Shown: positions 1 to 64,000 of the stretch, piece after piece
Position numbering within the stretch: position 1 is the stretch's first letter
How the letters are laid out: each line of letters starts with the position of its first letter
Assembly (NCBI GenBank): GCA_023957315.1
Contig: JAMLHE010000005.1
Location: 169,132-233,131 of the forward strand
Length of the DNA stretch: 64,000 nucleotides
Direction: 5' to 3'
Source of the DNA: Candidatus Kapaibacterium sp.
GTDB taxonomy: Bacteria > Bacteroidota > Ignavibacteria > Kapaibacteriales > UBA2268
The notes under the pieces: model-generated
The model's database searches: none
Told to the model about the DNA's origin: nothing
What the model saw: the letters and a program-made list of their open reading frames with translations, nothing else
Position numbers and translations under genes: made by a program

Positions 1-2370
1 TACTTGACAATAGTCAAGGGTTGTGTTTTGCTGATTCTACCGTCTGAAACTGTAATGTAATAAGCTCCTGATGCCAAATTCTCGATTGGGAGCGACAAAT
101 TAATCATATTATTTGCAGGAATAATATTTTCCGACGAAAATACAAATTGACCGAATTGGTTAAATATATCCACTCTGATATTCGACATATTGTACCTATC
201 ATCTTTTAGAACAATAGCCAGACTACCGTTTGTTGGATTAGGATAAATCAAATCATTATTGTTGCTTCTCGGATTCGTTTCAACAGATGAGGGAGAAACA
301 TTTATAAAAATAACTTCGCTTGAGTATGACCCGTCAGATTCATATGGTGTGACGAAAAGTGCTGATATTGGATCATCAAACCCCATTGCAACTTCGACTT
401 GTTCAATTTTGTGTCTGAGGGGAAGAACTTTATCTAGATAAGCTTGTCCATTAAATTCGTCTATATGGAAAGTCCTGACATCACTATTATAAGTAGGTAC
501 TAAAAGAACATCGAATATAGCGTATGGTTTACCGGGATATCCGGCGCCTTGTGTTCCAAGTCTGGTTGAACTAACAGAATTATCACTAAGTAAAAGTTGA
601 TGCAAAGAATAATCACCTTTTGAAGTGACAAAAAGAGATTGCAATATTGGTGAAAAAGTCAAATGATTTGCATTCAATCCGACATCAACAGTATTATCAA
701 GTGTAAAATATTCCATATGCTTAATTGCTCCAAACATCAATTGAGATTCTGAACCCGATTCATCTTTGTCAGTCAATACAGCCATACTTATGATTGGCTT
801 AGGATTCCCTTCTTCAAAATGAGGATAATACTTGAGGTCGCGAACATTCATACCGGCAAATACTCGTTGCAAAACCATACCCGACTGGGTATTAATCACC
901 AAAATAGAATCTGCACCATCAAATTGGACAGCAGCTAATAAATGACTTCCGGCTAAATCAAGTGCTACTGCATCAATTTGAGCTATTTCGGGGTCATCAA
1001 TTGCGAAATCGTCCAAATTATAAGAAGCGATATAGTTGTTATGAGGAATGTAAATTGTGCGATTTTCGCCATCAATAGCCGGTTTGAATGGCTCTTTCAA
1101 GCTGCCTAAAGGAAAAGTAAATTTATTTGTACTGACGCCTTCCTTATCAATTGTCCACCATGAAGGCGATTGCGAATTGTCACCAAGGCAAAAGACGTGA
1201 TATACTTCCTGCACCTCATCATAATACGAGCCGATTGGTCTAATACCAACTAATGGGAAAGATACACTCTCATCTTCTAAAGGTGAACTGCCTGAATATT
1301 TATTAATAATAATAAACTCTGAGTTTGAATAGAACCAATTATAGGAACTTAACATAAAAAGGAATTCATCATCAAGTAAAACTGTTTCAATTTTGCCTAA
1401 ACCGTTCGATACTACGTCATCTACACAACCTGTTTCGAGATTGATTACACGAGCATCGCCTTGATAAGTGGCTACAAACAATTTACCTTCCGAGACAAAA
1501 ATATCTCTTGGTCCATTGTAAGCTATTGTGCCTGTGTAGAATGTTCTCGTTTCATGAGTTTCAACATCAATCTCGACAACTTTATGCTCTCCATTGACTG
1601 ATACATACAATTTGCCATTATTGAATATCATATGATTCGGATTATTGCCGACAATAACTTCGTTTTCTAATTCAAAATCGGACATATGGCTAATAGGACC
1701 GAATTGGACAACTCCGTTTGCTTCTCCATATGGACCATTGGATAGTATTGCAATTGACAAGCCTGCCGATGATTGGTAGTAAACTGATTGCATTACGTTT
1801 TCTTTAGCAGTAACACTTTGCAAGACTTGGCCTGATGTAGTACTAAATACCTCAAGTTTGCCTACTTGCCCCGCTCCCGGGGTTACGGTCAACAAAAGAT
1901 GTGCACCTGCTATTGAAATAGAAGTAGCATTGATAAAGGCTACTTGGTCATCATGAATATCGAAATCAATCATATCGAAAGCTTTGATGACTCCTTCAAA
2001 CGGTATATAAACTACATCGTTTGCCCAATCGAATCCCGGACGAAAGACTTCGACACCGCTAGGAAATTTGAAAAAAGAGTCAAAGTCAAATTTCTTTTCA
2101 GCTTCGAACGTAGGGTCACCGGCTGATTCAACCTCTTTGATTATCCACCATGAAGGATATTCATCGCCTTCGTCAAGTTGTCCATTGTAATTTTCGTCCT
2201 TGCCTGCGCAAAAGACATGAATCGAACCATCGTTTGGAGATTTAACAATATGAACCGGTGTGAACCCTACTCCAAGCAAACTGTAATAAGAATACCCCTG
2301 TGCTGATAAAGGTGACTCAGATGCAATAAGTATGACCAATATAGCAGCAAAATAATAGAATTTAGCCATA
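1..2370 (-). CDS. Secreted beta-propeller (YVTN-like repeat) protein with T9SS/Por C-terminal sorting domain; 3'-partial (stop lies beyond window start)
   Basis: Manual translation of the minus strand. ATG at 2370-2368 with AGGAG 6 nt upstream, and the frame stays open to the window edge, so it is absent from the ORF track (no in-window stop). Signal peptide MAKFYYFAAILVILIASESPLSAQG. Two homologous halves (PSWWIIKEVE / PSWWTIDKEG; NGKLYV-type propeller repeats). C-terminus ...IYPNPTNGSLAIVL...YYITVSDGRISKTQPLTIVK fits the T9SS CTD pattern. Confidence 0.75.
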
Positions 2371-2499
2371 GTAACTCCTAAAAGTATATATAAAAATTTT
2401 TTCGTAAGAAAAATCGGTAAGTCATTTCGATTTGGCGGTACCAATTTCTCATTACGTTTGTTTACGCAAACGCTGTGTCAAATTACACTCCAATGAGTA

Positions 2500-2645
2500 T
2501 CGTCGAGTCTGTCTTCTGGCTTCGGTATCAACCTTTGCAACTTGCCTTCCCACCTAATCCGGTAGTGGCTGTCTTCCGACATAAGTTGCATCGTACTCCG
2601 TTACAGCGGCGTAACCGCACAGGATTCTCACCTGTTTCCTAAAAC
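2500..2645 (-). promoter_or_regulatory. Cobalamin (AdoCbl) riboswitch, oriented toward the gene starting at 2370 (minus)
   Basis: The minus-strand RNA reads AGGAAAC-AGGUGAGAAUCC-UGU-GCGGUUACGCCGC-UGUAACGG ... GCCACUACC (B12 box) ... GGUGGGAAGGC. Order and spacing match the cobalamin riboswitch consensus (AGGGAA / GGUGnnAAnUCC / GCGGnCCGC-ACUGUaA / GCCACUG / GGGAAGGC). The plus-strand coordinates of these blocks are 2634-2640, 2622-2632, 2598-2610, 2561-2569 and 2544-2551. Confidence 0.7.
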
Positions 2646-2827
2646 ATTTTCATGCTTTTTCACTCAACGACGCATACAAATATAATCAAAATTGTAATTT
2701 TTTCGACTTTAATTTGTTTATTACAATATGAAATGTGCAAATTTTTCTTTTGGTTATGTAAAGAAATGCACTTATTTTGAAATTTGCTAAATTTGAAAAT
2801 GAAGTTTTTAATTTTAATGGTAACAAT

Positions 2828-5608
2828 ATGAAACAATATGTCGTTTATTCTCGAATTATTTCTCTAATACTAACATTTATTTTACTCAGCTTACCCTCTT
2901 ACGCCAAAAAGCCGTTTACATTAGACGATGCGATGAAATTCAAGTCACTCCACAGTCCGGTTATCAGCGAAAACGGTTTTTGGGTGGCATATCACGTCTC
3001 ACCTGACAGAGGCGACCCAATCGGCTACATTCAATCCACAACTGATTCATCAAAATTTGAAATCGAAAGAGCCACTCGACCGGTTTTTTCACGTGACGAT
3101 GTCTATACAGGCTTTACGTGGGTGCCAAAATCACTCGAAGTGGAGAATGCAAAAACACCCAAAGACAAGCCCAAAAATGGCTTTGTATTAGTTAAAAATA
3201 CGACCGGAAGGATTGACAAAATCAAAGATGTCAAAAGTTTCGAGTTTTCCGAAGATTCAAAGTGGTGTGTATATCACAAGTTTGGGGATGAAGATAAAAA
3301 AAGCGAAAAATTGAAAAAGAAGCCAATTGGCTCTGAACTTGTGATTAGGCACTTATTCTCACAAACTGAAATTCGGGTGGATTACGTTACCGAATATGCT
3401 TTGGATAGTGCTGGCACATACATTTTTTATAGTGTTTCATCACCTGATGGCGAACGTGACGGCTTATACTTGCGGAGACTTCTCGAAGTATTTGCACCGG
3501 AATTTGCTGTAAACAAAGCCGAAAACACACTCTATTCGGGATTGGCATGGACTCCCCATACCAAAGCATTGGGATATATTTCCTCAACATTGACGACTGA
3601 AGGTGTTCCCAAAGAAGGCACTTTGATGATTTGGGAAGAAATCAGGGCTCAACAATATCAAATTGCTGTGACCCCTCAAACTGCTCCAAAGGGTTGGTAT
3701 ATACCATACAATAACAAAACCAAATGGAGCGATGATGGTCTGAGTCTTTTCATCGGGCTAAAACCTGATGCCGAGCGTGACACAATCGAAACTAAAGCAA
3801 TCATCTACACTGATGACTCTTTCTACAACATTGATTCGGTATTGACTAAATCTTCGGAGTTCATCTGGCATTGGGATGACCCACTTATCAGCTCCAATCA
3901 AGTTAATTGGTGGAATAAGAGCAAGGATAGAACTTTTACATCAGTGTATAATCTCCGTTCAAAAAGGTTCTTCCAACTGGCAGATTCGTCTTGCAATAAT
4001 GTCGTTGCTGCCGACAATTCAATTTACACAATTGGCTACGACAACACTCCTTACCAAAAGGAAATCACCTACAAGGGCTGGTTTTTCGATTTGTATGTAT
4101 TCAATTTGCAAACAGGAACCAAGAAAAAAATAGCGACAAGACTTGCCGAACAAGCATATTTGTCACCTCAAGGAAAACATGTATTGTTTTTCCAAAATAA
4201 ACATTGGCATATTTATGACACAAATAAAGATTCTTTAGCAAACATAACTATAAATGTCCCTATACCATTTTATGATGTTGACAACGATATTCCTGCCGAA
4301 GCCGGCAGCTACGGTATTGGAGGTTGGTTTCAAGATGACAATTATGTTTTGATCAACGAAAAATATGATTTCTACAAATTTTTCACTACAGATCCGGGTT
4401 CATTCATAAATATGTCTGGAACTTACGGACGCAAAAATCAACTACAATACCGATATACAAATTTAGACCCGAGAAATAAAGCTATATTGAATAAAGATAC
4501 CTTTTACGTGCATGTGTATTCGGAAAAGTCCAAATCTACAAACATGTTCTTTTTCGAGGAGCATATTGCAGGTGGTATCAACGTTACAACAGAAACCGGA
4601 AGGGGATTTTACGAGGAAAAGACATTCAAAATCCTTGGCAGGTCAAAAAATAACAAGTTGATTTTCTCACGAGAAAGTTTTGACGAATTTCCCGATATTT
4701 GGTTTACTGATAATCCAATGCTTGACAATCCAATAAGAATCACTGATATTAATCCTCAGATGAAGGATTTAAAATGGGGTACAACAGAAATTGTGAGATG
4801 GGTCTCACCACTGGGAGATTCATTAGATGGGTATATTATCAAACCCGACAATTTCGACCCCAAAAAGAAATATCCTGTGCTTGTGTATTATTACGAGCGA
4901 TTTTCTTCGAGAACATTTACATTTTACCAACCGCGAGTAAATCATCGCCCGATTTATCAATTATATCTGTCTGACGATTACTTAGTCTTTGTACCGGATG
5001 TTGTTTACAAAACGGGACGCCCGGGATATGATGCAACCGATGCTATTCTTTCGGGACTCAAAGTGCTGATTGACCGTGGAATTGCTGACCCCGATAGACT
5101 TTGTATTCAAGGGCATTCATGGGCAGGATACCAAACAGCATTTGTTATCACCCAAACGGATATGTTCAAAGCTGCGTCAGCAGGAGCTCCTGTAGGCAAT
5201 ATGACGAGTGCTTATAGTCAGATAAGAACCGAAAGCGGGCTTGCCCGACAATTCCAATACGAATCTCAGCAAAGCCGTATCGGTGGGAACTTGTGGGATT
5301 CTTTGGATGCTTATATGAATAATTCACCAGTGTTTCTTGCCCCAAAAATCAACACGCCTCTATTGATTTTACATGGAAACGAAGATGAAGCAGTCCCTTT
5401 TTCGCAAGGGGTAGAAATGTATCTTGCACTCAGAAGATTAGACAAACCTTGTGTGCTCGTAGAATACAACAAAGAGCCTCACCATCCAAGAAAATACGAA
5501 AACAAATTGGATTGGCAAATTAAAATGAAAGAGTGGTTCGACCACTACGTTTTGGGCAAAGAAGCTCCGAAATGGATTAAAGACGGCAAACCGTATTACG
5601 GGAAATAG
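2828..5608 (+). CDS. Prolyl oligopeptidase family (S9) serine peptidase with N-terminal beta-propeller, secreted
   Basis: C-terminal alpha/beta-hydrolase domain with GHSWAGY (GxSxG nucleophile), LHGNEDEAVPF (Asp) and EPHHP (His). Track ORF starts at 2777, but the signal peptide MKQYVVYSRIISLILTFILLSLPSYA begins at the ATG at 2828, which is the more likely start. Confidence 0.85.
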   Translation: MKQYVVYSRIISLILTFILLSLPSYAKKPFTLDDAMKFKSLHSPVISENGFWVAYHVSPDRGDPIGYIQSTTDSSKFEIERATRPVFSRDDVYTGFTWVPKSLEVENAKTPKDKPKNGFVLVKNTTGRIDKIKDVKSFEFSEDSKWCVYHKFGDEDKKSEKLKKKPIGSELVIRHLFSQTEIRVDYVTEYALDSAGTYIFYSVSSPDGERDGLYLRRLLEVFAPEFAVNKAENTLYSGLAWTPHTKALGYISSTLTTEGVPKEGTLMIWEEIRAQQYQIAVTPQTAPKGWYIPYNNKTKWSDDGLSLFIGLKPDAERDTIETKAIIYTDDSFYNIDSVLTKSSEFIWHWDDPLISSNQVNWWNKSKDRTFTSVYNLRSKRFFQLADSSCNNVVAADNSIYTIGYDNTPYQKEITYKGWFFDLYVFNLQTGTKKKIATRLAEQAYLSPQGKHVLFFQNKHWHIYDTNKDSLANITINVPIPFYDVDNDIPAEAGSYGIGGWFQDDNYVLINEKYDFYKFFTTDPGSFINMSGTYGRKNQLQYRYTNLDPRNKAILNKDTFYVHVYSEKSKSTNMFFFEEHIAGGINVTTETGRGFYEEKTFKILGRSKNNKLIFSRESFDEFPDIWFTDNPMLDNPIRITDINPQMKDLKWGTTEIVRWVSPLGDSLDGYIIKPDNFDPKKKYPVLVYYYERFSSRTFTFYQPRVNHRPIYQLYLSDDYLVFVPDVVYKTGRPGYDATDAILSGLKVLIDRGIADPDRLCIQGHSWAGYQTAFVITQTDMFKAASAGAPVGNMTSAYSQIRTESGLARQFQYESQQSRIGGNLWDSLDAYMNNSPVFLAPKINTPLLILHGNEDEAVPFSQGVEMYLALRRLDKPCVLVEYNKEPHHPRKYENKLDWQIKMKEWFDHYVLGKEAPKWIKDGKPYYGK

Positions 5609-5609
5609 T

Positions 5610-6110
5610 GTGAATACAAAAGCAAGCGAATACATCGAAGCTCTCAATATGCAAAAACATATTGAGGGCGGATATTTTGTCGAGACATTTAAGTCGCAAT
5701 ATTCCGTATCATCTGAAGATTTGCCTGATGGCTTTACCGGAAAACGGAGTTTGATGACATCAATTTATTTCCTATTGGAAGGCAATGATATTTCCAAATT
5801 ACACAGAGTGCGTGGAGATGAAATTTGGTTCTTCCATGACGGCTCACCGGCAATTATTGAAATAATCAATCCAAATGGGAAAGTAGATAAAATGATACTT
5901 GGCACTGATGTCAAATCAGGGCAATTGCCACAGATAGTCATTCCGGCAGACACATGGTTTACTGCAAAAATAGCCGATGAAGACAGCTTCGTACTGATTG
6001 CGTGTACAGTAGCTCCCGGGTTTGAATATGTTGATTTTGAACTTGCTGACCCCGAAAAACTCATTCTTGAATTTCCTCATTTGAAAGAAATTATTTTAAA
6101 ATCAACGTAA
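5610..6110 (+). CDS. Cupin-fold protein, DUF985 family
   Basis: HIEGGYFVETFKS motif near the N-terminus is typical of DUF985 cupins; 166 aa; 1-nt spacing from the upstream gene. Confidence 0.6.
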   Translation: MNTKASEYIEALNMQKHIEGGYFVETFKSQYSVSSEDLPDGFTGKRSLMTSIYFLLEGNDISKLHRVRGDEIWFFHDGSPAIIEIINPNGKVDKMILGTDVKSGQLPQIVIPADTWFTAKIADEDSFVLIACTVAPGFEYVDFELADPEKLILEFPHLKEIILKST

Positions 6111-6124
6111 ACGGAGTTTATAAA

Positions 6125-7252
6125 ATGGATTTGGAAGTCAAAATAGTTAAAACAAAATCAGATTTGGTGAAATTCATCAAATCTCAATGGAATTTTTATC
6201 ATAACGACAAATACTTCATACCGCCAATAATTGCCGACAGAATCAAACTGCTCAGTAAGGATAAAAATCCGTTCTTCAAACATGCCGAAATGGAGTTGTT
6301 CATGGTCGAATCCGACGGCAAAGTGCTTGGTAGAATTGGAGCAATCAAAAACGACAATCACAATCTTGTTCACGAAGATAAAATGGGCTTCTTTGGATTC
6401 TTCGAGTGCATTGATAACCAAGAAGTAGCAGATTTGTTATTCGCACAAGCGGCGAATTGGCTCAAATCGAAAGGGTTGACTCATGCGAGAGGACCGCTAA
6501 ATCCATCAATTAATGATGAAATAGGAACATTGATTGAAGGATTTGACGACAGTCCGCAGATACTAATGCCTTATAATCCTCGATATTATCCGAAAATAAT
6601 AGAAAACGCGGGATTCGCCAAAGTGAAGGATTTATTTGCTTACCAGTTGCATTATAGGGATTTCGCAACTGATAAGATGAAGAGATTGCAAGGACTTTTG
6701 CGTGAAAAGTATAAAGTCACAGTAAGAGAAGTGAATTTTAAAAATAAAAAGCAATTTCTTGAAGATATTGAAACACTCAAAGTAATCTATAATCAAGCTT
6801 GGCAACCAAATTGGGGTGCTGTGAAGATGACTGATGATGAATTCGACTTTTTGGCTTCAGATTTGAAACCAATAGCACAACAAAGTTTAGTATTCATTAT
6901 TGATGTCAAGGGCAAACCGGCAGGTTTTCATATTGCGCTGCCCGATTTGAATCAAGTGTTTAAATACAATCGTAGTGGAAGTATGATTGGTGCTATTTGG
7001 CATATGTTGACTAAAAAACGCAGAATCAATAGAGTGCGAATCATGGTGTTGGGCGTTTTACCCGAATTTCAGAAGCTCGGACTTGACGCAATATTATATT
7101 ACGAATCGGGCGAAAGAGCCGACAAATTGAAGTTGAACGACGCAGAAGCATCATGGATTTTGGAAGATAACGAGATGATGAACAAAGGTTTGACTACTTC
7201 AATGAACGGAAAAGTTTACAAAAAATATCGCGTTTACGAGAAAGCACTTTGA
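6125..7252 (+). CDS. GNAT-fold N-acyltransferase-like protein (uncharacterized)
   Basis: 375 aa. Its size and pattern (GFFGFFECID, IMVLGVLPEFQKLGLD acyl-CoA-binding-like segment) resemble large GNAT/FemAB-like acyltransferases. Function not assignable. Confidence 0.4.
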   Translation: MDLEVKIVKTKSDLVKFIKSQWNFYHNDKYFIPPIIADRIKLLSKDKNPFFKHAEMELFMVESDGKVLGRIGAIKNDNHNLVHEDKMGFFGFFECIDNQEVADLLFAQAANWLKSKGLTHARGPLNPSINDEIGTLIEGFDDSPQILMPYNPRYYPKIIENAGFAKVKDLFAYQLHYRDFATDKMKRLQGLLREKYKVTVREVNFKNKKQFLEDIETLKVIYNQAWQPNWGAVKMTDDEFDFLASDLKPIAQQSLVFIIDVKGKPAGFHIALPDLNQVFKYNRSGSMIGAIWHMLTKKRRINRVRIMVLGVLPEFQKLGLDAILYYESGERADKLKLNDAEASWILEDNEMMNKGLTTSMNGKVYKKYRVYEKAL

Positions 7253-7347
7253 TTTTAATTTGCAATACAATCAATGATGATTATAATTTAGAAGGATTGA
7301 TTCGTCTATTAATTTTATTACTAAATGAGAATAAGACAGAAGAATAA

Positions 7348-9444
7348 ATGAATTTTCTGAATCCTTTGATTTTAATAGGCCTTGTAGCAGCAGGTATCCC
7401 ATTACTACTACATCTTTTGAATCTCCGTAAGTTAAAGACGGTGGACTTTTCTACGTTAAAATTTATCAAAGAGCTCCAAAAGACAAAAATTCGCAAACTC
7501 AAACTGAAACAAATTCTGTTGCTGATTCTTCGTACTTTAATTATCATTTTTGCAGTTTTAGCATTTGCCAGACCAACTATCGAAGGTACTCTCCCCTTTT
7601 TTGAATCATATGCCAAATCGAGCGTAGTCATCATCGTTGATAATTCATTTAGTATGGATATATCGGATGAATACGGCAATAGATTGAATCAGGCGAAAAA
7701 TGCAGTTCGAGCACTGATGCAAAACATGAACGAAGGTGATGAAATTGCACTTTTCGAAATGGCAAACAATCAATTCGACGTACTTAACTCCTTTGCGACC
7801 AGCACAGAACTAATCGAATCAAATTTGAATAATATCAAAATCACACCACTTCCGGCAAAGTTGGATAATAGTCTTAAATTTGCCCAAATAATATTGGAAG
7901 ATGCAAAAAATTTGAACAAAGAAATTTTCATAATCTCAGACTTCCAATCAAATGTGTTTGAAACATCAGAGTTTGATTCTATCAAGATGAAAGACCCGTC
8001 AGTGAGCTTCTTTTTAATCCCTGTCGGGGCAAATTCCAAAGCATCGTTGAATAATTTGAGCATAGATTCGCTAAACCTTTTGAGCAGTATATTCGTTCCA
8101 AATCGTCCCGTAGAAGTCGAAGCATACATTCGCAATAGCTCAAATACGGACATAAAGGGCGCTGTAGTCAGCATGATGTACAATGACCAACGTGTGGCTC
8201 AGCGTGCGATTGACGTTCCGGCAGGAAAAAGTATTGCGGTTGCAATTGCAGCTCCACCTCAAAATCGCGGACCAATCAAAGCAACTATAATGACCGAGAA
8301 TGATGTACTGGATTATGATAATACGAATTTCTTCGGTTTTCATATTCCCGAATCACCCCGAATTTTGATTGCAGGTGACCCAACGGATGTGTTCTTTGTC
8401 GAAAATGTATTGAGAGCATCTGACGAAAAAAATGAAACTTCGCTTACAGTAGTGAGTCCACAGTTGTTTGCATCTCAAAACCTCGTCTCTTTTGACTTGG
8501 TGATTTTAGCAGGTGGCGATTATGCAAGAGCCGATTTTGACCGAATTACGCAATATGTCGAAAATGGCGGTGCGGCTATGGTTTTCCCTGTGAATGTTCA
8601 AAATATGGCAGATTTATCTTATTTCACATCAAAGCTCGGATTGGGAAATTCAACTGAAATAGTTTTTGAATCAAGCAAACCGGGACGCTTTACTATAGTC
8701 GAATCATCGCATCCGATTTTTGATAATGTGTTCAAAAAAGATGAATCAGAGGCGAAAAATGTTGAATCTCCAAAAATTTACAGAACAGTGAAAGTTGACG
8801 GTGGCAGAACGATTATCAAATCTACCGATGGCGTATTTTTCGTAGAAAATGAAGTTGGCGATGGCAAAGTTTACTACTTCGGAGTAAAACCCACAACACA
8901 ATGGAGCGATTTCCCATTTGTAGGAATTTTTCCGGCATTGATACACCGCAGTATGATATTACTTACATCATCATCGGACAAAGCGATTGAATCAATTATT
9001 GGCAGTTCGGCGAATATAATTATACCCAAGAGATATGCGGGAACTAATCGCTTCAGAATCGTTGACCCGAATGGGAACGAATTTTTCCGTGATGTAGTCA
9101 ATTTACCATCCGGTGCGGTAGTCTCGCTCGAAAACATGACTGTCAAAGGGCTTTATCAAATTTTTGATGAAAAAGGTAACTTTATAACCCAAATTGCCGT
9201 CAATCATAATAGTACAGAATCCGAAATTATGAAGACTGATATGACAAAAATTTCCGGTCAGGTACGCACAAGATTGCTTGCAAACAATAATTTGAATATT
9301 ATTGAAGATATTGATGAAATAGACCAAGGGCTCAGCCAAGCGAGGGTCGGTACAGAATTATGGCAATTATTTTTGTTACTGACTTTGATTACAGCCGTTA
9401 TAGAGATGTTAGTGGCGAGAGTAACTAAAAATGAACAAGTTTAG
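7348..9444 (+). CDS. BatA-like vWA-domain membrane protein (N-terminal double-TM domain, C-terminal TM)
   Basis: N-terminus MNFLNPLILIGLVAAGIPLLLHLLNLRK matches the BatA/N-terminal double-transmembrane domain. vWA MIDAS-like VVIIVDNSFSMD. C-terminal hydrophobic anchor. Confidence 0.7.
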   Translation: MNFLNPLILIGLVAAGIPLLLHLLNLRKLKTVDFSTLKFIKELQKTKIRKLKLKQILLLILRTLIIIFAVLAFARPTIEGTLPFFESYAKSSVVIIVDNSFSMDISDEYGNRLNQAKNAVRALMQNMNEGDEIALFEMANNQFDVLNSFATSTELIESNLNNIKITPLPAKLDNSLKFAQIILEDAKNLNKEIFIISDFQSNVFETSEFDSIKMKDPSVSFFLIPVGANSKASLNNLSIDSLNLLSSIFVPNRPVEVEAYIRNSSNTDIKGAVVSMMYNDQRVAQRAIDVPAGKSIAVAIAAPPQNRGPIKATIMTENDVLDYDNTNFFGFHIPESPRILIAGDPTDVFFVENVLRASDEKNETSLTVVSPQLFASQNLVSFDLVILAGGDYARADFDRITQYVENGGAAMVFPVNVQNMADLSYFTSKLGLGNSTEIVFESSKPGRFTIVESSHPIFDNVFKKDESEAKNVESPKIYRTVKVDGGRTIIKSTDGVFFVENEVGDGKVYYFGVKPTTQWSDFPFVGIFPALIHRSMILLTSSSDKAIESIIGSSANIIIPKRYAGTNRFRIVDPNGNEFFRDVVNLPSGAVVSLENMTVKGLYQIFDEKGNFITQIAVNHNSTESEIMKTDMTKISGQVRTRLLANNNLNIIEDIDEIDQGLSQARVGTELWQLFLLLTLITAVIEMLVARVTKNEQV

Positions 9445-9467
9445 AAAATAAATTAAATATAAATGGT

Positions 9468-11159
9468 ATGATTATGAAAAAATTATTAATAATAACTTTG
9501 ATGTTGACGGCATTCGGTATGAGCCGTATAAACGCTGAAGAAGCGGTTTTCCGAGCGATGCAGACTGAGATAAAGCGAAGCATAAATGAACTCAAAAAGC
9601 AGGAATTTCCGCCCTATTTCATCTCCTATAACATCACAGATGTCGAAGTAACGGCGATTGTAGCTAGTTTTGGTAAAATTTTGAGTTCCGGCGAAAACAA
9701 ATCTCGAGTTTTGGATATTGATTTGCGGGTTGGAGATTATGATTTCGATAATACTCACATTATTCGCGGTAACCCGTTCAACTTCGGAAGTTCCGGCGGT
9801 GCAATAACTTTGCCCTTAGAAACCGATGAAGAAGCGATAAGAAATATGATTTGGTTTGCTACCGACAGGCGTTTCAAGAATGCAATTGAAAGATATGAAA
9901 AAGCGATAACAAACAAAGCGGTCAAAGTGGCTGAGGAAGATTCATCTGCTGATTTTTCGCGAGAAAAACCCGTTTTATATACGGGTAAAAGGCTCGGATT
10001 TACTGTAGATACAGTAAAATGGAGCAATGCAGCACGTGAATTATCGGGTATGTTCAACGCACACCCGCTAATTTTTGGGGCATCAGTTCGTTTCAATACC
10101 GAAATTAAGCATAAATACTACGTCAACACCGAAGGTAGCAAAATGAATTGGTCTGAAACAAGTGCAAGAATCTTTGTGAATGCATACACCAAAGCCGATG
10201 ACGGGATGACTTTGCCTTTGTATCGGAGCTATTTTGCTTTTACTCCCGATGAATTACCAAGCAAAGAGCAAATCGCAAAAGATATTGATGATATGATTGT
10301 GTTATTGAATGAATTGCGAAATGCACCAATGGCAGAAACTTTCACGGGTCCGGCAATTTTGTCTGGTGAAGCAGCAGGTGTGTTTTTTCACGAGATTTTC
10401 GGTCATAGAGTTGAAGGGCACAGAGAAAAAGACCCGAATTCGAGCCAAACTTTCAAAAAATCAATCGGGCGAAAAATTCTACCCGAATTTATAGATGTTG
10501 TGTTCGACCCAACAAAAAGTGAATTGAATGGCACTCCTCTTTCCGGATATTATAAATATGATGACGAAGGCGTAACTGCAAATAAAGTAGTCACAGTCAA
10601 AGATGGCGTTTTCAGCAACTTCCTAATGTCACGCTCACCTATCGAAGGGTTTTCGTACTCTAACGGACATGGCAGAAGACAACAAGGATTTCAAGTTGTA
10701 TCGCGCCAATCAAATATGATTGTAACTTCAACGCAAACTGTTAGTAATGATGATTTGCGGAAAAATCTTCGCGAAGAAATCAAAAAGCAAAATAAAGATT
10801 ACGGGCTATTATTCGTAGAAGTTTCCGGAGGTTTTACATTCACATCGCGTACAATTCCGAATGCTTTCAATGTTACACCATTGGTTGTATATAAAGTATA
10901 TGCAGACGGCAGACCGGACGAGCTTGTACGTGGAGTTGACTTGATTGGTACTCCGCTTACAACTTTTTCTAATATAATTGCAACCGGTGATGACATGGGC
11001 ATTTTCAATGGTATTTGCGGAGCCGAATCCGGCGGAGTTCCGGTTTCAGCATGCTCGCCAAGTTTGCTCGTAAGCACAATTGAAGTGCAAAAGAAGTCAA
11101 AATCTCAAGCAAAACCGCCAATTCTGGATTCACCAGTTCTGACGAACAAAGCCAATTAA
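9468..11159 (+). CDS. Secreted TldD-like metallopeptidase (peptidase U62)
   Basis: HEIFGHRVEGH matches the TldD HExxxH zinc motif. Signal peptide MIMKKLLIITLMLTAFGMSRINA. Confidence 0.7.
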   Translation: MIMKKLLIITLMLTAFGMSRINAEEAVFRAMQTEIKRSINELKKQEFPPYFISYNITDVEVTAIVASFGKILSSGENKSRVLDIDLRVGDYDFDNTHIIRGNPFNFGSSGGAITLPLETDEEAIRNMIWFATDRRFKNAIERYEKAITNKAVKVAEEDSSADFSREKPVLYTGKRLGFTVDTVKWSNAARELSGMFNAHPLIFGASVRFNTEIKHKYYVNTEGSKMNWSETSARIFVNAYTKADDGMTLPLYRSYFAFTPDELPSKEQIAKDIDDMIVLLNELRNAPMAETFTGPAILSGEAAGVFFHEIFGHRVEGHREKDPNSSQTFKKSIGRKILPEFIDVVFDPTKSELNGTPLSGYYKYDDEGVTANKVVTVKDGVFSNFLMSRSPIEGFSYSNGHGRRQQGFQVVSRQSNMIVTSTQTVSNDDLRKNLREEIKKQNKDYGLLFVEVSGGFTFTSRTIPNAFNVTPLVVYKVYADGRPDELVRGVDLIGTPLTTFSNIIATGDDMGIFNGICGAESGGVPVSACSPSLLVSTIEVQKKSKSQAKPPILDSPVLTNKAN

Positions 11160-11198
11160 TCAGTTTAAATTGTAAACAAATAAAAAATAACGGAAAAT

Positions 11199-12971
11199 TT
11201 GATGAATAAAATATTTTTGATAATTGTTATATTCTTGATTAATACCACATTCAGCCTATCCTTAATCAACGATACCAAAAATGACGATGAAATAATGAAC
11301 GCACTTAGGGACGAAATTTCACGTTCGCTTAAGAAACTGAAATTGGAATCAATCAGAGCGCCCTATTACATAGAATATTCGCTTAGACTTCGCAAAGTTT
11401 ATAATGTAAAATCGGATTATGGTCTGTTGACAGAATCGAACAACATGAGTTACGCTCTACTCAATGTAGGAGTGCGAGTTGGCGATTACAAGTTCGATAA
11501 TACAAACTTTTTCGATGTTGGACTGAGTTTTTTCGGCAGTAGCGATGATGAGGAAAATTTCAGAAATCGTCAAATCCCGATTGAGCTTGATTATTCGACA
11601 TTGAGACGTGAGCTATGGCTTGCTACAGATGCTGCTTACAAACAAGCTGCGGAATTATACTCTAAAAAAGAAGCGATACTCAAGAGCTTGATGAGACGCG
11701 ATACAATTCCCGACTTCTTGGAAACAGCACCCACGAAAAATAAAATCATCAAAAACACTCCGCCATTTGAAACCAAAAAATTTGAAGATTTGGCGAAAAA
11801 ATTATCGCACTCATTCAGAAATTATCCAGATATAATAAATTCAACAGTCGGAATCGAATATTTGCCGGAAAAAGTTTATTACGTAAACAGTGAAGGAACG
11901 GAATATATCACGACTGATTATTACACAGGATTGGAAGTAGTTGCATTCACACAGGCAAATGACGGAATGCCACTTACGAATTTTTATACGGCATTAGGCA
12001 AAACCCCGAACGACTTGCCATCAGCAGATTCGCTCATGAAAGCAGTGAAATCTGTTGCCGATGTTTTGAACAAAATGTCAAAATCTGTACCCTTGGATGA
12101 ACCTTATGCCGGACCCGTCGTTTTCTCGGATGCAGCGGCTGGAGAATTGATTGGGCAAGCTTTCGCACCAAACTTCGTAACTCAACGCGCTCCACTTGCA
12201 GAAGGCGGTACTGCGTTTAATGACCGTTTCGGGGCATTCCAAAATAAAATCGGGGGACGCGTTCTGCCAGAATTCCTGAGTGTAACCGCCGACCCAAACA
12301 GCGAAAGAATGTACGACACAAGATTACTCGGTAGCTTCGAACTTGACGGCGATGGATTGAAACCAAGCAAAGTCAGTTTAGTTGAAAATGGTTATCTAAA
12401 GAATTTGCTATCGGAACGTATCCCCACTCGCCGGGTTAAGCAATCCAATGCACATAAAAGGGGTGGCTCGGCAATGCTATCGAACATTATTTTCACAAGT
12501 GATAAAGAGCATTCCGTTAGCAGTGATTCATTAATCAACCGAATGATGGAACTTTGCAAAGCACGAGAATTGCCTTACGGGATTGTGGTCACAAAGCTTT
12601 TGAATCAAAATATATTATTTACGACATTATTCAGGATTGCATACGGTGCTTACCAACCTGCAACGGGCAACAACGTAATTACAATTGTGGAAGCATATAA
12701 GGTATTTCCCGACGGCAAACGAGAAATAATTCGCGGTGGCGAATTGTCGGGCGTAAATGTGCAATCTTTCAAGGACGTACTTTTGATGGGCAACAGTAAC
12801 TACGTTCATAATTTTCTTTCACCTTCGGTAATATCGCCATTCATAACCGGTGGCGACCAATACTTAGGTGTATCAATAGTTTCGGGCGATTTATTGTTCG
12901 AAGATGTTGAAATCAGAAATAGCGAACGTGATTATAAAAAACCACCAATTTTAGACAGTCCTTTAAAGTAA
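11199..12971 (+). CDS. Secreted TldE/PmbA-like protein (U62 family, non-catalytic partner)
   Basis: Paralogous to the upstream ORF: similar N-terminal region (PYYIEYSLRL vs PYFISYNITDV) and shared C-terminal tail KPPILDSP. Lacks HExxxH, as expected for PmbA/TldE. Signal peptide present. Confidence 0.6.
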   Translation: MMNKIFLIIVIFLINTTFSLSLINDTKNDDEIMNALRDEISRSLKKLKLESIRAPYYIEYSLRLRKVYNVKSDYGLLTESNNMSYALLNVGVRVGDYKFDNTNFFDVGLSFFGSSDDEENFRNRQIPIELDYSTLRRELWLATDAAYKQAAELYSKKEAILKSLMRRDTIPDFLETAPTKNKIIKNTPPFETKKFEDLAKKLSHSFRNYPDIINSTVGIEYLPEKVYYVNSEGTEYITTDYYTGLEVVAFTQANDGMPLTNFYTALGKTPNDLPSADSLMKAVKSVADVLNKMSKSVPLDEPYAGPVVFSDAAAGELIGQAFAPNFVTQRAPLAEGGTAFNDRFGAFQNKIGGRVLPEFLSVTADPNSERMYDTRLLGSFELDGDGLKPSKVSLVENGYLKNLLSERIPTRRVKQSNAHKRGGSAMLSNIIFTSDKEHSVSSDSLINRMMELCKARELPYGIVVTKLLNQNILFTTLFRIAYGAYQPATGNNVITIVEAYKVFPDGKREIIRGGELSGVNVQSFKDVLLMGNSNYVHNFLSPSVISPFITGGDQYLGVSIVSGDLLFEDVEIRNSERDYKKPPILDSPLK

Positions 12972-13024
12972 TCGTTAAAATGACTATTTTTGATGTTATG
13001 AAAAATTAATTTATCTGAGAGGAT

Positions 13025-14182
13025 ATGTCAACTGAATTGAATCAAAAAAATGAGGAGTTCTCTTCGATACTCTTCTTAGCATTTTTATTAAAGCACAAGT
13101 GGTTTATATTAATATTCACCTTGGTAGTAACCGGAATATCAATTTGGGTAGCTCTTTTGATACCAAATCAATACAAGTCAACAGTAAACTTGGTACCTCC
13201 TCAATCGAATGATGGTATGATGGGCGGCTCGATGGGTGCAATTTCTTCGACACTCAAAGATTTCGGGTTGACCAAATTGGGCGGTCAAGCCGGCGAAGGT
13301 TACTCATTCATAGTAATACTTCACAGCCGGACTGTAGTTGATTCCATTATCAAAGAGTTTGATTTGCCAAGAGTGTATGATATTCCTGATACTATGATGT
13401 CAAAAATCCGAATGAAATTCAATGAGAATTTGGACATTACTTACGAAAAGGAAGGGAATTATTACATCAGTATTATTGATGAAAGCCCTCAAAGAGCAGC
13501 CGATATAGCTAACCGATTTGGTGAAGTTGCAAATGATTTGGCTACAAAGCTATTCAACGAAGAAGCCGCTTTCAATTTGCATTTCATGAATAAGCAGATT
13601 CATGCTACCGATTCGGTAATCTCATTTATTGCCGATACATTGGAAAAATTCTCCCGTCGTACTTTGATTTTCTCCCCAACCGACCAAGCGTCAGCCATGA
13701 GCAAGGCTTTATCGGATTTGAAAGCTGAAGAAATAAAGAATGACATCGCATACGAATATTACAAATCATACTTGGGCGAAGATGATTATATGACAAAATC
13801 AATTCTGACGCTCAAGGAGCAAACTCGGAAAAAAATCGCTGAAGTAACAACTAAGCCCGGATTTGCAGGTAATTTTTCACTCGAAGACGCCGCTGAAGAA
13901 GGTATAGAATACTTGAGATTATTCACTGAATTCGAAACATATTCGAAAGTAAAAGCGTTTATCTTGCCAATGGTCGAAAAAACTAAATTAGACGAGATTA
14001 AAAAAGTGAAGAATTTGTTCGTATTAGATGCTGCAGTCCCGGCTGAACGCAAGGAAAAGCCAAAGCGAATGTTTATAGTAGCAGGTGCATTTATTGGAGC
14101 TTTTATATTTTCGATATTCATACTCGTGCTACTTCGTGGTTTCCAAAATGTCAGAACACAATTACGTTCTATCGGCAGCTAA
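13025..14182 (+). CDS. Polysaccharide chain-length determinant (Wzz/PCP family)
   Basis: N-terminal TM followed by the Wzz-type motif (QYKSTVNLVPP). Long coiled-coil periplasmic region. Pro/Gly-flanked C-terminal TM (KPKRMFIVAGAFIGAFIFSIFILVLL). Confidence 0.7.
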   Translation: MSTELNQKNEEFSSILFLAFLLKHKWFILIFTLVVTGISIWVALLIPNQYKSTVNLVPPQSNDGMMGGSMGAISSTLKDFGLTKLGGQAGEGYSFIVILHSRTVVDSIIKEFDLPRVYDIPDTMMSKIRMKFNENLDITYEKEGNYYISIIDESPQRAADIANRFGEVANDLATKLFNEEAAFNLHFMNKQIHATDSVISFIADTLEKFSRRTLIFSPTDQASAMSKALSDLKAEEIKNDIAYEYYKSYLGEDDYMTKSILTLKEQTRKKIAEVTTKPGFAGNFSLEDAAEEGIEYLRLFTEFETYSKVKAFILPMVEKTKLDEIKKVKNLFVLDAAVPAERKEKPKRMFIVAGAFIGAFIFSIFILVLLRGFQNVRTQLRSIGS

Positions 14183-14185
14183 GAA

Positions 14186-15619
14186 ATGCAAATGCTTGAT
14201 GCTCATAAAAAGCAGTTTTTGTTCTCAGATAAATTGCTGATTGTCGGACTTATCCTTTCGAGTATTTTTTTCGCAGCGATAATATTAGCTTCGGTTTATT
14301 TTGATGTCATGCTTTATGTTTTGCCGGTTATTGCAATTGCCCCACTATTCTACTTTGTCACAGTAAAGCCGAAAATTTGGCTTTATACGCTTTTGGCACT
14401 TACGGGTATTTTCTTCCAAACAACCGGTGGCGGAATTTCGGCTATAGATGTTGTGATGGCAATATATTTCTTAGGCAGTATTCTTGCATGGTTCTTTCAT
14501 CGAATGTTTGTTATCAGAAAAAAAGTGGCTGAAAATATTGGTGATTGGTTAGTTCTCGCATTTTTCATCTTAATACCCCTGAATTTGATAATTGTCATAA
14601 TGAATGACGCAGACCCTGAGCTCTGGCTGCGTGAAACACTAATGATGGCAATTGTATTAATGTACTTCCCTATCCGAGATATTGTTCGTACCGAAGCTGA
14701 CATCAAGAAGGTCTTACTCGTTTTTGCGATTGTAATTGCCGGAGTTGGCACATATCAACTTTACGATTACTACATTAGGGTCACCGCCAAGATGGTTTAT
14801 GCTTATGAATTGATTCATTCGATGAGTACCAATCAAACTCTTTACACAGCAGCCTCATTGGTTGGTCTGATATTTTTGATTACAACTGAGAGCGTAAAAG
14901 TCAGGATTTTTTCAATAATTTTTACAGCAATGTCCGTTGCATTTTTATTTAGTACCTTTTCACGGACATTTTGGGTGATACTTGTTTTGTCGGTTTTTCT
15001 GATTTTTTTGATTGTACCATTTCAGAAAAAGATACGCATGGCTTTATCAATCGGATTCTTAGTCATTTTTATTGGCTCTTCGGCATTTTTGTTGATGAGA
15101 GATAATGTTACACTGCTTTATGAGGCATCGAAGAACAGATTACTTTCTTCAACAAAAGTTAGAGATGATATTTCATTAAGGTCAAGATTGATAGAATGGG
15201 AGCAGGTGTTGAATTTGATTTACGAAAACCCTCTCGGTGGAAACGGACTTGGAAAACATTTTCATTATTACGAACCGATTAGAATGCAGACCAAACATAC
15301 TTCTATCATTCATAACGGTTATTTGTTTCTGCCTTTTAGACTTGGTATTCCTTTATCGCTATTTTATTTTTCGTTTTTAACCTTCTATGTGTTCAAAACT
15401 ATTAATTTGTTGCCCAAAGCAAGAAGTGAATTTGAAAAGTCGCTTATTTACTCGATAATCGGGGTTTTCATGTCCTTATTTATATCAAATTACACAAGTT
15501 CGCAATTCTTTTATCGAGATGGAATATTTGTAACTGCAATGATAATTGCATTTATTTGTATTTTGGAAAGAATCATAAATCAAAAGAGTTTATCGGAATC
15601 AACGGCAGATGCAAATTAA
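14186..15619 (+). CDS. O-antigen ligase/polymerase family (Wzy_C) polytopic membrane protein
   Basis: About 10-12 predicted TM helices. Wzy_C-type motif HNGYLFLPFRLGIPL in a large periplasmic loop. Overlaps the mrdA start by 11 nt. Confidence 0.65.
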   Translation: MQMLDAHKKQFLFSDKLLIVGLILSSIFFAAIILASVYFDVMLYVLPVIAIAPLFYFVTVKPKIWLYTLLALTGIFFQTTGGGISAIDVVMAIYFLGSILAWFFHRMFVIRKKVAENIGDWLVLAFFILIPLNLIIVIMNDADPELWLRETLMMAIVLMYFPIRDIVRTEADIKKVLLVFAIVIAGVGTYQLYDYYIRVTAKMVYAYELIHSMSTNQTLYTAASLVGLIFLITTESVKVRIFSIIFTAMSVAFLFSTFSRTFWVILVLSVFLIFLIVPFQKKIRMALSIGFLVIFIGSSAFLLMRDNVTLLYEASKNRLLSSTKVRDDISLRSRLIEWEQVLNLIYENPLGGNGLGKHFHYYEPIRMQTKHTSIIHNGYLFLPFRLGIPLSLFYFSFLTFYVFKTINLLPKARSEFEKSLIYSIIGVFMSLFISNYTSSQFFYRDGIFVTAMIIAFICILERIINQKSLSESTADAN

Positions 15620-17498
15620 TCTCAGATATGCAGACAATACTTTTGAAAATAAGGGCAGAAAGCTGTTTCTAAAGGTTTTCATTATAGCAATTTTCTTGGT
15701 TTTCACCGGAAGATTGGCTCAATTACAGATAATCGAAGGCAAAAAATATCGTTCAGACAGTGAAGCACAAGCCATCAAAACTGTTAGAATAGAGCCATTT
15801 CGGGGTAATGTTTTTGACAGAAATGGCGAAATGTTGGTGCATAACGAGCCTTCATTTTCGGTGACTCTTACTCCAAATGATTTCAAACAGTCCTCTATCC
15901 CACTTTTGTGTTCGATATTGGAAGTTGATTCTGCCGAAATATCAAAATTGTATGAGGCAAACAAAGGTACATCGAAATTCATACCAATAAAAATCCACAG
16001 AGATGCTGATTTCAGGACAGTTTCGCTTATTGAAGAATATAGTGACCATTTGCCCGGAATCGAAATAATGATAGATTCGAAGCGGCTTTATGAATTTGAA
16101 GGTCATATGGCACATTTGCTTGGTTATACACGAGAAATTTCTAAAAGGCAACTTGCAAATAGTCCATTTTTATATCAAGGAGACCAAATTGGTCAATCCG
16201 GAATCGAAAGAACTTTTGACAGTGATTTGCGAGGTAGAGAGGGCATTCAGTTTGTAACAGTAAACAAATTTGGGCAACGAGTTGCAAGTTTTGATAACGG
16301 TAGAAGCGATATCCCTTCTAAAAACGGTTTCGATGTTCATCTTGGCATTGACAAACGATTGCAGGAACATGCCGAATTACTCCTTAAAGACAGGCGCGGC
16401 TCGGTTGTAGCAATCAATCCGCAAGACGGCTCGGTATTGGCATTAGTCAGCAAACCTGATTATGACCCACGTGATTTCAGCGGCAAAATTTCTTCGAGTT
16501 TGTATAATGGACTTATGAATGACCCTGCATCACCAATGTTGAACAGAGCAATTCAATCGCAATATCCGCCGGGTTCGACATGGAAAATGCTTATAGCGAT
16601 TGCTGCACTGCAGGAAGGGATAATTAACGAAAACACCACGATTTATTGCGGTGGTGGTTTGCAATACGGAGGCAGATTCTGGAAATGCCATGGTGCACAC
16701 GGAAATATAAGTGCCAGACGTGCAATTCAGACTTCATGCAACACTTATTTCTATACTTTGGGAATGAGATTAGGTATTGATTTGTTCGAAAAATACACAG
16801 ATATGTTCAGTTTCGGGCATAAAACCGGAATAGATTTGCCTCACGAAAATCCCGGACTTATCCCAACTCGAGAGTGGTTAGAAAAAAGATTAGGGAAGAT
16901 TAATTTCTCAGGTAGAATGGTAAATTATGGTATCGGGCAGGGCGAAATCTCCACAACGCCTTTGCAAATGGCGGCTTACACTGCAGCAATTGCAAATGGT
17001 GGCACTTACTACCGTCCCCGCGTTGTGACCCATATTCGGAATAATTTATCCAACAAAATGGAACCACTCGAACAATACGCAAGAAAACTTGAAATTGACA
17101 GTAAGATAATGGATTTAATCAAAAACGGTATGTCCGATGTGGTCAATCTTTCAGGCGGTACAGCAGCAATCGCTCGTATGCCCGATGTAGAGGTTTGCGG
17201 AAAAACGGGAACTGCACAAAACCCACATGGCAAAGACCATGCTTGGTTTGTTTGTTTCGCACCCAAAGAAAACCCAACAATTGCAATGTGTGTATTTATC
17301 GAAAATGCCGGATTTGGTGGAGCAGTTGCTGCGCCGATTGCAGCACAATTACTGAAGGCATTCTTCAATCCCGAATTATACGAAACTCCCGAACAACATA
17401 AATTGATGGCAATTACTGAAAATCCTGAAATTATTAATGATATGATTGAAGAAGTGATATTGGAAGAAATCTTAGATGTGATTGAAGAATCAGATTAA
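15609..17498 (+). CDS. mrdA: Penicillin-binding protein 2 (peptidoglycan D,D-transpeptidase)
   Basis: N-terminal TM. Dimerization region RGNVFDRNGEMLVHN. Transpeptidase motifs STWK (SxxK), SCN (SxN) and KTGTA. Confidence 0.85.
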   Translation: MQINLRYADNTFENKGRKLFLKVFIIAIFLVFTGRLAQLQIIEGKKYRSDSEAQAIKTVRIEPFRGNVFDRNGEMLVHNEPSFSVTLTPNDFKQSSIPLLCSILEVDSAEISKLYEANKGTSKFIPIKIHRDADFRTVSLIEEYSDHLPGIEIMIDSKRLYEFEGHMAHLLGYTREISKRQLANSPFLYQGDQIGQSGIERTFDSDLRGREGIQFVTVNKFGQRVASFDNGRSDIPSKNGFDVHLGIDKRLQEHAELLLKDRRGSVVAINPQDGSVLALVSKPDYDPRDFSGKISSSLYNGLMNDPASPMLNRAIQSQYPPGSTWKMLIAIAALQEGIINENTTIYCGGGLQYGGRFWKCHGAHGNISARRAIQTSCNTYFYTLGMRLGIDLFEKYTDMFSFGHKTGIDLPHENPGLIPTREWLEKRLGKINFSGRMVNYGIGQGEISTTPLQMAAYTAAIANGGTYYRPRVVTHIRNNLSNKMEPLEQYARKLEIDSKIMDLIKNGMSDVVNLSGGTAAIARMPDVEVCGKTGTAQNPHGKDHAWFVCFAPKENPTIAMCVFIENAGFGGAVAAPIAAQLLKAFFNPELYETPEQHKLMAITENPEIINDMIEEVILEEILDVIEESD

Positions 17499-17575
17499 AA
17501 ATTTATTTTAAATATTTTGTTTCCTTTTTACGTTTCATGTGTATGTAAGATAATTCTAAATTTATATATATATTT

Positions 17576-19840
17576 ATGGAGTTTAATATGCATCATTTCA
17601 AGTACCTTATTTCCGCATTAGCACTTGTTGCTTTTTTGTTCGTTTCATGCAGCGACAATTCGTCAAGCCCGGCTTTGACCGAAGATTTCACAGGTTTTGT
17701 GAAAAATTCCGAAGACCAAGCAATTGAAAATGCAAATATCGAAATATTCGGTTTGGAAGACAAATTGATTGCGAGCGATATCACAGATAAAGATGGCAAA
17801 TTCACTCTGACATCAATCCCAATCAAAAAGGAAGGATTGACTTACAGAGTCAGACATGCCGAATATGCCACAATCTCCGGAGACTTTGAAACATTTTACA
17901 ATGCACATAAATCTGAAGCCGGAAAATCTCCCGTTGTTTTCAAACTCCTTCAAGAAGATTCTTGCTGCGGAGATATGACCGTTCAAGTTTTAGATTATGA
18001 ATCCGGCGACCCGCTCGAAAATGTCGAAGTGAAAATTTCAAGAGGAAACGAATGGAGCGAAAAGAAATATACTGATGGCGAAGGCGTGCAAAACTTTGGT
18101 GCATTATGTGCCGGCAAACATTGGCTCAGATTCGCTCTCGAAGGCTACCAAGTAGTTGAAGATTATTTTGAAATCGTTGAGTGCGACACTTTGAATTTGA
18201 CAATTAAAATGAAAATCAAAGATGCTGATGAATGTTGCAACAACATTCTAAATTTCGTTGTCACAGATAAAGATGGAAATGCAATCAGCAATGCCAAAGT
18301 GAACTTATATCGTGATGGCAAGTTAGTAAAAGACGATAAAACTAATGAAGATGGCAAACTTACTTATAGCGAATTATGCAAAGGTAAATATACATTCGCT
18401 ATTTTAAAAGATAGCTACAAAGGAATTGAAGGATATCAAATCTTTGATTGTGAAGAAAATGTTACCGTTAACAAAACTTTAAGCAAGGAAGAAAACTTAG
18501 AATGTTGCGACAATACTTTAAATTTCATAATCAGTGATGAAAATGGCAATGCAATTAAGGACGCAAAAATCATACTTTACCGCAATGGTAAGGCTGTTCA
18601 TGATGGTAAAACAGATGACAATGGCAAAATCACTTTTGCTGAACTTTGCAAAGGAAAATATACCTATGCCATCCAAAAAGACACTTACAAAGGTGTTGAG
18701 GGATATCAAATTTTTGATTGCAAAGAAAACATTACAGTTGAAAAAACTTTGTATAAAGGCAATAATGAAGCATGTTGCGATAACAAATTGACTATTTTTG
18801 TCGGCGATGACGCCAATAATCCTTTAGCTAATGCAACAGTACTGCTTTACCGTGATGGGAAAGTTGCAAAAGAAGGGAAAACCGGCAATGACGGTTATGT
18901 TTATTTCGCTGAACTTTGCAAAGGAAAATATAGTATATTAATCAAGAGCGAAGGTTTCAAACCGTTTGAATTCCATCATACTTTCGGATGCGAAGAAGAT
19001 ATTAAATACAATAAGACTTTGGTTAAAGACCAAGGCGAAGATTGTTGCGGAGTGTTGAAATTGACTGTAATTGATAAAACTACAAACACTCCAATTGCCA
19101 ACGCAGAAGTCAAAATCACACGCGCTGATAATAAATTCTACGACATTAAGAAAAGCGGCAATGACGGTAGTGTCGAATTCACTAAGCTTTGCATGAGCAA
19201 ATACTGGGTTCGCGTAGCTGCTGAAAATTACAAAGTTGTTGAAGATTATGTTTATATCGAAAATTGCGATAAAGCTGTTGAAAAAACTATCAAATTGGAA
19301 TCAAAAAACAACACTGAATGTTGCGACAACACTATCAATTTTATCGTAAAAGATGCCGATGGCAATCCTTTGAGCGGAGTTAAAATCAAGTTGATTAAAG
19401 ACAATACAGTAAAGAAAACTTTGGAAACGCAAAACGGTACCGCTTCTACAGGCAAAATCATGTGCAAAGGAAGCTATAAAGTTGTGATGATGAAAGAAGG
19501 CTATCAAACAATTGAATTTCAAACAAGCGTAAATTGCAACGAAGACATCACAATTGATAAAAAACTCGAAGGTGGAAAATGTTGCGATGCTCAAATCAAA
19601 ATCGCTGTTAAAGATGCCGATTCTGAAGAATCGTTAAACGGTGCTAAGGTCAGACTTTGGAAAGATGGCAAAGTTGAACGCGAAGGTACAGTCGAAAACG
19701 GCTACGTTTGGTTTAAAGAACTCTGCGAAGGCAAATACGGCGTTGACATTATGTACGAAGGATACAATGGAATGGAATTCCAGTATGAAATCAGTTGCAA
19801 AAATGACAATTATTTAGTAAAGAAATTGAGCAAAAAATAA
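17576..19840 (+). CDS. Lipoprotein made of ~7-8 tandem Cys-containing CarboxypepD_reg-like repeats
   Basis: Lipobox LFVSC. About 90-aa repeats with the pattern CCDN-LNF-V-D-DGN-I-AK--LYRDGK...DGK-TF-ELCKGKY...GYQIFDC-EN-TV-KTL, with four conserved Cys per repeat. Confidence 0.7.
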   Translation: MEFNMHHFKYLISALALVAFLFVSCSDNSSSPALTEDFTGFVKNSEDQAIENANIEIFGLEDKLIASDITDKDGKFTLTSIPIKKEGLTYRVRHAEYATISGDFETFYNAHKSEAGKSPVVFKLLQEDSCCGDMTVQVLDYESGDPLENVEVKISRGNEWSEKKYTDGEGVQNFGALCAGKHWLRFALEGYQVVEDYFEIVECDTLNLTIKMKIKDADECCNNILNFVVTDKDGNAISNAKVNLYRDGKLVKDDKTNEDGKLTYSELCKGKYTFAILKDSYKGIEGYQIFDCEENVTVNKTLSKEENLECCDNTLNFIISDENGNAIKDAKIILYRNGKAVHDGKTDDNGKITFAELCKGKYTYAIQKDTYKGVEGYQIFDCKENITVEKTLYKGNNEACCDNKLTIFVGDDANNPLANATVLLYRDGKVAKEGKTGNDGYVYFAELCKGKYSILIKSEGFKPFEFHHTFGCEEDIKYNKTLVKDQGEDCCGVLKLTVIDKTTNTPIANAEVKITRADNKFYDIKKSGNDGSVEFTKLCMSKYWVRVAAENYKVVEDYVYIENCDKAVEKTIKLESKNNTECCDNTINFIVKDADGNPLSGVKIKLIKDNTVKKTLETQNGTASTGKIMCKGSYKVVMMKEGYQTIEFQTSVNCNEDITIDKKLEGGKCCDAQIKIAVKDADSEESLNGAKVRLWKDGKVEREGTVENGYVWFKELCEGKYGVDIMYEGYNGMEFQYEISCKNDNYLVKKLSKK

Positions 19841-19866
19841 TTTTTTTCATTTTCTATAAAACTTTT

Positions 19867-19904
19867 GAGTGCCATTACGTCTTAAGTGATGGCACTCTTT
19901 TATT
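19867..19904 (+). terminator. Rho-independent terminator after the repeat lipoprotein
   Basis: gagtgccat-(13 nt)-atggcactc hairpin followed by TTTTATT. Confidence 0.6.
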
Positions 19905-19919
19905 ATTTCGCGAGTAAAT

Positions 19920-22900
19920 ATGAGCATGAACATAAGATTTTTAATTGCATTTGCAATTGTGGCATTATCAATTCATTTAAATCCCTCAGTTGAACTTCAA
20001 TCTGCAGAAAGTAACTCCTACATCATCAAATACAATGGCAATCTTAAGCAAAGGTTCGCTACAGTTAATTTCGATTTAGAAGTGAAGAAAGTTTTTCGGA
20101 GCGAAATGATTAATACCGAAAAAATTTCAGACCAATTAATGAGTGCGGAAGCTCAAAACTTGCTTAGATTGCTTGGCAATTATTACGAAGTAAAAGTTAC
20201 AAGAGACGAATTTGAAAAATTGAATGAATTATTCCAAAATGATGGTAGCCTCATTAGCATTACGCCCAATCATATTTATTCCATTAATAAAATCGCCCAA
20301 ACAAATGATTCACTATTTTCTCAACAGTGGAATTTGAAGCAAGTCAATGCTCTAAAAGCATGGGAAAAGGCTGACGGCAAAGGCGTAATTGTCGGCGTAA
20401 TTGATACAGGTATTGACTTTGAACACCCCGATTTGATTGGCGGATTGTGGATAAATTCGAAAGAGGATATAAATGGTAACGGACGATTTGATGCTTGGAG
20501 TGTGAATGAAATCCGAAACGGTGTTTCGGGCGATTTGGACGGGATTGACAATGATGGAAACGGCTTTATTGATGATGTGATAGGCTACGATTTTGTGGAC
20601 CAAGATGTGGTAAATTTCGGTGACTATCGAGACCCCGACCCAATTCCCGAAGATGAAGGCGACCATGGTACAAGTGTATCGGGTATAATTGCAGCATCTA
20701 CTAATAATGAAATTGGCATAGCAAGTGTAGCACCCGGTGCAAGGATTTTGACGTCTAAAGCGTTTGATATATCGGGCAATGCCGAAGCCGATGACATTGC
20801 GAAAGCTATCATTTATGCTGTGCTGAACGGTGCAAAAGTCCTGAATTTCAGCTTTGGTGAGCGCTACGAATCGCCCATAATGTACGATGCAATCAAATTT
20901 GCTTACAATGCCGGATGTGTCATGATAACGTCTGCCGGAAATACAGGCTGGTTTGGTGAGCATTATCCATCAATATATCCTGAGGTTATCAACGTGGGAG
21001 GAACGAATTCCATGGGTGGCAGATATGGCAGAAGCAACTACGGTTCTTTCATAGATTTAGTTGCCCCGGGCGAACAAGTCATGACAACTGTCGCAGGTGG
21101 CGGCTATGCCAATGTTTCGGGTACTTCAATTGCCGCTCCGCACGTCTCGGCTGTTGTGGCGATGCTTTTTGAAATTGACCCGACTTTGAAACCGAGCGAA
21201 ATTCATGGGATTTTAGCGGCAACATCTTACGACATCGGTGATGAAGGTTGGGATGTATTTTTCGGTGCAGGAATTTTAGATGCTTACGAAGCAGTTAATT
21301 TTGTCGGTTCATCGGTATTTATGATTGATTCCCCAACAAATGAAACTGAATTTTACGCAGATAGAACACCAATTATTGATATTTACGGTTCTGTTGCTAC
21401 TCCCCTTTTCGATAGCTATGTAATCAAAATTGGCAGAGGAATTTTGCCGGAAGTTTGGACAGATGTTTATACGGACAATCGTCAAAAAATCAACGACAAA
21501 CTCGGCTCAATTGATATTAGCAATTTAATGACCGGAAAATATAATGTGTCATTATATGTAAATCTCAAAAATAAGAAGACAATCGAACGCAGGATAACTA
21601 TAAATATTACAAATGAAAATGATAGCGCCAAATTTGAGTATCTCAACGTCGTGTCGGCATTTGCAAATGATAAAAGAGTGATATTAATCGGTGCCAAAAC
21701 ATCCAAAAAAGGCACGATGACAGTGAAATTCAGAGCTAATGAAAGTGATGAATATACATATCTGAAGCAATTCAAACATAAGAGCATTTATCATTCCATC
21801 GAAATATTTTCAGGGCTAACTCCCGGGCAAAATTATCAAGCAATAGCTGAAGTGATTACAAATTCCGGAGATACTTTGACTCGAGAATTCGAATTTTCGG
21901 TTGAAAATGATGTTTGGACGACTGAAAATTTCGACCCAAAACCCTATTCGATTCATCGCTCATACATAAATAACAATCATTATGATTTATATGGCGACGG
22001 CAATCCGGTATTTGTTGTAAATGATTTGTCAAGTTTAAATATCGGGACGACTAAAATTTATCAGTACCAATCCGGTCAACTCGTGCTCAGAGATACATCA
22101 GTAGCGGCGTGGATACCTGTCGGTATGGGTGATTCGAACGGCGATGGTATTCCTGAAATTTTTGCAACTGCCCAATTTAATTCCGTTTCGGAGCAAGGAA
22201 ATTTCTTAGGCGATAATCCTTTTGCTAAACAAGTTTTCAAGAATCCGGTCGGAACTTCGTTTTGGGGCGAACAAATGTATGACCTTGACGGCGATGGTAA
22301 AAAAGATTTAATCGGGTATCGTTACGAAGTCGAGAACCGCCACTATCTTGTGTATGAGAATGTAAACGGCGAATACAAAATTAAAACAACTGCAGAATTG
22401 CCGGAAAATCTGAGGAATGTACCAATCACAAGAAATTCTGCAATTGCTGATTTGGACGGTGACGGGAAATTAGAATTATGCTTTGTGAACACAAATAGCA
22501 ATGTGCTTATATATCAATACGAAAACGGAACTTTCAACATTGAATGGGTTGATTCTACAAAAAAATCAAATTCAAATCAGTTCCTGACGACAGCCGATAT
22601 TGACGGCGACGGGATTCCGGAAATCATCCATATGTTTGCCGAATCGGAAATATTGTTCCAAAATAATGAGGCTCCGTCGAATATTTGGACAGCACGAGTT
22701 TTGAAATCAACTGCACATAACAGCTACGAGGAAATTTGGAAGGAACATTTTTATGGCGTGAAACAAGGCTTCGTAAGGACACTTTTCAGCTACAGAAATG
22801 GTATTGCAAGCGGAGATTTGGATGGCGAACCGGGCGATGAGATAATTTTCTCACCTTTCCCGAACCTTTATGTTTACAGGTATAACAAGCAAAGCAAGGA

Positions 22901-24227
22901 ATTTGAAAAATTCTGGTGGTACCCGTCAACGTTGTCCAATTCAGCATTAATCGCAGATATAGATGGAAATGGCATGAATGAAATCGGATTCACGACATTC
23001 AGTTCGATGCGCTTTTTCGAGTACCGCAAGGGATTCGACGGTCCCAAAATGCCAACCAATTTCAAAGGTGTAGCACTTGACGCCGTAAGCGGCAAATTAA
23101 CTTGGGATATGATGGATGATGCCGAAATGTATTTGGTGTATCAGTTAGTTCAAGATGGCAATAATGTGAATGCAATTTTGATAAAAGAAACTACCTTTAA
23201 TGAACTGATAATTCAAGGGCTGACACCAGGCGGTACTTACGAATTTGTCTTGCGAAGCTTCAATTCCACTAAGCCCGACAAATTGAGTGATTACACAGAT
23301 GTTGCAACTATCACTGCTATTGCTCCAGCAAAATTTATAAGTGCGGAAAGCACCGATAAGAATGTCGTAGAGGTAGTATTCAGCGGATTTTTACCTCATA
23401 ATCATATCGAAGCCGGCATCTTTCTCTTATTTGACGATGAAGGTAATTACTTATCAGCAAGCTCGAGCACAATTACAAGCTATGATTCAGTCGCTCTCGT
23501 TACATTTCCTATTAATTTTGAACCGAATAAAAACTATAAACTCGTGATTAATCCTTTTTTGGATAGATTTGATAATTTAGTGACATCAGATTCTACATTT
23601 TTCACTTATAGCACTGAGCCTCTCGAAGACGAAATGTTTTTGGTTAAACTCATCTTTTTATCGCAAACTTTATTGCAATTAGAATTTTCGGAAGCTGTTG
23701 AATTGGAAAGCTCATCAAATAGGGCAAATTATGTGATGAAGCCCTTCGGCGAAGTTCTATTTGCAGAACGCAGCAATACAGATTCCACATTAGTATTGCT
23801 CAATATAAGCCAAAGTCTGAGAGACAGAGGAGCGAGGGGATTTGACTACACAATATCAGCGTATAATATCAACTCCACTGACGGCACTCCAATTACAAAG
23901 GGTCCGGGCAATACACTCGGTTTCGTGATTTCATCGGACGACCTTATAGACCCTTATGTTTTCCCGCACCCGATTGTACTTTCCGAAGAGCCAAAGATAT
24001 TTTTTGCGAATTTGACTCAATTCGCTACCGTCAAAATCATGAGCCTCGACGGAGTAGAAATAATCAGCTTGTTGGAAAACAACGGCAATGGTGGTGTTGA
24101 ATGGGACGGTAGAGACAGACACGGAGCACTTATTCCACCGGGCATTTATACTTATGAAGTCAGCGGCACAAACTCAGAAGGTATCGAAGTTTTTGCGAAC
24201 AAGAACAAATTTGTTGTGTTGCCATAA
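19920..24227 (+). CDS. Subtilisin-like serine protease (S8) fused to FG-GAP/VCBS-type repeats, FN3-like region and C-terminal FlgD-Ig/T9SS-like sorting domain
   Basis: Catalytic triad contexts VIVGVIDTGID (Asp), HGTSVSGIIAA (His) and GTSIAAPHVSAVVAML (Ser). Repeats DLDGDGKKDLIG, DIDGDGIPEII, DLDGEPGDEIIF and DIDGNGMNEIGF. C-terminal ...EWDGRDRHGALIPPGIYTYEV... Ig-like sorting-type domain. Signal peptide present. Confidence 0.85.
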   Translation: MSMNIRFLIAFAIVALSIHLNPSVELQSAESNSYIIKYNGNLKQRFATVNFDLEVKKVFRSEMINTEKISDQLMSAEAQNLLRLLGNYYEVKVTRDEFEKLNELFQNDGSLISITPNHIYSINKIAQTNDSLFSQQWNLKQVNALKAWEKADGKGVIVGVIDTGIDFEHPDLIGGLWINSKEDINGNGRFDAWSVNEIRNGVSGDLDGIDNDGNGFIDDVIGYDFVDQDVVNFGDYRDPDPIPEDEGDHGTSVSGIIAASTNNEIGIASVAPGARILTSKAFDISGNAEADDIAKAIIYAVLNGAKVLNFSFGERYESPIMYDAIKFAYNAGCVMITSAGNTGWFGEHYPSIYPEVINVGGTNSMGGRYGRSNYGSFIDLVAPGEQVMTTVAGGGYANVSGTSIAAPHVSAVVAMLFEIDPTLKPSEIHGILAATSYDIGDEGWDVFFGAGILDAYEAVNFVGSSVFMIDSPTNETEFYADRTPIIDIYGSVATPLFDSYVIKIGRGILPEVWTDVYTDNRQKINDKLGSIDISNLMTGKYNVSLYVNLKNKKTIERRITINITNENDSAKFEYLNVVSAFANDKRVILIGAKTSKKGTMTVKFRANESDEYTYLKQFKHKSIYHSIEIFSGLTPGQNYQAIAEVITNSGDTLTREFEFSVENDVWTTENFDPKPYSIHRSYINNNHYDLYGDGNPVFVVNDLSSLNIGTTKIYQYQSGQLVLRDTSVAAWIPVGMGDSNGDGIPEIFATAQFNSVSEQGNFLGDNPFAKQVFKNPVGTSFWGEQMYDLDGDGKKDLIGYRYEVENRHYLVYENVNGEYKIKTTAELPENLRNVPITRNSAIADLDGDGKLELCFVNTNSNVLIYQYENGTFNIEWVDSTKKSNSNQFLTTADIDGDGIPEIIHMFAESEILFQNNEAPSNIWTARVLKSTAHNSYEEIWKEHFYGVKQGFVRTLFSYRNGIASGDLDGEPGDEIIFSPFPNLYVYRYNKQSKEFEKFWWYPSTLSNSALIADIDGNGMNEIGFTTFSSMRFFEYRKGFDGPKMPTNFKGVALDAVSGKLTWDMMDDAEMYLVYQLVQDGNNVNAILIKETTFNELIIQGLTPGGTYEFVLRSFNSTKPDKLSDYTDVATITAIAPAKFISAESTDKNVVEVVFSGFLPHNHIEAGIFLLFDDEGNYLSASSSTITSYDSVALVTFPINFEPNKNYKLVINPFLDRFDNLVTSDSTFFTYSTEPLEDEMFLVKLIFLSQTLLQLEFSEAVELESSSNRANYVMKPFGEVLFAERSNTDSTLVLLNISQSLRDRGARGFDYTISAYNINSTDGTPITKGPGNTLGFVISSDDLIDPYVFPHPIVLSEEPKIFFANLTQFATVKIMSLDGVEIISLLENNGNGGVEWDGRDRHGALIPPGIYTYEVSGTNSEGIEVFANKNKFVVLP

Positions 24228-24337
24228 GTAAATTCTGCGATTCATGTGTTACGTCTTTGTTACAAACTGACGTGACATTGCATATTCTTTGTGAACTTTG
24301 CGGTTAAATTGAATTTAAGAAAAATGAAATAACACTC

Positions 24338-25354
24338 TTAAACAAGATTTACTTCTCGTTCGAGCTTGATACCAAATTTGGATTTGACTGTATCAATGAT
24401 AAATTCGGATAACTCAAATATTTCTCTACCCTTTCCTCCGCCGTTATTAACAAGCACCAGAGCATGTTTATCCGATACTCCAATATTAGAGTTCGTCATT
24501 CTGTGCCCTTTCAGTCCGGCTAAATCAATTAGCTTTCCTGCATGAACTTTAACTTTATCACCATTTATGAATCCACCAATATCGGGAAAATTAGATTTCA
24601 ATAAATAATAGAATTCAAGATTCAATTCAGGATTCTTAAAGAAGCTGCCCGCATTCGGAATATTTTCGGGATATGGGATTTTTCTGCGGCGGATATCGCA
24701 AATTGCTTCAAATAATTCAATTGGAGTAATTTTATTTAGTGAAACACCATCAAATCTATCGCTCAAATCCTTGTATGAAATATTTGGCTCAAATTCTTTA
24801 GAAAGTTGATACGACACTGATGTTATGATATATTGATTTTTATGTCTTTTAAAAAATGAATCACGATAAGCAAATTTGCAATCATCCTTGTCAAAAGTGA
24901 TGAATTGCCCCGATTTGACATCGAATGCTCTCAGCGAGAGGAAACAATTTTCTTGTTCGACGCCATAAGCACCGATATTTTGGATTGGTGCGGCTCCAAC
25001 AGTTCCGGGAATAAGTGCCAAATTTTCCATCCCGTAAGATTCATTGCGGATACAAAATTCAAGAAATTCGTGCCAATTTTCACCGGCACCTGCCGTAATC
25101 GTTCTCGAATCTGACGAATCTTCAATTTCCAGCCCTTTGATTTCAATTTTCAGAATCGGATTTTGGACAATATCATCAACAAAAACAATATTAGACCCAC
25201 CGCCCAGGACAATGAAGCCGGATGATTCAAAAAATCCACTATCGTATAAGTCAATCAAATCACTTTCCGATTCGATAACGAGCAACGATGAAGCAATTGC
25301 ATCAATAGCAAATGTATTTAAATTTTCTAAGGAAATATTTTTGTATTCAATCAT
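24338..25354 (-). CDS. murB: UDP-N-acetylenolpyruvoylglucosamine reductase
   Basis: FAD-binding VLGGGSNIVF motif and MurB C-terminal domain; 338 aa. Confidence 0.85.
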   Translation of the reverse strand: MIEYKNISLENLNTFAIDAIASSLLVIESESDLIDLYDSGFFESSGFIVLGGGSNIVFVDDIVQNPILKIEIKGLEIEDSSDSRTITAGAGENWHEFLEFCIRNESYGMENLALIPGTVGAAPIQNIGAYGVEQENCFLSLRAFDVKSGQFITFDKDDCKFAYRDSFFKRHKNQYIITSVSYQLSKEFEPNISYKDLSDRFDGVSLNKITPIELFEAICDIRRRKIPYPENIPNAGSFFKNPELNLEFYYLLKSNFPDIGGFINGDKVKVHAGKLIDLAGLKGHRMTNSNIGVSDKHALVLVNNGGGKGREIFELSEFIIDTVKSKFGIKLEREVNLV

Positions 25355-25412
25355 AAAATATGCGGAACAGTTGAACTATTCCGCAAATATATCAAAAAAA
25401 ACGTGATAATCA

Positions 25413-26807
25413 TTATTTAATATTCGGACCGAGCATATCAGCCGGATTCACAAGTCTGTCAAAATCTTCCTCACTCAAGATTGCAAGCTCAATCGCAGCT
25501 TCTTTCAGAGTTTTTCCGTGATGATGAGCATGTTTTGCGATTTTTGCGGCATTGTCATATCCAATATGAGGATTGAGTGCAGTAACGAGCATCAAGGTGT
25601 TATTCACAAAATGACTAATTTGAGCCCTATTCGCTTCGATACCGACAGCACAATGCTCGTTGAACATAACGCAAGTATCAGCAAGCAAGCGGGCACTTTG
25701 CAAGAAATTGAAAATCATAACGGGTTTGAAAACGTTCAACTCGAAATTGCCTTGAGTTCCGGCGAAATTGATTGTGGCATCATTTCCCATAACTTGAGCG
25801 ACGACCATTGTCATAGCTTCGGATTGAGTAGGATTGACCTTTCCTGGCATAATTGACGAACCGGGTTCGTTCTCGGGAATAGTTAGCTCGCCGATGCCAC
25901 ATCGTGGACCCGAAGCCAACCAACGAATGTCATTAGCAATTTTCATGAGCGATGCAGCCAATGTTTTCAGCGCTCCATGTGCGAACACAAGAGCATCATG
26001 AGCAGCAAGTGATTCGAATTTATTTGGCGCTGTGACGAATGGCAGTCCTGTAAGCGATGCAATAGCTTCGGCTGATTTGACGGCGAACTGCGGATGTGCA
26101 TTTAGACCCGTGCCAACGGCAGTTCCGCCGAGTGCTAATTCTAACAAGCCCGGCATTACTAAACGGATTCTCTCGATGCCGTTTTCCAATTGCTTGACGT
26201 AGCCCGAAAATTCCTGACCTAAAGTAAGCGGTACGGCATCCATCAAATGAGTTCGCCCTACTTTGATAACATCATCAAATTCGATAGCTTTTTTATTCAA
26301 TGTATCCATCAATACTTGCACCGACGGAATTAATTTATTATTCAAAATTTCAGCAGCGGCTATGTGCATTGCAGTTGGAAAAGTATCGTTTGAACTTTGC
26401 GACTTATTAACGTCATCATTGGGATGAATGGGGCTTTTGCTGCCCATTACGCCACCTGCAATTTCGATAGCACGGTTTGAAATCACCTCATTTGCGTTCA
26501 TATTCGTTTGGGTGCCGGAACCGGTCTGCCAGATTGATAGCGGGAAATGAGCATCTAAAGTGCCGGCAATTACTTCATCGGCAGCTTGTGTGATTAAATC
26601 TAACTTTTCAGAGCTCAAAGTTCCAAGCTGATTATTAGTCATAGCAGCAGCTTTTTTCAAAATGCCGATAGCGCGAATAATTTCGCGTGGCATTTTTTCC
26701 GTTCCAATATCAAAATGTATCAAAGACCTTGCCGATTGTGCTCCCCAATATACGTTAAAAGGGACTTCAATCTCACCCATTGAATCTTTTTCGATTCGTG
26801 AATTCAT
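25413..26807 (-). CDS. fumC: Fumarate hydratase class II
   Basis: Signature [17 protein letters not shown]-terminus [20 protein letters not shown] is of the FumC type rather than AspA. Confidence 0.85.
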
Positions 26808-26857
26808 AATTTTCTCTCCATTTTTTTCTATAAAATGTTTGTAAAATTTCTAAACTT

Positions 26858-29800
26858 TTAAAGTAATAAAATTTCATCAAAATCTGTTTCAATTCTTTCA
26901 TTTAATTGGGCAAATTCTGAAGAATCAATTTTGTATGTAAAGCACCAATCACTATTATCATCGCTTGCAATATTTGTAAAAATTAAGCGGCAAGTTATGC
27001 TTTTGACATTCTTGAAGCGTCGCCAAAGGAGATATGAGTAAAATTCTAACTGTGGAACATAACTCGCAGCGACTTCGCCAATTTGTTCATTTGTTATTGC
27101 ATTAGATTTCCAGTCCCAGACTTCGATATGGTCATCATCGCGCTCAAAAAGCAAATCTATAATTCCGACTAAAAATGAGTTCCTAAATGGCATATTCAAG
27201 ACAATTTCTTGTTCGGAATTGAGCAAATTGGCTAAATGAGCTCGGAAGAAGTTCGTGGATGCAGTTTTTGAGACAGTTTCAAAGACTCTATTAATAATCT
27301 CGCTTTTCGTGATTCCAAAATTTTCGGATGATGAAATACATTGTTTTCGCAAATTTTCAACATTTACGTCACCATCTTTTGCTAACCACAAATTTAGATT
27401 TTCAAAGACGTGATGAATAATCAAACCAAACTGTGTGCCGGGTGTATCATCTCTTGTGTCGCTCAGTTCAATATCATTATCACCACTATGATAGGAATCT
27501 GACAAACCGAGTATGTACCTATCCGAAAAGGCTTTTTTGTCGTTACGGAATAAGGCATATTTCGATGCCGAAATGTAATTTACTTGCTCCAAACTATCCG
27601 GAATGAATTGCCCTGTGAGCAATTTGACATCATCTTTATTTAGAGTGCTTGAAAATTTATATTTTCGCGATTCGGGTGCATCGCTATGAAAATGGAAATT
27701 GATGTTAAATTTGAATGGAACTGCCTCATCCTGAACGCGATTATCCGAATAAATACTCTGCCGAGCATAGAAAGTTCTTACTTCGACAGGTGTATTCAGC
27801 TTTTCCATAGCTATAAGTGACGCGGGGCTGAATATTGGGTCAGCGTTACGAAGCAATTCTGCAAATTCTCTCAGAGATGCCACGCCGTCTTTATTGATTT
27901 TCATTTCGGTGGAAAGTATTAGATGGTCTTTAGCTCTTGTGCAAGCCACATATAGCAGTCTTTTTAGTTCAGCAGTTTCTGCTTGTTTGTTCTTTTGCTT
28001 AACATATAACTGTGCCGGAATATCCAATTTGAGTGGTATGCTTGATTCGGCATTCCCATGTTTGAAGCTCATCTTTACGCCGCAATCCTTGTTTGTATCT
28101 AAGACTGAATTTTTGCCTGCTCGCACATTCATATTGTACAAAATAACAATTGGGAATTCTAAACCTTTCGATGCGTGGCATGTCATTAATTTTACGGCAT
28201 TCGCGGATGTATTGAATGACGCCTCTTTTTCGCCGGATATTTCGGACAAAATTTCAAATTGCTTGATGAAATCGTGCAACATCGAAAATCCGCGACGTTC
28301 AAATGCAATCGAAAATTTGATTAATTGTTGCAAATTTGCCTTGATTTGCTGAATAGCAGGTTGCCCCGACCAAGAGCCAATGTATGCAGTTTCAGCAATA
28401 ATTTTATTTATCAATCTGGGAAGTGGCAATTCTACCGAAATTTCGAGAAAACTATTGATGATTTCAAATGCTCGAGAGGTTTTTGCGTTTGCGTTAAATT
28501 CAGGATTTGATATAAAATGTTCTAATTTTTCAAATAAAGTATCGAAATTATTTAGGCGTGAGATTCGCAAAATTGTTGAATCGGCAAGCCCAAACATAGG
28601 CGACCTCAGAATTGATGCCAAAGCCAAATCATCAGCAGGGCTATTGATAAAAGTCAGAAAAGACATCACGTCAATAACTTCTTGAGCATCGTAAAAGCCG
28701 CGTCCGGAGCTTATGACATATGGCAAATTATGATGCATCAAAGCGTTTGCAATAGTCTGAATGCTCTTCTTCTTTCGGCACAAAATAGCAATATCGCCAA
28801 GGCAGGGCAGCCTCTCGCCTACTTGCTCATCTTTGACGGTTAAATCAGTTTCGCCATTTACAATTTTAAGAATAAAATTAACAACCAAATCCTCTTCTTT
28901 CTTGTGGGAATCTGGCTGTGCGTCCACATTAGTTAGCAAATCGTCCAAGATTTGTTTCGTATCCACATACTCATTTACTGCCACCAAACAATGGACACTA
29001 CCGAAATGATTGCTCAAAGTGCCACTTTCAGCCACACTTTGCTCAAGTTCCTCTACCATTCTACCGGCTACAAATGGCGAATATGGCACTTCGTATTCGG
29101 AAGATTTCGTTTGTCCTTCGGCTCCCATCAGACTATTGAAAATCAAATTGTTGAATGCTGTCAGAACCGGACGAAGACGAAAAGTAACTGTCAGATTTTG
29201 TTTACCGATATTTGAAATAGGCTCTAAAGCCTTCTCAGAATTTAGCTTGACAATGTCCTCAGTCGCTGTACCGAAAACTTTGACATCCGCTGAACGAAAT
29301 CCGTAAATACTTTGCTTGGGGTCGCCGACTATGAACAGCCTGTTTTGGGGCGGAACTGAATCGATAATTTCAATAATATGCTTGATGATTTCGTATTGTA
29401 GTGCATTCGTATCTTGGAACTCGTCCACCATGAGATATTTGATTCGGCTTGCGATTTTTTTCCGAGCATCGAAAGCATTTCGCTCCAACAAATCAAGCGT
29501 AAATAGCATCGAATCGTCAAAATCATATTTCGCTTCATCGTGCTGCTTGTTCATTAAAGTTTCAAGAGCTATATCGGAAATTCTAATCAAAGTACGGACA
29601 TCATCGAAATATTTACCGCACAAATCCCAATTCGCATAATAATCTTTATAAAAATCACCTATCAAATTTAATTCAATCTCAGGATGATTATCACGCAGGA
29701 AAGTGTTGTATTTTGTGAAAAAGTTACTCCGGCTTAATTTTAATGATGCCAATTTATCGTAAATATCCAGCAAATCATTCATGGTTAATGATTCTGTGGC

Positions 29801-30562
29801 AATTCTCAACACTGCAACATTTACGATGTCTTCAGCTTCCGGCTTAATTTTATTATAATCATATCCAACGCTTTGGGTAAAATCTCTAAGTTTGCTGAAA
29901 AATTTTGCGAAAGCAGACCGGAAGAAATCTTGCAAATCATCAATAAGTTGTGAATTATCCCGAGTGTAAATTTGTTTGATTTCTCGAAATTTTTCTTTAG
30001 AATTGAGCATCAGCGTTACATTTGTATTGATTTGATTCATGCCGTAGCGTACGAGAAGTTCAAATTCTGAGGGAAAAATATCAGGCTCGGCATAAATATT
30101 TTCAATCATTTCGTCAATTGCTGCTTTTTTGTACAGAAAGGCTTCGTATTCATCGAGTTCTGTGTAGTTGGGCGAAATATCAGCTTCGATAGGAAATTCC
30201 CGTAGCAACGAATAACAAAAGCTGTGAATGGTCATTACAGGAGCAACACTCATTTTTTCGCGAATGATTTTCAAATCTTTCAAATTTGTGTTGTATTCCC
30301 TTTTGATATCGTCGTCAAATTCATCAATCAATTTTTCGATTTTGATGATGATTCGTGAACGCATTTCCTGAGCGGCTAATTTAGTAAATGTTATGGCGAC
30401 AACCGAGTTGATATTTCTATTGCCGTGAGCAAACTCGTTCAACACCAAACGCAAGTATCGTTCTATAAGAACGGATGTTTTACCAGAGCCGGCATTTGCA
30501 TTAACAGAAATATGAATATTCGAATCAAAAGCTTTTAATTGTTCATCTGTGAAACGATTCAT
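26858..30562 (-). CDS. UvrD-family ATP-dependent helicase with C-terminal RecB-like PD-(D/E)xK nuclease (AddA-like)
   Basis: Walker A AGSGKTSVLIERY. UvrD motifs throughout. C-terminal nuclease motif GIIDLLFERDDDHIEVWDWKSN. 1234 aa. No AddB-like partner adjacent. Confidence 0.8.
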   Translation of the reverse strand: MNRFTDEQLKAFDSNIHISVNANAGSGKTSVLIERYLRLVLNEFAHGNRNINSVVAITFTKLAAQEMRSRIIIKIEKLIDEFDDDIKREYNTNLKDLKIIREKMSVAPVMTIHSFCYSLLREFPIEADISPNYTELDEYEAFLYKKAAIDEMIENIYAEPDIFPSEFELLVRYGMNQINTNVTLMLNSKEKFREIKQIYTRDNSQLIDDLQDFFRSAFAKFFSKLRDFTQSVGYDYNKIKPEAEDIVNVAVLRIATESLTMNDLLDIYDKLASLKLSRSNFFTKYNTFLRDNHPEIELNLIGDFYKDYYANWDLCGKYFDDVRTLIRISDIALETLMNKQHDEAKYDFDDSMLFTLDLLERNAFDARKKIASRIKYLMVDEFQDTNALQYEIIKHIIEIIDSVPPQNRLFIVGDPKQSIYGFRSADVKVFGTATEDIVKLNSEKALEPISNIGKQNLTVTFRLRPVLTAFNNLIFNSLMGAEGQTKSSEYEVPYSPFVAGRMVEELEQSVAESGTLSNHFGSVHCLVAVNEYVDTKQILDDLLTNVDAQPDSHKKEEDLVVNFILKIVNGETDLTVKDEQVGERLPCLGDIAILCRKKKSIQTIANALMHHNLPYVISSGRGFYDAQEVIDVMSFLTFINSPADDLALASILRSPMFGLADSTILRISRLNNFDTLFEKLEHFISNPEFNANAKTSRAFEIINSFLEISVELPLPRLINKIIAETAYIGSWSGQPAIQQIKANLQQLIKFSIAFERRGFSMLHDFIKQFEILSEISGEKEASFNTSANAVKLMTCHASKGLEFPIVILYNMNVRAGKNSVLDTNKDCGVKMSFKHGNAESSIPLKLDIPAQLYVKQKNKQAETAELKRLLYVACTRAKDHLILSTEMKINKDGVASLREFAELLRNADPIFSPASLIAMEKLNTPVEVRTFYARQSIYSDNRVQDEAVPFKFNINFHFHSDAPESRKYKFSSTLNKDDVKLLTGQFIPDSLEQVNYISASKYALFRNDKKAFSDRYILGLSDSYHSGDNDIELSDTRDDTPGTQFGLIIHHVFENLNLWLAKDGDVNVENLRKQCISSSENFGITKSEIINRVFETVSKTASTNFFRAHLANLLNSEQEIVLNMPFRNSFLVGIIDLLFERDDDHIEVWDWKSNAITNEQIGEVAASYVPQLEFYSYLLWRRFKNVKSITCRLIFTNIASDDNSDWCFTYKIDSSEFAQLNERIETDFDEILLL

Positions 30563-30646
30563 GTGTTATTTTATAAATATATGATAAAAAACTAAGTAAA
30601 GTTTGGTTAAGTCAATAAAAATGCGTATTTTTGAAGTCTAAATGAT

Positions 30647-30719
<73 letters not shown>

Positions 30720-30731
30720 CAATCGAAAACA

Positions 30732-30756
30732 AGGGGCACTAAAGCCCCTTTTTTCA
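30732..30756. terminator. Bidirectional Rho-independent terminator between tRNA-fMet and ppk2
   Basis: aggggc-actaaa-gcccct hairpin followed by TTTTTT; sits between convergent genes. Confidence 0.65.
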
Positions 30757-30770
30757 TTTTATAGCCCGGC

Positions 30771-31586
30771 TTAATAAATTTCATGCACATACCTAATTTC
30801 ATTTTTCGGAGGTCGCACATAGGTACTGTCAATATTGCGTTCGGGCAGTTCCATCGGTGGCGGTATGACATCTTTGTAAGGAATTTGACCTAACAAATGA
30901 GCGATACAATTCAATCTGCCCTTCTTTTTGTCGTTGCAATCTACGTTATACCATGGAGATTCGGGAATATCAGTCAACCGAATCATAATATCTTTAGCTC
31001 TGGAATATTCTTCCCATTTATCCCATGATGCAATATCAATATCGGATAATTTCCATCTGCGGCTCGGGTCTCTTGCTCTGTCTCTGAAACGTTTTTCTTG
31101 TTCATCTTCATCAACGGTAATCCAATATTTGATTAGAATGATGCCTGAACGCACGAGCATTTTCTCGAATTCCGGGCATGACCTCATGAATTCATCGTAT
31201 TCGTGTTTTGTGCAGAATCCCATGACATGCTCTACACCTGCACGATTATACCAACTACGGTCGAAAATCACGATTTCACCGGCAGCGGGAAGATGAGTAA
31301 TATAGCGTTGGAAATACCATTGAGTACGCTCTCGTTCAGTTGGCTTAGTCAGGGCTACCACAGTTGCTCCACGTGGATTCAGAGGCTCTTGAATCCTTTT
31401 GATAATGCCGCCTTTACCAGCTGCGTCGCGCCCTTCGAACAGCACACAGACCTTAAGCCCCTCCTTTTTAATCCAATATTGCAACTTCACAAGTTCCAAC
31501 TGAAGCCGCTCTAACTCGCTCTCATAAACTTTTTTGTCTATGCCGTCGTTCTTAGAATTTTTTTTGTCCTTAGCCATACCAAACAC
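30771..31586 (-). CDS. ppk2: Polyphosphate kinase 2 family (polyphosphate:nucleotide phosphotransferase)
   Basis: Walker A EGRDAAGKGG and the PPK2 lid region; 271 aa. Confidence 0.8.
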   Translation of the reverse strand: MFGMAKDKKNSKNDGIDKKVYESELERLQLELVKLQYWIKKEGLKVCVLFEGRDAAGKGGIIKRIQEPLNPRGATVVALTKPTERERTQWYFQRYITHLPAAGEIVIFDRSWYNRAGVEHVMGFCTKHEYDEFMRSCPEFEKMLVRSGIILIKYWITVDEDEQEKRFRDRARDPSRRWKLSDIDIASWDKWEEYSRAKDIMIRLTDIPESPWYNVDCNDKKKGRLNCIAHLLGQIPYKDVIPPPMELPERNIDSTYVRPPKNEIRYVHEIY

Positions 31587-31761
31587 TCCAAATTAATTAT
31601 TCAAAGCAGATGAAGAAAAAATACTTTACAAACATAACAAAATTCAAATCTAATCACAAAAACGACTTATTGAGTCGTAAGAATAATTTATTATATTTGA
31701 ATACTTTTTTTGTGAATTTTTTTACAAATTTATTAAGTTTTAGTAAAATTAAGGTTACAGA

Positions 31762-33096
31762 GTGAAAAATCGTCGTTTCAAATTAAAATGGATTATCATC
31801 TTAGTGCTATTGCTTATAATAGTTATTGGTGGTTCCTTGCTTCTGATGCTGTATCTAACATTTGGCAGTCAGTTTACAAGACCCGAGAATATTGCATCAC
31901 TATATTCCACGTTAAAGTTAGATTCATCGGATGATGATGATAATGCTGTAAAAACATTTGATTCAACATTTTTAAAATCAATAATGCCTGAATCAGATAC
32001 TGCGATTAAAATCATCAAATTAAGTGCTGACCCGGGTTATAACCCCGAAGTTGAATTCGATGATAAAGCAGGGAGGTATGTACGAAGAGTCTATAACGGC
32101 AGACGAATCAACATTGCAGTCACAGGAGTGGATTCAAGACTCGGACAACGTTTCAAACATGCTGATGCAAATCATGTTATTTCAATTTTAGCGGATAGTG
32201 GCAAAATTGAAATCATTTCTCTTCCAAGAGATACATATGCTGACGCAGGATTTGAAGATACAACCGGATTCAACAAACTCGCTACCGTTCGTGCCAAAGG
32301 CAGGAATGCTTATCTGAAAGAAGTTGCTTCAATTGCAGAGTTAGACAAGATTCACTATTGGGGCGAATTTGGTTTTTCGCAAGCAATTGGCATAATTGAG
32401 TGGTTAGGACACGAGAAACCACAATCTACTTTGAAAATTTTACGCTCCAGACAAGCTCTTGGCGGTGATGATTACCAAAGAGTTTATAATCAAGCTCAAT
32501 TTATGAGACAAATGATATCGAATAATTTTTCAAATTTAGATGGTATCAAGGGTGAAGTTATCATACGAGGTGTTTTATCATTGATTGAATCAAATTTGAA
32601 GACCTCTAAATTTAAAGAACTACTGAAGATACTAAAAGATAGCGGTTTTAGTGGAAATGTAGAAGATATTACTATCAAAATTAGACCTTCTTTCCCAATT
32701 GAATACAAGGTTTATGATTTTTCAAACCCATTGACTCTATTGCATCTGACATCTAAAATTGATGCTGCTCATTCAAAATCAAGGAAAGACACGAGTAAAG
32801 ACCAATCCTACGACGATTTGGAGTATATTTACAAAGTTCTGAGACAGCGTATTGATAAGATTATAGGCGATACTATCAAAAATCCATCTCAAGTTATAAA
32901 TAATTTGAAAATTTATTTTGAGCAAAAGGCATGGTTTCAGATAGAAGATTCGACTCACAGATATGAGATACGAAGCGCAATAAGCGAAAACTTACAAACT
33001 GCTTATATTATGATGAAAGATACTCTGAGTGCTACGGAAGTTGAAAACAAGGTTAAAAATGAAGACGATTTATTCAAATTAAAGAATAGTCAATGA
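31762..33096 (+). CDS. LytR-CpsA-Psr (LCP) family cell-envelope polymer phosphotransferase
   Basis: N-terminal TM. LCP core NIAVTGVDSR...ANHVISILADSGKIEIISLPRDTYAD. Confidence 0.75.
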   Translation: MKNRRFKLKWIIILVLLLIIVIGGSLLLMLYLTFGSQFTRPENIASLYSTLKLDSSDDDDNAVKTFDSTFLKSIMPESDTAIKIIKLSADPGYNPEVEFDDKAGRYVRRVYNGRRINIAVTGVDSRLGQRFKHADANHVISILADSGKIEIISLPRDTYADAGFEDTTGFNKLATVRAKGRNAYLKEVASIAELDKIHYWGEFGFSQAIGIIEWLGHEKPQSTLKILRSRQALGGDDYQRVYNQAQFMRQMISNNFSNLDGIKGEVIIRGVLSLIESNLKTSKFKELLKILKDSGFSGNVEDITIKIRPSFPIEYKVYDFSNPLTLLHLTSKIDAAHSKSRKDTSKDQSYDDLEYIYKVLRQRIDKIIGDTIKNPSQVINNLKIYFEQKAWFQIEDSTHRYEIRSAISENLQTAYIMMKDTLSATEVENKVKNEDDLFKLKNSQ

Positions 33097-33608
33097 AAAC
33101 TATTGTATTAGTCAGACATGCAAAATCGAGTTGGGATAATCCTGAATGGAGTGATTTTGAACGCCCTTTAAACAAACGCGGCTTACGTGATGCTCCATTT
33201 TTGGCAGATGTGTTGAAAACAAAAGATTTAAATCCGGATTTGATGATTTCCTCACCTGCAATTCGTGCCAAAATTACAGCTACTATTTTTGCTAATACAT
33301 TAGAATACGGTGAGAAAAATCTAAAATTTGATATTGGGATTTATGAAAAAGGTCAAAAGTATGTTTCCAAGCTTATTTCACAATTAGACAATAATCATAG
33401 TACGGTTTTCATTTTTGGACACAACCCCGATATCAGCTCCTTAGCCGGTTTTCTGACAGGCGATTATTTCGAAAATGTACCTACTTGCGGTATCGTCTGC
33501 ATTGATTTCAAAGTTCAGAATTGGGAAAAAGTTCTGAACGAAAATGGGATTCTCAGGTTCTTTATATTCCCGAAATTGTATTTCCAAAAAGAAAACTTGT
33601 CCGATTGA
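33093..33608 (+). CDS. Histidine phosphatase superfamily protein (SixA-like phosphohistidine phosphatase)
   Basis: RHA(K) catalytic motif at the N-terminus (IVLVRHAKSSW). 171 aa. 4-nt overlap with the upstream LCP gene. Confidence 0.7.
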   Translation: MKTIVLVRHAKSSWDNPEWSDFERPLNKRGLRDAPFLADVLKTKDLNPDLMISSPAIRAKITATIFANTLEYGEKNLKFDIGIYEKGQKYVSKLISQLDNNHSTVFIFGHNPDISSLAGFLTGDYFENVPTCGIVCIDFKVQNWEKVLNENGILRFFIFPKLYFQKENLSD

Positions 33609-33616
33609 TTCGGTAA

Positions 33617-36235
33617 TTATCTTACAACGCTCAATTTGAAATACTCAGTTGAGTTCCCTGAAGTAGCAACTACCAAATAGTTGCCCACATTGACTTTGGT
33701 ACCGTTTAGATTTTGCAAATTTATATCTAAGCTTAGTTTTTCGCTACCTGAAATTCCATCGTGCAAAATAGCAATGACATTGCCTGCAATGTCGTACAAT
33801 TTTATTATAGTGCGCTTGCCAAGTGTAGTTCCGAATTCGATATTGACCGCATCTGACGCAGGATTTGGGAATGCTTTCAAACGGTTAGAGCTTAATGTTT
33901 GATTTTCTTCAACCGAAGTTGTTATCAAATGTGATATTTCAAAATCCCAAATACCTCTGCCATAAGTAGCAAATCGTGCGATTTTTTTGTCGTCCAAATA
34001 GTTTACCGACCAATAATTTTGGTCAGGGCTTTCCAATCCGCCGATATGATACCATTTATTGTGATTTTTTATGTAGATATACGGTCCTGACGAAGTAGCA
34101 GCAAAGAGCACCTCTTCGTCTGCAGAAGCAGCCAAATCATATGCCATAGTCGGTGGCATCCCGTTATTCATAGGCTCGAATGAAAGTCCATTATTACGAG
34201 ATACGTAAATCGGTGCGGATGAATAGCCACTACCGGCAATATAAATTGTGCCGAGATGTACTCTTGATGGTAGAATTTTTGTTCCGTGAAGATAATTAAT
34301 CCCGGGACCTGTAAATCCTATAGTCTCGGTCCAAGTATCACCTCTGTTCGTAGAATAATAAAATTTTCCCAATCTTGTCAGTACATACATGTAGTTTATA
34401 TCCAACTCGGAAATACCAAGAGCAGTAACATCATTTACACTATTGTCTTGGTCAAATTTATAAGGTAGTTCACCGGCAGAAATTCCTCCGCCCGGGAGAT
34501 ATTCAAGTCTCCAAAGAGTCGAGAAATTCCCCGAACCGCCCGGAGCAATGTAAGCAAGACGCGGGTACCCGGGTACTGCAACTATTGGTGGCATCCAAAC
34601 TCTGTTGTTGGAAGATTGTGGGAAATTCCAAGTGTAGCGTTGATTAGACTTAGCAGCGTCAGGGTAAATCATTGCAAAGCCGGGATATACCGTCCATAGA
34701 CTTTTGCCATAATCTCCTGAGGTAATGCTGCCGTAATCACCGCTTATAGTTTGCTCGAAATCAAGTACATCATCTCGAAAGGGTTCGCTGCGTTGGAAGC
34801 CTTGGTCTTGGCTGCCGGCATATATAATATGATTTGGCGTGTTATATGTATAAATTGAATAATATTGAGAGACGTTGAGTTTGCTTAGCGAAATATTTAC
34901 GATATTTTCAGAATCCCCATAAGTACGATAAATGCCACCATCAGTAGATATCAAGATGATTTCTTCACCTTCGGGAGAAATGAAGGATTTGATTTCCGGA
35001 ATATCTGCATGAAGTTTATTAAGCGGGTCGTTGTAATAATCATACCATTCGTTGATTAACGACCAGGAAAGCCCACTGTTTGTGCTTTTGAAACAATTTA
35101 CGCCACCAATGAACAACATATTAGGGTTTGATTTCGAGACGCCAAAGCTGTTGCACATGAACATATCGGTGGGCGATTCACCGCCATCATCCCATGATTT
35201 GCCGCCATCCGTGGATTTTTGTATATACCGTTTGGATTCATTACCGAGCCTGATAGCTAAATAAACCACAGTTTTACCGTTGCTTACTGCACCTTTAGCA
35301 TAAAATCGAGGGTTATCAAGAATTCCGAAATTCGGGAAAAGCGATTGGAATTTGATTTTCTCATCATTTGCAACAGCATTTATAACAAATGTCGAATCGC
35401 GATGAAACAAATACAAGTTTGGGTCGCCGGAATCACTGCCCCAAATTTCAATTGCTTCTTTACGATTATGAATTCTGAATGCATTAAAAGATTCGCCATT
35501 ATCAGTAGAATAATATACACTCGTCTTTTGCCCATTGACAGTTTCATTTGCAAGAAGGTACAAAATGTCCGAATTGTCTTTTTCAACTGCACCCTGATTT
35601 GAGTTTACTTTTACGGCAATCCCACGAATAATATTGCCGGTGGATTCTACATTTTGTAGTCCATTTGATTTAAGCCAAGTTAAGCCCTCGTCATCGGAAT
35701 AATAGACATTACGTCGGTCGAACACTGTGATTCGGTTTTTATCACCGACTTTGAGTATTCTAATATCTCGGATGTTGAATTGAAATGAATTATTCAGGCA
35801 AGTCCAATCTTCGCCATCGAGTGTGCCGCGCCAAACGTTTCCACCCGCTGAAGCAGCATAAATCAATCCACGACTAAAATCAATATCGCAACCGTGAATT
35901 CTACCGGATTGGTTATTACTTCCTCTCTCCTTCCACTTGCCAACAACATTGCCATTAGCAGCGACAGTATTCAAGAACAAGTTCGGGTCTTTAAAGCCGA
36001 GCTCTTGTCGAATCTGATTAATTTCATTGCGACGATATTCGCGTACTTCGCGCTCGATGATTTTCCAATCAACTCCGGGCTCGGCACGGTGCATGTTTTC
36101 TAACCATTCACGTCTTTGTTTGTGAAAATCGGGATTTGACTCGCTTCGTTTGACTCTGTCAGGAGTGACTGCTTGAGCAAATAATTCGATGCTAATAAAT
36201 GAAAATAAGAGAATTATGAGAGTTAACTTTTTCAT
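33617..36235 (-). CDS. Secreted BNR/Asp-box repeat protein with T9SS C-terminal sorting domain
   Basis: Multiple SxDxGxTW repeats (YSDDEGLTW, STDGGKSW, STNSGLSW, STNRGDTW). Signal peptide. C-terminus ...KAFPNPASDAVNIEF...YFKLSVVR is CTD-like. Confidence 0.75.
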   Translation of the reverse strand: MKKLTLIILLFSFISIELFAQAVTPDRVKRSESNPDFHKQRREWLENMHRAEPGVDWKIIEREVREYRRNEINQIRQELGFKDPNLFLNTVAANGNVVGKWKERGSNNQSGRIHGCDIDFSRGLIYAASAGGNVWRGTLDGEDWTCLNNSFQFNIRDIRILKVGDKNRITVFDRRNVYYSDDEGLTWLKSNGLQNVESTGNIIRGIAVKVNSNQGAVEKDNSDILYLLANETVNGQKTSVYYSTDNGESFNAFRIHNRKEAIEIWGSDSGDPNLYLFHRDSTFVINAVANDEKIKFQSLFPNFGILDNPRFYAKGAVSNGKTVVYLAIRLGNESKRYIQKSTDGGKSWDDGGESPTDMFMCNSFGVSKSNPNMLFIGGVNCFKSTNSGLSWSLINEWYDYYNDPLNKLHADIPEIKSFISPEGEEIILISTDGGIYRTYGDSENIVNISLSKLNVSQYYSIYTYNTPNHIIYAGSQDQGFQRSEPFRDDVLDFEQTISGDYGSITSGDYGKSLWTVYPGFAMIYPDAAKSNQRYTWNFPQSSNNRVWMPPIVAVPGYPRLAYIAPGGSGNFSTLWRLEYLPGGGISAGELPYKFDQDNSVNDVTALGISELDINYMYVLTRLGKFYYSTNRGDTWTETIGFTGPGINYLHGTKILPSRVHLGTIYIAGSGYSSAPIYVSRNNGLSFEPMNNGMPPTMAYDLAASADEEVLFAATSSGPYIYIKNHNKWYHIGGLESPDQNYWSVNYLDDKKIARFATYGRGIWDFEISHLITTSVEENQTLSSNRLKAFPNPASDAVNIEFGTTLGKRTIIKLYDIAGNVIAILHDGISGSEKLSLDINLQNLNGTKVNVGNYLVVATSGNSTEYFKLSVVR

Positions 36236-36322
36236 AATAAAATTCCAAATTTATTGAATCCAATATTGTTATAAACACATTAAAGAAGCAAAAAATTACA
36301 AATAAAGTAAAAATATTTCTTA

Positions 36323-37117
36323 TTATACTAAAAAATTTTCATCACCTACGAGTTTGACAGCCGGTATATCCTTAAAGTATGTCCTCAGATAGAGCATTTG
36401 GAGAGTTTGGTCTAAAGCCGAGCGTACTTCATCGTTCCATTTAGTAATCACAGAGCCACTCCGCACGTATTGGTCAGTATTCTCGTCAATCTTTTCATGC
36501 ACGGGATATTCGAGCGGCAAATCGTCAGTTGCTGCCAATTTGATAAAATCATAATATTCGGGGATAATTTCCTCATTCCGCCCAACCCAAAAGGCAATCG
36601 GCAAAGGAATTTCGAATGAATCAAACCAATCTTCGCTCAAATCGAGTGAACTAATGTCGGGGAAATCTCCTATGCGTAAGACGGCGGACAGCTCTTTTGG
36701 GATTTCATTCGCACTGCCTGAATACTCTACGAAATCAGGTTCGATGTCGTATCGCTCAGAAAATAAGATTTTGGCAATTACAGTCAAATAGTCATCAACA
36801 TTAGATGCTCCAACTTTTGATAAGTTACTTTCGCCCTGCCGGAAAAGTATGCTCGAATTCCCATTAAAGCCCACAAACGAGAGGCACTGTTCAGGAATAA
36901 TCCTAAGGTCAGCCTTATTCATGCACATTCCGTAAACCAAGGGGCTAACAAGCGCCAAATCAGCATGATTATTAGTTACCGCTTTGAGTATAGCCTTTTC
37001 GTCAACAGTTTTCAGTTCGAAGCCAAAGTGCTCTGCTGCAGATTTTGCATTTGCTGTAATGATGTCACAAATGCCGTTATTCGATATATATATATTTTTT
37101 TTCATTTTTTTTGTCAC
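36323..37117 (-). CDS. MqnA/MqnD-like periplasmic-binding-fold protein (possible futalosine-pathway chorismate dehydratase)
   Basis: 264 aa; overall similarity pattern to MqnA-type proteins; assignment is tentative. Confidence 0.35.
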   Translation of the reverse strand: MTKKMKKNIYISNNGICDIITANAKSAAEHFGFELKTVDEKAILKAVTNNHADLALVSPLVYGMCMNKADLRIIPEQCLSFVGFNGNSSILFRQGESNLSKVGASNVDDYLTVIAKILFSERYDIEPDFVEYSGSANEIPKELSAVLRIGDFPDISSLDLSEDWFDSFEIPLPIAFWVGRNEEIIPEYYDFIKLAATDDLPLEYPVHEKIDENTDQYVRSGSVITKWNDEVRSALDQTLQMLYLRTYFKDIPAVKLVGDENFLV

Positions 37118-37128
37118 AAAATTGCTTT

Positions 37129-37674
37129 TTATGTGTTAGTATAGTTATGCCATTGACGAATTGAAGAATATATTGCAATTCCTGTAGCTATAGAGACGTT
37201 GAGTGAGTGTTTAACGCCATACATTGGTATTTCGATGGAAAAATCGCAAAGCTCAAGCACAGCATTGTCAATACCTGTCAATTCGTTACCGGCAATGATA
37301 CATAGTGGGAAATTGTCTCGCTCGATTTCATCATAACTCACGGAATTATTTGTGATTTCGAGTGCGGCTATATGAAAGCCCTTGTTTCGTTGATATTTGA
37401 TTGCATCTTGTATGTCGGGGAAATATTTCCAAGGCACGGTATCTACTGCACCGAGAGCAGTTTTTTCGATTTCCTTTCTTGGCGGATATGGCGTAAATCC
37501 GGTAAGAATGAGTTCTGATACAAGTGCTGAATCGCAAGTCCTGAACATTGAGCCGACATTGTAGAGGCTACGGACATTAGAGAGTATGATTGAGACAGGA
37601 TGGCGTTCGAATTCATTGATATCTGATTCTTTTTTTCGGATTTTTAGCAATTCGCTATGAGAAAGTTTTCGCAT
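37129..37674 (-). CDS. SpoU/TrmH-family RNA 2'-O-methyltransferase
   Basis: SPOUT motifs IIAGNELTGI and IEIPMYGVKHSLNVSIATGIAIY; 181 aa. Confidence 0.75.
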   Translation of the reverse strand: MRKLSHSELLKIRKKESDINEFERHPVSIILSNVRSLYNVGSMFRTCDSALVSELILTGFTPYPPRKEIEKTALGAVDTVPWKYFPDIQDAIKYQRNKGFHIAALEITNNSVSYDEIERDNFPLCIIAGNELTGIDNAVLELCDFSIEIPMYGVKHSLNVSIATGIAIYSSIRQWHNYTNT

Positions 37675-37801
37675 CTTTGTAAGTTTTGCTTATATTACAA
37701 TAAGTACTTGTGTAATAAAAAGAAATTGAATCGTGGTTAAATATTAAGTACAAATTTAATAATTTAGAATTTAAGTCAGTTCAAATAAATGGGGTCAGCA
37801 T

Positions 37802-40800
37802 ATGAATTGTCGTAAACATTTTTTCGTAGGATTGAACATTGTCGTCGTGATGCTGTTATCAGGGCTGAATATTTCATTCGGTGATGAAAGCGAAAACGGA
37901 CGAAAATTTTATATGACTTTTTTACCCAACTTCCACAACAACAAGTGGTCACAAGAACAGCAATTGAAGTATGGTGACTCGCTTTATATAATAATCTATG
38001 CGGATACAGAACCCACAAACGGTACGATTACATATTCAGATAATAACAGTATAAAGAACGTTCATTCTTTTACGATTCCAAATCCCGACATACCCCATAT
38101 ATTTTCAATTGCATATAATAAGTTTGAATTGATAGGCTATAATGACGCCGGAAGAGTAAATAATAATTCCGATAATGAAAAAATCAGTAAAAAATCATTT
38201 TACATAGAAACTGACAAAAATGTAATTGTATTAGGACATAATCAGGCATATCTAACGAGCGAATCGTTTAATGTATTGCCGGAAGAATTATTAGCAGAAG
38301 ACTATATTGTAATGGCATATAACTCGAACGGCATATCAGGCCCTCCTCCGGGAGTTTCGAATAGCTTAACTGTAACCCCATCTCAGTTTGCAATTATTGC
38401 AACAGAAGATAATACTGTTGTAGATATTTTTCCGAGTGCACCTACATATGCCAATCGCTTGAACCCACAAAGGATAACATTGGACAGATCTGATGTTTAC
38501 TTAGTCCAAGCATATGGATTTCAACAAGATCGTCATAGTGATTTGACAGGTACCGAAGTTCGTTCCGATAAACCTATTGCTATCGTTGCCGGTCAACAAA
38601 GAGCAAGAGTAGCATTTGATTTGCCTCAGCAGGATGTTTCACGCGATATGCTGATGGAGCAAATGCCACCTATAAAATACTGGAATATGTCATTTCCGGT
38701 AATACCTTTGCCCGATCCTGTGTCGCAATTTGATTCACGTCATTTGAAAGATAAATTACGAGTTCTCGCTGCTTTTGATGGCACAGAACTACTTGTTGGC
38801 GATGTTTTGATAGCTCAATTGGACAAAGGGGAATACTATGAAACTGATATAATTGAGCCATTCATGTTGAATTCAACAGCACCTGTTTTACCTATGATTT
38901 ACCGCAGGTCAGCTCAACTATCAAATATGGGCAACTCAGTAGGAGACCCGCTGATGCAGATTGTACCATCAATTGACCAATTTAGCAATCGTCAGAAATT
39001 TTATTCACTTGAAGTTAAAGAACCCAAATTTTCTATGGGTGGTCCGGTTCAACATCAGAGAGTTTATACAGAGCATTTTGCTGTTATCATAAGTCCTAAT
39101 AATAACTTCGGTAACATTACCTTAAATGGAACAAATGTTAACACGAATTTATTCAAACCTATAATAGAAAGTGATTTTTCATATTCGATACTTTCAGTCA
39201 ATCCCGGAACTAATCTGCTAAATTCAATTGAAAATGTGGGGCTCTTCGTATGCGGTTATGGCTATGCTAATTCGTACGGGTATTTTACAGGAACTTTGCG
39301 TGCTCGAGATGATTGGGAACCACCATTGCTCAAATCATCGTCGGATTGTTTCGAGATTGAAGGAATCGTAACGGACAACGGAGTAAAAGAAATTAGAGTC
39401 CAAGATGGTACGGCATTCAACATATATGTTGAAATTGCTCCTTTTACCGAAGGAGATACTACAGTTTCGTTCAAAGCAAAGATTATTAATCCCTTTTTGG
39501 ATGGACATTTCAAATTGATTGCTTCGGATATGATACTTCAGCAAATCAGAAAAGAAATGAGCATTCCCGGATTCACGATTGCTGTAAATGGAACTCAATA
39601 TACCGGGGAAACTATTGAAGTACAAAAGAGAATTCGCTCAGACATCAAATATTGTATGGATTATACTTTGTATAATTACGGTCAATTCCCCCAAGAAGTT
39701 TATATGAAAGCTTTTGAAAGTGAAAACTTTGTCAGCGATTTCCCGAATTCCGTGAATTTAGAACCCGGCGAAAGTTTTACATTCGAAGTATGCTTCAATA
39801 GCGAAGTTGACGTTATCGAAGTGGAAGATTTAATTTTATATAATGATTGCGTAGAACGAAATTTTGCTACTATGGAATTCGAATCCAAAGAAGACCAATA
39901 CGAACCAATCATACTTGCAACACCCGACCCGTGTAATCAATACGTCTCGCTTAAAATAACTGACGAAGATGATTGGGAATGGGGATTGGAGGAAGTCATC
40001 TTTGAAAATGTTGAGAATGTTGAGATTGAAGTTACCAATCCCGGAGTGTATTCTCGAGAAATTATGGCACGAGTAATTGACCCGTACCAAGATGCTTATT
40101 TTATGCTTTCAGTTAAAGATTCCTCCGGCAAAGTTGCAAGTTACGAAGCAATATTGCCAGGTTTTACTCTCGAATTTGAAGATTTAACACTTTCCGGCTC
40201 ATCAGACCAATATGAAGACTATGAATTCTCCAACACTATGATTGGTGGTTTAAATTGTTCACAATTCAGAATCAAAAACTATGGAGGATTTGACTTAGAT
40301 TTGGACGATGTATTTATGATGAAAAATAGCTTGTTTACAGTGCCCCAAGCTCAAATGCCATTGATAATTAAGCCCGGCACAAGTATGGATTTGACCCTTT
40401 GTTACCGCCCCGGCATATTTGTTGACGAAATTGATTATGACACACTGAAATTGACACATAATTGCATTGACCGTTTTGTGCCCGTTTCGGGATTGGCGTT
40501 AAGTATCGAATTTAATGAAGATTCAAGATGCAACGTTCCATTGTCGATTAGCTCGTCGAGTGTCCCGAATACAACATATTTATCAAGCAGTACACCGAAT
40601 CCTACCCAAGGAATCGCAAAAATCGAGTTTGGACTTCCGCAAGATTCATATGTCGAAATCACAGTTTATTCAATCTTAGGGCAAGAAATTTTGAACCTTG
40701 TAAATAGCGAGCTAAAAGCAGGACATTTTGAAATGGATTTAGATTTGAATAATCAACCATCCGGAATATATATTTATACTTTGCAAACGGATTCTACAAT

Positions 40801-40831
40801 AATCACAAAAACATTGCTAATCAATCGCTAA
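37802..40831 (+). CDS. Large secreted protein of unknown function with T9SS C-terminal sorting domain
   Basis: Signal peptide MNCRKHFFVGLNIVVVMLLSGLNISFG. 1009 aa. C-terminus NPTQGIAKIEFGLPQDSYVEITVYSILGQEI...GIYIYTLQTDSTIITKTLLINR fits the CTD pattern. Confidence 0.7.
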   Translation: MNCRKHFFVGLNIVVVMLLSGLNISFGDESENGRKFYMTFLPNFHNNKWSQEQQLKYGDSLYIIIYADTEPTNGTITYSDNNSIKNVHSFTIPNPDIPHIFSIAYNKFELIGYNDAGRVNNNSDNEKISKKSFYIETDKNVIVLGHNQAYLTSESFNVLPEELLAEDYIVMAYNSNGISGPPPGVSNSLTVTPSQFAIIATEDNTVVDIFPSAPTYANRLNPQRITLDRSDVYLVQAYGFQQDRHSDLTGTEVRSDKPIAIVAGQQRARVAFDLPQQDVSRDMLMEQMPPIKYWNMSFPVIPLPDPVSQFDSRHLKDKLRVLAAFDGTELLVGDVLIAQLDKGEYYETDIIEPFMLNSTAPVLPMIYRRSAQLSNMGNSVGDPLMQIVPSIDQFSNRQKFYSLEVKEPKFSMGGPVQHQRVYTEHFAVIISPNNNFGNITLNGTNVNTNLFKPIIESDFSYSILSVNPGTNLLNSIENVGLFVCGYGYANSYGYFTGTLRARDDWEPPLLKSSSDCFEIEGIVTDNGVKEIRVQDGTAFNIYVEIAPFTEGDTTVSFKAKIINPFLDGHFKLIASDMILQQIRKEMSIPGFTIAVNGTQYTGETIEVQKRIRSDIKYCMDYTLYNYGQFPQEVYMKAFESENFVSDFPNSVNLEPGESFTFEVCFNSEVDVIEVEDLILYNDCVERNFATMEFESKEDQYEPIILATPDPCNQYVSLKITDEDDWEWGLEEVIFENVENVEIEVTNPGVYSREIMARVIDPYQDAYFMLSVKDSSGKVASYEAILPGFTLEFEDLTLSGSSDQYEDYEFSNTMIGGLNCSQFRIKNYGGFDLDLDDVFMMKNSLFTVPQAQMPLIIKPGTSMDLTLCYRPGIFVDEIDYDTLKLTHNCIDRFVPVSGLALSIEFNEDSRCNVPLSISSSSVPNTTYLSSSTPNPTQGIAKIEFGLPQDSYVEITVYSILGQEILNLVNSELKAGHFEMDLDLNNQPSGIYIYTLQTDSTIITKTLLINR

Positions 40832-40910
40832 TTTCACTTTAAGTGAAACTTATTTGCACTTTAAGACGTTATAGTAAGTATATAAGAATGTATAATTACG
40901 GAGTTTTCAG

Positions 40911-42569
40911 ATGAAACAAAAAATCTTGGGGTGGTTGTTAGCAATCATACTTGGCGTAACTATCGGCGTCATCGTGACACCAATGGTATCAAACGACAAT
41001 GTTTACAGTCAATTAGAAAAATACAAAAAAGTATTTGGGCTCACAGTTAAGAATTACGTTGACGATGTAGATACGCAAAAGCTCACCGAAGCAGCAATCA
41101 AGGGTATGTTAAACGACCTTGACCCGCATTCGGTTTATATAAATGCTGAAGATATGAGAGCTGTCCAAGAAGATTTCCAAGGCAGTTTCGAAGGTATTGG
41201 TGTCCAATTTGATATGATTAATGATACTATTACAATCATTACTCCCATTTCCGGCGGACCCAGCGAATTATTGGGTATTTTAGCCGGAGACAAAATCGTC
41301 GCAATTGATGGCGAAAATGCCGTGGCTATGAATAGAGACGAAGTTCCCAAGAAATTGAAAGGTCCAAAAGGAAGCAAAGTTTCTGTAGATATAATCAGAG
41401 GCTCGCAAACCAAACCACTCAACTTTGTGATTGTTCGTGATAAAATTCCGCTTTATACAGTTGACGCTTCATTCTTATTTGATAATTCAGACATCGGGTT
41501 TATTCGTGTGAATAGATTCGCTGCTACAACTCACAAGGAATTGAAAGAAGCATTGATAAGCCTGAAAGAAGAAGGTATGAAGAAACTCATCCTTGATTTG
41601 CGCGGCAATCCCGGTGGATTCTTGCAACAAGCATATTACATGGCAGGTGAATTCCTGAAAGCAGGCGATACAATTGTTTATACAGAAGGCAGACGCCCTG
41701 AGTTTGACGAAATGATGCGTGCAGAACGCACAGGACAATTCAGCAATTTGCCAATTATCGTATTGATTAATCATGGTTCTGCTTCTGCAAGCGAAATCGT
41801 TTCCGGTGCAATCCAGGACTTAGACAGAGGCTTGGTTGTCGGGACAACATCATTCGGCAAAGGGCTTGTCCAACGTCAATATGACATTGGCGATGGTTCA
41901 GCGTTCAGATTAACAGTTTCAAAATATTTTACTCCATCGGGCAGAAGTATTCAACGCCCTTATGATGACAAACTAAACTATCGCAGACTTTTCGGTAGAT
42001 TGGAACTCGAAGAAGGCTCAAATATCGAACACGCTTTGGAAACAGTGCGTAAAGAATTCAAAGACGAAAAAATAACAGGTAAAGATAGCAGTAACTATGT
42101 TAATATGGATGAACTTCCAATTCATTACACCAAAAGCGGCAGAACTGTTTTGGGTGGCGGTGGAATCACCCCTGATTACATTATCAAATCCGATACATTG
42201 ACTGATTTATCAGTTCAGCTAAGAATCAAGCGTATATTTTACGAATTTGTGAACAACAATTTACGCAATGGCGAAGATGTGAAAAAGACTTATGGCAGAG
42301 ATTTCAAGGCATTCGCAAATGATTTCAAAATGTCGGCAAAAATGCACGAAGACTTCAGAAAACTTGCTGAAAGTAAGGAAATCGAATGGAATGAAGAACA
42401 ATTCAAGATTGATGTGGACTTCATCAATGCCGAAATAAAGGGTACCCTTGCGAGTATCGTTTGGGGCTCAAAGGAACGTTCGCAATTGTTCTATTCATCA
42501 ATTGACCGCCAAGTCAAAAAAGCTTTGACACTATTCCCTGAAGCGGAAAAAATCGCAAAATTGAAATAA
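40911..42569 (+). CDS. ctp: Carboxyl-terminal processing protease (S41)
   Basis: PDZ region GILAGDKIVAIDG. S41 motifs LDLRGNPGG and FGKGLVQ. N-terminal TM. Confidence 0.85.
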   Translation: MKQKILGWLLAIILGVTIGVIVTPMVSNDNVYSQLEKYKKVFGLTVKNYVDDVDTQKLTEAAIKGMLNDLDPHSVYINAEDMRAVQEDFQGSFEGIGVQFDMINDTITIITPISGGPSELLGILAGDKIVAIDGENAVAMNRDEVPKKLKGPKGSKVSVDIIRGSQTKPLNFVIVRDKIPLYTVDASFLFDNSDIGFIRVNRFAATTHKELKEALISLKEEGMKKLILDLRGNPGGFLQQAYYMAGEFLKAGDTIVYTEGRRPEFDEMMRAERTGQFSNLPIIVLINHGSASASEIVSGAIQDLDRGLVVGTTSFGKGLVQRQYDIGDGSAFRLTVSKYFTPSGRSIQRPYDDKLNYRRLFGRLELEEGSNIEHALETVRKEFKDEKITGKDSSNYVNMDELPIHYTKSGRTVLGGGGITPDYIIKSDTLTDLSVQLRIKRIFYEFVNNNLRNGEDVKKTYGRDFKAFANDFKMSAKMHEDFRKLAESKEIEWNEEQFKIDVDFINAEIKGTLASIVWGSKERSQLFYSSIDRQVKKALTLFPEAEKIAKLK

Positions 42570-42593
42570 GGCATACAGCATAAATACGAAAAG

Positions 42594-42621
42594 GCAAGCG
42601 ACAGCTTGCTTTTTTTTTTTT
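42594..42621 (+). terminator. Rho-independent terminator after ctp
   Basis: gcaagcgacagcttgc hairpin followed by a 12-T run. Confidence 0.7.
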
Positions 42622-42644
42622 GAATTAATCAATATAATAATTTT

Positions 42645-42677
42645 GCCCCGTCCCGTCAGGTGTTACACCTGACGGGA
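42645..42677. repeat. GC-rich hairpin related to hairpin-1 module of the 156-bp repeat
   Basis: cccgtcaggtg-ttaca-cacctgacggg followed by gtctgaactatg (compare the repeat's atctgaactatc). Confidence 0.5.
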
Positions 42678-42849
42678 TGGTTAGTCTGAACTATGATTTA
42701 CATGATTTTGGTGATTAAGACGATGAATATAAATACAAACACCACATTATAAAACTTTGGAGTTAGACTTCGGAAGTCTTTATAATTAACTTCAAGATGC
42801 TTATTAAATTCATCTATTTTGAAAATTAGACTTCCGAAGTCTTCATCTG

Positions 42850-44481
42850 TCACATCTTCACAAACATCTGCGTCCGGCTGCTGATACGTATGTAATACAC
42901 ACCACGAGAGAGATGCGAAATATCAATTCTTAAATTCCCGCTCCCTGAGCCTGTCGAAGGGAGACGGGTGAGGTTCACACATTCACCAAGAGTGTTGTAG
43001 ATTTTAATTTCAGCAGTTTCATCAACCCCACGGTTAACCGTAGGGTTGATAGCAGCATTAATTTCAATATATTCGCTTGCCGGATTGGGGTGGATAAAGG
43101 ATACAGAGTTTGACTCGCTTACGCTTACATTGTTCAAGGTCGTGAAATTCCATGTTGGTGACCAAATCATTTTTTTGTTATGGCGGAGACCGACGCGCCA
43201 AAAATAACTCGTAAGATATTTAAAATCATTTAAAGTCAATTGATTTGATTTAAGATTCCCTTGATAAAAGATATTTTGGAAATTATTATCCTCAGCAATT
43301 TGGAAGTGATATGAATCTAATTGTGACGAAGGTTCCCACTCAAAATTTATTTCATCGCTTTTTTGTTGACTTCCATGGACGGGAGTTGTTAGCCGGATTG
43401 ATGCGGGTATAGGCTGAAATTTAAAAAACATCCCTTCATATTTATATATATTGCCGTACCACGTACCCACTACCGGCTTCTTGCCTGCCCAATCAATGCG
43501 CATGGTTAATGGTGCTTCGTCTATCATCTGCTGTGGTAATGGATGATAGTTCCAAGTATTACCCCCATCATTAGTCATAACAATTTTACCATACTGACCA
43601 ACTGCGACACCATTCAATTCATCATAAAATTTAATTGATTGAAGACCAAATTTTGGCTCAACAATTGTGTCAAGCACAGCGACCCAATTTTTACCTCTGT
43701 CTCGAGTTCGGTAAATTACATCTGACCGATAATGTGCTATACCAAGCAGTTCACTACCAACCAAAAAAGCTATACTGTCATTAACAATATCTAATTCTCT
43801 AAAACCTAAATATGTAGAATCAACTTTAAAATCACATAATCTCACCCAATTTTGAGTTTTAATATTAAAATTTACATACTGTTTAGAAAAATTATCGCCC
43901 GTTTTAGCTAAAACATAAAACCCTAAAGTTTCCTCATTAACTTTATCAATGCAATATATTTCGCTTCGTATAAGCATGGTATCGGCTATTGTATAAGTTT
44001 CCCACCCGTCTTCTGTTATATAAATATAGTGATGAAATGTATCATCAGACCATTGTGTATCTGTAATAATTCCACGCAAAGAATCAAACATAAAAATATT
44101 AATTGGGTTAGAATCTTCTGCAATTAAGATTTTACTAAATGATTTACCACGGTCTGTACTCTTTGTTACATATTTCCCTTCCGAGAAAATTGCGAAATAA
44201 TTGTCTTTATCGGGTGCGGAAAAATCACGTATATTCAGTAAATATTTAGGTTCTTCATTCATTGGGTCCGCTTTATAGGTCAAAGACCAAGTATCACCAG
44301 CATCATAGCTATGATAAAGCTCTATTAGTCCGGTTTGCTGAACCACAGATACGCACATCCCATCAAAGCATACCAAAGGATTAATTTGTCCCGTATCTAA
44401 ATTCTTTGTATATTTCCATTCAGAAGCATATGTAGCTATTCTTGCAATGAATAGTAAGAATATTATAATTAGTAGTTTCAT
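42850..44481 (-). CDS. Secreted BNR-repeat/FN3 protein with T9SS C-terminal sorting domain
   Basis: Signal peptide. Asp-box repeats (STDRGKSF, TRDRGKNW, TNDGGNTW). C-terminus ...FIHPNPASEYIEINA...GVYYIRISSRTQMFVKM. Confidence 0.7.
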   Translation of the reverse strand: MKLLIIIFLLFIARIATYASEWKYTKNLDTGQINPLVCFDGMCVSVVQQTGLIELYHSYDAGDTWSLTYKADPMNEEPKYLLNIRDFSAPDKDNYFAIFSEGKYVTKSTDRGKSFSKILIAEDSNPINIFMFDSLRGIITDTQWSDDTFHHYIYITEDGWETYTIADTMLIRSEIYCIDKVNEETLGFYVLAKTGDNFSKQYVNFNIKTQNWVRLCDFKVDSTYLGFRELDIVNDSIAFLVGSELLGIAHYRSDVIYRTRDRGKNWVAVLDTIVEPKFGLQSIKFYDELNGVAVGQYGKIVMTNDGGNTWNYHPLPQQMIDEAPLTMRIDWAGKKPVVGTWYGNIYKYEGMFFKFQPIPASIRLTTPVHGSQQKSDEINFEWEPSSQLDSYHFQIAEDNNFQNIFYQGNLKSNQLTLNDFKYLTSYFWRVGLRHNKKMIWSPTWNFTTLNNVSVSESNSVSFIHPNPASEYIEINAAINPTVNRGVDETAEIKIYNTLGECVNLTRLPSTGSGSGNLRIDISHLSRGVYYIRISSRTQMFVKM

Positions 44482-44580
44482 TTTTACTCCAATCTCAAAA
44501 AGTTTTCAAACAAACACCCTAGTATGTATAAACAAGTGAAAATCATTTTTGTCACAAAAATATGCAAAATATTTTAAATA

Positions 44581-44718
44581 TCAGATGTGCCACACCTGTG
44601 CCGAGGTTATCTGAACTATCTCTTTCGTCATTCTGAGCGAAGCGAAGAATCCATGCCTTTATGAAATCTTGATTCTTCGCCTGCGGCTTCAGAATGACCA
44701 ACGGTTCGGACAAAACAG
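44581..44718. repeat. Copy A of ~156-bp structured intergenic repeat (MITE/REP-like)
   Basis: tcagatgtgccacacctg...atctgaactatctctttcgtcattctgagcgaagcgaagaatccatgcctttatgaaatcttgattcttcgcctgcggcttcagaatgacc... is near-identical to the copies at 45250 and 45406. Confidence 0.8.
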
Positions 44719-44979
44719 TTACAAATCTTTATAGACTTCATCGCGCTTGGAAATCTTTATAATTTCAATCGTTAGAATTTTATCTTGTATTGTATAAACA
44801 ATGCGGTATGAAGAAACGCGAATCCGATACAGATTTTCTTTGAGAATTAATTTTTTACAACCACGTGGTCTTGGATTTTTGGCTAAAGAAAAGATTTTCT
44901 CGTTAATAGATTCGAGAATATCAAGAGGCAATTTGTCGAGACTTTTGAGGGCTGTTTTCTTAATTAGAATCCGATACAT
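44719..44979 (-). CDS. RelE/ParE-family type II toxin
   Basis: 86 aa with the RelE/ParE pattern ...NPRPRGCKKLILKENLYRIRVSSYRIVYTIQDKILTIEIIKISKRDEVY. Overlaps the upstream antitoxin ORF by 20 nt. Confidence 0.8.
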   Translation of the reverse strand: MYRILIKKTALKSLDKLPLDILESINEKIFSLAKNPRPRGCKKLILKENLYRIRVSSYRIVYTIQDKILTIEIIKISKRDEVYKDL

Positions 44980-45193
44980 CCAATTTCTTCTTTTTCTTTA
45001 TGATGGATTCAATGCTCGATTTATAGTCAACAGATTCCTCATTTTTTAGAAGTTCGTAGGCAATGATATCCTGAATATCCTCGATGTATTCCAAAGTAAT
45101 TTTCTTTGGCGATTTCAGAGGAAGCAACAAATGGGTTTTTGCACCATTCTGGTCGGTTATAAAACTAATATCAGGCATAAGACTCCTTTTCAT
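44960..45193 (-). CDS. Antitoxin of the RelE/ParE module (small acidic protein)
   Basis: 77 aa, immediately upstream of and overlapping the toxin. Ile/Leu-rich N-terminal half and acidic C-terminus are typical of cognate antitoxins. Confidence 0.6.
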   Translation of the reverse strand: MKRSLMPDISFITDQNGAKTHLLLPLKSPKKITLEYIEDIQDIIAYELLKNEESVDYKSSIESIIKKKKKLDVSDSN

Positions 45194-45249
45194 TTTAAGA
45201 ATACTAAATCATCAAACGATATATCATATAAGATATTTCACATTAAATT

Positions 45250-45405
45250 TCAGATGTGACACACCTGCCAAGGTGATCTGAACAATCTCTTTCGTCATTC
45301 TGAGCGAAGCGAAGAATCCATGCCTTTATGAAATCTTGATTCTTCGCCTGCGGCTCAGAATGACCGGATGTTCGGACAGAACGCTGTTGCTGTCCTTACA
45401 AAGTA
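45250..45405. repeat. Copy B of ~156-bp structured repeat
   Basis: Three modules: hairpin tcagatgtgacacacctgccaaggtgatctga; long imperfect hairpin gtcattctgagcgaagcgaagaatc/gattcttcgcctgcggctcagaatgac; hairpin ggacagaacgctgttgctgtcc. Confidence 0.8.
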
Positions 45406-45562
45406 TCAGATGTGACACACCTGCCAAGGTGATCTGAACTATCTCTTTCGTCATTCTGAGCGAAGCGAAGAATCCATGCCTTTATGAAATCTTGATTCTT
45501 CGCCTGCGGCTTCAGAATGACCAACGGTTCGGACAGAACGCTGTTGCTATCCCTACAAAATT
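45406..45562. repeat. Copy C of ~156-bp structured repeat (tandem to copy B)
   Basis: Same three-hairpin architecture; period 156 bp relative to copy B. Confidence 0.8.
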
Positions 45563-45599
45563 TCAGATGGACTCCACCTCGCAGGTGGAGTCCATCTAA
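45563..45599. repeat. Truncated repeat unit: perfect 16-bp hairpin, likely also the leuD terminator
   Basis: tcagatggactccacctg-cg-caggtggagtccatct starts with the repeat's tcagatg. Lies 4 nt downstream of the leuD stop. Confidence 0.6.
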
Positions 45600-45603
45600 G
45601 CCA

Positions 45604-46104
45604 CTAACTTATTCCCAACTTTTGCTTCAGTTTTAAGCGGCTGTAGGGTATTAAGCCACCCGCTTCGACGATTGCACGGCGAGCTTCGGGTAATGGAATT
45701 ATCGGATGTGTTGTTCCGCGTGTTTGGTTCACGACTTTGTCGTCATGAATTTCCAAATTGTCTCCGGCGTATGCTTCAATATCAGGGCAAATGATGGTTC
45801 GCAAACCAAGATTGATAGCATTTTGCAAAAAGATACGTGCAAAATCTTTGGCGATTATAATCACATTGTGCCCGACTAAGGTAGAAGCGGCTTGTTCGCG
45901 CGATGAACCGCACCCGAAATTATTTCCGGCAACAAGGATAGATTGCTCGTCGGCAGATTTGCCATTGAGCAACTGATTGAGGTCTTTCATATCATCGAAG
46001 GCATATTGCGGCGTTTCAGTTGGCAATACAGTCGCCATGTATCTTCCCGGATAAATTATATCGGTAGAAATATCATCTTCCAATTTATAAATCACTTTGA
46101 GCAT
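45604..46104 (-). CDS. leuD: 3-isopropylmalate dehydratase small subunit (short, type-2 LeuD/aconitase swivel domain)
   Basis: 166 aa; pattern DDISTDIIYPGRY...GCGSSREQA is typical of LeuD-type subunits; adjacent to leuC. Confidence 0.75.
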   Translation of the reverse strand: MLKVIYKLEDDISTDIIYPGRYMATVLPTETPQYAFDDMKDLNQLLNGKSADEQSILVAGNNFGCGSSREQAASTLVGHNVIIIAKDFARIFLQNAINLGLRTIICPDIEAYAGDNLEIHDDKVVNQTRGTTHPIIPLPEARRAIVEAGGLIPYSRLKLKQKLGIS

Positions 46105-46105
46105 T

Positions 46106-47398
46106 TTAATATCCTCCTTTGATTGGATTTGTGATTACACCCGTAATTGCAGATACTGCCGCTACAGCAGGTGATGCGAGGTAAACTTCGGCAACGGGAT
46201 TGCCCATTCTGCCCTTGAAATTGCGATTTGTAGTAGCCAGAGCTACTTCGCCGTCACCCAAGGCACCTTGGTGAACACCCAAACATGGTCCGCAACCGGA
46301 ATTCATGACGACGGCTCCTGCGCTCATCAAATCGGAAACATAGCCTAATTCCAAAGCTTCGCGATAAATCCGCGATGATGCAGGAAATACCAACATACGC
46401 ACGTTTTTTGATACTTTTTGTCCGCGAAGTAAATCGGCAGCGATTTTTATATCGTCCAATCTTCCGTTTGTGCATGACCCGATTACAACTTGGTGAATCC
46501 TTGTCCCTTCTACTTCGCTGACAGATTTGACGTTGTCAACTGTGTGGGGACAAGCGATTTGAGGTTCAAGTTTGGACACATCAATATGCACTGTTTGGCA
46601 GTATTCGGCATCATCGTCCGGCAAAACGGGCTCAAATGCTCCCTTAAATCCGGCAACTTCTCTCAAGTATCGCAAAGTTTCATTATCGGCGGGGATGATG
46701 CCAGACGTGGCACCTGCTTCGACGCTCATATTGCTGATTGTCAGTCGTCCTGATGTATCCATTGCCGAAATTGTCGAGCCATGAAATTCCAGAACTTTGA
46801 AATTTGCTCCTTGGGCGGATATTTTGCCAATTAAATGCAAAATGATGTCTTTTGCAGAAACGAATTTTTGCATTTCGCCATCAATGACAACTTTGATTGT
46901 ATCGGGAACTTCTACATTGAGAACGTGTCCCAAAGCCCATACTGAAGCCATTTCGGTGGCTCCGATACCAAATGAAAAAGCACCCAGAGCGCCATGAGTT
47001 GTAGTGTGGCTGTCTGTCCCGACTACGACATATCCGGGCAAAACATAGCCCATCTCGGGTAGAATTTGGTGACAAATTCCACCTTCATCACCGCGAATGT
47101 CATGAAATTTGGCAATGCCTTGTTCGGCAACAAATTCACGGATTTTTTTTTGATTTGTGGCTGTTTTCTTGCTTTCGGCAGGTACTCTGTGGTCTAAGAT
47201 TATAGAGATTCTATTCGGGTCCCAAACCTTTGGTTCGGCATTGAGTCCCGAGTAAATTTCGAAGAATTGATTCATTACCAAAGCGGCATTCTCGTGCGAC
47301 ATCGCCAAATCAACGCGTGGTTCGATAACATCGCCGACATTGACTCGAGGTTGACCAACAGCTTCGGCAAGTATTTTCCTCACAACTGTTTGTTTCAT
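46106..47398 (-). CDS. leuC: 3-isopropylmalate dehydratase large subunit (type-2 LeuC, aconitase family)
   Basis: 430 aa. Aconitase-family Fe-S ligand context (GSCTNGR, ...MNSGCGPCLG). 1-nt spacing to leuD. Confidence 0.8.
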   Translation of the reverse strand: MKQTVVRKILAEAVGQPRVNVGDVIEPRVDLAMSHENAALVMNQFFEIYSGLNAEPKVWDPNRISIILDHRVPAESKKTATNQKKIREFVAEQGIAKFHDIRGDEGGICHQILPEMGYVLPGYVVVGTDSHTTTHGALGAFSFGIGATEMASVWALGHVLNVEVPDTIKVVIDGEMQKFVSAKDIILHLIGKISAQGANFKVLEFHGSTISAMDTSGRLTISNMSVEAGATSGIIPADNETLRYLREVAGFKGAFEPVLPDDDAEYCQTVHIDVSKLEPQIACPHTVDNVKSVSEVEGTRIHQVVIGSCTNGRLDDIKIAADLLRGQKVSKNVRMLVFPASSRIYREALELGYVSDLMSAGAVVMNSGCGPCLGVHQGALGDGEVALATTNRNFKGRMGNPVAEVYLASPAVAAVSAITGVITNPIKGGY

Positions 47399-47505
47399 AA
47401 TAACTCCAATTTTTTACAAATCCGTACAATACGGACATTAAATATAATACTTCGGATTTGCACCAAAGCACTATACAAAATTATGAAATTAAAGCATATG
47501 ACCTA

Positions 47506-47922
47506 TCAAACAGCAGTGTTTTCAAGTACAGGTTTTTCAAGTACAAAATGAACTTTTTCTTGGATAACTTCTTCAGTGAAAGGCTTGGAAATAAATGCCA
47601 CGGCACCGTTTGCGATAGCAAAGCGAAGGAGGTCTTTGTCAATATTTGCAGAAATAATTATCACAGGAATTGCTTCTGTGATTTCGATTTTCTTGAGTAA
47701 TTTCAACATAGTATCTCCCCTAATTTCAGGAAGAATAAAGTCCAATATGATAACATCAGGCTTATGATTTATCGCCATGACTATTCCGTCATAAGGATTT
47801 AGTGCCGAAAAAACAGTAAAATCCTTTTTTTCCAGAGAATGGGTTATTGATTTATGAACCCAGCTATCATCGTCAATCAGTAAAACCGATTTCGAGCTGT
47901 TTCCTGAAAAATTCTCAAACAT
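47506..47922 (-). CDS. Single-domain response regulator (CheY-like receiver)
   Basis: LLIDDD acidic pocket, phospho-acceptor Asp in IILDFILP, S in IIISAN, K in SKPF; 138 aa. Confidence 0.8.
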   Translation of the reverse strand: MFENFSGNSSKSVLLIDDDSWVHKSITHSLEKKDFTVFSALNPYDGIVMAINHKPDVIILDFILPEIRGDTMLKLLKKIEITEAIPVIIISANIDKDLLRFAIANGAVAFISKPFTEEVIQEKVHFVLEKPVLENTAV

Positions 47923-47931
47923 AACATAATC

Positions 47932-50157
47932 CTACGCCTTATTGAATGGAATTCTAAAAGTAATCAAATTGCCATCTTCAACGCCGAAAGTGTCAACAGT
48001 CAGCTTTGCACCCATTATATTAAAATAAGCATTAATCTTAGATATTTTGAGCAAAATATCTGATTTATCATCTTTGAGTGCTTCAATAGTATTATCCGAA
48101 TTCAATTTGTACATGCCTATCATTTCTGAGACTAATTTGTTCGCACCACCGAGAATTTGGACTTCGACAATTCTCTCATAAGCATTTTCTTGTGCTTGAA
48201 TTATTATTTCGGTTTTATCAATACCTGTAGAAAGTATGTCGAATGCATTATAGGTAGCGATTGTAATTGTTTCGATGTTACCGTAAACTTTGACTTTTTT
48301 GGTATCGTCATCAACAATGAATTTGACATTATGATTGACATCTTTATCCATAGTATAATGACTTTGGGCAGCATTATATATATCAACTAACTTAGCAGTT
48401 TCAAACGCAACTGCAGTTTTATCTTGGACAATTGTTGCGTCAATCATATCCGAAACGAAAGTGAAAATTTCTTCGCTGGATTCTTCCGCCAATTTAACAT
48501 ACGAATCACGTTCATCATCAGTTTCGTATAATTTACCCGTTACCATTTGCAAAAATCCCAAGATACCGGTAAGAGAATTTCGCAATTGGAAACTCATTTT
48601 TCTCATGAAATAGTTCTTCGATTCAATCGCTTCTCGCGCAAAAAGTTCAGCAAGTTTCAATTGCTTTTGTTGGAGCAATGTTTGTTCTTCTGCGAGTTTT
48701 TCGATTGTGACATCACGCCCGATGCAATAAATTAATTTGTCTTTGGGAGAAATAGTGAACGACCAATTGACCCATCTGAATTTTTCAGTCTGTGATTTCA
48801 TTTTCAAATAGGTTCTTTCGGTTATTTCATGGTCAGCTTTTATATTCAATATTTTGTTGAATTCGCGGAGATTTTCATCATCAAAAACATAATCATCGAA
48901 CGATGTTCCGATCACTTCGATTTCATCAACCCCGAAAATATCTTTAGCTGCGGGGTTCATGCTAATCCAATTTCGGTCAAATTTCATGACAGCGATAATA
49001 TCTTTAGAAGTTTCGACAATTCTGCGTTGCGACCTTGTCATACGGTCAGCCAATTCAAGTGCTCGAGAACGCGATGTGACTACAGCATAAACAAATCCAA
49101 AAAAGGCAAAGCTGATAAGTATAGAAATTATCAATGATGCTAAAGGCATATTGGCAGTTAATTGACCGCCAAAAGTAGGTGTTGTGTAGAATCTAATTGT
49201 GATTTCTCTATCGCCAATCATTATTGTTTCATCTTTCTGAAGCATAGGTTTATAATCAGAATCAATCAATGCAGAATTCGTAGATGAATAAATCGTAAAC
49301 AATTCACCGTTTTCGTCTTTATCATAAATTTTGTAAGCAATAGTAGTGTCAATCGGAGTATATGTGGTACCTACTAAAAATTCGTTCAAAAGAGCTGTTT
49401 CAAAAAACTTTTTAGCATTGAGTTCTACTGCAACCACACCGGCAAAATTATTTCTCCTATCGTTCAAATCTTCTCTTTCCGTGCCATATTTATAAATTGG
49501 AGTAATAAGATAAATTCCCAAAGTATCAGGTCGAGTATTGTAAAATCCTGTCGAGGTAGCTTTGTTATTATCACGAGCATATTCAATTGCATTGAACATT
49601 TGCTTTTCAGGAGCTAAATCGAAACCAATTCTGTGGATATTTCGGCTATATGGAATAGAATGATTGATAAGGTAATACAAATCACTTTCGTTATTACTTT
49701 GAATTTCGAAGTCGTAATAGCCTTGCGAGCGGACATAGAAAACGAACTCACTCAAAGAACTTTTCGGGACTTGAGCAATGTATGAAATCCCGGATATTGA
49801 AGTATAAGTTCTTGTGGGTATTGTGGCGTAAAGCTCGAAATAATCGCGAACAACGTCAATAATCAAATCATACAATCCGCTCATTGAAAAGAGCACTTCC
49901 AGATTTCTCAGATTAACGGTTTCAATACGAGATATTACATTAGTAGTCGATTTATTAAACTCACTTTGCAACTCACTTTCAATTTGATTGCTAACAATAT
50001 CCCGAACAAAAAAACTCAGTACCAATAAAATAATTAGTATTAGATAGGCAGGATAAGTTTTCTTTATGGAATGTATTCCGGCTCCCTTATGGGCAACATC
50101 CCTTAAAATCTTATCATATGATACCGTTTGTTTTACATCACTCATTCTATTTTCCAA
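47932..50157 (-). CDS. Membrane sensor with periplasmic domain, PAS domain and degenerate histidine-kinase core (phospho-acceptor His apparently absent)
   Basis: N-terminal TM, ~300-aa extracytoplasmic region, second TM, PAS-like segment, then a HisKA-like helix where the expected SHELRTPL is SFQLRNSL. The C-terminal ATPase-like domain lacks clear N/G1/G2 boxes but ends in a G-x-G...TFRIPF-like pattern. Confidence 0.55.
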   Translation of the reverse strand: MENRMSDVKQTVSYDKILRDVAHKGAGIHSIKKTYPAYLILIILLVLSFFVRDIVSNQIESELQSEFNKSTTNVISRIETVNLRNLEVLFSMSGLYDLIIDVVRDYFELYATIPTRTYTSISGISYIAQVPKSSLSEFVFYVRSQGYYDFEIQSNNESDLYYLINHSIPYSRNIHRIGFDLAPEKQMFNAIEYARDNNKATSTGFYNTRPDTLGIYLITPIYKYGTEREDLNDRRNNFAGVVAVELNAKKFFETALLNEFLVGTTYTPIDTTIAYKIYDKDENGELFTIYSSTNSALIDSDYKPMLQKDETIMIGDREITIRFYTTPTFGGQLTANMPLASLIISILISFAFFGFVYAVVTSRSRALELADRMTRSQRRIVETSKDIIAVMKFDRNWISMNPAAKDIFGVDEIEVIGTSFDDYVFDDENLREFNKILNIKADHEITERTYLKMKSQTEKFRWVNWSFTISPKDKLIYCIGRDVTIEKLAEEQTLLQQKQLKLAELFAREAIESKNYFMRKMSFQLRNSLTGILGFLQMVTGKLYETDDERDSYVKLAEESSEEIFTFVSDMIDATIVQDKTAVAFETAKLVDIYNAAQSHYTMDKDVNHNVKFIVDDDTKKVKVYGNIETITIATYNAFDILSTGIDKTEIIIQAQENAYERIVEVQILGGANKLVSEMIGMYKLNSDNTIEALKDDKSDILLKISKINAYFNIMGAKLTVDTFGVEDGNLITFRIPFNKA

Positions 50158-50163
50158 TTTAAA

Positions 50164-50535
50164 TTACGAATTAAAAACTCTTCTGATTTCAGCTACAAAA
50201 GTATTAACATCTACCGGTTTAGTCATATAATGTTTAAAACCATAATTAAGAAATTTTTCCTTGTCATCATAATCAGAATACCCTGTAACTGCAATCGCAG
50301 GTACATCCTTATTAAGAGCCGATTGTCTCACAATATTTAAAACTTCATTACCCGAAATATCAGGTAAAAGTATATCAGTTATTATGCCAAAACATTCGTT
50401 AGCCTTTAACCATTCAACTGCAGTTTGCCCATTTGGAAAATCAACAACTTCGTACCCTGCTTTTCTTAATAATGTAGAGAACAACATTCGGATTGGGTTG
50501 TTATCTTCAATAACACATATTTTTGATTTCGACAT
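50164..50535 (-). CDS. Single-domain response regulator (CheY-like receiver)
   Basis: VIEDN, phospho-acceptor Asp in IITDILLPD, T in AVTGY, K in TKPVD; 123 aa. Confidence 0.8.
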   Translation of the reverse strand: MSKSKICVIEDNNPIRMLFSTLLRKAGYEVVDFPNGQTAVEWLKANECFGIITDILLPDISGNEVLNIVRQSALNKDVPAIAVTGYSDYDDKEKFLNYGFKHYMTKPVDVNTFVAEIRRVFNS

Positions 50536-50571
50536 ATCTGCCTCTTTTATTATTCTATGTTTTAAATTAAA

Positions 50572-51942
50572 CTATTTTGAACTAATCACAATTTCTATTC
50601 TTCTGTTTTGTCGTCTTCCTGCTTCAGTGTTGTTCGGAGCAACCGGACTAAGCGAACCACTGAAAGTGGAAAGTACTTTACCCCCGGGCACTCCTCTTGC
50701 TATCAAATACTGTCGGGCATTGTTGGCTCTTGCCCGTGAACGTTCCGTATTTTCAGATAATGTACCTTGGTTGTCCGAATGCCCTACAATTCTAACTTCT
50801 GCATTTGGATTTGCTAACAAATAATTAGCGACGGCATCTAAATATTCTTTAACATCTTTTGACAATCCGGTTGAAGCTGATGTAGGGAATCTGAATTGGT
50901 TAGCCTGTCCCACAGCCACATTTATCATTGGTGTTTCAGGTACGGTTACTTTGGGTCGCTCAGTTTCTTTTAACTCGGAAGGTCGTAACTCGCCTAACAA
51001 CACCGGATTTTGGACTAAATCAATCGTCGCTGATGGCAAAGCTTCTGCGGGAATATATCTGGCAAATTCAATACCCCGCGAATCTTGAACAGATGCGAAA
51101 TAAACAGGTGGTGGCTCAAAAAGTGGGTCATATTTCAAAGTATCATAAAGGATTTTGTCTTTGCCAAGTTTAATTGCAAGTCCTGCTTTGGCGTAAAACA
51201 CATTCCATTTGCTTTCATTATCGCCTATAGATGAACTTGCAAGATGTAATGTAACAAATGGAGTCATCATCATGCGTCCCCAATTGATTATATCGGCTGA
51301 AAAAATATCATACCCGATTCCGATGTGGAGACCGAGTCCGGCTTTAAAATTGTTAATTGCAACGGTTTGGTCTTGGGAAATATCGCCCGTGTTTATGAAT
51401 TTTTTCCTTTGTTTGAAATCATCACCAATCATCAAATCAATATCAAGTCCGATTAAGCCATGCAATCCCGGAAGCGGAAAATTATAACGACCGTAAAGAT
51501 TGAAATTTACGAACGAATTTGCACCTACGACTTCATATTTTGTATCTAAAGAATCTTCCAATGGTCTGGTTTCGGATGTAAATGTTCGTTTGTCTATAAA
51601 GTTGATGCCGGCGCCGGCGCCCCATGTTTCATTTACGGGAATCCATTCGGCAGTTAGCCCAATAAAATAGCCCAATCCGGAGCCTGATGAGTAATTCAAA
51701 ATTGAGTTGAATGGGTTTTCTATTTCACCCGGGAATTGAAACAGATTCAGTTCGCCAAAATACAATAAAGCACTTGGTCCGCCACGAGCACCGAACCACC
51801 AATCACCATAGCTTCTGTTTAAGGCAATTGTATCTCGGTTTTTGTCTATATGCATGGTCTTGAATTCACCCTTCGGTGCTTGACCCGAGGCATCAGTATT
51901 TAATAAAACTATGAGTATAAGTATAATTAAAGTGCTTTTCAT
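50572..51942 (-). CDS. Outer-membrane protein with N-terminal beta-barrel-like region and C-terminal OmpA/MotB peptidoglycan-binding domain
   Basis: Signal peptide. C-terminal OmpA-like region RIVGHSDNQGTLSENTERSRARANNARQYLIARGV...NRRIEIVI. Confidence 0.75.
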   Translation of the reverse strand: MKSTLIILILIVLLNTDASGQAPKGEFKTMHIDKNRDTIALNRSYGDWWFGARGGPSALLYFGELNLFQFPGEIENPFNSILNYSSGSGLGYFIGLTAEWIPVNETWGAGAGINFIDKRTFTSETRPLEDSLDTKYEVVGANSFVNFNLYGRYNFPLPGLHGLIGLDIDLMIGDDFKQRKKFINTGDISQDQTVAINNFKAGLGLHIGIGYDIFSADIINWGRMMMTPFVTLHLASSSIGDNESKWNVFYAKAGLAIKLGKDKILYDTLKYDPLFEPPPVYFASVQDSRGIEFARYIPAEALPSATIDLVQNPVLLGELRPSELKETERPKVTVPETPMINVAVGQANQFRFPTSASTGLSKDVKEYLDAVANYLLANPNAEVRIVGHSDNQGTLSENTERSRARANNARQYLIARGVPGGKVLSTFSGSLSPVAPNNTEAGRRQNRRIEIVISSK

Positions 51943-51948
51943 ATTTTA

Positions 51949-53856
51949 TTATTTGCTCACCTGAAACTTGTAATTCATTTCTTTTTGATTCCATTTGACA
52001 ATTACAAAATAAGTCCCATTTTCAATATTGGTCAAATCAATATCATATTCATAAGAACCGTAATTCAAATCGCCATTATAAATCATTTGCCTCTTGACAC
52101 CGTTCAAATCAGCTAAAATTATTTCATACTTTGCTGTTTCCAACAAATCGAGAGCTAATTTTGCAAATTCCTTTGTAGGGTTGGGATAAAGTAAAATTCC
52201 GTTTCTTTCGTTGCCCACATAAACTCGTCTTACGTATTCTCCTTCGCAATCATAGACAATTACAATCAATCCGTTGATATAACGAATTGAAGGAATTTCT
52301 AATCCAATAATCTCAAAATCTAAAATCCTGACCGAGTCTCGGTCTATATACGAATATATCGCAAGGGAATTAAAATCAAAAATTTGTTCATCGCCGAGAG
52401 CAAAATTGCCTTGGAAAGTGATTGTATCGTAAATTTGCCCGGGTAATGAAGTGATGCCTATTTCGGGTTCCATTATCAAAATCGGGATTTCCAAAGTTAA
52501 GTTGAAATCGAAATCAGACTTTCCTGATTGTTCGAGAGCTTTAGAAATATTGCTGAATATAGGCAATTCAAAATTCGAACCTGCTGAGACAATTTTGTCA
52601 GGTACTTGAATGTATAAATCATTTTCCAATTCGTAATTTTCCGATGTCTCGAGTATAAATACTTCGTCATTGCTCCATACTTTGAACGAATTATCGCGTC
52701 CTGCAGAAGCAATTGTATCTAAGTTAGGCGTGATATCAAGGCTCAAAACGCCGCCACCGTGATTTAGTGCGATTTGGGTCAGTTCAGACATATTCCGAAC
52801 ATCATATTGCCTGATATAGCTATCTAATGAACCTGAAATCGCTCTGCTACCGTCAACTGACATTCTAACTGCTCGGATGTGTTGAGCGTGGGAATTAAAC
52901 GAAGCCAAATGATTGCCTTGTTCATAATCCCAAAGCCGAACAGTTCGGTCAACCCCACAAGTAACTATACTCGAATAGCTACTGTCGGTGTCTGCAGACC
53001 ATACGACCGTATTAGCAGTAACATTACCATGAGCACCTTTCTTTTCGATTGTGCTCGACTCAATATCAACTATATGCGTATAGCCTTCGTAATCGGTAAA
53101 TAATAATTTTGAGCCATCGAAGCCGAATTTGACCGAATAAATTATAGACGAAGTGCCGGTTTCATAAGTTTCGACTAATTCACCATTCGGGTAAAAAGTA
53201 TAAACTTTGCCATTTTCTGTGCCAACAGCTATTAAAGCATTGAAATCCGAATAGCTGACATTTCTAAAAGTAGTGCCATAATCTCGAGCATAGACCTCCT
53301 CACGAATGTCATTCAGCAAATCATAAAGTATCAACACACTATCTGTGACTGCTACGAAACCATCCGATAGGAAGAAAACTGCTTGTTTCAATACACCGGG
53401 CTCAATTAAAAATTCATCAATCATCGCGCGGCTCGGAATGTCCCAAATTTTTACTTTGTTGTCTTTTCCGGTGGTAATCAATCTATTACCATCGTCGGAA
53501 AAGGCGATTGAGCCTACTTCGGTCACATGTGCATCAGGCTGATGCCATATAAGGAAAGGCATTTCGAGCTCGTAACTTTTGACAATCAGCTCCAATTCAT
53601 CGGTATTTAAATATGGTACTAACCATTGGTAAGGCGGAGCAACAATATTTGAAGCTATTAGGTATTGATTCCCTGCGTATGAATAAAAAATATCCACAGG
53701 GTTAGGCTGGTCCATATTCCAAACGATATTTACAGTTTCACCGGAAAGGAGTTTTGTGCCGGCAATTGGCTCAACGATTGTAATTTCATTCTGAGCTTGG
53801 ACTGTCAAAATGAAAAGAAAAAACAAACTACAACATATCGTTGATTTAATTAGCAT
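51949..53856 (-). CDS. Secreted WD40-repeat beta-propeller protein with T9SS C-terminal sorting domain
   Basis: WD40 blades (...VKIWD, ...VRLWD, ...FKVWS). Signal peptide. C-terminus YPNPTKEFAKLALDL...YFVIVKWNQKEMNYKFQVSK is CTD-like. Confidence 0.7.
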   Translation of the reverse strand: MLIKSTICCSLFFLFILTVQAQNEITIVEPIAGTKLLSGETVNIVWNMDQPNPVDIFYSYAGNQYLIASNIVAPPYQWLVPYLNTDELELIVKSYELEMPFLIWHQPDAHVTEVGSIAFSDDGNRLITTGKDNKVKIWDIPSRAMIDEFLIEPGVLKQAVFFLSDGFVAVTDSVLILYDLLNDIREEVYARDYGTTFRNVSYSDFNALIAVGTENGKVYTFYPNGELVETYETGTSSIIYSVKFGFDGSKLLFTDYEGYTHIVDIESSTIEKKGAHGNVTANTVVWSADTDSSYSSIVTCGVDRTVRLWDYEQGNHLASFNSHAQHIRAVRMSVDGSRAISGSLDSYIRQYDVRNMSELTQIALNHGGGVLSLDITPNLDTIASAGRDNSFKVWSNDEVFILETSENYELENDLYIQVPDKIVSAGSNFELPIFSNISKALEQSGKSDFDFNLTLEIPILIMEPEIGITSLPGQIYDTITFQGNFALGDEQIFDFNSLAIYSYIDRDSVRILDFEIIGLEIPSIRYINGLIVIVYDCEGEYVRRVYVGNERNGILLYPNPTKEFAKLALDLLETAKYEIILADLNGVKRQMIYNGDLNYGSYEYDIDLTNIENGTYFVIVKWNQKEMNYKFQVSK

Positions 53857-53871
53857 ATATTTAGGTACAAA

Positions 53872-55185
53872 TTATCTTACGCCATCTTTGACGAGTTGGA
53901 CTTTGACTACCGCTCGGGATATTTCAATAGTAGGGTCATTGATGGGGTAAGCAAGCAAAACTATATTGTAAAGCCCTTGTGAAGCGAGTTCAGGGGCTGA
54001 AAAAATTGTATAATGTTCGCCCATTGGCATCAGTAATTTATCAAATTTCTCGCCTGTTTCAGGATGAGTTAGAAATTTGACTTGTTTACCCAACAAATCG
54101 CTTACAAAAGCTGTCAGATAAACGTCATCGTCAAGTTTGTAATTAATCTTGGTCGTAATATTGAATGGGTTTGGTGTTGCATTTGCCTGCACAATCACAG
54201 CATGAGGAACAGGCACATCACGAATAGCAAGCAATGAGTCGAATTCGTAGCCGTCGTCGTCAATCAAGCGCCCCCACAAAGCATAAGAATAATCGCCACC
54301 TCGGTATTGGACCTGGTCGTCGAATTCGCCATAAATGAAGCCCGATGGTGAAATACCTTGGCTCAGAAAGTCAGCAATGTAATGGTCGTAATCTACAAAG
54401 GTGCCGATAGTGTCTGTATATGCGACTTGTTCATCTGTAAATTTGTAACCTCTCAGTACTGTATAACCAACTGCGTTAATTTCCCGCCTTGTTGACCACC
54501 CATACTGCAAATTTGTTTGTCCGACGTAGCGTACCCAGAAATCTTCGAATTCAAATCCCCAGGGTCGCCTGTCATCATAACCAATAGTAAAAGTGTTGTT
54601 TCTGCCATCGTGAATTTCGACATTATCGTCAGCATAATACCAAGTGACATTCCTTTCAATCGAATCCGTCTCGATTTTATATGCTACTGCTTGGTAATAA
54701 TATTGGGGCTGCAGCCAATCAATACGATTCGGAATAGGGTCTCCCCCATTTTTGATAAGTCTGAACTGACCTAAGAGTAGCGATGTATCAAGAGGTACTT
54801 CCATGCAATCAATATAATTTTCGGGTCCCAGAATTGTAATACTAAACCGTTCGTCATATTTTTGATACTCGATTAAATACTCTTTTTTGGGCAATCCGGC
54901 ACCCGAAATTACAGTTTCCGGCAGGTCGGTCTCATAAAGCTGAATTTCAAAATCATTCGAATCAATTGTTATTCCTTGCGGAAAAGTAAATTGAAATGTT
55001 CCGTTTACAAATTTCAGCCATTTGTCCGAATTTCTCTGAATCCGAAGTTGGAACTCAAGTGTATGAGAATTAACTAAATAGGTATTATTCACATTAACAA
55101 AAGCAAGCGTATCCAAAGCATAAATATTAGTTACGCAACTGATAAAGACAAACAAAGCAATTATGAATATTTTTGCAATTTTCAT
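53872..55185 (-). CDS. Secreted protein of unknown function with T9SS-like C-terminal domain
   Basis: Signal peptide MKIAKIFIIALFVFISCVTNIYA. C-terminus TPNPFNITTKINYKL...LYNIVLLAY...KVQLVK. Confidence 0.6.
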   Translation of the reverse strand: MKIAKIFIIALFVFISCVTNIYALDTLAFVNVNNTYLVNSHTLEFQLRIQRNSDKWLKFVNGTFQFTFPQGITIDSNDFEIQLYETDLPETVISGAGLPKKEYLIEYQKYDERFSITILGPENYIDCMEVPLDTSLLLGQFRLIKNGGDPIPNRIDWLQPQYYYQAVAYKIETDSIERNVTWYYADDNVEIHDGRNNTFTIGYDDRRPWGFEFEDFWVRYVGQTNLQYGWSTRREINAVGYTVLRGYKFTDEQVAYTDTIGTFVDYDHYIADFLSQGISPSGFIYGEFDDQVQYRGGDYSYALWGRLIDDDGYEFDSLLAIRDVPVPHAVIVQANATPNPFNITTKINYKLDDDVYLTAFVSDLLGKQVKFLTHPETGEKFDKLLMPMGEHYTIFSAPELASQGLYNIVLLAYPINDPTIEISRAVVKVQLVKDGVR

Positions 55186-55216
55186 ACAAGACTTTTTCCC
55201 GTTAGCTTGGATTTCA

Positions 55217-57322
55217 TCATTGTCTTCTATTATTCCAGCTTATATTAAAGTCACGTGTATTGATTAGACCGTCCATGTTGTAGTCTGCGTTGAAAAAGCC
55301 GTATTTTGTAAAACCAATCCACGAACCTTCGTGGTCGTAGTTCATCGTATAATTTTGAGTAACATTGAAAATGCCACCCATTACAGCAACATCTTCGTTC
55401 AAGAAGCCGCCTTTGAGCGCAAAAATCCTTTGCCCTAAGTCGTTGATTTCGACAATTTTCATAGATGCTTCCGAGCCTTCAATCAAACCGGGTTGACTAA
55501 AATCGTACAAAAAGCTGTTATTTTGCGGAAATATAGCTAATGGTTCGGCAGTGATTATCGGAGAGTGATTTCTGTGACGAATTACAAGGTGGTAATTTCC
55601 GCCACCGGAATCAATTCCATCTTGACGAGTAATTCTTATGTTCGAATCTCCATGAATGTCAAACAATCTGCCATCCGGATGCAAATATACAGTCTTATAG
55701 AAGCTTGCTTGTTCATTCCTTTTTTTCCTAAATTCAAGCACAACAAAATCAACTGCCGAATCAGGGATTTGAGTTATCAAAGTTGGGTCGAATTTTGTAT
55801 CGAGATTAATCGGATAAGCATCATAATTTGTCTGTGCGAGCAATCCCCTATTATTCAGTTCAGTATGCATTCTGCCCTGATTTCCTTTCAGATAAGGACC
55901 TTCGAGGTACATTCGAGCATTAAGAATAATTGAAATCATACCGGGCAAACCAATTGCAAATTCGCCAAATTGCGATATTGATTGGACATCGCTAAATGCC
56001 CAATTTGTAGCAAAATCAATCGTAGGTTCATTCGAATCGAAGTCAAACCAATTATTACCAATCCAAAGTTGCAACAGCAATTCCGGTACAGGCAAATTAC
56101 CCGTTTCGTGGAATTGTGCATTCTGCAAATGTCTCCAGCCGAACCCAAAACTGGCTGCCATTCCTTGGTCAATCGGATTGTTTGATTCGTCGAATCCTTG
56201 CAAATTGATTATTCTCTGTACTTTTTCATCGCCACCGGGATAAGGTTGATAAGTCAAGGGTCTGACTGTACTTACTATACGCGTAATTGCTGCCATATCA
56301 GCTTGATTAGCAAATAGCAACCAAGTATGGGGATTGTTGAGCAAGATTGTGTCACCAAACACTAAGTTAGTTCGTTCAAAATTGCCTGCAATTTCAGCAG
56401 CATCATTATACCCTGCGTAAACAGGATTTATATCCGCTGTAAAAGTAAGAGTATCTTCAAGCGTATTGACAGTGGCTCCGACAAATAGTGAATCGTTCAC
56501 GGTCACATTTCTGGAAAGTTCAGTATTGCCTGTATTTTGGACGTACAAATCTTTTAGAACCGACTTATCAGACGGCGTTTCAGGACCGGTGACCAAATCA
56601 CCTGTGCCGATATAGCGAATGTTGACTGATGCTTCGAATTGAGGCTCTACGGCGAGTGATGCTCCGACATTTCGGACAATCAGCGTAGTATCCTGCATAG
56701 TGAAGTTGTTTTCCTGTGAATTCCGAAGCTCTCCTCTGTTTAGTTTGAGTTCTTCATCAATCAGAAAACCACCGCTTACAACGTTGACACCATGGGGATT
56801 ATCTATCATTAATTTCGAAAATGAACCAACACCCATCAAATCTTGGGATTCATTTTCGGCATTAAGGACGATATATCGTGGACCTGAATATTTAGCATTA
56901 TTCTTAACAGTAGATTTCGCGTGAACGTCTTCGGGCTCATAACCTATCCAACGAGTAGTGAAATGTGCACTATCAACAACAATCAACGAATCAAGAACTA
57001 CCAATGGCTTGATAACATTATTGGCATCTCTCAAATCATGAACGATTTTTTTTGCTTGGTTTGCGATTACTAATTGGAAGTAAACAATATTCGGGATAAC
57101 TTGCTGCGAAGATTCTACCTTTTGCAAAAATTCTACTCTACCACCAAGCGTATCAGGCAAACTCTTCACCTGACCATTTTTAACTCTAATGGTACCTGAG
57201 TTTTTGATAGCACCTCCTGTATTATCAATTGCGTTTTGGGCGTTAGCTCCCAAGCCTGCAATTAATAGTAAGATGATGGTGATGGTGATATTTATTATAT
57301 TTTTTTTCATTCTTTCTTTCAT
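55217..57322 (-). CDS. Large secreted protein of unknown function
   Basis: Signal peptide. 701 aa. N-terminus carries an NTGGAIKNSGTIRVKNG motif related to the C-termini of the two upstream giant ORFs. Confidence 0.6.
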   Translation of the reverse strand: MKERMKKNIINITITIILLLIAGLGANAQNAIDNTGGAIKNSGTIRVKNGQVKSLPDTLGGRVEFLQKVESSQQVIPNIVYFQLVIANQAKKIVHDLRDANNVIKPLVVLDSLIVVDSAHFTTRWIGYEPEDVHAKSTVKNNAKYSGPRYIVLNAENESQDLMGVGSFSKLMIDNPHGVNVVSGGFLIDEELKLNRGELRNSQENNFTMQDTTLIVRNVGASLAVEPQFEASVNIRYIGTGDLVTGPETPSDKSVLKDLYVQNTGNTELSRNVTVNDSLFVGATVNTLEDTLTFTADINPVYAGYNDAAEIAGNFERTNLVFGDTILLNNPHTWLLFANQADMAAITRIVSTVRPLTYQPYPGGDEKVQRIINLQGFDESNNPIDQGMAASFGFGWRHLQNAQFHETGNLPVPELLLQLWIGNNWFDFDSNEPTIDFATNWAFSDVQSISQFGEFAIGLPGMISIILNARMYLEGPYLKGNQGRMHTELNNRGLLAQTNYDAYPINLDTKFDPTLITQIPDSAVDFVVLEFRKKRNEQASFYKTVYLHPDGRLFDIHGDSNIRITRQDGIDSGGGNYHLVIRHRNHSPIITAEPLAIFPQNNSFLYDFSQPGLIEGSEASMKIVEINDLGQRIFALKGGFLNEDVAVMGGIFNVTQNYTMNYDHEGSWIGFTKYGFFNADYNMDGLINTRDFNISWNNRRQ

Positions 57323-57372
57323 AACACCCCCTAACCCCCTCTTAAAAGAGGGGGAAATGGGAGTAATTAAAA

Positions 57373-59544
57373 TTATTCGCCGACTTCGATTACGCCTTCG
57401 TTGTTGATTGTACCTTGGTTAGCAATTTGGAATGTACCAAATCCGGGAGTACCGGCACCAAGTGAGTTAATCAACCAAAGACCGTTGAAATCAGTTTTGT
57501 TTGCTGAACCTTTAGCAATTGCATAAGGGAACGCTGCAGTAGGAGCATTTGTATTGTTGTTCAAGAATGATGAACCACCGTCAAATGAAGTATGGAAAAT
57601 GTAGGAAGCAGTGTTATCTTCGTTACCAATAATAATCGAAGCATTTGCATAAGCGTCAGCAATAGTAATCGTTCTTGCTGCTGCATTTGTACCATAATGG
57701 TCAGATTCTGCTAATGTGTTGTTAGCTGCTACACCATCAGTACCGCCCGGAGTTCCAATAAATGGACCATCTATACCAACATAAACTGCGTGTCTGATTT
57801 CAGTATCGTCAAGTGATGAAGGTTGCGTACCTTCGTCCCAAGTGTTCGGGTTTGTCCAACGACCATCGTCAACAGTGTAGAAAGTTGTAGGTCCGGCGCG
57901 AAGAATCACGTCGTTGCCACTTGCAAATCTGTCAAGGTCGTTAGGTAATGCCGTATTAGCTGCTCTTGCGATACCTGCTAACGAAATTTGACCTAAGTCA
58001 GCACCGGCAGCAGCAGTTCTGTTATAAACTTGACCTGTACCGATTTTTTCATCGTCGCCTCCTGCATTACCTTCATGGAATCTGATTGATGCTTGTGTAT
58101 TTGGTGCATCCCATAATGGGGCTCCGGGACCTTCACTAAACAAATAACCAACAGCTAACTCCATGTCGAAATCAGCGGCAGCATTATGAGTAAGATTGAC
58201 ACTTCTGTTCACGTCAGTAGCAACAACCCATGCAGGCATTGTAGTACCTTGTCCGGGACGCATTTCGATTGTTGCTAAAGTTGGGTTATTAGCATCTGCA
58301 TCTAAATCAATTGTAGTATTTCTGTTGTTGAATACATATGAAGCTGCTGTTGCATCCATTGTACGAGCCATAGAACCTACAACTTCTTCATTTCCTGTTC
58401 CACCGCCGTAAGTAGCAGTACCGGCAACGGCTAACATAGTAAGAGTACCAGTGTTAGTGAACATATCGAAATTGCCGCCTGTAAGAGCAAAGTTATTACA
58501 TAGGAATATGTCATTTGCATAATTTGCAGCAATATCACCGCGTTTCGCACCATTGGTCAAAACCAAGTTACCATAAGAGTTGGTAGTCAATGTCGGCATT
58601 ACTAATTGTGGGTTTTGTGTACCATCATAAGTAACTGTTGACAAACAAGCAAATAACAAGTTAAGACCATTACCGCTATTGATGATATCACCAGTGATAG
58701 TTAAGTTCGTGCTGGCAGCAAAATCTAAGAATGAATCGTCGCCACCAAGAGTCAAAGTAGAAGCGCTACCTACAGTAACTTCGCCTGCGCCTGTAGCTGC
58801 AGAAATCGTACCTGAATTTACATCAACATCAGCATTGAAATCAACTGCACCTGTACCAACAATCAATTCAGCGGCTACGTCGTTGAATTCAACTTCGCCA
58901 TCTAAAGTAGAAGTACCTGTACCTGTATATAATTGACCAACTATTGCTAATGTTGTACCGGCATCAGAATCAACATTTAAAGCAGTACCAACGTCATCAG
59001 TACCAAGTATAGTCTTAGTTCCGCCACCGGAAAGAGCTAAGATATTGTAGTCAGTACCACTTGCACCGGTTGTTTCGGGAAAGAGATTTTGTGGGTCTGA
59101 ACCGCCGTAAGTGAATGTACCGGCATATGTTCTGTCACCACCTGTTGCATAGTAAGGGTAGATGGCTAAATTATCATAACCCGGTAAAAATGTAGCACAA
59201 GCTCCACCCATTACGAATACTCCATCTTCTACGTTTTTAGTAGAAGTGCCGGAAGTATAAAGTAAAGAATAGTACAAACCTTGAACAGTTTGGTTAGAAC
59301 CGTTTCCTGCCCAATCAACAACACCGGGAATAACGCTTCCGGCAGTTTCACCAAGGTTAGCACCACCAGTATTTTCAAATTTGCTCCCATTTCCTTTCAT
59401 GCGGACTACTGCACCGCAAGTAGCATTGTAATCAGCAGAAGCTCCGTCACTGACGAAGTCCTGGGCTGTAGCATCGCTGATAGCGAAGAAACATATAAAA
59501 CATACAGCAATGGCTGATGTTTTGAGTAAAAGTTTAAAATTCAT
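57373..59544 (-). CDS. Large secreted Gly/Thr/Asn/Ala-rich (beta-helix/adhesin-like) protein
   Basis: Probable start at the ATG at 59544 (MNFKLLLKTSAIAVCFICFFAISDATAQ signal peptide); the track start at 59637 adds 31 unlikely residues. Low-complexity GT(G/A)TS and NxGxI repeats. Ends ...GTINNEGVIEVGE. Confidence 0.65.
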   Translation of the reverse strand: MNFKLLLKTSAIAVCFICFFAISDATAQDFVSDGASADYNATCGAVVRMKGNGSKFENTGGANLGETAGSVIPGVVDWAGNGSNQTVQGLYYSLLYTSGTSTKNVEDGVFVMGGACATFLPGYDNLAIYPYYATGGDRTYAGTFTYGGSDPQNLFPETTGASGTDYNILALSGGGTKTILGTDDVGTALNVDSDAGTTLAIVGQLYTGTGTSTLDGEVEFNDVAAELIVGTGAVDFNADVDVNSGTISAATGAGEVTVGSASTLTLGGDDSFLDFAASTNLTITGDIINSGNGLNLLFACLSTVTYDGTQNPQLVMPTLTTNSYGNLVLTNGAKRGDIAANYANDIFLCNNFALTGGNFDMFTNTGTLTMLAVAGTATYGGGTGNEEVVGSMARTMDATAASYVFNNRNTTIDLDADANNPTLATIEMRPGQGTTMPAWVVATDVNRSVNLTHNAAADFDMELAVGYLFSEGPGAPLWDAPNTQASIRFHEGNAGGDDEKIGTGQVYNRTAAAGADLGQISLAGIARAANTALPNDLDRFASGNDVILRAGPTTFYTVDDGRWTNPNTWDEGTQPSSLDDTEIRHAVYVGIDGPFIGTPGGTDGVAANNTLAESDHYGTNAAARTITIADAYANASIIIGNEDNTASYIFHTSFDGGSSFLNNNTNAPTAAFPYAIAKGSANKTDFNGLWLINSLGAGTPGFGTFQIANQGTINNEGVIEVGE

Positions 59545-59732
59545 ATAAACTCCAATAAAAATAAGAAAAAAAGTAGATTTCAATATAAAAAATAATTCTC
59601 GTAGTAATTCAAATTTAACTATTTCAACAAATACCAAATTAAGTACAATTACTTAATTAACATATAATATACATTATAATTTACAATTATAACTATAAAA
59701 CACAATATATTTCTAATAAATCTTATGCCAAA

Positions 59733-62700
59733 TTATTGCCCTAAGTGAATAATACCTTGATTTACGATAGTTGCACTATTAATTACGTTACCCAATATAT
59801 ACAAACCATCGGCTTGTAAGTTATTCAGAGTTGATGAATTACGAACACTGATGTTCCCTCTGACCAATAATTGACCATTAACTGTCTTATCTCCCGGGTT
59901 GCTCACAAAAACGCCACCCAGCCCACCAGTGTATAACACTACATCTTGAATCAAATTTAATGGCAAATCACTAATGGTTTGAGCAGTTCCGTTGAAATCA
60001 ATCCAACTGTCAACCGGCAAATTGTACGACAAATAGTTGTTCAAAGCCGTTTCGAGAGAATTTGTCCCACCAACGCGCAAAATTGTATTGCTTTCCTGCC
60101 AATAGCGAGAATTTCCTGCCGAATTAGCGATATTTGCCTGTAAATCCAAAATTCCCAAAATAATTGAAAGTGAATCACGGGTAATCACATCATCAGTTAA
60201 AGTTACGACATTAAGTCCCGCTGCCCCGGAATTAATCACAGTCAAACTTCGGACGCTATCAGGTAAACCATTCCCTGTAACTTGATTAATTGCAGCTTGG
60301 TAGTAGAATTTTCCATTTTTGCTAAACGAGCGAGCAATAACGGATTGGACACTTCCTAGTGGATTGCCGAGACTTGTAATGCCATCAGGAGAACCGATAT
60401 ATAATGAAGAGAAATTCTCCATAGTGAAATGGTCTGCAGAAATGATATTATTTCCGGTAACCAAAGTTCCAGTATTTGAAATACTTGTGCCGAGAGCTAT
60501 GCCGCTTTCAAATCCGGGCAATATCGGGTCGTTGATGTCAAGATTGACCACATGATTTCCAACCCCTGCATTTCCACCACCGATGATTGCCGAATCTTGG
60601 AGCATATTTGGGAAAATTCCTGCTCCTGATATTGGTCCGGCATGTGCGGGATTATATGTCCAAGTGTTTTCGTCGGTCCAATTGCCTGTTTGGCGGCTAT
60701 AGAATATGCGACGGAAATAATCTACACTGCCTGTAGTCCAATCGCCTGTGAATTCGTTATAATCATAACCCGCATCAGTTTGGAAGAAGTTACCGGCAAT
60801 ATTAATTGTCGGCGGATTGAACGGGAATGCCCAAACCCCCGGAATGCGTTCACGAGTGGGGCGCCATCTGCCAATACGGACGAAATCAGATTCATTATTA
60901 TAAACATCGTCGTCAACATAGTTGAAAGTCCATTGACCATTGATTTGAGCACTAACGCTATCAATTGTCCAATATCGTTCGATGAAAGATGAATATGGGC
61001 TGCCTGACGAGCCACGATGTGCCTCTAATGGCAATACTCCGGGTGATGTTCTGACACCGATTCTTCCGGCAGTACCTATACCACCGACAAAAACTGCCGG
61101 AGCATAGTAGGTATCCGAACCAACGGGGTAAGTATATGTCAACGATGGATTAATAGCTCTTATCAAAAAGCCACTTTCGATACTTGTTCGGACAAATCTA
61201 TTAGCTCCAAAATTCAGAATTGATGTCAAAGCCGGATTCTGTATCGTTAGGTGGACACTATCATTCAAGGAGAAAAATGTATTAGGATTTGCAAAATTCA
61301 ATTGATTGGCAATATAAACATGAGTCCGAGTAGGATTGTTCAGAACAGGACGATGCACAATTACATCACCACCAAGAATATTGACGTTGTTGAAATTGAT
61401 ACCCGAATTATTCCGAATTACTATATACTTATCATTTAATCCGCCAAAATTGACCGATGAACTTGTAGGTGTTAATTTTCCATCATTGACAACAGAGTCA
61501 ACTGCAGCTACACCATACAAAGTTAAATTTCTATTACCGGCATTGAATGTACCTTGCCTAATCAAAAGCGTATCTTGTACTCTGACAACTGGTCCACCGG
61601 GGACAGACATAAACACAGTTTTGTTTACGGCGCCCGGATTGTCAATAATTATTGATTTGACCGAATCAGGAATGCCTGTTCCGGTATTTTGCGAACCAAA
61701 AGAGCTGTTGTAATGATAACGACTAACACCGAAATTACGAATATTAGTTTGCACAGCCCCCGAGAAACCGTTTACAGAAGGCGTAATGCCATTCAAGTGC
61801 ATCAAGCCAATCGTACAACTATCTTCGAGTATAAAGCTTGTTCCTCGAATGTAATTAAAGGAGCCGACTATATAAAGCGAACCCGGAAGTCCGTCATAAC
61901 GTTCAACAATGACAGAGCGGACGGTATCTTGGTATCCATCGGGCAGAGTAACAGTTTTGCCATATCCGATTCGTACAATATCCGTTGCTTCATTTGGAGT
62001 ACGAGTTGCAGGTGTCAAAGTAGTGTATCCGCTCATAGACCAAGTATTAATATCATTCCAACTGCCATCGTTATAGCTCCAGAAAGTAATACCGGAAGGC
62101 TCGCCGAGGGCAAAATCACCAAACGTTGTATTATTAATTGATTTAGAACTCGTATCTGTTTTAGCTGATGTAAACAAATCAGACCATACACCTGCTGAAG
62201 GAGGATACGGCGGATTGTATAGATATTGCTCGTAGAATAGTGGGTCGCCACCGTTTATATCCTGTGGATTCAAGAAGAACAAAGTAGCATTGAAAGTTCT
62301 GGCGCCTAAATCAAAAGCACCACTGGTATTAATATTCCAATATTTCTGAACATTGGTAGAAGTATTGAATGCTGAACTTGCCGTATCGGGATGAGCGTAT
62401 TCGTAAGCTCTGACGCCTACAAGCCCGACAGTCCCACCTGCACCGACAGTTTCAAAAATTACCGGACGATAACTATCTAAAGTATCAGCCCCGACGGGGA
62501 ACAATACTTCGGCATTTCCGGTGGCAAGCTCACGATACAGCCTGCCAAAGACGTGACCCTTGCCAACTCTGAAAACTTGCGGATTACTTCCAACCATAGG
62601 GCTTAGCTCGACAAATCTGTTTGTAGCCGAAGCATCTATAAATGATTGGTTGGTGGTTGAAAATTCGAGCGAGTTCCGAACCACTAAATCTGAATTTCCA

Positions 62701-64000
62701 ACTGCAGATAATAACACATTACCTGAAGCTTTTATTAATCTAATGTTATAAATTTCAAGTGGCGACGATTGCGATAGCAAAGTTTGGTCAGCCGTTCCGT
62801 TTAACGAAATCAACCAAGCGTCCGAAGTTGGTCCCGGAGGAACTCCAACGAAATTACCATAGTTACTTAAATTACCCGCAAGATTTACCGTGCTGCCATT
62901 GAGATTGAATGAATGATTATCGTCAATAGTCCAATCATTTTTAATCGTAAAGTTTACTTCGTTAATTTGTGTAGATACAGCATTTAGCGGATTATTGGCA
63001 AATAATAGATTATAAACAGGCATAGTACCGGACAATTTCACGATTGTATTATTCGGAGTTAGAGCGGTATCACCCGACTGAATCATACCACCTATCATAC
63101 CTGTACCGTTTTGAGCACTGACCCTGTAATCTGCTACAGAAGTCGTTGTGCCTCCGGCGTTGGCAATTACAATTCTGCCATCAGACATGGAGAAAGATGA
63201 ATTGGAATTGCTTATATCAAAACCGATATTTGTAGATGTATTGCCGACAGTATTGACAAAAAATTCATTGCTTCCTGCAAGATTGAAATCAATTTCGGAT
63301 GTAGTCAAATCTCTCGCAAAAGCTCCGGCAACTCTGACAGTGCCAAAGTTTTGGTCGAAAATAGTACCTGTCCTATAAAGGAAATGTTCGTTCGGACTAT
63401 CACCGACCCACAAATCGCCATTGTCAAGTACAATTGTTGTTGACGAGTTTGAAGTCACAGTTGAACGAGTGCGGATTGAGCCGTTAGAAATGTGAATCCC
63501 CGTGTTGTTACCCATATTGATGGGGTTTCCATCGGTAGAAATATACAAATCAGTTGGGAAATTGTGCGATAGAACTCCGGAATTTAAACCAATACTATAA
63601 TTTGCAGTTGTATCACTTGCAATGGCAAAATTTGGAGAAGAAATAAATAAGGAATCAAGCAATCCCCCATCCTTTTCAAGGATAATATCGCCGAGTCTGC
63701 CCCAATTTCCTGTACCTGAAATCAATGAATTCTCATCGCCAACAAATTTAATTGTTGTAGAATTATCATTGTCGTTCCGCAGAGAAACGCTTGCAGTCGA
63801 ATTGTTTTTGATGCTGCCGGTGATTTGGATAGTATCTCTTCTGCCGCCGACAGGTGTAGTTCCCGTAATCATACCATCTTCGTCAAGGAACATCTCCCTC
63901 ATTTCCAAAATTTTCTCGGCAGGCGAATCGCTAAATTGCAATATACCTTGACCCGGATTGGGGTTTGAGCCTCCAACCCTCAATGAATCAATTGAAATAT
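59733..64000 (-). CDS. Giant Gly/Asn/Thr/Ser-rich surface (beta-helix/adhesin-like) protein; 5'-partial (start beyond window end)
   Basis: Frame open for >1416 codons to the window edge (the track 'M' at 63983 is a TTG codon). Ends ...VNQGIIHLGQ. Confidence 0.65.
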   Translation of the reverse strand, partial: ISIDSLRVGGSNPNPGQGILQFSDSPAEKILEMREMFLDEDGMITGTTPVGGRRDTIQITGSIKNNSTASVSLRNDNDNSTTIKFVGDENSLISGTGNWGRLGDIILEKDGGLLDSLFISSPNFAIASDTTANYSIGLNSGVLSHNFPTDLYISTDGNPINMGNNTGIHISNGSIRTRSTVTSNSSTTIVLDNGDLWVGDSPNEHFLYRTGTIFDQNFGTVRVAGAFARDLTTSEIDFNLAGSNEFFVNTVGNTSTNIGFDISNSNSSFSMSDGRIVIANAGGTTTSVADYRVSAQNGTGMIGGMIQSGDTALTPNNTIVKLSGTMPVYNLLFANNPLNAVSTQINEVNFTIKNDWTIDDNHSFNLNGSTVNLAGNLSNYGNFVGVPPGPTSDAWLISLNGTADQTLLSQSSPLEIYNIRLIKASGNVLLSAVGNSDLVVRNSLEFSTTNQSFIDASATNRFVELSPMVGSNPQVFRVGKGHVFGRLYRELATGNAEVLFPVGADTLDSYRPVIFETVGAGGTVGLVGVRAYEYAHPDTASSAFNTSTNVQKYWNINTSGAFDLGARTFNATLFFLNPQDINGGDPLFYEQYLYNPPYPPSAGVWSDLFTSAKTDTSSKSINNTTFGDFALGEPSGITFWSYNDGSWNDINTWSMSGYTTLTPATRTPNEATDIVRIGYGKTVTLPDGYQDTVRSVIVERYDGLPGSLYIVGSFNYIRGTSFILEDSCTIGLMHLNGITPSVNGFSGAVQTNIRNFGVSRYHYNSSFGSQNTGTGIPDSVKSIIIDNPGAVNKTVFMSVPGGPVVRVQDTLLIRQGTFNAGNRNLTLYGVAAVDSVVNDGKLTPTSSSVNFGGLNDKYIVIRNNSGINFNNVNILGGDVIVHRPVLNNPTRTHVYIANQLNFANPNTFFSLNDSVHLTIQNPALTSILNFGANRFVRTSIESGFLIRAINPSLTYTYPVGSDTYYAPAVFVGGIGTAGRIGVRTSPGVLPLEAHRGSSGSPYSSFIERYWTIDSVSAQINGQWTFNYVDDDVYNNESDFVRIGRWRPTRERIPGVWAFPFNPPTINIAGNFFQTDAGYDYNEFTGDWTTGSVDYFRRIFYSRQTGNWTDENTWTYNPAHAGPISGAGIFPNMLQDSAIIGGGNAGVGNHVVNLDINDPILPGFESGIALGTSISNTGTLVTGNNIISADHFTMENFSSLYIGSPDGITSLGNPLGSVQSVIARSFSKNGKFYYQAAINQVTGNGLPDSVRSLTVINSGAAGLNVVTLTDDVITRDSLSIILGILDLQANIANSAGNSRYWQESNTILRVGGTNSLETALNNYLSYNLPVDSWIDFNGTAQTISDLPLNLIQDVVLYTGGLGGVFVSNPGDKTVNGQLLVRGNISVRNSSTLNNLQADGLYILGNVINSATIVNQGIIHLGQ

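Follow-up and report, generated by a model that had tools for sequence, protein, structure and literature searches.

A cobalamin riboswitch at the head of a putative corrinoid-uptake operon whose first gene encodes a BtuG-like tandem propeller with a type IX secretion signal

What does a cobalamin riboswitch control when the first gene behind it encodes a secreted beta-propeller rather than a transporter? The question arises at the left end of a 64,000-nucleotide stretch of DNA (the window) from Candidatus Kapaibacterium sp., a Kapabacteria-type bacterium of the Bacteroidota in the broad sense. The initial annotation saw there a riboswitch acting on a protein exported by the type IX secretion system (T9SS), hereafter X, rather than on a canonical B12 transporter. 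We propose, with a probability of roughly 0.6, that an operon for corrinoid uptake, repressed by cobalamin, begins in this region, with X as its outer capture stage.

A covariance model search of the leader placed a cobalamin riboswitch aptamer (RF00174) at 2489–2682 on the minus strand, with 66.5 bits for a gathering score of 31.5 (E = 3.2e-14). The match, read from 2682 to 2489, spans the full model (positions 1–189) and lies 119 nt upstream of the 789-aa coding sequence of X, on the same strand; the riboswitch of the initial annotation is confirmed. The B12 box GCCACUACC (2569–2561, minus strand) aligns with the consensus core GCCACUG of RF00174 and occurs together with GGUGAGAAUCC, CUGUAA and GGGAAGGC, in the right order and all aligned to the consensus. 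The L5 loop, UUACG (2610–2614, minus strand), and its closing stem GCGG/CCGC (2618–2606) were read from the sequence. Each of the 12 other loci examined also has RF00174 at the start of the homologous operon, with 66.9 to 103 bits, which makes 13 of 13 distinct loci, over protein identities ranging from 86% down to about 23%. The divergent Peptidase_S9 gene (2777–5608, plus strand) was considered as a target and rejected, since its strand is not that of the aptamer.

A consensus scan found a promoter-like site at 2691–2720 on the minus strand (TAAACA, 18 nt spacer, TACAAT; 9 matches out of 12), from which transcription would start near the 5' end of the aptamer. This site is weak, with 5 of its kind in the region for 2.9 expected and a consensus that may not be the one of the host lineage, and such a match is no evidence of function. 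At the other end of the leader, a Shine-Dalgarno sequence, AGGAG (2375–2379, minus strand, read from the sequence), stands 5 nt before the ATG (2369–2367). It is AGGAG too in four close loci, and of the GAGG type in L001 and L006.

Two hairpins lie between aptamer and gene. Hairpin 1, which is P13-like (2454–2473, minus strand), has a GCGUUUG/CAAACGU stem and a CGUAAA loop (2466–2461), and was present in the RNAalifold consensus of 6 loci with 7 pairs, 2 of them supported by compensatory changes. Its loop, CGUAA(A), is complementary to the UUACG of aptamer L5. When the L5 motif UUNCG is set against the loop motif CGN(N)AA in 7 lineages, the central pair covaries through four pair types without a mismatch, as read by hand and not by a statistical tool: A:U in the window, L011 and L002, U:A in L016, G:C in L015 and L017, and G:U in L013. 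Hairpin 2, GAGAAAUUGGU ... ACCGAUUUUUC (2408–2450, minus strand), had 11 pairs by RNAalifold, of which 4 show compensatory changes. Its 5' arm shares bases with AAUGAG (2453–2448), for which CUCAUU (2497–2492), just past P1, is an alternative partner. Hairpin 2 may act as a terminator or as an element sequestering the Shine-Dalgarno sequence. A terminator scan of the leader found no canonical intrinsic terminator, and an ACUC:GGAGU pairing with the Shine-Dalgarno sequence, seen in single-sequence folds, was not adopted because its conservation across loci was not clear. For these two reasons the off-switch step is uncertain.

The gene itself is complete at 3–2369 on the minus strand: its 789 codons are uninterrupted from the ATG at 2369 to base 3, and the window edge truncates only the stop codon. 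A pseudogene or frameshift was rejected, since the frame is open and of the same length as in relatives. A database protein of 789 aa from a Candidatus Kapabacteria MAG, P0001, has the same sequence. Its translation begins with a non-lipoprotein Sec signal peptide (residues 1–23; 2301–2369), recognised by its hydrophobic core and an SA|Q cleavage site; no lipobox Cys is present, nor any Cys within the first 50 residues. In the AF2 model, a helix (residues 2–16) and a low-confidence linker occupy this end. Two seven-bladed beta-propellers follow, and the full-length model has 28 strands. The N-terminal propeller (residues 25–360; 1290–2297, minus strand) is BtuG-like and circularly permuted, and the C-terminal one (residues 368–692; 294–1268, minus strand) is a diverged copy of it: the two halves are 31% identical (E = 3e-31), and the C-terminal propeller with the domain that follows it scored 213.4 bits against the family profile. 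The net charges of the two propellers, -28 and -23, make both strongly acidic.

Residues 705–789 (3–257, minus strand) form a T9SS type-A C-terminal sorting domain (CTD). Over residues 708–783 of 789, it matched PF18962 with 40.2 bits (cut-off 27) and TIGR04183 with 31.5 bits (cut-off 23), and the solved CTD 8GLJ_D was matched weakly. AF2 modelled it as a separate beta-sandwich behind a disordered linker (693–704). Four other PF18962 proteins are encoded within the 64-kb window, an indirect sign that the organism uses T9SS. The signal peptide, duplicated propeller and sorting domain of the initial annotation were therefore all recovered. Its description of the propeller as YVTN-like was not: the TIGR02276 repeat model gave no match to X, for which NCBIfam yielded only matches of the Por_Secre_tail type.

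As the window ends at the stop codon of X, the genes that follow it were looked for in related loci. A TonB-dependent receptor (plug and barrel) adjoins X in every one of them that has flanking sequence (11 gene tables); the contigs of L010 and L011 stop short of the gene next to X. The receptor gene starts about 0–50 nt downstream of X in most loci, and lies upstream of X in L014. The usual order is X, about 12 nt, a BtuB-like transporter, and then a BtuH-like protein with a T9SS CTD and a BtuG lipoprotein. In the closest relative, L018, X is 86% identical, the order is X, TonB-dependent receptor, 306-aa protein, DUF5074 protein, and the upstream genes are those of the window (Peptidase_S9, Cupin_5, a 375-aa gene, BatA, TldD/PmbA). 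Genes of the BtuB, BtuH and BtuG types thus probably lie downstream of X in the window genome as well. The absence of a canonical transporter is an artefact of the window edge, and the receptor beside X in its relatives indicates that X opens an operon for B12 uptake and is not a stand-alone secreted factor. A "non-canonical riboswitch target" found at the edge of a window calls for checking the neighbouring genes first.

The identity of these neighbours was examined by homology. The best PDB match of the receptor was BtuB1 of B. thetaiotaomicron (8BLW_A, E = 4.5e-40, nearly full length), with other BtuBs next. Pfam recognised Plug and TonB_dep_Rec_b-barrel, and the best NCBIfam model was TonB-B12, at 137.6 bits, far under its equivalog cut-off of 599.7. 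The fourth gene encodes a BtuG (E = 2e-23 to 8PTF, 8PTD and 8BLW_B), with a lipobox. For the third, a profile reached the H-domain of BtuG1 with E = 2.4e-4 and BtuH2 (7BIZ) with E = 0.05, and its invariant Asn aligns with Asn399, a B12-contact residue (PMC8941943); this gene is putatively BtuH-like.

What, then, is X? Searched alone against Pfam, NCBIfam and the PDB, X returned only its T9SS CTD, with neither DUF5074 nor a BtuG structure, so that profiles were needed. BLASTP of X against the BtuG of the operon gave nothing, and fold searches did not single out BtuG among seven-bladed propellers. With a profile of the X family, the best 13 PDB matches were all of the BtuG type (E = 3e-28 to 3e-13), BtuG1 having E = 3e-28 and BtuG2 E = 6e-18. 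Aligned by hhalign, the X family and the operon BtuGs gave a probability of 98–99% (E = 6.5e-18). An HMM built from the operon BtuGs matched 69 of 157 X-family members, and DUF5074 was matched directly in 5 of 45 tandem members. By these profiles, through which the link is transitive, each of the two propellers in X is related to BtuG as a distant homologue with a circular permutation, and X is a BtuG homologue lying outside the curated DUF5074 family. What had been offered as an analogy with BtuG is, on this evidence, true homology. The permutation appears in the alignment: family positions 188–366 correspond to BtuG 46–228, family positions 26–178 to BtuG2 212–360, and a full-length BtuG aligns over the junction between the two X repeats. 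BtuG blades 5–7 come ahead of blades 1–4 in X.

The corrin contacts of BtuG2 include E55, F58, Q93, N107, Y196, Q219 and Y239 (PMC13616437). Among single-domain members of the family (n = 92), conservation holds at 7 of 8 mapped positions: the columns of E55, F58, Q93 and N107 gave E 67, aromatic 83, N 87 and N 77, and those of Y196, Q219 and Y239 gave Y/F 91, Q 64 and aromatic 89, the S195/Y196 mapping being tentative, as it was made by eye from the BtuG1 alignment. Few columns of the family alignment are better conserved than these. In the same order, the N-terminal domain of X has N211, Y214, N245, N259, Y61, T37 and Y347. About five of the seven are kept in kind (Y214, N245, N259, Y61, Y347), and two are changed (Glu to Asn211, Gln to Thr37). 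The C-terminal domain, with D534, E537, N568, K584 and R377 at mapped positions, has mostly lost them and is degenerate. Taking these elements together, it seems reasonable to infer that X captures corrinoids. Most likely, judging from sequence, it is an accessory capture protein exported by T9SS and feeding BtuB/BtuG.

Such a protein could work as follows. When intracellular cobalamin is low, the operon would be expressed. Sec would take X across the inner membrane and T9SS across the outer one, after which X would stay attached to the surface or be released. Its acidic N-terminal propeller would bind corrinoids on the face used by BtuG and hand them over to the BtuB-BtuG gate, X forming an outer capture stage akin to BtuH and BtuJ, the accessory B12-binding lipoproteins of Bacteroides. 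Once cobalamin is replete, the ligand would stabilise the L5-L13 kissing loop, the downstream hairpins would switch, and expression would be turned off, at the level of transcription or of translation.

Among the other explanations, the one that survives best, unlikely as we find it, makes X the lid of BtuB itself: a surface BtuG replacement or second copy, anchored by T9SS, with one active and one structural propeller. X is homologous to BtuG, and always adjacent or nearly adjacent to the receptor where flanking sequence exists. Moreover, L001, L015 and L017 carry X and the transporter with no separate DUF5074 btuG, which argues for a direct role of X with BtuB. However, in the lineage of the window this role is already filled, since the same operon encodes a bona fide BtuG lipoprotein. 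BtuG docks by an N-terminal lipid anchor and a linker running along the barrel (PMC10404256). X, a circular permutant, lacks both, and any anchor that it has would be at its C-terminal end.

We regard as somewhat less probable again the possibility that X does not bind corrinoids, and is a BtuG-derived propeller merely co-regulated with the uptake genes, as a scaffold, as the receptor of a B12-carrier protein from another organism or as an enzyme acting on corrinoid conjugates. Beta-propellers are a functionally versatile fold, X departs from the consensus at two contact positions of its N-terminal domain and at most of those of its C-terminal domain, and the Pfam DUF5074 model does not recognise it. 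On the other hand, the strong conservation of the corrin-aligned columns would be surprising for a pocket that had fallen out of use, and very divergent members keep the riboswitch (13 of 13 loci) and, where flanks exist, the BtuB-like receptor. No catalytic-family signature was detected in X or its family with Pfam and NCBIfam. Finally, a secreted regulon member standing alone and unconnected to TonB-dependent uptake, as first annotated, is very improbable: no transporter gene follows X within the 64-kb window, but the window stops there, inside the stop codon of X, and in the related loci with flanking sequence the receptor is always next to it.

A further reading can be considered, though only tentatively: X and its single-domain relatives could form an undescribed class of T9SS-secreted "corrinophores", BtuG-derived permuted propellers which, released or held on long tethers, would collect or steal corrinoids at some distance and supply BtuB/BtuG with them. 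The stealing component, already evoked as corrinoid piracy in the initial annotation, has no specific support here. We found no B12-related T9SS cargo in the literature searched, and no paper describing the X family, whose clusters (at least 224) all carry either no name or a generic one.

Competition for vitamin B12 shapes microbial communities. Nearly all that is known so far of the machinery for extracellular B12 capture comes from gut Bacteroides, in which all of its components are lipoproteins. The present loci indicate that uncultured relatives from the environment carry the same BtuB/BtuG/BtuH core, and that a BtuH-like protein and a BtuG-like propeller that is permuted and duplicated, both putative binding modules, have been moved to the type IX secretion pathway. 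Should the propeller bind corrinoids, T9SS would gain a new physiological role and the protein clusters of the X family a function. A natural circular permutant of BtuG would also become available, and would help to explain the pocket of this propeller and its femtomolar affinity. If corrinophores do exist, T9SS would be a route of vitamin acquisition in environmental Bacteroidota (Kapabacteria, Ignavibacteria and relatives), in parallel with the lipoprotein and vesicle relay of gut Bacteroides.

It remains to compare the locus with known systems. Classical cobalamin riboswitches (env8 and btuB-type structures) have an L5-L13 kissing-loop expression platform. The element of the window resembles them by its aptamer core, its B12 box, the downstream hairpin with a loop complementary to L5, and its position upstream of a btuB operon. 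It differs in that the regulatory hairpin is about 75 nt upstream of the Shine-Dalgarno sequence, with a second conserved hairpin in between.

The BtuGs of B. thetaiotaomicron (BtuG1/2/3; DUF5074, "YncE family"; 8BLW_B, 8BMY/8BMZ, 8BMX_D) share with X the acidic seven-bladed propeller and, as seen in relatives with flanking sequence, a place next to btuB under a cobalamin riboswitch. The acidic propellers of X recall the acidic face by which BtuG2 attracts B12 (PMC10404256). Unlike BtuG, which has an N-terminal lipid anchor, X lacks a lipobox and is fitted instead with a T9SS type-A CTD; it is circularly permuted and tandemly duplicated, the second copy being degenerate, and in relatives of the window lineage a regular BtuG accompanies it within the same operon.

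BtuH and BtuJ of Bacteroides are riboswitch-controlled extracellular corrinoid-binding lipoproteins encoded in btuB loci, and their presumed task is to catch cobamides and pass them on to BtuG/BtuB (PMC8941943; PMC13616437). This is the role proposed here for X, and the third gene of the operon is itself probably BtuH-like. The folds of BtuH (a globular domain) and BtuJ (DUF4465) are nevertheless unrelated to the propeller of X, and both are lipoproteins, partly borne by vesicles, whereas X is a predicted T9SS cargo. Lastly, the haemophores of the HmuY/HusA type in P. gingivalis are secreted or surface proteins for nutrient capture, HmuY being a lipoprotein and not a CTD cargo. Ligand and fold differ from those of X, but the concept would be the same, a secreted or surface binding protein feeding a TonB-dependent receptor.

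The frame on which the initial annotation relied (1-2370) is uninterrupted: on the minus strand (3-2369), 789 codons without a stop reach base 3, and the window's final two bases, TA, begin the stop codon. The CDS is complete, because an identical 789-aa entry exists among public proteins, where it is assigned to a Candidatus Kapabacteria MAG and labelled a T9SS type-A sorting-domain protein. Against Pfam and NCBIfam, the C-terminal sorting domain first seen by eye scored above both cut-offs (PF18962, 40.2 bits; TIGR04183, 31.5 bits), and nothing was recognised beyond it. The internal duplication was borne out as well, the two halves sharing 31% identity across 274 residues (E 3e-31). The AlphaFold2 model, of high confidence (pLDDT 88.6, pTM 0.81), consists of a signal helix, two all-beta domains of 28 strands each (N-domain, residues 25-360; C-domain, 368-692) and a separate C-terminal beta-sandwich. 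Modelled by itself, the N-domain reached a pLDDT of 94.7.

Four further PF18962 proteins are encoded in the window, namely BNR/sortilin-like (33617-36235, -), IgGFc-binding-like (37802-40831, +), BNR-like (42850-44481, -) and a WD40 propeller (51949-53856, -), and the organism appears to use T9SS heavily. Four large co-oriented ORFs of 437, 701, 754 and 1416 aa (53872-63983, -), which lie immediately upstream of the genes for the WD40-CTD protein and for an OmpA-family protein, gave no Pfam match at E <= 1e-5; they form an uncharacterised envelope gene cluster. Elsewhere, a 754-aa lipoprotein-like protein (17576-19840, +) carries about 8 CarboxypepD_reg-like repeats, each with conserved Cys motifs (ECCDN ... 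LCKGKY), and a tRNA gene (30647-30719, +; Rfam tRNA, 66.1 bits) has the anticodon loop CUCAUAA, giving CAU, of Met or Ile2 type.

When the entire window was scanned with Rfam, the single cis-regulatory match was the Cobalamin riboswitch aptamer RF00174 at 2682-2489 (-), scoring 66.5 bits where the gathering cut-off is 31.5 (E 3.2e-14, model 1-189). This confirms the riboswitch proposed from the sequence, every cited block of which was found. The aptamer does lie upstream of the ATG, but the spacing, first put at about 90 nt, is 119 nt from the aptamer 3' end to the ATG at 2369, which is preceded by a Shine-Dalgarno AGGAG (2379-2375, -). Sixteen nucleotides downstream of the aptamer stands a conserved hairpin (stem 2473-2454, loop CGUAAA 2466-2461, -), to whose loop the L5 loop UUACG (2614-2610, -) is exactly complementary. 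Across loci, L5 reads UUNCG and the hairpin loop CGN(N)AA, with a central pair that is A:U in the window, in L002 and in L011 (about 23% protein identity), U:A in L016, G:C in L015 and L017, and G:U in L013. An L5-L13 kissing loop is a feature of known cobalamin riboswitch structures, and the covariation marks these loops as its putative signature. The 5' arm of a second conserved hairpin (2450-2408, -) overlaps AAUGAG (2453-2448), which could alternatively pair with CUCAUU (2497-2492), beside P1. The terminator scan found no canonical intrinsic terminator in the leader, and repression may act at the level of transcription or of translation. The octamer TATATTTG (2677-2684, -) fits TAnnTTTG, the Bacteroidota-type -7 promoter motif, and shares bases with the unpaired positions that open the aptamer match. 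Since transcription from it would start within the 5' strand of P1 or right at it, TATATTTG is probably not the promoter in use.

Because the gene stops right at the window edge, its neighbours were read in relatives. The closest, locus L018 (86% identical homologue), has the window's genes beyond the riboswitch (Peptidase_S9, Cupin_5, a 375-aa gene, BatA, TldD/PmbA); downstream, after an 11-nt gap, it encodes a 663-aa TonB-dependent receptor, a 306-aa protein and a 364-aa DUF5074 protein. The same four-gene order recurs in loci whose propeller protein is 79%, 78%, 58% and 38% identical. The layout is also found beside single-domain relatives, in L013 and likewise in L016, where no Pfam match is recorded for genes 3 and 4, and a very distant member (L014) has the same four families in a different order. 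An above-threshold cobalamin riboswitch heads the operon in all 13 distinct loci. The initial claim that the riboswitch serves this protein in place of a canonical B12 transporter does not hold, a BtuB-like receptor gene standing beside it in relatives, L018 included. The apparent absence of a transporter is an artefact of the window end, as in relatives the propeller gene continues into receptor, BtuH-like and BtuG genes; riboswitch and operon logic are both ordinary. Three loci carrying the same operon, L008 (78% identical protein), L010 and L012, bear GenBank titles of Desulfobulbaceae and Hyphomicrobiales MAGs, probably by mis-binning; L012 and L002 are one contig, and the genes flanking L002 agree with those of the window.

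Among solved structures, the receptor matches B. thetaiotaomicron BtuB1 best (8BLW_A, E 4.5e-40, over almost the whole length), with other BtuBs next; its top NCBIfam model is TonB-B12, with a score far below the equivalog cut-off. A lipobox is present in the DUF5074 protein, which matches BtuG structures at E 2e-23, BtuG being the B12-binding, seven-bladed propeller lid of BtuB (PMC10404256). The third gene, outside the window (L005:14370-15290 in a related locus; orthologues in L001, L002, L003, L006, L013 and L014), encodes the 306-aa protein (about 300 aa in orthologues), which has a T9SS CTD and whose N-terminal domain is strongly conserved (YFPQNIFGPP, DFIIFENAF, FAEPA.VAVS.DG, GFDLDA). 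A seven-orthologue profile matched BtuG1 in its BtuH-like domain (E 2.4e-4) and also BtuH2 itself (7BIZ, E 0.05), and the invariant Asn of FENAF aligns with Asn399, a B12 contact of BtuH2 (PMC8941943). On these alignments, the product looks like a T9SS-routed BtuH homologue. In L001, the called ORF of this gene opens with a duplicated peptide (14397-14700; CHSERSEESMF ... ILRSAQND). Such peptides are typical where a repeated intergenic DNA element gets translated, and the true start is probably further downstream than called.

An exhaustive HMMER search gathered 224 cluster representatives of the propeller family (E <= 0.001), in two architectures, tandem (about 780 aa) and single-domain (about 450 aa); the CTD is present in 44 of the 45 tandem members scanned and in the single-domain consensus. 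The BtuG analogy drawn initially proved, by profile comparison, to be distant homology. An HMM from the operons' own BtuG genes matched 69/157 members, and hhalign of the family against these BtuGs gave 98-99% probability (E down to 6.5e-18). When a profile of 92 single-domain members was searched against all PDB sequences, the best 13 matches were all BtuG-type proteins (8BLW_B, E 3e-28; BtuG2, 8BMY/8BN0, E ~6e-18; next 8BMX_D, 8BAZ, 3DSM, 8P97_B and others). Family positions 188-366 align to BtuG 46-228 (blades 1-4) and 26-178 to BtuG2 212-360, in a consistently permuted register, and in tandem proteins the full-length BtuG alignment spans the repeat junction (hhalign). Each repeat is thus a circular permutant of BtuG, the outcome expected if a duplicated gene then lost its outer half-copies.

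After Sec export and T9SS translocation, the protein would capture corrinoids extracellularly and supply the BtuB-BtuG gate; T9SS type-A cargo either ends up bound covalently to lipopolysaccharide on the surface or is released. In the main rival reading, the protein itself caps BtuB, at least where the genome has no separate btuG. A separate DUF5074 gene is absent from L001 (propeller gene, receptor and 300-aa gene) and from L015 and L017, where the 300-aa gene is absent too and only propeller gene and receptor are present. The conserved linkage, together with loci where it is the sole BtuG-like gene beside the receptor, points to a direct role in corrinoid uptake.

A second alternative supposes that the protein has lost corrinoid binding. 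In BtuG2, according to a recent review (PMC13616437), the residues hydrogen-bonding to or stacking on the corrinoid are E55, F58, Q93, N107, S131, S195, Y196, Q219 and Y239; the 8BN0 alignment follows the review's numbering, and E55, F58, Q93, N107 and S131 land where expected. Among the 92 single-domain members, E55 is E in 67 (N-domain N211, C-domain D534), F58 aromatic in 83 (Y214, E537), Q93 N in 87 (N245, N568), N107 N in 77 (N259, K584) and Q219 Q in 64 (T37, R377). S131 is G in 84, the Ser not being kept (G286; C-domain alignment unreliable), and Y239 is aromatic in 89 (Y61; C-domain loop deleted, by eye). Mapped by eye, Y196 is Y/F in 91 (Y347; not mapped in the C-domain) and S195 falls in a variable column (S 26, T 20, D 19). 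The mapped contact columns rank among the best-conserved of the family. In the window, the N-domain matches in kind at about 5/7 positions; the C-domain retains the Asn alone. Both propellers are strongly acidic (net charge -28 and -23), as is the B12-attracting face of BtuG2 (PMC10404256). Taken from sequence, the indications of corrinoid binding are reasonable.

In full-text searches, no paper joining type IX secretion to cobalamin (vitamin B12), BtuG or riboswitches described T9SS-routed B12-uptake proteins of this type, a search on DUF5074 by itself found none either, and the family members looked up are nameless or generically named ('hypothetical protein', 'WD40 repeat protein'). What is new is a BtuG-derived propeller, permuted and often duplicated, on T9SS instead of lipoprotein export, and alongside it a BtuH-like protein routed likewise, the hosts of the pair being uncultured Kapabacteria/Ignavibacteria-type Bacteroidota. 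The proposed capture step would be analogous to the relay of BtuJ, BtuH and BtuG described in B. thetaiotaomicron (PMC13616437).

Follow-up and report, generated by a model that had tools for sequence, protein, structure and literature searches.

Complexes between polysaccharide co-polymerases (PCPs) and Wzy proteins are known from several surface-glycan pathways. WzzE and WzyE form a defined WzzE8:WzyE1 complex (PMC10030265), and PssP-PssT provides a second precedent (PMC5748678). In Streptococcus pneumoniae, the PCP2b protein CpsC brings the polymerase CpsH to the septal peptidoglycan synthase, and this requires PBP2x, FtsW and FtsQ (PMC10233549). Experimental cases that link surface-polysaccharide synthases to peptidoglycan synthases, such as that of CpsC and the divisome, come only from a few model organisms, and how diderm bacteria coordinate the growth of their envelope layers is an open problem.

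Here we describe a three-gene unit in a 64,000-nucleotide stretch of DNA from Candidatus Kapaibacterium sp. (GCA_023957315.1 JAMLHE010000005.1:169132-233131; “the window”). The genes encode a Wzz-like PCP, a membrane glycosyltransferase of the Wzy_C family and penicillin-binding protein 2 (PBP2, MrdA). The arrangement is real, conserved and not described in the literature that we searched. Found lineage-wide in a single operon, it is a concrete candidate with which to test whether glycan assembly is physically tied to lateral growth of the wall.

Organization of the locus

The PCP gene (13025..14182, + strand) encodes 385 amino acids with two terminal transmembrane (TM) segments and no kinase domain. 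Its TAA stop codon ends at 14182 and the ATG of the second gene is at 14186, leaving a gap of 3 nt. This second gene (14186..15619, +) encodes a 477-amino-acid GT-C(B) membrane glycosyltransferase of the Wzy_C/O-antigen-ligase family with about 12 TM helices and a large periplasmic loop; the NCBI call (P0001, 475 aa) starts 2 codons downstream of the start of the 477-aa ORF. The third gene (15609..17498, +) encodes PBP2, a class B transpeptidase of 629 amino acids that has a single TM helix near its N-terminus. Its ATG at 15609 falls within the final codons of the 477-aa ORF, so that the Wzy_C stop region and the PBP2 start overlap by 11 nt (15609..15619, +; ATGCAAATTAA, read directly), a geometry indicative of translational coupling. 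Reading frames and junctions were confirmed from the sequence, as they had been given in the initial annotation.

Ahead of the three tightly packed genes there is one sizeable non-coding gap, of 53 nt (12972..13024, +), which is likely the promoter region. The Bacteroides-type -7 consensus is TAnnTTTG, and TATTTTTG at 12985-12992, 5′ of the PCP gene, fits it, although only as a weak consensus match. A sigma-70 promoter scan gave results at chance level.

The second gene encodes a Wzy_C-family protein

The 477-aa protein matched the Pfam family Wzy_C (PF04932) with 60.3 bits (cutoff 31.7) over profile positions 3-149 of 149, and PF04932 was present in all of its listed homologues. The motif HNGYLFLPFRLGIPL corresponds to residues 376-390. 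When the family profile was searched against all PDB sequences WaaL was the only return, and WaaL was also the best structural match by far, with SEDS proteins much more distant. R260, R334 and H376 (codons at 14963-14965, 15185-15187 and 15311-15313, +) align with R191, R265 and H313 of WaaL (7TPG), the roles of which have been described (PMC10920833), and the two arginines are 74 residues apart in both proteins. These three residues, together with G352 and G354, were invariant in 153 of 153 aligned sequences, a set that combined representatives of the family, members labelled by context and the outgroup L025. By analogy, R260 and R334 are predicted to bind undecaprenyl diphosphate (Und-PP) and H376 is the predicted catalytic histidine. 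We assign the protein to the Wzy_C/O-antigen ligase family (PF04932; CAZy GT121-like).

The initial annotation had favored this family over SEDS/RodA, and the choice was borne out. At E<=0.01 the 477-aa protein had no match to FtsW_RodA_SpoVE (PF01098, CAZy GT119), none of the SEDS NCBIfam models matched it, and aligning the family profile to E. coli RodA with hhalign returned a probability of 0.7%. The SEDS catalytic Asp, which lies in the large extracellular loop, is equivalent to the WaaL H313 position (PMC10920833); here, that position (D255 of T. thermophilus RodA, D262 of the E. coli protein) is the invariant H376 in all 153 sequences. Lacking a profile match, having His for Asp and being closest in structure to WaaL, the protein was rejected as a SEDS member.

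The family is large (549 representative clusters at E<=1e-30). Wzy polymerases normally vary enormously among serotypes (PMC12004945), whereas the Wzy_C proteins of lineages with 40-64% identical PBP2s retain 23-40% pairwise identity and all five invariant residues, which suggests a conserved substrate. Within Wzy_C, which is otherwise hypervariable, the family stands out as a large branch of unusual conservation.

The PCP and PBP2

The 385-aa protein belongs to the PCP superfamily (Wzz/Wzc/KpsE). It matched Pfam Wzz with 35.1 bits (cutoff 25.5), while GNVR, at 24.1 bits, fell under its cutoff, and hydropathy placed TM segments near residues 12-48 and 347-376. The name “Wzz” needs qualification: the PCP family profile (A4) matched KpsE (8TSH, E 1.2e-16) and Wzc (E ~1e-14) in the PDB, and FepE and Wzz weakly, so that the protein is nearer to the capsule/EPS-type co-polymerases (KpsE, Wzc) than to O-antigen Wzz. 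Because the C-terminus lies about 10 residues past TM2 and neither Pfam nor NCBIfam gave a match to the BY-kinase domain (found in PCP-2a only), we consider it a kinase-less type (PCP-1, PCP-2b or PCP-3). The protein showed no similarity to E. coli MreC. A single-sequence AF2 model (pLDDT 46.6) was too poor to add information.

The 629-aa protein scored 615.8 bits against the NCBIfam model TIGR03423 pbp2_mrdA (cutoff 455) and merely 113 bits against the FtsI model. It contains the Pfam domains PBP_dimer and Transpeptidase, a TM segment at 16-43 and intact active-site motifs (S323-T-W-K, S376-C-N and K532-T-G), and it shares 33% of 614 aligned positions with E. coli MrdA. By these measures it is to be regarded as a bona fide PBP2. 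It also looks like an ordinary housekeeping enzyme, since the orthologues of two lineages without the other two genes (L007 and L011) show 53-56% identity, the same as those of lineages with the full unit, and in the PBP2 tree L007 nests with L003, which has the unit (95% bootstrap).

The three-gene unit is conserved among divergent lineages

Wzz-like, Wzy_C and PBP2 genes occur in the same order in 12 divergent lineages of Kapabacteria/Ignavibacteria MAGs (the window, L001, L003, L004, L005, L006, L010, L012, L015, L018, L019 and L021), and at every one of these loci the PCP gene is directly 5′ of the Wzy_C gene. The organisms are uncultured members of Bacteroidota/Ignavibacteriota. The flanking genes are unrelated between lineages. 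With the exception of L019 and L021, the junctions are overlaps of 4-20 nt or gaps of at most 59 nt; in the other lineages the Wzy_C-PBP2 junction measures -4, -8, -11 or -14 nt, or else is a gap of 3-59 nt. In L019 a PMT_2/TPR gene is inserted between Wzy_C and PBP2, and in L021 there is a 191-nt gap before Wzy_C by the first-start rule, the frame being open from 9 nt past the Wzz stop. The pairwise divergences of the three proteins are correlated (Mantel r 0.51-0.72, p 0.0005-0.03), with a mean pairwise identity of 32% for Wzy_C vs 50% for PBP2.

Given the unrelated flanks, the tight or overlapping junctions and the correlated divergences, the three genes constitute an inherited module rather than an accident of assembly, and their linkage is far beyond chance. 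The initial annotation had allowed for an assembly coincidence; retention in both close and distant relatives excludes this. In L010 and L019 the module also takes in PMT_2-type GT-C genes. Separately, an LCP-family gene is located 14 kb downstream of the unit in the window; in no other locus examined was an LCP gene linked to it.

The linkage is frequent, not universal or obligatory, as exceptions were seen in L007, L011, L023 and L026. PBP2 occurs without the PCP/Wzy_C pair in L007 and L011, one of which is a secondary loss. Conversely, two divergent members of the Wzy_C family are unlinked: Wzy_C stands alone in L026, and in L023/L024 the pair is part of an EPS cluster. The latter contains the most divergent member examined, P0033, in the order Poly_export(Wza)-PCP-Wzy_C-Wzx-GT-GT-GT-Bac_transf. 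As the sole polytopic GT-C protein of a Wzx/Wzy cluster, encoded beside a PCP, P0033 has the position of a Wzy-type polymerase and is the only polymerase candidate there. The neighboring PCP is homologous to that of the window (29% identity, E 1e-41). The nearest outgroup, P0154, likewise adjoins Poly_export and Wzz. Since a divergent member is found in such a setting, the pair may have been recruited from a Wza-PCP-Wzy-Wzx-glycosyltransferase cluster, and gene order suggests that a Wzx/Wzy exopolysaccharide-type cluster was its ancestral context.

RodA and MreBCD

Among window ORFs of at least 120 aa, a Pfam scan found no SEDS, MreB, MreC or MreD protein, and tblastn searches of the 64-kb window using the RodA, MreB, MreC and MreD sequences of E. 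coli had no match. The same was true of SEDS and MreB/C/D within 8-10 kb of PBP2 at every PBP2-containing locus (Pfam, tblastn). These loci are not canonical elongasome operons (mreBCD-mrdA-rodA). The absence of rodA and mreCD noted in the initial annotation thus holds for the window but not as a genome-wide claim, and one published Ignavibacteriae genome carries annotations for MreBCD, RodA and MrdA (PMC7509429). Replacement of RodA therefore does not follow from it, and we assume that RodA is encoded elsewhere in genomes with the three-gene unit.

Possible roles of the unit

The most likely explanation, to which we give an even chance, is one in which the PCP/Wzy_C pair makes an envelope glycan, coupled to lateral peptidoglycan synthesis through a lineage-conserved operon with RodA elsewhere. 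A pair taken from a Wzx/Wzy-type polysaccharide cluster would have become fixed immediately 5′ of housekeeping mrdA. One transcript with translational coupling would yield all three proteins, and the PCP and its Wzy_C partner would polymerize or ligate Und-PP-linked glycans in the periplasm. The cell would thereby match the amount of a lineage-conserved envelope glycan that it assembles (a “common-antigen-like” polymer or an LPS-type chain) to lateral peptidoglycan synthesis. This assembly would probably be coupled in place as well, with the PCP/Wzy_C complex docking on or traveling with PBP2, as for pneumococcal CpsC and PBP2x/FtsW; gene order is what points to this physical coupling. Both pathways have the undecaprenyl-phosphate carrier in common, and use of this pool by peptidoglycan synthesis as well has been described (PMC11813082). 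The functional link to the elongasome transpeptidase raised in the initial annotation is supported by comparative genomics. Against this reading, genes for a flippase, an initiating transferase, glycosyltransferases and an exporter are not beside the unit in the window or at most loci, although the window copy of Wzy_C does adjoin a PCP. The linkage is also not obligatory. Asp or Glu is catalytic in the inverting polymerase families according to a CAZy analysis (PMC10920833), whereas the catalytic His is as in ligases, so “polymerase” may be the wrong term and “ligase” the right one. If RodA is simply encoded elsewhere, the unit represents an operon architecture particular to this lineage.

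A second explanation, which we regard as rather unlikely, is neutral or regulatory linkage. The pair would have landed 5′ of mrdA in an ancestor and would otherwise function independently in making an ordinary surface polysaccharide or O-antigen, its position persisting through overlapping reading frames and reliance of mrdA on the upstream promoter. The linkage has indeed been broken repeatedly without loss of either partner (L007, L011, L026, L023/L024), L019 tolerates its insertion, Wzy_C evolves much faster than PBP2, and overlapping junctions would make separation mechanically costly. However, the junctions in L005, L006, L010 and L012 do not overlap and are freely separable, yet they are kept. 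Across the 12 lineages, order and adjacency persist even where Wzy_C identity is as low as 23-28% and all flanking genes have changed, and conservation this deep usually indicates selection. Moreover, the pair tracks the divergence of PBP2, whereas variability and horizontal exchange are the norm for serotype-type polysaccharide genes.

The enzyme might instead be a ligase that, like WaaL or PglL, takes a completed Und-PP-linked glycan and transfers it to an acceptor tied to growth of the wall. Such an acceptor could be peptidoglycan, a periplasmic protein such as PBP2 (general O-glycosylation), or lipid A-core where the cell elongates. We find this improbable overall. The Wzy_C Pfam family includes protein O-oligosaccharyltransferases, and the Arg/Arg/His set, the structural match to WaaL, the PMT_2-type genes and the LCP-family gene in the window can all be counted in its favor. 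On the other hand, the PCP partner is typical of polymerases, P0033 occupies the polymerase position of a complete Wzx/Wzy cluster, and the LCP gene is unlinked elsewhere. No acceptor can be inferred, and no LPS-core genes, the setting of WaaL-type ligation onto lipid A-core, adjoin the Wzy_C gene.

Still more doubtful is an alternative peptidoglycan polymerase, in which the Wzy_C protein would use lipid II together with PBP2, replacing or supplementing RodA, and the PCP would regulate glycan-strand length. If true, Kapabacteria/Ignavibacteria would possess a second wall synthase of the “polymerase plus bPBP” kind, one that evolved independently from Wzy/Wzz machinery, and a lipid II-using enzyme would add a new class to the cell-wall polymerases, with a new antibiotic-target logic. 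The His in place of the essential SEDS Asp, the far greater proximity to WaaL, the faster evolution of Wzy_C relative to PBP2, the equally conserved PBP2 of L007 and L011 and the RodA and MreBCD of the related genome (PMC7509429) all argue against it. Finally, a peptidoglycan-attached polysaccharide pathway, also proposed in the initial annotation, is a minor rival with no result specifically in its favor.

Comparison with known systems

As in WzzE-WzyE of enterobacterial common antigen (ECA), PssP-PssT and CpsC-CpsH, a PCP gene adjoins the gene for a polytopic Und-PP-glycan transferase, and the PCP has two TM helices around a helical periplasmic domain. The L023 branch lies in a full Wza/Wzx/GT cluster like other PCP-Wzy pairs, and the lineage-wide rather than serotype-variable conservation of the unit resembles that of the ECA pair. 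Unlike those pairs, the genes next to PBP2 stand apart from those for a flippase, glycosyltransferases and an exporter, and are translationally coupled to mrdA. The enzyme has a ligase-type His, in contrast to WzyE, which is a retaining enzyme (GT120) and belongs to another clan (PMC10920833). It is only 14% identical to WaaL (GT121; PDB 7TPG/7TPJ), however, lies outside any LPS core (waa) cluster and has a PCP gene and PBP2 as partners, one family member being at a polymerase position.

The unit also resembles the SEDS-bPBP pairs (RodA-PBP2 and FtsW-FtsI), in which the gene for a GT-C(B)-fold, Und-PP-donor enzyme of the same CAZy clan (GT-C1) adjoins, and is translationally coupled to, a class B PBP gene. 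In S. pneumoniae, a kinase-less PCP organizes a Wzy polymerase at a bPBP-containing synthase (CpsC/CpsH with PBP2x/FtsW; PMC10233549). That system differs in being linked to the divisome rather than the elongasome, in having no operon with a PBP and in belonging to a monoderm whose capsule is attached to peptidoglycan, but it provides a functional precedent for coordinating surface-glycan assembly with growth of the wall.

Organization of the PCP, Wzy_C and PBP2 genes

The three genes that the initial annotation had proposed were recovered at exactly the same coordinates, all on the + strand: a Wzz-like gene for a polysaccharide co-polymerase (PCP; 13025-14182, 385 aa), a Wzy_C gene (14186-15619, 477 aa), and mrdA, encoding PBP2 (15609-17498, 629 aa). 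The first two are separated by 3 nt (TAA-gaa-ATG) while the second and third overlap by 11 nt, the PBP2 start codon falling among the last codons of Wzy_C (ATGCAAATTAA). The Wzy_C protein matches with full identity an NCBI protein encoded on a 287-kb contig of a 'Candidatus Kapabacteria bacterium' MAG. This public record (P0001, 475 aa) begins at the second ATG, two codons further on (14192 as opposed to 14186), and with this start the gap behind the PCP gene is 9 nt rather than 3. Antisense ORFs of 84-119 aa were also found inside the three genes, at the chance level expected for coding sequence.

A scan of window positions 11000-20000 for sigma-70 promoters and terminators gave results at chance level. 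A gene for a 754-aa protein with repeated CarboxypepD_reg/prealbumin-like domains begins 77 nt past PBP2 (17576-19840, +); it is not conserved beside the triad in other lineages. A hairpin with a 12-bp stem and a T-run follows at 19867-19897, and because it is the only strong terminator-like hairpin of the region, the transcription unit may end there, after the 754-aa gene.

Identity of the three proteins

The 385-aa protein matched Pfam Wzz above the cutoff (35.1 bits) and GNVR below threshold, and it has hydrophobic segments at both ends (12-48 and 347-376). A profile of 12 orthologues matched KpsE (E 1.2e-16) and Wzc (E ~1e-14) in their periplasmic/TM parts, and FepE and Wzz weakly. As judged from these profile matches, the protein is a kinase-less PCP, nearer to the capsule/EPS-type PCPs than to O-antigen Wzz. 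A divergent MreC was considered and rejected (hhalign probability 0.1%), and a single-sequence AF2 model (pLDDT 46.6) was too poor for use.

The 477-aa protein gave a full-length Wzy_C domain (60.3 bits) and no other Pfam match, and the motif noted in the initial annotation, HNGYLFLPFRLGIPL, is present at residues 376-390. A SEDS identity was rejected: PF01098 (FtsW_RodA) did not match, and HHalign of a profile built on 32 Wzy_C family members against E. coli RodA gave a probability of 0.7%. When the same profile was compared with every PDB sequence, the sole match was the O-antigen ligase WaaL (7TPG, E 3e-4). WaaL residues R191 and R265, which bind undecaprenyl diphosphate, and H313, the proposed catalytic histidine (PMC10920833), align with R260, R334, and H376 of the 477-aa protein, and all three are invariant in 153/153 aligned sequences (representatives of the family, members with a context label, and one outgroup). 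At the position of this histidine, SEDS proteins carry an essential Asp and inverting Wzy families an Asp or Glu (PMC10920833); because the 477-aa protein has His there, its predicted active-site pattern is ligase-like.

The 629-aa protein contains the Pfam PBP_dimer and Transpeptidase domains with intact SxxK, SxN, and KTG motifs, and it scored 615.8 bits against the NCBIfam PBP2/MrdA equivalog (cutoff 455) versus 113 bits against the FtsI model. The initial annotation had remarked on the lack of rodA and mreCD, and this holds throughout the 64-kb window. Pfam scanning of the other ORFs of at least 120 aa detected no SEDS protein or MreB/C/D, and neither tblastn searches with E. coli RodA, MreB, MreC, and MreD nor Pfam tables identified any in the window and ~420 kb of related loci. 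In every PBP2 context examined (flanks of 8-10 kb), rodA did not adjoin mrdA. An Ignavibacteriae genome has been reported to contain RodA, MreBCD, and MrdA (PMC7509429).

Conservation of the triad

Three loci encoding Wzy_C homologues of 41%, 35%, and 29% identity (L001, L003, and L004) had the same gene order and overlapping junctions among wholly different neighbours. Among PBP2 homologues of 53-56% identity, the triad was present at four of the six loci (L005, L006, L010, and L012). A metagenome scan with a Wzy_C motif (narrower alignment A3) gave 8 loci and, with tblastn as a check, revealed further independent triads at L015, L018, L019, and L021; the incomplete contigs it returned fit the same arrangement. 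With lineages taken as separate only when they fall below 90% identity, the triad occurs in 12. These come from independent lineages and assemblies, and an assembly or binning coincidence was therefore rejected. By the initial annotation's own criteria, its reading of the linkage was to be given up if the 477-aa protein proved to be a SEDS protein or if close relatives lacked the arrangement; both objections fail because the protein shows no SEDS score and the linkage is kept in 12 lineages.

Apart from two exceptional cases, adjacent genes overlap by 4-20 nt or lie no more than 59 nt apart. In L019 a 654-aa PMT_2+TPR glycosyltransferase gene (9189-11153) sits between Wzy_C and PBP2, and in L021 the first-start rule leaves 191 nt before Wzy_C, where the frame is open from 9 nt past the Wzz stop. 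Mean pairwise identity across 11 lineages was 42% for the PCP, 32% for Wzy_C, and 50% for PBP2. The distance matrices of the three proteins were correlated (Mantel r 0.51-0.72, p 0.0005-0.03), as vertical inheritance as a single unit predicts.

Two near-identical relatives, at 96-97% PBP2 identity, bear the labels Ignavibacteriae bacterium HGW-Ignavibacteriae-1 and Desulfobulbaceae, the second probably owing to a binning error. Near-identical or orthologous triad genes have also been deposited as Desulfobulbaceae, Gastranaerophilaceae, Chloroflexota, and Patescibacteria (locus L009; proteins P0016, P0017, P0050, P0081, and P0127), most likely through MAG binning contamination.

Exceptions and origin of the gene pair

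Two PBP2 lineages, L007 and L011, have mrdA with neither the pair nor rodA beside it. In a neighbour-joining tree of PBP2, L007 grouped with the triad-bearing L003 (95% bootstrap), which indicates that L007 separated from the pair secondarily; the position of L011 was without support. The gene directly upstream of PBP2 differs between the two: its product has 185 aa and matches an HD domain weakly in L007 (7409-7966), whereas in L011 (8935-9912) it has 325 aa and no Pfam match. The Wzy_C member P0031 (31% identity) has no PBP2 beside it, and its upstream gene is unrelated.

The more distant member P0033 (23-24% identity, two assemblies) is likewise not beside PBP2. Its cluster encodes Poly_export (Wza), a PCP, the Wzy_C protein, Polysacc_synt (Wzx), three glycosyltransferases, Bac_transf, and sugar-nucleotide enzymes. 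This is a textbook Wzx/Wzy cluster in which the Wzy_C protein is the sole polymerase candidate, and its PCP is homologous to that of the window (29% identity, E 1e-41). The nearest outgroup, P0154, also adjoins Poly_export and Wzz. The simplest explanation is an early event in the lineage by which mrdA acquired, on its upstream side, a PCP/Wzy_C pair out of a Wzx/Wzy-type cluster.

A word-indexed search had suggested a small, sharply bounded Wzy_C family of 33-39 proteins. This was an artefact, as exhaustive HMMER searching brought the number to 549 representative clusters at E<=1e-30, and the scores fell off smoothly. In a rough, outgroup-rooted NJ tree, the smallest clade with all triad-labelled members comprised 124 of the 153 sequences, its extent being set by context-labelled members only as the other sequences carry no context label, and the EPS-context member fell outside it.

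Neighbouring genes

Two tandem genes for TldD/PmbA-like metallopeptidases lie immediately upstream of the module (9468-11159 and 11199-12971, +), the first with a signal-peptide-like N-terminus. The pair also precedes the triad in L005/L016, L012, L017, and L021 and is inverted nearby in L010, so that TldD-TldD-PCP-Wzy_C-PBP2 is an extended, partly conserved synteny. PMT_2-type (ArnT/PMT-like GT-C) glycosyltransferase genes have been added to the module in some lineages, including L019 and also L010, where a 431-aa PMT_2 gene (6017-7312) immediately precedes the PCP gene. In L004, four GT4 genes lie close by on the upstream side.

Downstream of PBP2 by ~7 kb, beyond a gene for a 1435-aa S8 peptidase/FG-GAP protein, is murB (24338-25354, -). 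The same S8 gene and murB (20265-21278) lie downstream of PBP2 in L010 (37% and 47% identity), a residual synteny of wall-related genes outside a dcw cluster. A LytR_cpsA_psr (LCP) protein (33.6 bits, above cutoff) is encoded at 31762-33096 (+), overlapping a histidine-phosphatase gene (33093-33608); in the other loci examined, no LCP gene was linked to the triad. In monoderms, LCP enzymes transfer Und-PP-linked polymers onto peptidoglycan, which makes the occurrence of one in this diderm lineage noteworthy.

Four proteins with Por_Secre_tail, the T9SS C-terminal sorting domain, and BNR/sortilin, IgGFc-binding-like or WD40 modules are encoded at 33617-36235, 37802-40831, 42850-44481, and 51949-53856, from which a type IX secretion system is predicted for the organism. 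These sorting domains fit a place in the Bacteroidota/Ignavibacteriota part of the FCB group. In those Bacteroidota that have been studied, a surface glycolipid anchors the T9SS cargo; that the PCP/Wzy_C glycan serves as this anchor is pure speculation. Four consecutive large ORFs at 53872-63983 (-; 437, 701, 754, and 1416 aa) had no Pfam match at E<=1e-4.

A proposed role in coupling glycan assembly to wall synthesis

All three gene families are known, but the literature searched contained no description of a conserved, translationally coupled PCP/Wzy_C/mrdA operon and nothing on envelope genes of Kapabacteria. We propose, with about even confidence, that the operon couples assembly of a conserved envelope glycan to lateral wall synthesis. 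A PCP/Wzy_C complex would be produced together with PBP2 from one operon, tying the amount of glycan assembly, and probably its place as well, to lateral wall synthesis, while RodA would be encoded elsewhere in the genome. The analysis establishes the gene identities, fold, active-site residues, junction geometry, and conservation; enzymatic activity, substrate, contact with PBP2, and the existence of RodA are inferences.

One alternative is that the pair hitch-hikes with mrdA, neutrally or for purely regulatory reasons. The linkage has been broken repeatedly and Wzy_C evolves faster, as this would predict; however, gene order is kept even at junctions that do not overlap, and we consider the explanation unlikely although a serious one. 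Another possibility is that the Wzy_C protein is a ligase that, at growth sites, joins a glycan to peptidoglycan, proteins, or lipid A-core. An active site of the His type and a structure like that of WaaL favour this, but the PCP partner and the polymerase-type context of the P0033 locus (L023) argue against it and make it improbable. A lipid-II-using polymerase that partners PBP2 instead of RodA, with the PCP as strand-length ruler, would be a non-SEDS wall polymerase of high value if true, and gene position, the fold and clan shared with SEDS, and the use of peptidoglycan precursors by E. coli WaaL with a single point mutation (PMC4296511) favour it, but it is very improbable given a His where SEDS proteins have Asp, the protein's remoteness from SEDS, the equally conserved PBP2 of triad-less lineages, and the RodA, MreBCD, and MrdA reported for an Ignavibacteriae genome (PMC7509429).

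The proposed coupling of a PCP/Wzy_C complex to PBP2 has precedents in known systems. Polysaccharide and peptidoglycan synthesis draw on a common undecaprenyl-phosphate pool (PMC11813082). Defined PCP-Wzy complexes include PssP-PssT (PMC5748678) and WzzE-WzyE, in which about eight WzzE surround one WzyE (PMC10030265). A kinase-less PCP of S. pneumoniae, CpsC, brings the polymerase CpsH and the remaining capsule apparatus to the peptidoglycan synthase at the septum, a recruitment that needs PBP2x, FtsW, and FtsQ (PMC10233549). Wzy enzymes are usually extremely variable, following their variable substrates (PMC12004945), so the strong conservation of this Wzy_C branch points to a glycan shared unchanged by the whole lineage. 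The glycan proposed here would in this respect resemble the ECA of Enterobacterales, which is likewise constant across its lineage.

Follow-up and report, generated by a model that had tools for sequence, protein, structure and literature searches.

Domains of the PF13620 CarboxypepD_reg or prealbumin (transthyretin)-like type are found in such settings as the C-terminal domain of carboxypeptidase D and the N-terminal extension of SusC. CnaB-type stalks with isopeptide or ester cross-links make up Gram-positive pilins, MSCRAMM B-repeats and TIE proteins (6fwv, 8bdw, 3kpt, SdrD B). Disulfides within repeated stalk domains of surface proteins have also been described, reportedly often from Gram-negative phyla, and covalent cross-links in stalk domains give thermal and proteolytic stability (PMC12617251; PMC10619420). 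The Ig-like stalks of this kind (CLIPPER/DUF11 with its CTTC motif, the Mobiluncus 47I domain and FimP/FimA) combine a single local disulfide with an isopeptide bond. For lipoproteins that reach the surface in Bacteroidetes, the experimental minimum of the export signal (LES) is a polar or positive residue with two or more acidic ones behind it, at +2..+5 (PMC5080379). Literature searches on CarboxypepD_reg together with disulfide, and on Kapabacteria together with lipoprotein, returned nothing relevant.

Here we describe a lipoprotein gene in a window of 64,000 nucleotides from Candidatus Kapaibacterium sp. (the whole stretch of DNA analysed). We consider it probable, at roughly 0.6, that its product is a rigid, disulfide-cross-linked, lipid-anchored envelope rod of eight serial prealbumin/CnaB-like (CarboxypepD_reg) domains.

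Architecture of the lipoprotein and its family

The open reading frame occupies 17576..19840 (+ strand) and counts 754 aa from its first ATG. The gene probably starts at ATG 17588 and encodes 750 aa, because GGAG is located 6 nt 5' of this codon, the N-termini of homologues coincide with it, and the NCBI annotation is likewise 750 aa. The probable signal peptide (17588..17650, +), MHHFKYLISALALVAFLFVS followed by C, brings the lipid-modified Cys to aa 25 of the 754-aa frame. Lipoprotein signals are taken here to have a positive n-region, a hydrophobic h-region and, by about residue 35, a lipobox [LVI..][..][AGS]C. Read by eye, the N-terminus MHHFK-YLISALALVAFLFVS-C has all three, with lipobox LFVSC behind a K-containing n-region and a hydrophobic h-region, in agreement with the first-pass annotation of a lipoprotein.

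Behind this lipobox signal peptide, the protein consists of a single Cys-less CarboxypepD_reg domain and seven Cys units. The PF13620 profile matches it in eight stretches (209.3 bits against a curated cut-off of 32.3, E=7.7e-63), which confirms the proposed tandem of CarboxypepD_reg-like units; its Pfam matches are to beta-sandwich families only, and a phmmer search of PDB sequences returned no more than a marginal match, to PucM (E=0.47). The Cys-less membrane-proximal domain at 17681..17953 (+, aa ~36-126), the eighth of these stretches, matches the unit HMM weakly and is found in all aligned family members, with A49, G70, P78 and H90 conserved in the family alignment. Seven Cys units follow on the same strand. 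Unit 1 (17954..18223, aa 127-216), of a distinct 'CCG' subtype, is conserved orthologously across relatives. Units 2 (18224..18493, aa 217-306) and 3 (18494..18763, aa 307-396) are the closest pair, with 63% protein and 73% DNA identity. After unit 4 (18764..19033, aa 397-486) comes the 92-aa unit 5 (19034..19309, aa 487-578), which resembles unit 1 at 40% identity, then unit 6 (19310..19570, aa 579-665) and unit 7 with the stop codon (19571..19840, aa 666-754). Unit length, taken as the distance between successive CC pairs, is 87-92 aa, the spacing in every unit is CC-x46/47-C-x23/24-C, and the 29 Cys of the protein are one in the lipobox and four in each of the seven units. The earlier estimate of seven to eight Cys-bearing repeats was right as to a tandem array; the count itself becomes seven Cys units plus one Cys-less domain. 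The protein terminates with unit 7, and the Pfam and NCBIfam profiles gave no match to a Por_Secre_tail/CTD type IX sorting domain.

To judge from their sequences, the repeats are old. Identity between whole units of the protein is 24-63% at the protein and 52-73% at the DNA level; TRF on 17000-20500 finds no tandem array at a minimum score of 30, and a repeat search yields merely patches of 14-54 nt (60-100% identity) at ~270-nt spacing. That the repeats are obvious in the DNA, as had been stated, is overstated. Since the units have diverged so strongly, a collapsed or expanded assembly is ruled out; an assembly artefact is rejected also by the occurrence of the same seven-unit architecture in two independent assemblies (83% and 76% identity).

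We define the family here as a lipobox, one Cys-less domain and at least four units CC-x45-48-C-x23-25-C, with nothing else. The window protein has this architecture, and 101 of the 168 proteins examined belong to the family, with lipobox, N-domain and 5-12 Cys units. In none of the 101 does a stretch of 45 aa or longer fall outside signal, N-domain and units, and the image of beads on a string holds for all of them, none having any other domain. The Cys skeleton is kept in 95-96% of 710 homologous units. Repeat number, which the first-pass annotation proposed to compare among relatives, does vary, from 5 to 12 units, with unit duplication and replacement seen; in one relative (P0003) a copy of the unit-2 type stands in place of unit 4. 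The family is uncharacterised and appears limited to Kapabacteria/Ignavibacteria, although its genome matches, which are MAGs, are only mostly so labelled. About 100 sequence clusters now under the name 'hypothetical' or under misleading ones ('protocatechuate 3,4-dioxygenase beta subunit', 'hydroxyisourate hydrolase-like') could be renamed.

The lipoprotein gene changes quickly. Its dN exceeds that of its neighbours by a factor of 4-20, its dN/dS is 0.26 and 0.12 compared with 0.02-0.11 for the neighbours, and identity falls to 27-31% where PBP2 holds 50% and FumC 81%. Together with variable unit number, this fast evolution would be the behaviour of an exposed protein.

Predicted fold and cysteine pairing

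The AF2 model of unit 2, built on a 67-sequence unit alignment, has a pLDDT of 97.2 and seven beta-strands, and a model of three units reaches 88.3. The predicted unit is a seven-strand beta-sandwich, prealbumin-like as in PF13620 domains and likewise CnaB-like. In each of the seven distal domains the CC pair directly precedes strand 1, and DSSP places C3 in a 2-residue turn between beta4 and beta5 and C4 in the loop between beta6 and beta7. For the model of three units, DSSP assigns C1 and C3 as isolated bridge residues, which is compatible with either pairing. As for isopeptide residues, Lys reaches at most 48% at any strand-1 position over 710 units, and no last-strand Asn/Asp is conserved.

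Comparison of 727 units provides the clearest view of the cysteines. Four are present in 617 units, two in 54, five or six (the core plus extras) in 34, and one or three in 5. Every two-Cys unit retains one Cys of the CC pair together with either C3 (23 units) or C4 (31 units); none of the 54 keeps C3 with C4, or the CC pair alone. In the HMM register, C3 survives with C2 (25:1) and C4 with C1 (26:7; Fisher p=4.6e-9), patterns that in many cases stem from a few ancestral events (22 units of the last type and 17 of the first). Equally, a surviving N-terminal Cys located 10 residues upstream of the conserved strand-1 Asp always accompanies C3, and the other Cys accompanies C4. Because of this Cys parity and pairwise co-loss, two disulfides per Cys domain, in seven of the eight domains, are probable, as had been proposed. 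The one statement on connectivity that we make firmly is that C3 and C4 are each predicted to pair with one Cys of the CC. For the middle units we infer a nested pairing, C1-C4 and C2-C3; for domains of the unit-1 type, the register points instead to C1-C3 and C2-C4.

Gene neighbourhood and alternative roles

An S8/FG-GAP gene (start 19920) follows the lipoprotein gene on the same strand after an 80-nt gap in the window and its close relatives (L001-3, L008, L012-14). This adjacency is the argument for linking the lipoprotein to the giant S8 subtilase/FG-GAP protein as its scaffold or partner, the protease-associated role first suggested for this gene. The S8 gene adjoins the lipoprotein gene only in that close clade; it is missing at ~15 other loci, including all the more distant ones. 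In L011 fumC comes straight after the lipoprotein gene, an arrangement that suggests insertion of the S8 gene within the window's clade. A strong intrinsic-terminator-like hairpin with a T-rich tail (19867..19907, +, given also as 19867-19897; 12-bp stem with 6 GC pairs, 7-nt loop) separates the stop codon of the lipoprotein gene from the start of the S8/FG-GAP gene. An operon with the subtilase is rejected on account of this terminator and of an adjacency confined to close relatives. The lipoprotein gene appears to be a transcription unit separate from the subtilase, a functional tie between the two products seems absent, and we hold the scaffold reading to be very improbable.

The conserved neighbour of the lipoprotein gene is the upstream Wzz-Wzy_C-PBP2 block. 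Co-directional genes in the order TldD/PmbA-Wzz-Wzy_C-PBP2-lipoprotein, the lipoprotein last, are found in the window clade and at 10 or more further loci whose PBP2 is ~50% identical. The PBP2-lipoprotein spacer measures 77 nt in the window and 75-90 nt in 11 of 12 loci compared (125 nt in L011); none of the 12 has a strong hairpin in it, and no terminator-like site is reported between 17300 and the lipoprotein gene. These features would suit a periplasm-spanning, Lpo-like rigid strut that runs from one membrane to the peptidoglycan synthase as partner of the upstream PBP2 (mrdA-like) transpeptidase, as would a rod of ~25-30 nm, a length close to the width commonly quoted for the periplasm. 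Against a strut, PBP2 is missing nearby at L004, L006/L007/L015, L009, L010 and L025 (counted as six loci in four distinct lineages), PBP2-linked members by themselves already range between 6 and 10 units, a variation ill suited to a ruler, and the lipoprotein is the fastest-evolving gene of the block. The spacers of many loci, moreover, contain a box of the TAnnTTTG promoter consensus, which suggests a promoter of the gene's own. In the P0008-type clade the equivalent spacer contains TATATTTG ~30 nt before the ATG; in the window a weak sigma-70-like match (TTTACG-16-GATAAT, 17527..17554, +), with 9/12 matches, is no better than in shuffled sequence and serves as a lead only. We regard the PBP2 strut as improbable. 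The broader proposal, in which the conserved place right behind the PBP2 gene would reflect function and the family forms a new class of disulfide-stapled periplasmic struts that position or regulate an elongation-type peptidoglycan synthase in Kapabacteria/Ignavibacteria, is a shade less probable still; if true, such struts would be counterparts of LpoA/LpoB with a fold of another kind.

A fibrillar adhesin, in which one or more distal units bind substrate or cells and the stapled units serve as stalk, is unlikely, though of these alternatives the one we would take most seriously. It draws on the tandem, covalently cross-linkable stalk-like domains, the anchor and the fast evolution, on structural neighbours that are pilins, MSCRAMM B-repeats and an S-layer stalk, and on a distinct conserved terminal unit subtype, CCTA...GLCAPATY...EC, that ends many relatives. 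The window's last unit is not of this APATY subtype, however, and 750 aa is short for a typical fibrillar adhesin; of the features that define such adhesins, repeated stalk domains and an anchor are present, but a recognisable adhesive domain occurs in 0 of 101 members. The four Cys of each unit might instead hold Zn, Fe or Cu in a metal-binding or redox chain, given that they should share one end of the sandwich (N-terminal segment, beta4-beta5 turn and beta6-beta7 loop), where they could cluster. Weak CopK matches, termed below the curated cut-off, point the same way (Pfam 23.8 bits, threshold 23.8; NCBIfam 15.1 against 123). A metal site is nevertheless judged most unlikely, because Cys disappear strictly two at a time and in particular combinations. 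Two-Cys units number 54 and those with an odd count 5, and no two-Cys unit retains C3 together with C4; bonded pairs would be expected to behave in this way, a site with four ligands would not. In addition, neighbouring residues on an extended segment face opposite sides, and over 710 units no His, Asp or other ligand is co-conserved.

The proposed stapled rod and known stalks

The reading that we favor remains the disulfide-stapled envelope rod. After export and lipidation, two disulfides would form in each distal domain and pin the N-terminal linker to two hairpin loops at the domain base. In the middle units the C1-C4 bond would tie the linker that enters the domain straight to the beginning of the last strand, so that a pulling force would bypass the fold and the oxidised domain would not be extensible. 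The short linkers would be stiffened by the disulfides and shielded by them from proteases. At ~3.5-4 nm per domain, an assumed value, the rod would be ~25-30 nm long. It would most likely extend from the outer membrane out to the surface of the cell and act passively there, as a stalk, a spacer or an element of a coat; its outermost unit may make contacts. The protein has no binding or enzymatic domain, and the biological role is inferred from form only.

Of the 101 family proteins, 94 carry the pattern [x][x][S/A/G]C at aa 15-45. At position +3 relative to the lipid Cys, 73% of members have D/E, and two or more acidic residues stand at +2..+5 in 35 of the 94 and one in 45. This +3 preference resembles the Bacteroidetes export signal. 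The window protein, whose mature N-terminus is CSDNSSS with one acidic residue, shares a polar acidic beginning (C-S-D-N) with LES surface lipoproteins (SusD-like, MucG and SiaC constructs), and its host belongs to the same superphylum; it falls short of the two-acidic minimum that 35 of 94 family members reach. The rod is probably surface-exposed, and the 'surface stalk' of the first-pass annotation is plausible.

The find opens no major biological question by itself. The compact ~90-aa unit, with its very-high-confidence prediction and natural two-Cys variants, is a possible model or building block for redox-switchable rigid linkers.

Comparison with known systems sets the family apart. Generic PF13620 domains are Cys-free (1519 of 1575 units in 70 non-family proteins lack all four Cys), whereas 95% of family units carry CC...C...C; here, too, the domains make up the whole protein behind a lipid anchor. 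Unlike CnaB-type stalks, the family has no conserved Lys/Asn(Asp)/Glu triad and no adhesive head, its cross-links are predicted disulfides located at the other, N-terminal end of the strands, its anchor is a lipobox in place of LPXTG, and the window host is a diderm of the Bacteroidota/Ignavibacteria group. With the CLIPPER/DUF11, 47I and FimP/FimA stalks it shares disulfides inside repeated stalk domains, but its only cross-links would be two predicted long-range disulfides from a vicinal CC. The disulfides would take the part of the isopeptide or ester bonds in the pilins and stalk domains of Gram-positive bacteria. If so, a diderm lineage would reinforce its CnaB/transthyretin-like tandem stalk by means of disulfide pairs from a vicinal CC motif, a convergence with the isopeptide and ester bonds of Gram-positive bacteria upon inextensible, protease-resistant surface rods.

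Repeat architecture of the lipoprotein

The lipoprotein is encoded by a single long open reading frame (17576..19840, + strand). Its true start is probably the ATG at 17588, because a GGAG lies 6 nt upstream, homologues start there and the NCBI annotation gives 750 aa. Cutting the translation at the seven CC dipeptides yields units of 90, 90, 90, 90, 92, 87 and 89 aa, all with the pattern CC-x46/47-C-x23/24-C (C1 and C2 for the pair, C3 and C4 for the later cysteines); the 29 cysteines of the protein are the lipobox Cys and four per unit. Pfam assigns eight stretches to PF13620 (CarboxypepD_reg, E=7.7e-63), with overlapping matches to the related beta-sandwich families SpaA, SdrD_B, CarbopepD_reg_2 and Big_1. 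The tandem Cys-bearing CarboxypepD_reg-like array reported by the first-pass annotation is real and statistically solid. Its count of about seven to eight Cys-bearing repeats holds for seven; the eighth PF13620 stretch is a Cys-less domain (N-domain) that follows the signal peptide and precedes unit 1. The four-Cys pattern is absent from the rest of the 64-kb window.

The units are 24-63% identical to one another in protein and 52-73% in DNA, TRF reported no tandem array in the gene, and a DNA repeat search returned short patches only, at 270-nt spacing. An assembly artefact is therefore excluded as the source of the repeats, which are ancient, and their earlier description as obvious at the DNA level was overstated.

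Predicted fold and cysteine pairing

The AF2 model of unit 2 with the unit alignment reached pLDDT 97.2 and pTM 0.86, and the single-sequence model of units 2-4 reached pLDDT 88.3. The unit model presents seven strands, with the CC pair immediately ahead of strand 1, C3 in the two-residue beta4-beta5 turn and C4 in the beta6-beta7 loop.

Cysteines were tallied over 727 segmented units. Four occur in 617 units, two in 54, five or six (the core four plus extras) in 34, none in 17 (N-domains), and one or three in 5. All two-Cys units retain one cysteine of the CC pair together with C3 (23 units) or C4 (31 units), and none of the 54 keeps C3 with C4 or the CC pair alone, which argues that C3 and C4 each bond to one cysteine of the dipeptide. 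In the HMM register of these units, C3 is kept with C2 (25:1) and C4 with C1 (26:7; Fisher p=4.6e-9, a value that overstates independence, as many units derive from few ancestral events). The cysteine 10 residues upstream of the conserved strand-1 Asp is the partner of C3 in every case; the partner of C4 is the other cysteine of the CC pair, which comes first in middle and last units and second in 'CCG' unit-1-type domains. The two disulfides per domain first proposed from the four cysteines are thus well supported, if indirectly, by cysteine co-survival; in middle and last units they would be nested, as C1-C4 and C2-C3. A metal-binding site formed by the same cysteines is unlikely: they are lost in pairs, as expected of bonded partners and not of a four-ligand site.

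Family distribution and genomic neighbourhood

A word-indexed search found 15 proteins of like build at 28-100% identity; the 100% match is a Candidatus Kapabacteria MAG protein. An exhaustive profile search (67 query units against 1.84 billion representatives) gave 59,728 matches at E<=1e-3, most of them to CarboxypepD_reg proteins of the generic kind. Four-Cys units are present in 101 of the 168 proteins gathered, the remainder being giant Cys-free repeat proteins. Repeat number, which the first-pass annotation had suggested comparing, does differ among relatives: these 101 proteins (474-1230 aa) have 5-12 Cys units each, and none has a domain beyond signal, N-domain and units. The lipobox Cys is found in 94; other members are truncated or have mis-called starts. 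The database names of four proteins (P0007, P0010, P0089 and P0169), 'protocatechuate 3,4-dioxygenase beta subunit' or '5-hydroxyisourate hydrolase-like', are fold-level false annotations, because the prealbumin-like sandwich misleads automated pipelines.

All 14 genome loci of the family come from MAGs, nine labelled Kapaibacterium, Ignavibacteriae/-ota, Chlorobiota or Bacteroidota, one unclassified and four apparent bin mislabels. Loci L012, L014 and L025 are in MAGs labelled Desulfobulbaceae (JAGXRP01) and Hyphomicrobiales (CAZWXI01, CAZJAH01); L012 and L014 are syntenic with the Kapabacteria window genes (identity up to 96%), and all three have probably been misbinned or mislabelled.

Upstream of the lipoprotein lie genes for Wzz, a Wzy_C-family membrane protein and a PBP2-type transpeptidase; downstream is an S8 subtilase/FG-GAP gene (Pfam). 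The TldD/PmbA-Wzz-Wzy_C-PBP2-lipoprotein block is kept in at least 10 loci whose PBP2 is ~50% identical, and of 12 loci 11 have a PBP2-lipoprotein spacer of 75-90 nt. In six further loci, which belong to four distinct lineages, the lipoprotein gene lies outside this block. At 14186-17498 the Wzy_C (O-antigen ligase/polymerase family) gene runs 11 nt into the PBP2/mrdA-like gene, and the Wzz-Wzy_C-PBP2 order is kept in at least 10 Kapabacteria/Ignavibacteria loci. No SEDS/RodA gene adjoins this PBP2 gene, which is unusual for a transpeptidase of the elongation type.

Many spacers carry TATATTTG ~30 nt ahead of the lipoprotein ATG. The clade of P0008-type proteins has a well-conserved 75-79-nt spacer with TATATTTG followed by TAA (L005 7924-8000; equivalents in L016 and L018-L023), where the window has TGTGTATG. 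Because TATATTTG resembles the Bacteroidetes -7 promoter box, the lipoprotein gene may have its own promoter.

The S8 subtilase/FG-GAP protein (19920-24227, 1435 aa) has a weak C-terminal FlgD_ig-like match (E=3.6e-4, below cut-off) and no clear Por_Secre_tail. Just 110 nt (24228-24337) separate its gene from murB; the close relatives L001, L003 and L008 have a 336-343-aa ORF in this place (L001 16628-17659), with no Pfam match. In locus L011 the lipoprotein adjoins fumC, which in the window sits past the S8 gene and murB.

Divergence and proposed role

Against two close relatives, the lipoprotein has dN of 0.147 and 0.094, compared with 0.007-0.059 for neighbouring genes (murB in L012: 0.143), and dN/dS of 0.26 and 0.12, compared with 0.02-0.11. 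Its identity falls to 27-31% where PBP2 is 50% and FumC 81% identical. In P0003 (L001), unit 4 (aa 392-481) is a copy of the protein's own unit-2 type and differs from unit 4 of the window protein and P0002, pointing to unit replacement or gene conversion; in P0004 (L008), two adjacent units (aa 303-482) differ by one residue, the result either of a recent duplication or of a fault in the assembly of that MAG. Exposed structural proteins typically evolve in this way, changing fast around a fixed framework, here of Cys, Gly and Tyr. At position +3 from the lipid Cys, 73% of members have an acidic residue, a resemblance to the Bacteroidetes lipoprotein export signal. Experiments set the minimum for that signal at two acidic residues; 35 of 94 members reach it, and the window protein falls below it.

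The window protein fits best into an uncharacterised family, restricted to its lineage, of lipid-anchored rods of disulfide-stapled CarboxypepD_reg/CnaB-like domains. Such a rod most likely serves as a passive element of the surface, be it stalk, spacer or coat; a role as an adhesin, or as a partner of PBP2 in the periplasm, is less likely. The protease-associated scaffold envisaged by the first-pass annotation is unsupported, and a scaffolding role for the S8 subtilase is unlikely: the S8 gene lies 3' of the lipoprotein in the window's close clade alone (PBP2 80-97% identical) and is absent from this position in every more distant locus compared, and a T-tailed hairpin with a 12-bp stem (19867-19897) separates the two genes.

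In such a stalk, the C1-C4 link would fasten the linker that enters a domain to the point where its last strand begins; the oxidised domain would be mechanically short-circuited and the hinge stiffened. Isopeptide and ester bonds fill such a role in Gram-positive stalks (PMC12617251, PMC10619420). The family units lack a conserved Lys/Asn/Glu isopeptide triad. Structural comparators of the unit are the SusC N-terminal extension and the SlaB S-layer stalk.

Follow-up and report, generated by a model that had tools for sequence, protein, structure and literature searches.

A probable locally duplicated mosaic of hairpin modules with an Ssn-related core beside a toxin-antitoxin pair of Candidatus Kapaibacterium

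In Candidatus Kapaibacterium sp., a toxin-antitoxin pair next to a leuD-like gene is bordered by copies of a 156-nt repeat. We conclude, with a probability of about 0.8, that this repeat is a locally duplicated mosaic of unrelated hairpin modules with an Ssn-related hairpin dimer as its core; such a mosaic is its most likely identity, rather than an integron site or a small-RNA family. The arm from which the dimer is built appears, from its sequence, to be a G.A-interrupted variant within the known CGTC-REP / NTS-SRM kind of repeat. The window, that is, the whole stretch of DNA that was analysed, is 64 kb in length, and all positions are given within it unless a relative is named.

The repeat units and their surroundings

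A repeat finder and inspection of the sequence identify three units (A, B, and C), each with three modules at the places given in the earlier note. The features of the locus are as follows.

44581-44718: unit A, truncated copy
44581-44614, minus strand: module 1 of unit A, imperfect hairpin, degraded AGATG...CATCT type
44627-44698: module 2 of unit A, probable head-to-head dimer of Ssn-type (CGTC-tagged) arms; left arm 44627-44651 (plus), right arm 44671-44698 (minus), loop 19 nt
44699-44718, minus strand: module 3 of unit A, degenerate; straddles the 3' edge of the portable toxin-antitoxin block
44719-44979, minus strand: ParE/RelE-family toxin gene, 86 aa (Pfam PF05016, E = 5.7e-11)
44960-45193, minus strand: putative antitoxin gene, 77 aa (from ORF position; no Pfam match)
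45250-45405: unit B
45250-45281, minus strand: module 1 of unit B, an imperfect hairpin that adjoins the upstream side of the toxin-antitoxin block
45294-45364: module 2 of unit B; left arm 45294-45318 (plus), right arm 45338-45364 (minus)
45374-45395, minus strand: module 3 of unit B, hairpin GGACAGAACGCTGTTGCTGTCC
45406-45561: unit C
45406-45437, minus strand: module 1 of unit C
45450-45521: module 2 of unit C; left arm 45450-45474 (plus), right arm 45494-45521 (minus)
45531-45552, minus strand: module 3 of unit C
45563-45599, minus strand: intact module-1-type hairpin, 4 nt downstream of the leuD stop
45604-46104, minus strand: leuD-like small subunit gene (Pfam Aconitase_C, E = 2e-13; context only)

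The pairwise identities of the units are 93.3% (A-B), 97.0% (A-C), and 94.8% (B-C), consistent with the >90% first reported, and units B and C are in tandem, their starts being exactly 156 nt apart, the period given in the earlier note; the loop and the junctions are shared by all three copies. The 25-mer GTCATTCTGAGCGAAGCGAAGAATC occurs three times in the window (with ≤3 mismatches; 0.00 expected from shuffles), as does module 1 (0.02 expected). The earlier description of three full copies is correct as to the number of units; however, unit A is truncated, and its module 3 is degenerate and merges into the 3' end of the toxin cassette. Similarly, the 'fourth unit', described as reduced to a perfect 16-bp hairpin abutting leuD, is indeed a perfect hairpin, but its arms are 15 nt (45565-45597, with a 3-nt loop and 100% complementarity) and it is an intact module 1. 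The 64 kb contain no further copies or fragments of the unit.

On the minus strand, which is the gene strand, the repeat is most naturally read in the order hairpin 1, spacer, module 3, and module 2, and all of the units are located downstream of genes on that strand. The ORFs and the PF05016 match bear out the claim that a RelE/ParE toxin and its antitoxin are the only genes between units A and B. The genes that flank the locus are ordinary housekeeping or secreted-protein genes (window ORFs and Pfam). The putative antitoxin overlaps the start of the toxin by 20 nt and is kept together with it in three related loci (L121, L125, and L243); toxin homologues that are 94-96% identical are found in other genomic contexts. 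The pair is contained in a portable block of 539 bp (44705-45243): homology to L121 and L243 begins at position 44705, and in another genome it follows a different gene, with 94% DNA identity. In L243, a second toxin-antitoxin pair (HicBA-like) comes after the block, and each pair ends in a module-3-like hairpin and the shared sequence ACATAGCCCATGAAT.

This portability, together with the two similarly terminated pairs in L243, is what would be expected if the repeats were the attC-like sites of an integron-type array and the toxin-antitoxin pair a captured cassette, as the earlier note considered; toxin-antitoxin genes are typical integron cargo. Like attC sites, which are recognized as folded single strands, the repeats are structured, imperfect inverted repeats beside a small cassette of the promoter-bearing kind (e.g., toxin-antitoxin pairs). 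However, the R''/R' boxes are missing: neither RYYYAAC nor GTTRRRY is present on either strand of 44561-45620. The statement that no integrase is encoded by the window also holds, in that a heuristic check of the window ORFs of ≥150 aa detects no tyrosine-recombinase box motifs; in L121 and L123, the 10 kb upstream of the array contain no integrase. The repeat at the cassette ends of the relatives is module 3 with short hairpins, 22 nt and too short for attC, and the module 2 family is tied to a different enzyme family, the GIY-YIG nucleases, not to IntI (vide infra). We consider an integron-type array very unlikely.

The outer modules are found in relatives independently of the core. Module 1 of unit A follows the toxin gene on the minus strand and is related to the perfect hairpin at 45565-45597 and to perfect hairpins in the syntenic relative L125 (3892-3925 and 4585-4617 of that locus); module 3 of unit B is homologous to L125 3938-3956 and L243 1029-1064. 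Module 2 is missing from L125, where leuD, hairpin 1, module 3, and the toxin-antitoxin pair are all present; the occurrence of modules 1 and 3 in place in relatives without module 2 implies that the modules have separate histories. The leuD-side hairpin scores as terminator-like (17 pairs followed by the T-rich AATTTTG on the leuD strand), and its counterpart after leuD in L125 has a different stem that is still complementary. The window LeuD and toxin have no identical protein on record. On these comparisons, modules 1 and 3 are best described as lineage-specific hairpins that were probably copied along with the core.

The separate histories of the modules bear on the proposal that the whole 156-nt unit moves in one piece as a MITE and was inserted on both sides of the toxin-antitoxin pair. 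Three copies that are 93-97% identical with conserved junctions, a terminal hairpin at either end of the array, and assembly contigs of relatives that break in nearby repeats are consistent with this proposal, and inverted arms, as in a classical MITE, are present. However, in addition to the placement of modules 1 and 3 in relatives that lack module 2, no dispersed copies are found in the window, the 22-mer at the junction of modules 1 and 2 has no match in the JGI metagenome contigs, and the peptide encoded by the unit has no relative among 5.8 billion proteins. The target-site duplications raised in the earlier note are not found either: none is visible in the sequence around units A-C, and direct repeats of 2-9 bp beside 64 dimers of the arm family do not exceed chance. 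We regard transposition of the composite as quite unlikely; the description 'MITE-like' fits only the central 72-nt module, a gene-less dimer from a dispersed, cross-phylum family, whereas these searches gave no sign that the 156-nt composite is dispersed. The three copies look like local duplication.

Architecture of the central module

Module 2 is a 72-nt head-to-head pair of 25-28-nt arms. The three dimers, all inside 1 kb, are the only ones in the 64 kb, and a covariance-model scan of the whole window finds no further arms outside the locus. Using covariance model R1, the left and right arms score 43.8 bits (E = 2.4e-8) and 24.5 bits (E = 0.0011) in unit A, 43.8 and 31.2 bits in unit B, and 43.8 and 24.5 bits in unit C. 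In short dimers of a plus-strand and a minus-strand arm elsewhere, the median loop length is 29 nt, and the window loops of 19-20 nt are therefore typical.

Each arm is composed of a directional tag, (C/G)GTC, then an imperfect palindrome, and then C; that is, the pattern is (C/G)GTC-ATTCT-GA-[mini-hairpin]-GA-AGAAT-C, in which the mini-hairpin is GC GAA GC or GCC GCA GGC. The GTC tag is present in 6/6 window arms (as CGTC in the left arms and GGTC in the right arms), and all six end in ...AGAAT-C; position 25 is C in 113 of the 148 distinct arms of the family. The base that precedes GTC is T, C, or A in 64/64 left flanks of family dimers. With G at this position, the right window arms fail the H position of the HGTC tag, and two of the three also carry one extra base; the right arms may be decayed.

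The arm itself is a hairpin. Compensatory changes are found in 6/7 base pairs of the arm in a set of 88 distinct arms that was selected for GA at G9A10 and G18A19 and for a 5' GTCA, so that invariance at those positions is the result of selection; 80 double-change cells are observed vs 20.2 ± 3.6 in shuffles, and none of the 500 shuffles reaches the observed number. In the unfiltered 148 distinct arms, G9, A10, G18, and A19 are kept in 139, 143, 134, and 132 arms, respectively, and G1, T2, C3, and A4 in 138, 131, 140, and 133. Nearest-neighbour DNA folding of single arms gives approximately -3 kcal/mol, no better than shuffles, so the support for the arm hairpin is provided by covariation.

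Related repeats and GIY-YIG nucleases

The closest known systems are the Ssn ssDNA nucleases with their NTS/SRM repeats (Chenal et al., 2025, Nat Commun 16:2388, PMC11893778). SsnA binds to the single-stranded DNA form of NTS, and its cut falls upstream of the repeat; cleavage depends critically on the three bases, GTC, that precede the palindrome, and binding depends most of all on the C that follows it (PMC11893778). The Neisseria and Wolbachia Ssn homologues bind the hairpin only as ssDNA and only in the forward orientation, with the cut site a few nucleotides 5' of the hairpin, and such motifs are found near 71% of ssnA homologues (PMC11893778). The window arm (CGTCATTCTGAGCGAAGCGAAGAATCCA) resembles NTS (CGTCATTCCCGCGMAVGCGGGAATCYRG) in its (C/T)GTC tag, a palindrome of the form ATTC...GAAT, and the C that follows it; also, in both cases the repeats are intergenic, clustered around genes, and bracket single-domain GIY-YIG genes of ~94 aa, a layout that we re-derived independently. 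As a hairpin-forming inverted repeat of 20-50 nt, the arm conforms to the SRM/NTS description by covariation and not by thermodynamic folding; flanking of a nuclease gene is found for the arm family but not locally, since tblastn detects no ssn/GIY-YIG gene in the 64-kb window. The differences are that two conserved tandem G.A pairs break up the arm stem, that this stem surrounds a second hairpin, of 7 to ~40 nt (often GCGNAGC), which varies freely, and that one arm 22-mer is identical across many phyla, including CPR lineages, Firmicutes, Cyanobacteria, and viral contigs.

The published SRM pattern, HGTCWYN(0-2)YYVSBRHN(0-5)WNVSBRGN(0-2)RNCYNB, which is an operational search pattern and not a functional definition, matches 0/6 window arms and 0/387 arms of the G.A-interrupted type, and it matches only 1/80 loci of the arm-associated nuclease clade; the same pattern does match the Neisseria arms (6 in 1.3 kb) and the Rhizobium arms.

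The arms also resemble the CGTC-tagged REP superfamily (Di Nocera, De Gregorio & Rocco, 2013, BMC Genomics 14:522, PMC3733652), whose members are tagged palindromes, mostly in head-to-head dimers, that were reported in Chlorobi, Bacteroidetes, and other phyla and described without a dedicated transposase (PMC3733652). The shared features include the CGTC tag (often TGTC), a stem that starts with AT, the CCA tail on left arms, the predominance of head-to-head dimers, and location downstream of genes, interleaved with other repeats in mosaic intergenic regions. However, the described stems are continuous (8-9 bp, with loops of 4-5 nt), whereas the window arms have nine stem positions, 5 + 2 pairs split by two G.A, and a 3-nt loop; the CGTC-REP study found no dedicated enzyme, and the link to Ssn came later.

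A more distant parallel is provided by the REPIN-RAYT/BIME systems (Bertels & Rainey, 2011, PMC3116915; Nunvar, 2010; Ton-Hoang, 2012), in which inverted short hairpins pair into a longer one, non-autonomous copies far outnumber the gene-carrying copy, the partner enzyme recognizes ssDNA hairpins, and motifs combine into mosaics, as they do here. The tag in the present family is GTC(A) instead of GTAG, the partner is a GIY-YIG nuclease instead of an HUH/Y1 (IS200-like) transposase, and the arm is common to many phyla, whereas REPIN sequences are lineage-specific.

The link between the arm and the nuclease first surfaced from an annotated Planktothrix plasmid. We considered this association as a new discovery and rejected that view, as it was published in 2025 (Chenal et al.). 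In 80 metagenome loci that were collected by GIY-YIG protein similarity alone, the arm density is 3.28/kb within 300 nt of the GIY-YIG gene vs 0.12/kb beyond, that is, a 27-fold enrichment; typically, a forward arm precedes the nuclease gene by ~60 nt, and a reverse arm follows it at a distance of ~45 nt. When six apparently 'arm-less' loci were inspected, five had arms with long inner hairpins, and the sixth (L226) had a different GTCA-type repeat. The arm-bracketed genes encode ~90-aa, single-domain GIY-YIG proteins of the Ssn/UPF0213 family; this homology is based on a match to Pfam GIY-YIG (PF01541), on the nearest solved relatives (the UPF0213 proteins 1zg2 and 1ywl), and on 47% identity to a 94-aa Neisseria gonorrhoeae homologue that has six NTS repeats on its flanks. 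CGTC/TGTC-tagged hairpins also flank more distant homologues in Rhizobium and Spirosoma.

The exact 22-mer of the arm is found in at least 120 stretches of species genomes from many phyla; among the matches listed, the hosts include Nitrospirota, Acidobacteriota, Ignavibacteria, CPR lineages, Firmicutes, and Bacteroidota as well as Chloroflexota, Cyanobacteria, Planctomycetes, Verrucomicrobia, and Helicobacter. It is present in 36 viral contigs and in plasmids, and the arms are unannotated in those public records; it is absent from 5,426 Escherichia coli genomes. A Helicobacter array that was suspected to be an rRNA intervening sequence has no Rfam match. No recurrent neighbor gene family emerged from the clustering of 257 ORFs that flank 133 arm matches, and among the fetched loci we found no presence/absence polymorphism with clean flanks, the indels being unrelated to the arms.

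The partner enzyme is also relevant to whether the units function as RNA, either as small-RNA genes, as the earlier note proposed in the alternative, or as 3'-UTR terminator/stabilizer hairpins for the expression of leuD and the toxin-antitoxin pair. The folding energy of a whole unit lies far below that of shuffled controls (-48.4 kcal/mol, z = -3.75, on the plus strand and -52.2 kcal/mol, z = -3.35, on the minus strand), which is consistent with an RNA element, as are the position of every unit downstream of genes on the coding strand and the terminator-like score of the hairpin beside leuD; REP-type hairpins stabilize upstream mRNA in enterobacteria. However, Rfam 15 gives nothing at the gathering threshold for 44400-45700 and only chance-level matches at E up to 10 (elsewhere in the window it matches one cobalamin riboswitch and one tRNA only), and promoter-like sites at the locus do not exceed the shuffled background, being fewer than in shuffles. 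Also, the near-palindromic module 2 folds as well on one strand as on the other, and the GTC tag, the strand-specific G.A pairs, and a nuclease that acts on ssDNA and ignores RNA (PMC11893778) point to recognition at the level of DNA. We judge an RNA element to be very unlikely, and for a small-RNA gene family we obtained no positive support; a secondary terminator or insulator effect of the units is compatible with the mosaic explanation.

Predicted role of the dimers and significance

As we reconstruct it, the 156-nt repeat would comprise three unrelated hairpin modules that were duplicated locally, and its three copies would stem from segmental duplication or from gene conversion among these repeats rather than from three independent insertions. 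The central module would be a gene-less, head-to-head dimer of Ssn-related repeats (of the CGTC-tagged REP / Neisseria NTS kind), and modules 1 and 3 would be the hairpins that are located downstream of leuD and the cassette genes in relatives, module 1 being terminator-like. If the genome encodes a cognate Ssn, we infer by analogy that each dimer would present one cuttable site per strand, at its outer edge, whenever the DNA becomes single-stranded (replication, transformation, or conjugation). The repeat-gene-repeat layout lowers transformation in Neisseria (PMC11893778), and the dimers on both sides of the ParE block would then mimic this layout.

A broader extension, which we offer tentatively and consider rather unlikely, is that arm-ssn-arm is a self-propagating, IS-like element that crosses phyla and that the dimers flanking the ParE block are single-strand cut marks. 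If true, an IS-like arm-ssn-arm element with gene-less passenger dimers would explain the identical 22-mer in >120 species, and it would move among CPR bacteria, Firmicutes, cyanobacterial plasmids, and phages; the cut marks would control the loss, replacement, and exchange of the cassette in transformation or replication, as in the NTS-gene-NTS arrangement of Neisseria.

Under the mosaic explanation, the core belongs to a family for which the enzyme partner became known only in 2025. To this family the present result would add a type of arm, missed by the published pattern, in which two G.A pairs are conserved and the inner hairpin varies, and a nuclease clade whose genes are bracketed by that G.A-interrupted architecture; the hosts are extended well beyond the Pseudomonadati emphasized so far and include viral contigs. 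For the use of Ssn enzymes as ssDNA tools, the clade offers a new, well-defined candidate recognition sequence (e.g., TTTGTCATTCTGAGCGAAGCGAAGAATCTC).

A literature search with the arm sequences and the peptide strings that they encode retrieved only primers and unrelated papers. In the window, the arms produce junk ORFs of the 'ILRFAQNDE' type, and junk ORFs from such arms are probably present in many genome annotations.

The repeat locus and the history of its modules

Three copies of a 156-nt unit (A, B and C), each with two outer hairpins (modules 1 and 3) and a 72-nt core (module 2), lie beside leuD. Their pairwise identities are 93.3–97.0%, and units B and C are in tandem with a period of 156 nt; both agree with the earlier note, as does the perfect hairpin adjoining leuD.

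Repeat features beside leuD
44581–44718, unit A
45250–45405, unit B
45406–45561, unit C
45565–45597, perfect hairpin (15-nt arms, 3-nt loop), separated from the leuD stop codon by 4 nt

Within the 64 kb, the core 25-mer occurs three times (0.00 expected from shuffles) and a module-1 18-mer also three times (0.02 expected); a direct-repeat search of the window found no further copies or fragments of the unit. As previously claimed, the only genes between units A and B are a ParE/RelE toxin (PF05016, E = 5.7e-11) and an overlapping 77-aa ORF at the antitoxin position.

The unit is a mosaic of three modules, each with its own history. In L125, a syntenic relative, leuD is followed by a perfect module-1-type hairpin (the stem sequence differs from that in the window, with complementarity kept), a spacer, module 3, a small ORF and the same toxin–antitoxin pair; module 2 is absent from this syntenic leuD/toxin–antitoxin locus. 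The module 3/spacer/module 1 stretch of the window is 86% identical to its L125 counterpart; this order is therefore ancestral, and what was added is module 2 together with its linkers. The loop and linker junctions of module 2 are identical in all three copies. The differences shared among the units are mixed (B and C agree in module 1; A and C agree in the right arm of the core and the following linker), so, judged from the sequences, the three copies would be better explained by segmental duplication and gene conversion between adjacent repeats than by three separate insertions.

The proposal that the units are MITE-like holds for the core only; that the whole 156-nt unit is a composite MITE is very unlikely, as searches of the window, of JGI metagenome contigs (for a junction 22-mer) and of a protein collection (for the unit-encoded peptide) revealed no dispersed copy, and each module has a history of its own. 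Outside the core, the remainder is a local mosaic duplication beside a portable toxin–antitoxin block. The attC-like cassette sites of an integron, also proposed, are very unlikely: R boxes are absent at the locus, a heuristic check detected no integrase motif in the window (in keeping with the absence noted earlier), and none lies within 10 kb upstream in the relatives L121 and L123.

The arm family

Module 2 is a head-to-head dimer of two arms, 25–28-nt hairpin repeats whose sequence and covariation place them in a dispersed family. Exact matches to the arm 22-mer CATTCTGAGCGAAGCGAAGAAT number at least 120 among stretches of species-representative genomes, spanning many phyla, and the 22-mer is also found in 36 viral contigs. 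It is present on cyanobacterial, Hymenobacter, Granulicella and other plasmids, unannotated every time, but 5,426 complete E. coli genomes lack it. Within the window the arms are confined to one locus: an arm covariance model, run unfiltered, returned exactly six significant arms, all of them here.

A single arm is a small hairpin, ATTCT-GA-GC(GAA)GC-GA-AGAAT. Among 88 distinct arms, six of the seven Watson–Crick pairs show compensatory changes (TTCT/AGAA, TCCT/AGGA, CCCT/AGGG, TGCT/AGCA and TTCC/GGAA; in the inner stem, GC to AT), and double-change cells number 80 versus 20.2 ± 3.6 in shuffles. Because these 88 were selected for both G.A positions and a 5′ GTCA, the invariance of those positions among them is no evidence; of all 148 distinct arms, taken without this filter, 131–143 keep the consensus base at each position. 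The inner hairpin is free to vary, both in sequence and in length (7 to about 40 nt); its common sequence, GCGNAGC, is a classic stable DNA mini-hairpin (PMC13037366). Nearest-neighbour folding rates single arms no higher than shuffles, so the hairpin assignment rests on covariation. A small-RNA family, the third reading offered earlier, finds no positive support: there is no Rfam match at the locus and no promoter excess, and the conserved features of the arm family point to DNA-level recognition.

Usually one forward and one reverse arm stand together, separated by a loop (median 29 nt), and the 19–20-nt loops of the window dimers are typical of such pairs. The dimer boundaries read T/GTCA...TGAC/A (slashes mark the element ends), and no target duplication of 2–9 bp was seen at arm dimers. 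The right arms in the window have GGTC as their tag and, in units A and C, an extra base; they may be decayed.

Tandem truncated 5′ half-arms (TGTCATTCTGAG plus 8–12 variable bases, 3–5 repeats) adjoin full arms in 10 loci; cutting and repair near the tag, many times over, could have left them as scars, and so could slippage during replication.

Half-arm arrays
L162, 2380–2760 and 3040–3370
Also L001, L062, L082, L142, L159, L160, L201, L208 and L216

In a Bacteroidales MAG (L008, 2750–2850), a complete dimer lies in frame within a 453-aa ORF (...IEKAVILSEAKNLTAKDFQIDSSANGLRMTG...); this may be an insertion into a gene, of the sort reported for REPs and for the palindromic elements of Rickettsia. 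A dense array in Helicobacter marmotae (L050, 2100–2950) has a different inner hairpin in each copy (e.g., CCCCTGATAAGGGG, GGGAGTGAAACGACC), with TGTCATTCTGA...GAAGAATCTC constant across copies; it has no Rfam match and is therefore placed outside any rRNA operon. The window units also give rise to spurious ORFs of 42–53 aa containing ...ILRFAQNDE... (44552–44713, 45326–45454 and 45396–45524, minus strand); the 'RFARNDK'-type hypothetical peptides that are common in genome annotations probably stem from arms of this family.

The GIY-YIG partner and related systems

Clustering of the ORFs neighbouring arms revealed no recurrent gene family. On an annotated Planktothrix plasmid, a 94-aa GIY-YIG gene is embedded within arm arrays. 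In the reciprocal test, 80 metagenome loci were fetched solely by similarity to this protein; arm density was 3.28/kb within 300 nt of the gene versus 0.12/kb elsewhere, and in the typical arrangement the ORF lies between a forward arm (upstream, at about 60 nt) and a reverse arm (downstream, at about 45 nt). Outside this window, arms bracket Ssn-type genes. Six loci scored as arm-less were inspected: five have arms with long inner hairpins, and the sixth (L226) has a different GTCA-type repeat. The partner protein is a bare GIY-YIG domain, and its closest relatives of known structure belong to UPF0213. In Rhizobium and Spirosoma, more distant homologues have flanking hairpins that carry a CGTC/TGTC tag but differ in sequence. 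The arm-adjoining genes share 47% identity with the N. gonorrhoeae homologue, around whose gene we confirmed six copies of its hairpin repeat, NTS.

The association of repeat and GIY-YIG gene is already published. CGTC-tagged REPs, reported from Chlorobi, Bacteroidetes and other phyla without a dedicated transposase, have a CGTC or TGTC tag, an AT-starting stem and a CCA tail, and are arranged as head-to-head dimers (Di Nocera et al., 2013, PMC3733652). In Neisseria, ssnA, a 94-aa single-domain GIY-YIG gene, is flanked by NTS (CGTCATTCCCGCGMAVGCGGGAATCYRG) and Ssn-related motifs (SRM); among its homologues motifs are nearby in 71% and on both sides in 42% (Chenal et al., 2025, PMC11893778). 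SsnA binds the hairpin as ssDNA only, in the forward orientation only, and its cut falls a few nucleotides upstream; cleavage depends critically on the three bases that precede the palindrome and binding on the C that follows it, and the NTS–gene–NTS layout lowers transformation (PMC11893778). The window arm, CGTC-ATTCT...AGAAT-C-CA, shares the tag, AT start, trailing C and CCA tail with these types. The published degenerate SRM pattern matches Neisseria and Rhizobium arms but no window arm, 0 of 387 arms of the G.A-interrupted type and 1 of 80 loci of this nuclease clade, because two G.A pairs split the stem. The main text of Chenal et al. (2025, PMC11893778) does not discuss that CATTCTGAGCGAAGCGAAGAAT is identical across phyla or that it occurs in viral contigs, CPR lineages and Firmicutes.

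The core belongs, as a variant, to this known repeat/nuclease system; the main values of the locus are its correct annotation and a pointer to an SRM class missed by the published pattern. The 64-kb window contains no Ssn gene; a cognate Ssn may be encoded elsewhere in this genome. Given such an enzyme, every dimer would expose a single cut site on each strand, at the dimer's outer edge, whenever the DNA became single-stranded, and dimers flanking the cassette on both sides could influence how it recombines. The hairpins may also serve as transcription terminators or insulators; the one adjoining leuD is terminator-like.

The toxin–antitoxin cassette and the S41–leuD interval

The toxin–antitoxin block (44705–45243) has a counterpart of 94% DNA identity in another genome (L121/L123), where it follows a carboxyltransferase gene, and in L243 the same block is followed by a second toxin–antitoxin pair; module 2 flanks the block in neither. 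The block's recurrence in these contexts establishes that it is portable in its own right. In these Kapabacteria relatives the second pair is HicBA-like (L243, 1–1079; L121, 9700–10299; L123), each cassette terminates in a module-3-like hairpin and a common sequence, ACATAGCCCATGAAT(TTATTCGTGGG), three assembly contigs break off within this repeat, and no integrase lies within 10 kb; this looks like a small toxin–antitoxin cassette array bearing end repeats of its own.

Between the S41 peptidase and T9SS-protein genes, the spacer contains a hairpin, CCGTCCCGTCAGGTGT/ACACCTGACGGGATGG (42648–42680), and a ~110-nt segment with AGACTTCGGAAGTCT palindromes at its ends (42764–42875). Both recur at 87–94% identity in inter-cassette spacers of L125 and L243; therefore, the entire S41-to-leuD interval is a variable hotspot of shared short modules. 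Just upstream of its toxin–antitoxin pair, L125 retains a T9SS-protein C-terminal sorting-domain remnant (4625–4702, ...GVYYIRIGSQTQMFVKI*) with the rest of the gene missing, which points to deletion or rearrangement at the hotspot.

The window has two Rfam matches in all.

Rfam matches
2489–2682, minus strand, cobalamin riboswitch (66.5 bits)
30647–30719, plus strand, tRNA gene

Four diverged copies of a 54-nt segment (18607–19737, spaced 270–534 nt) lie within a 754-aa ORF (17576–19840) and most likely represent a repeated protein domain.
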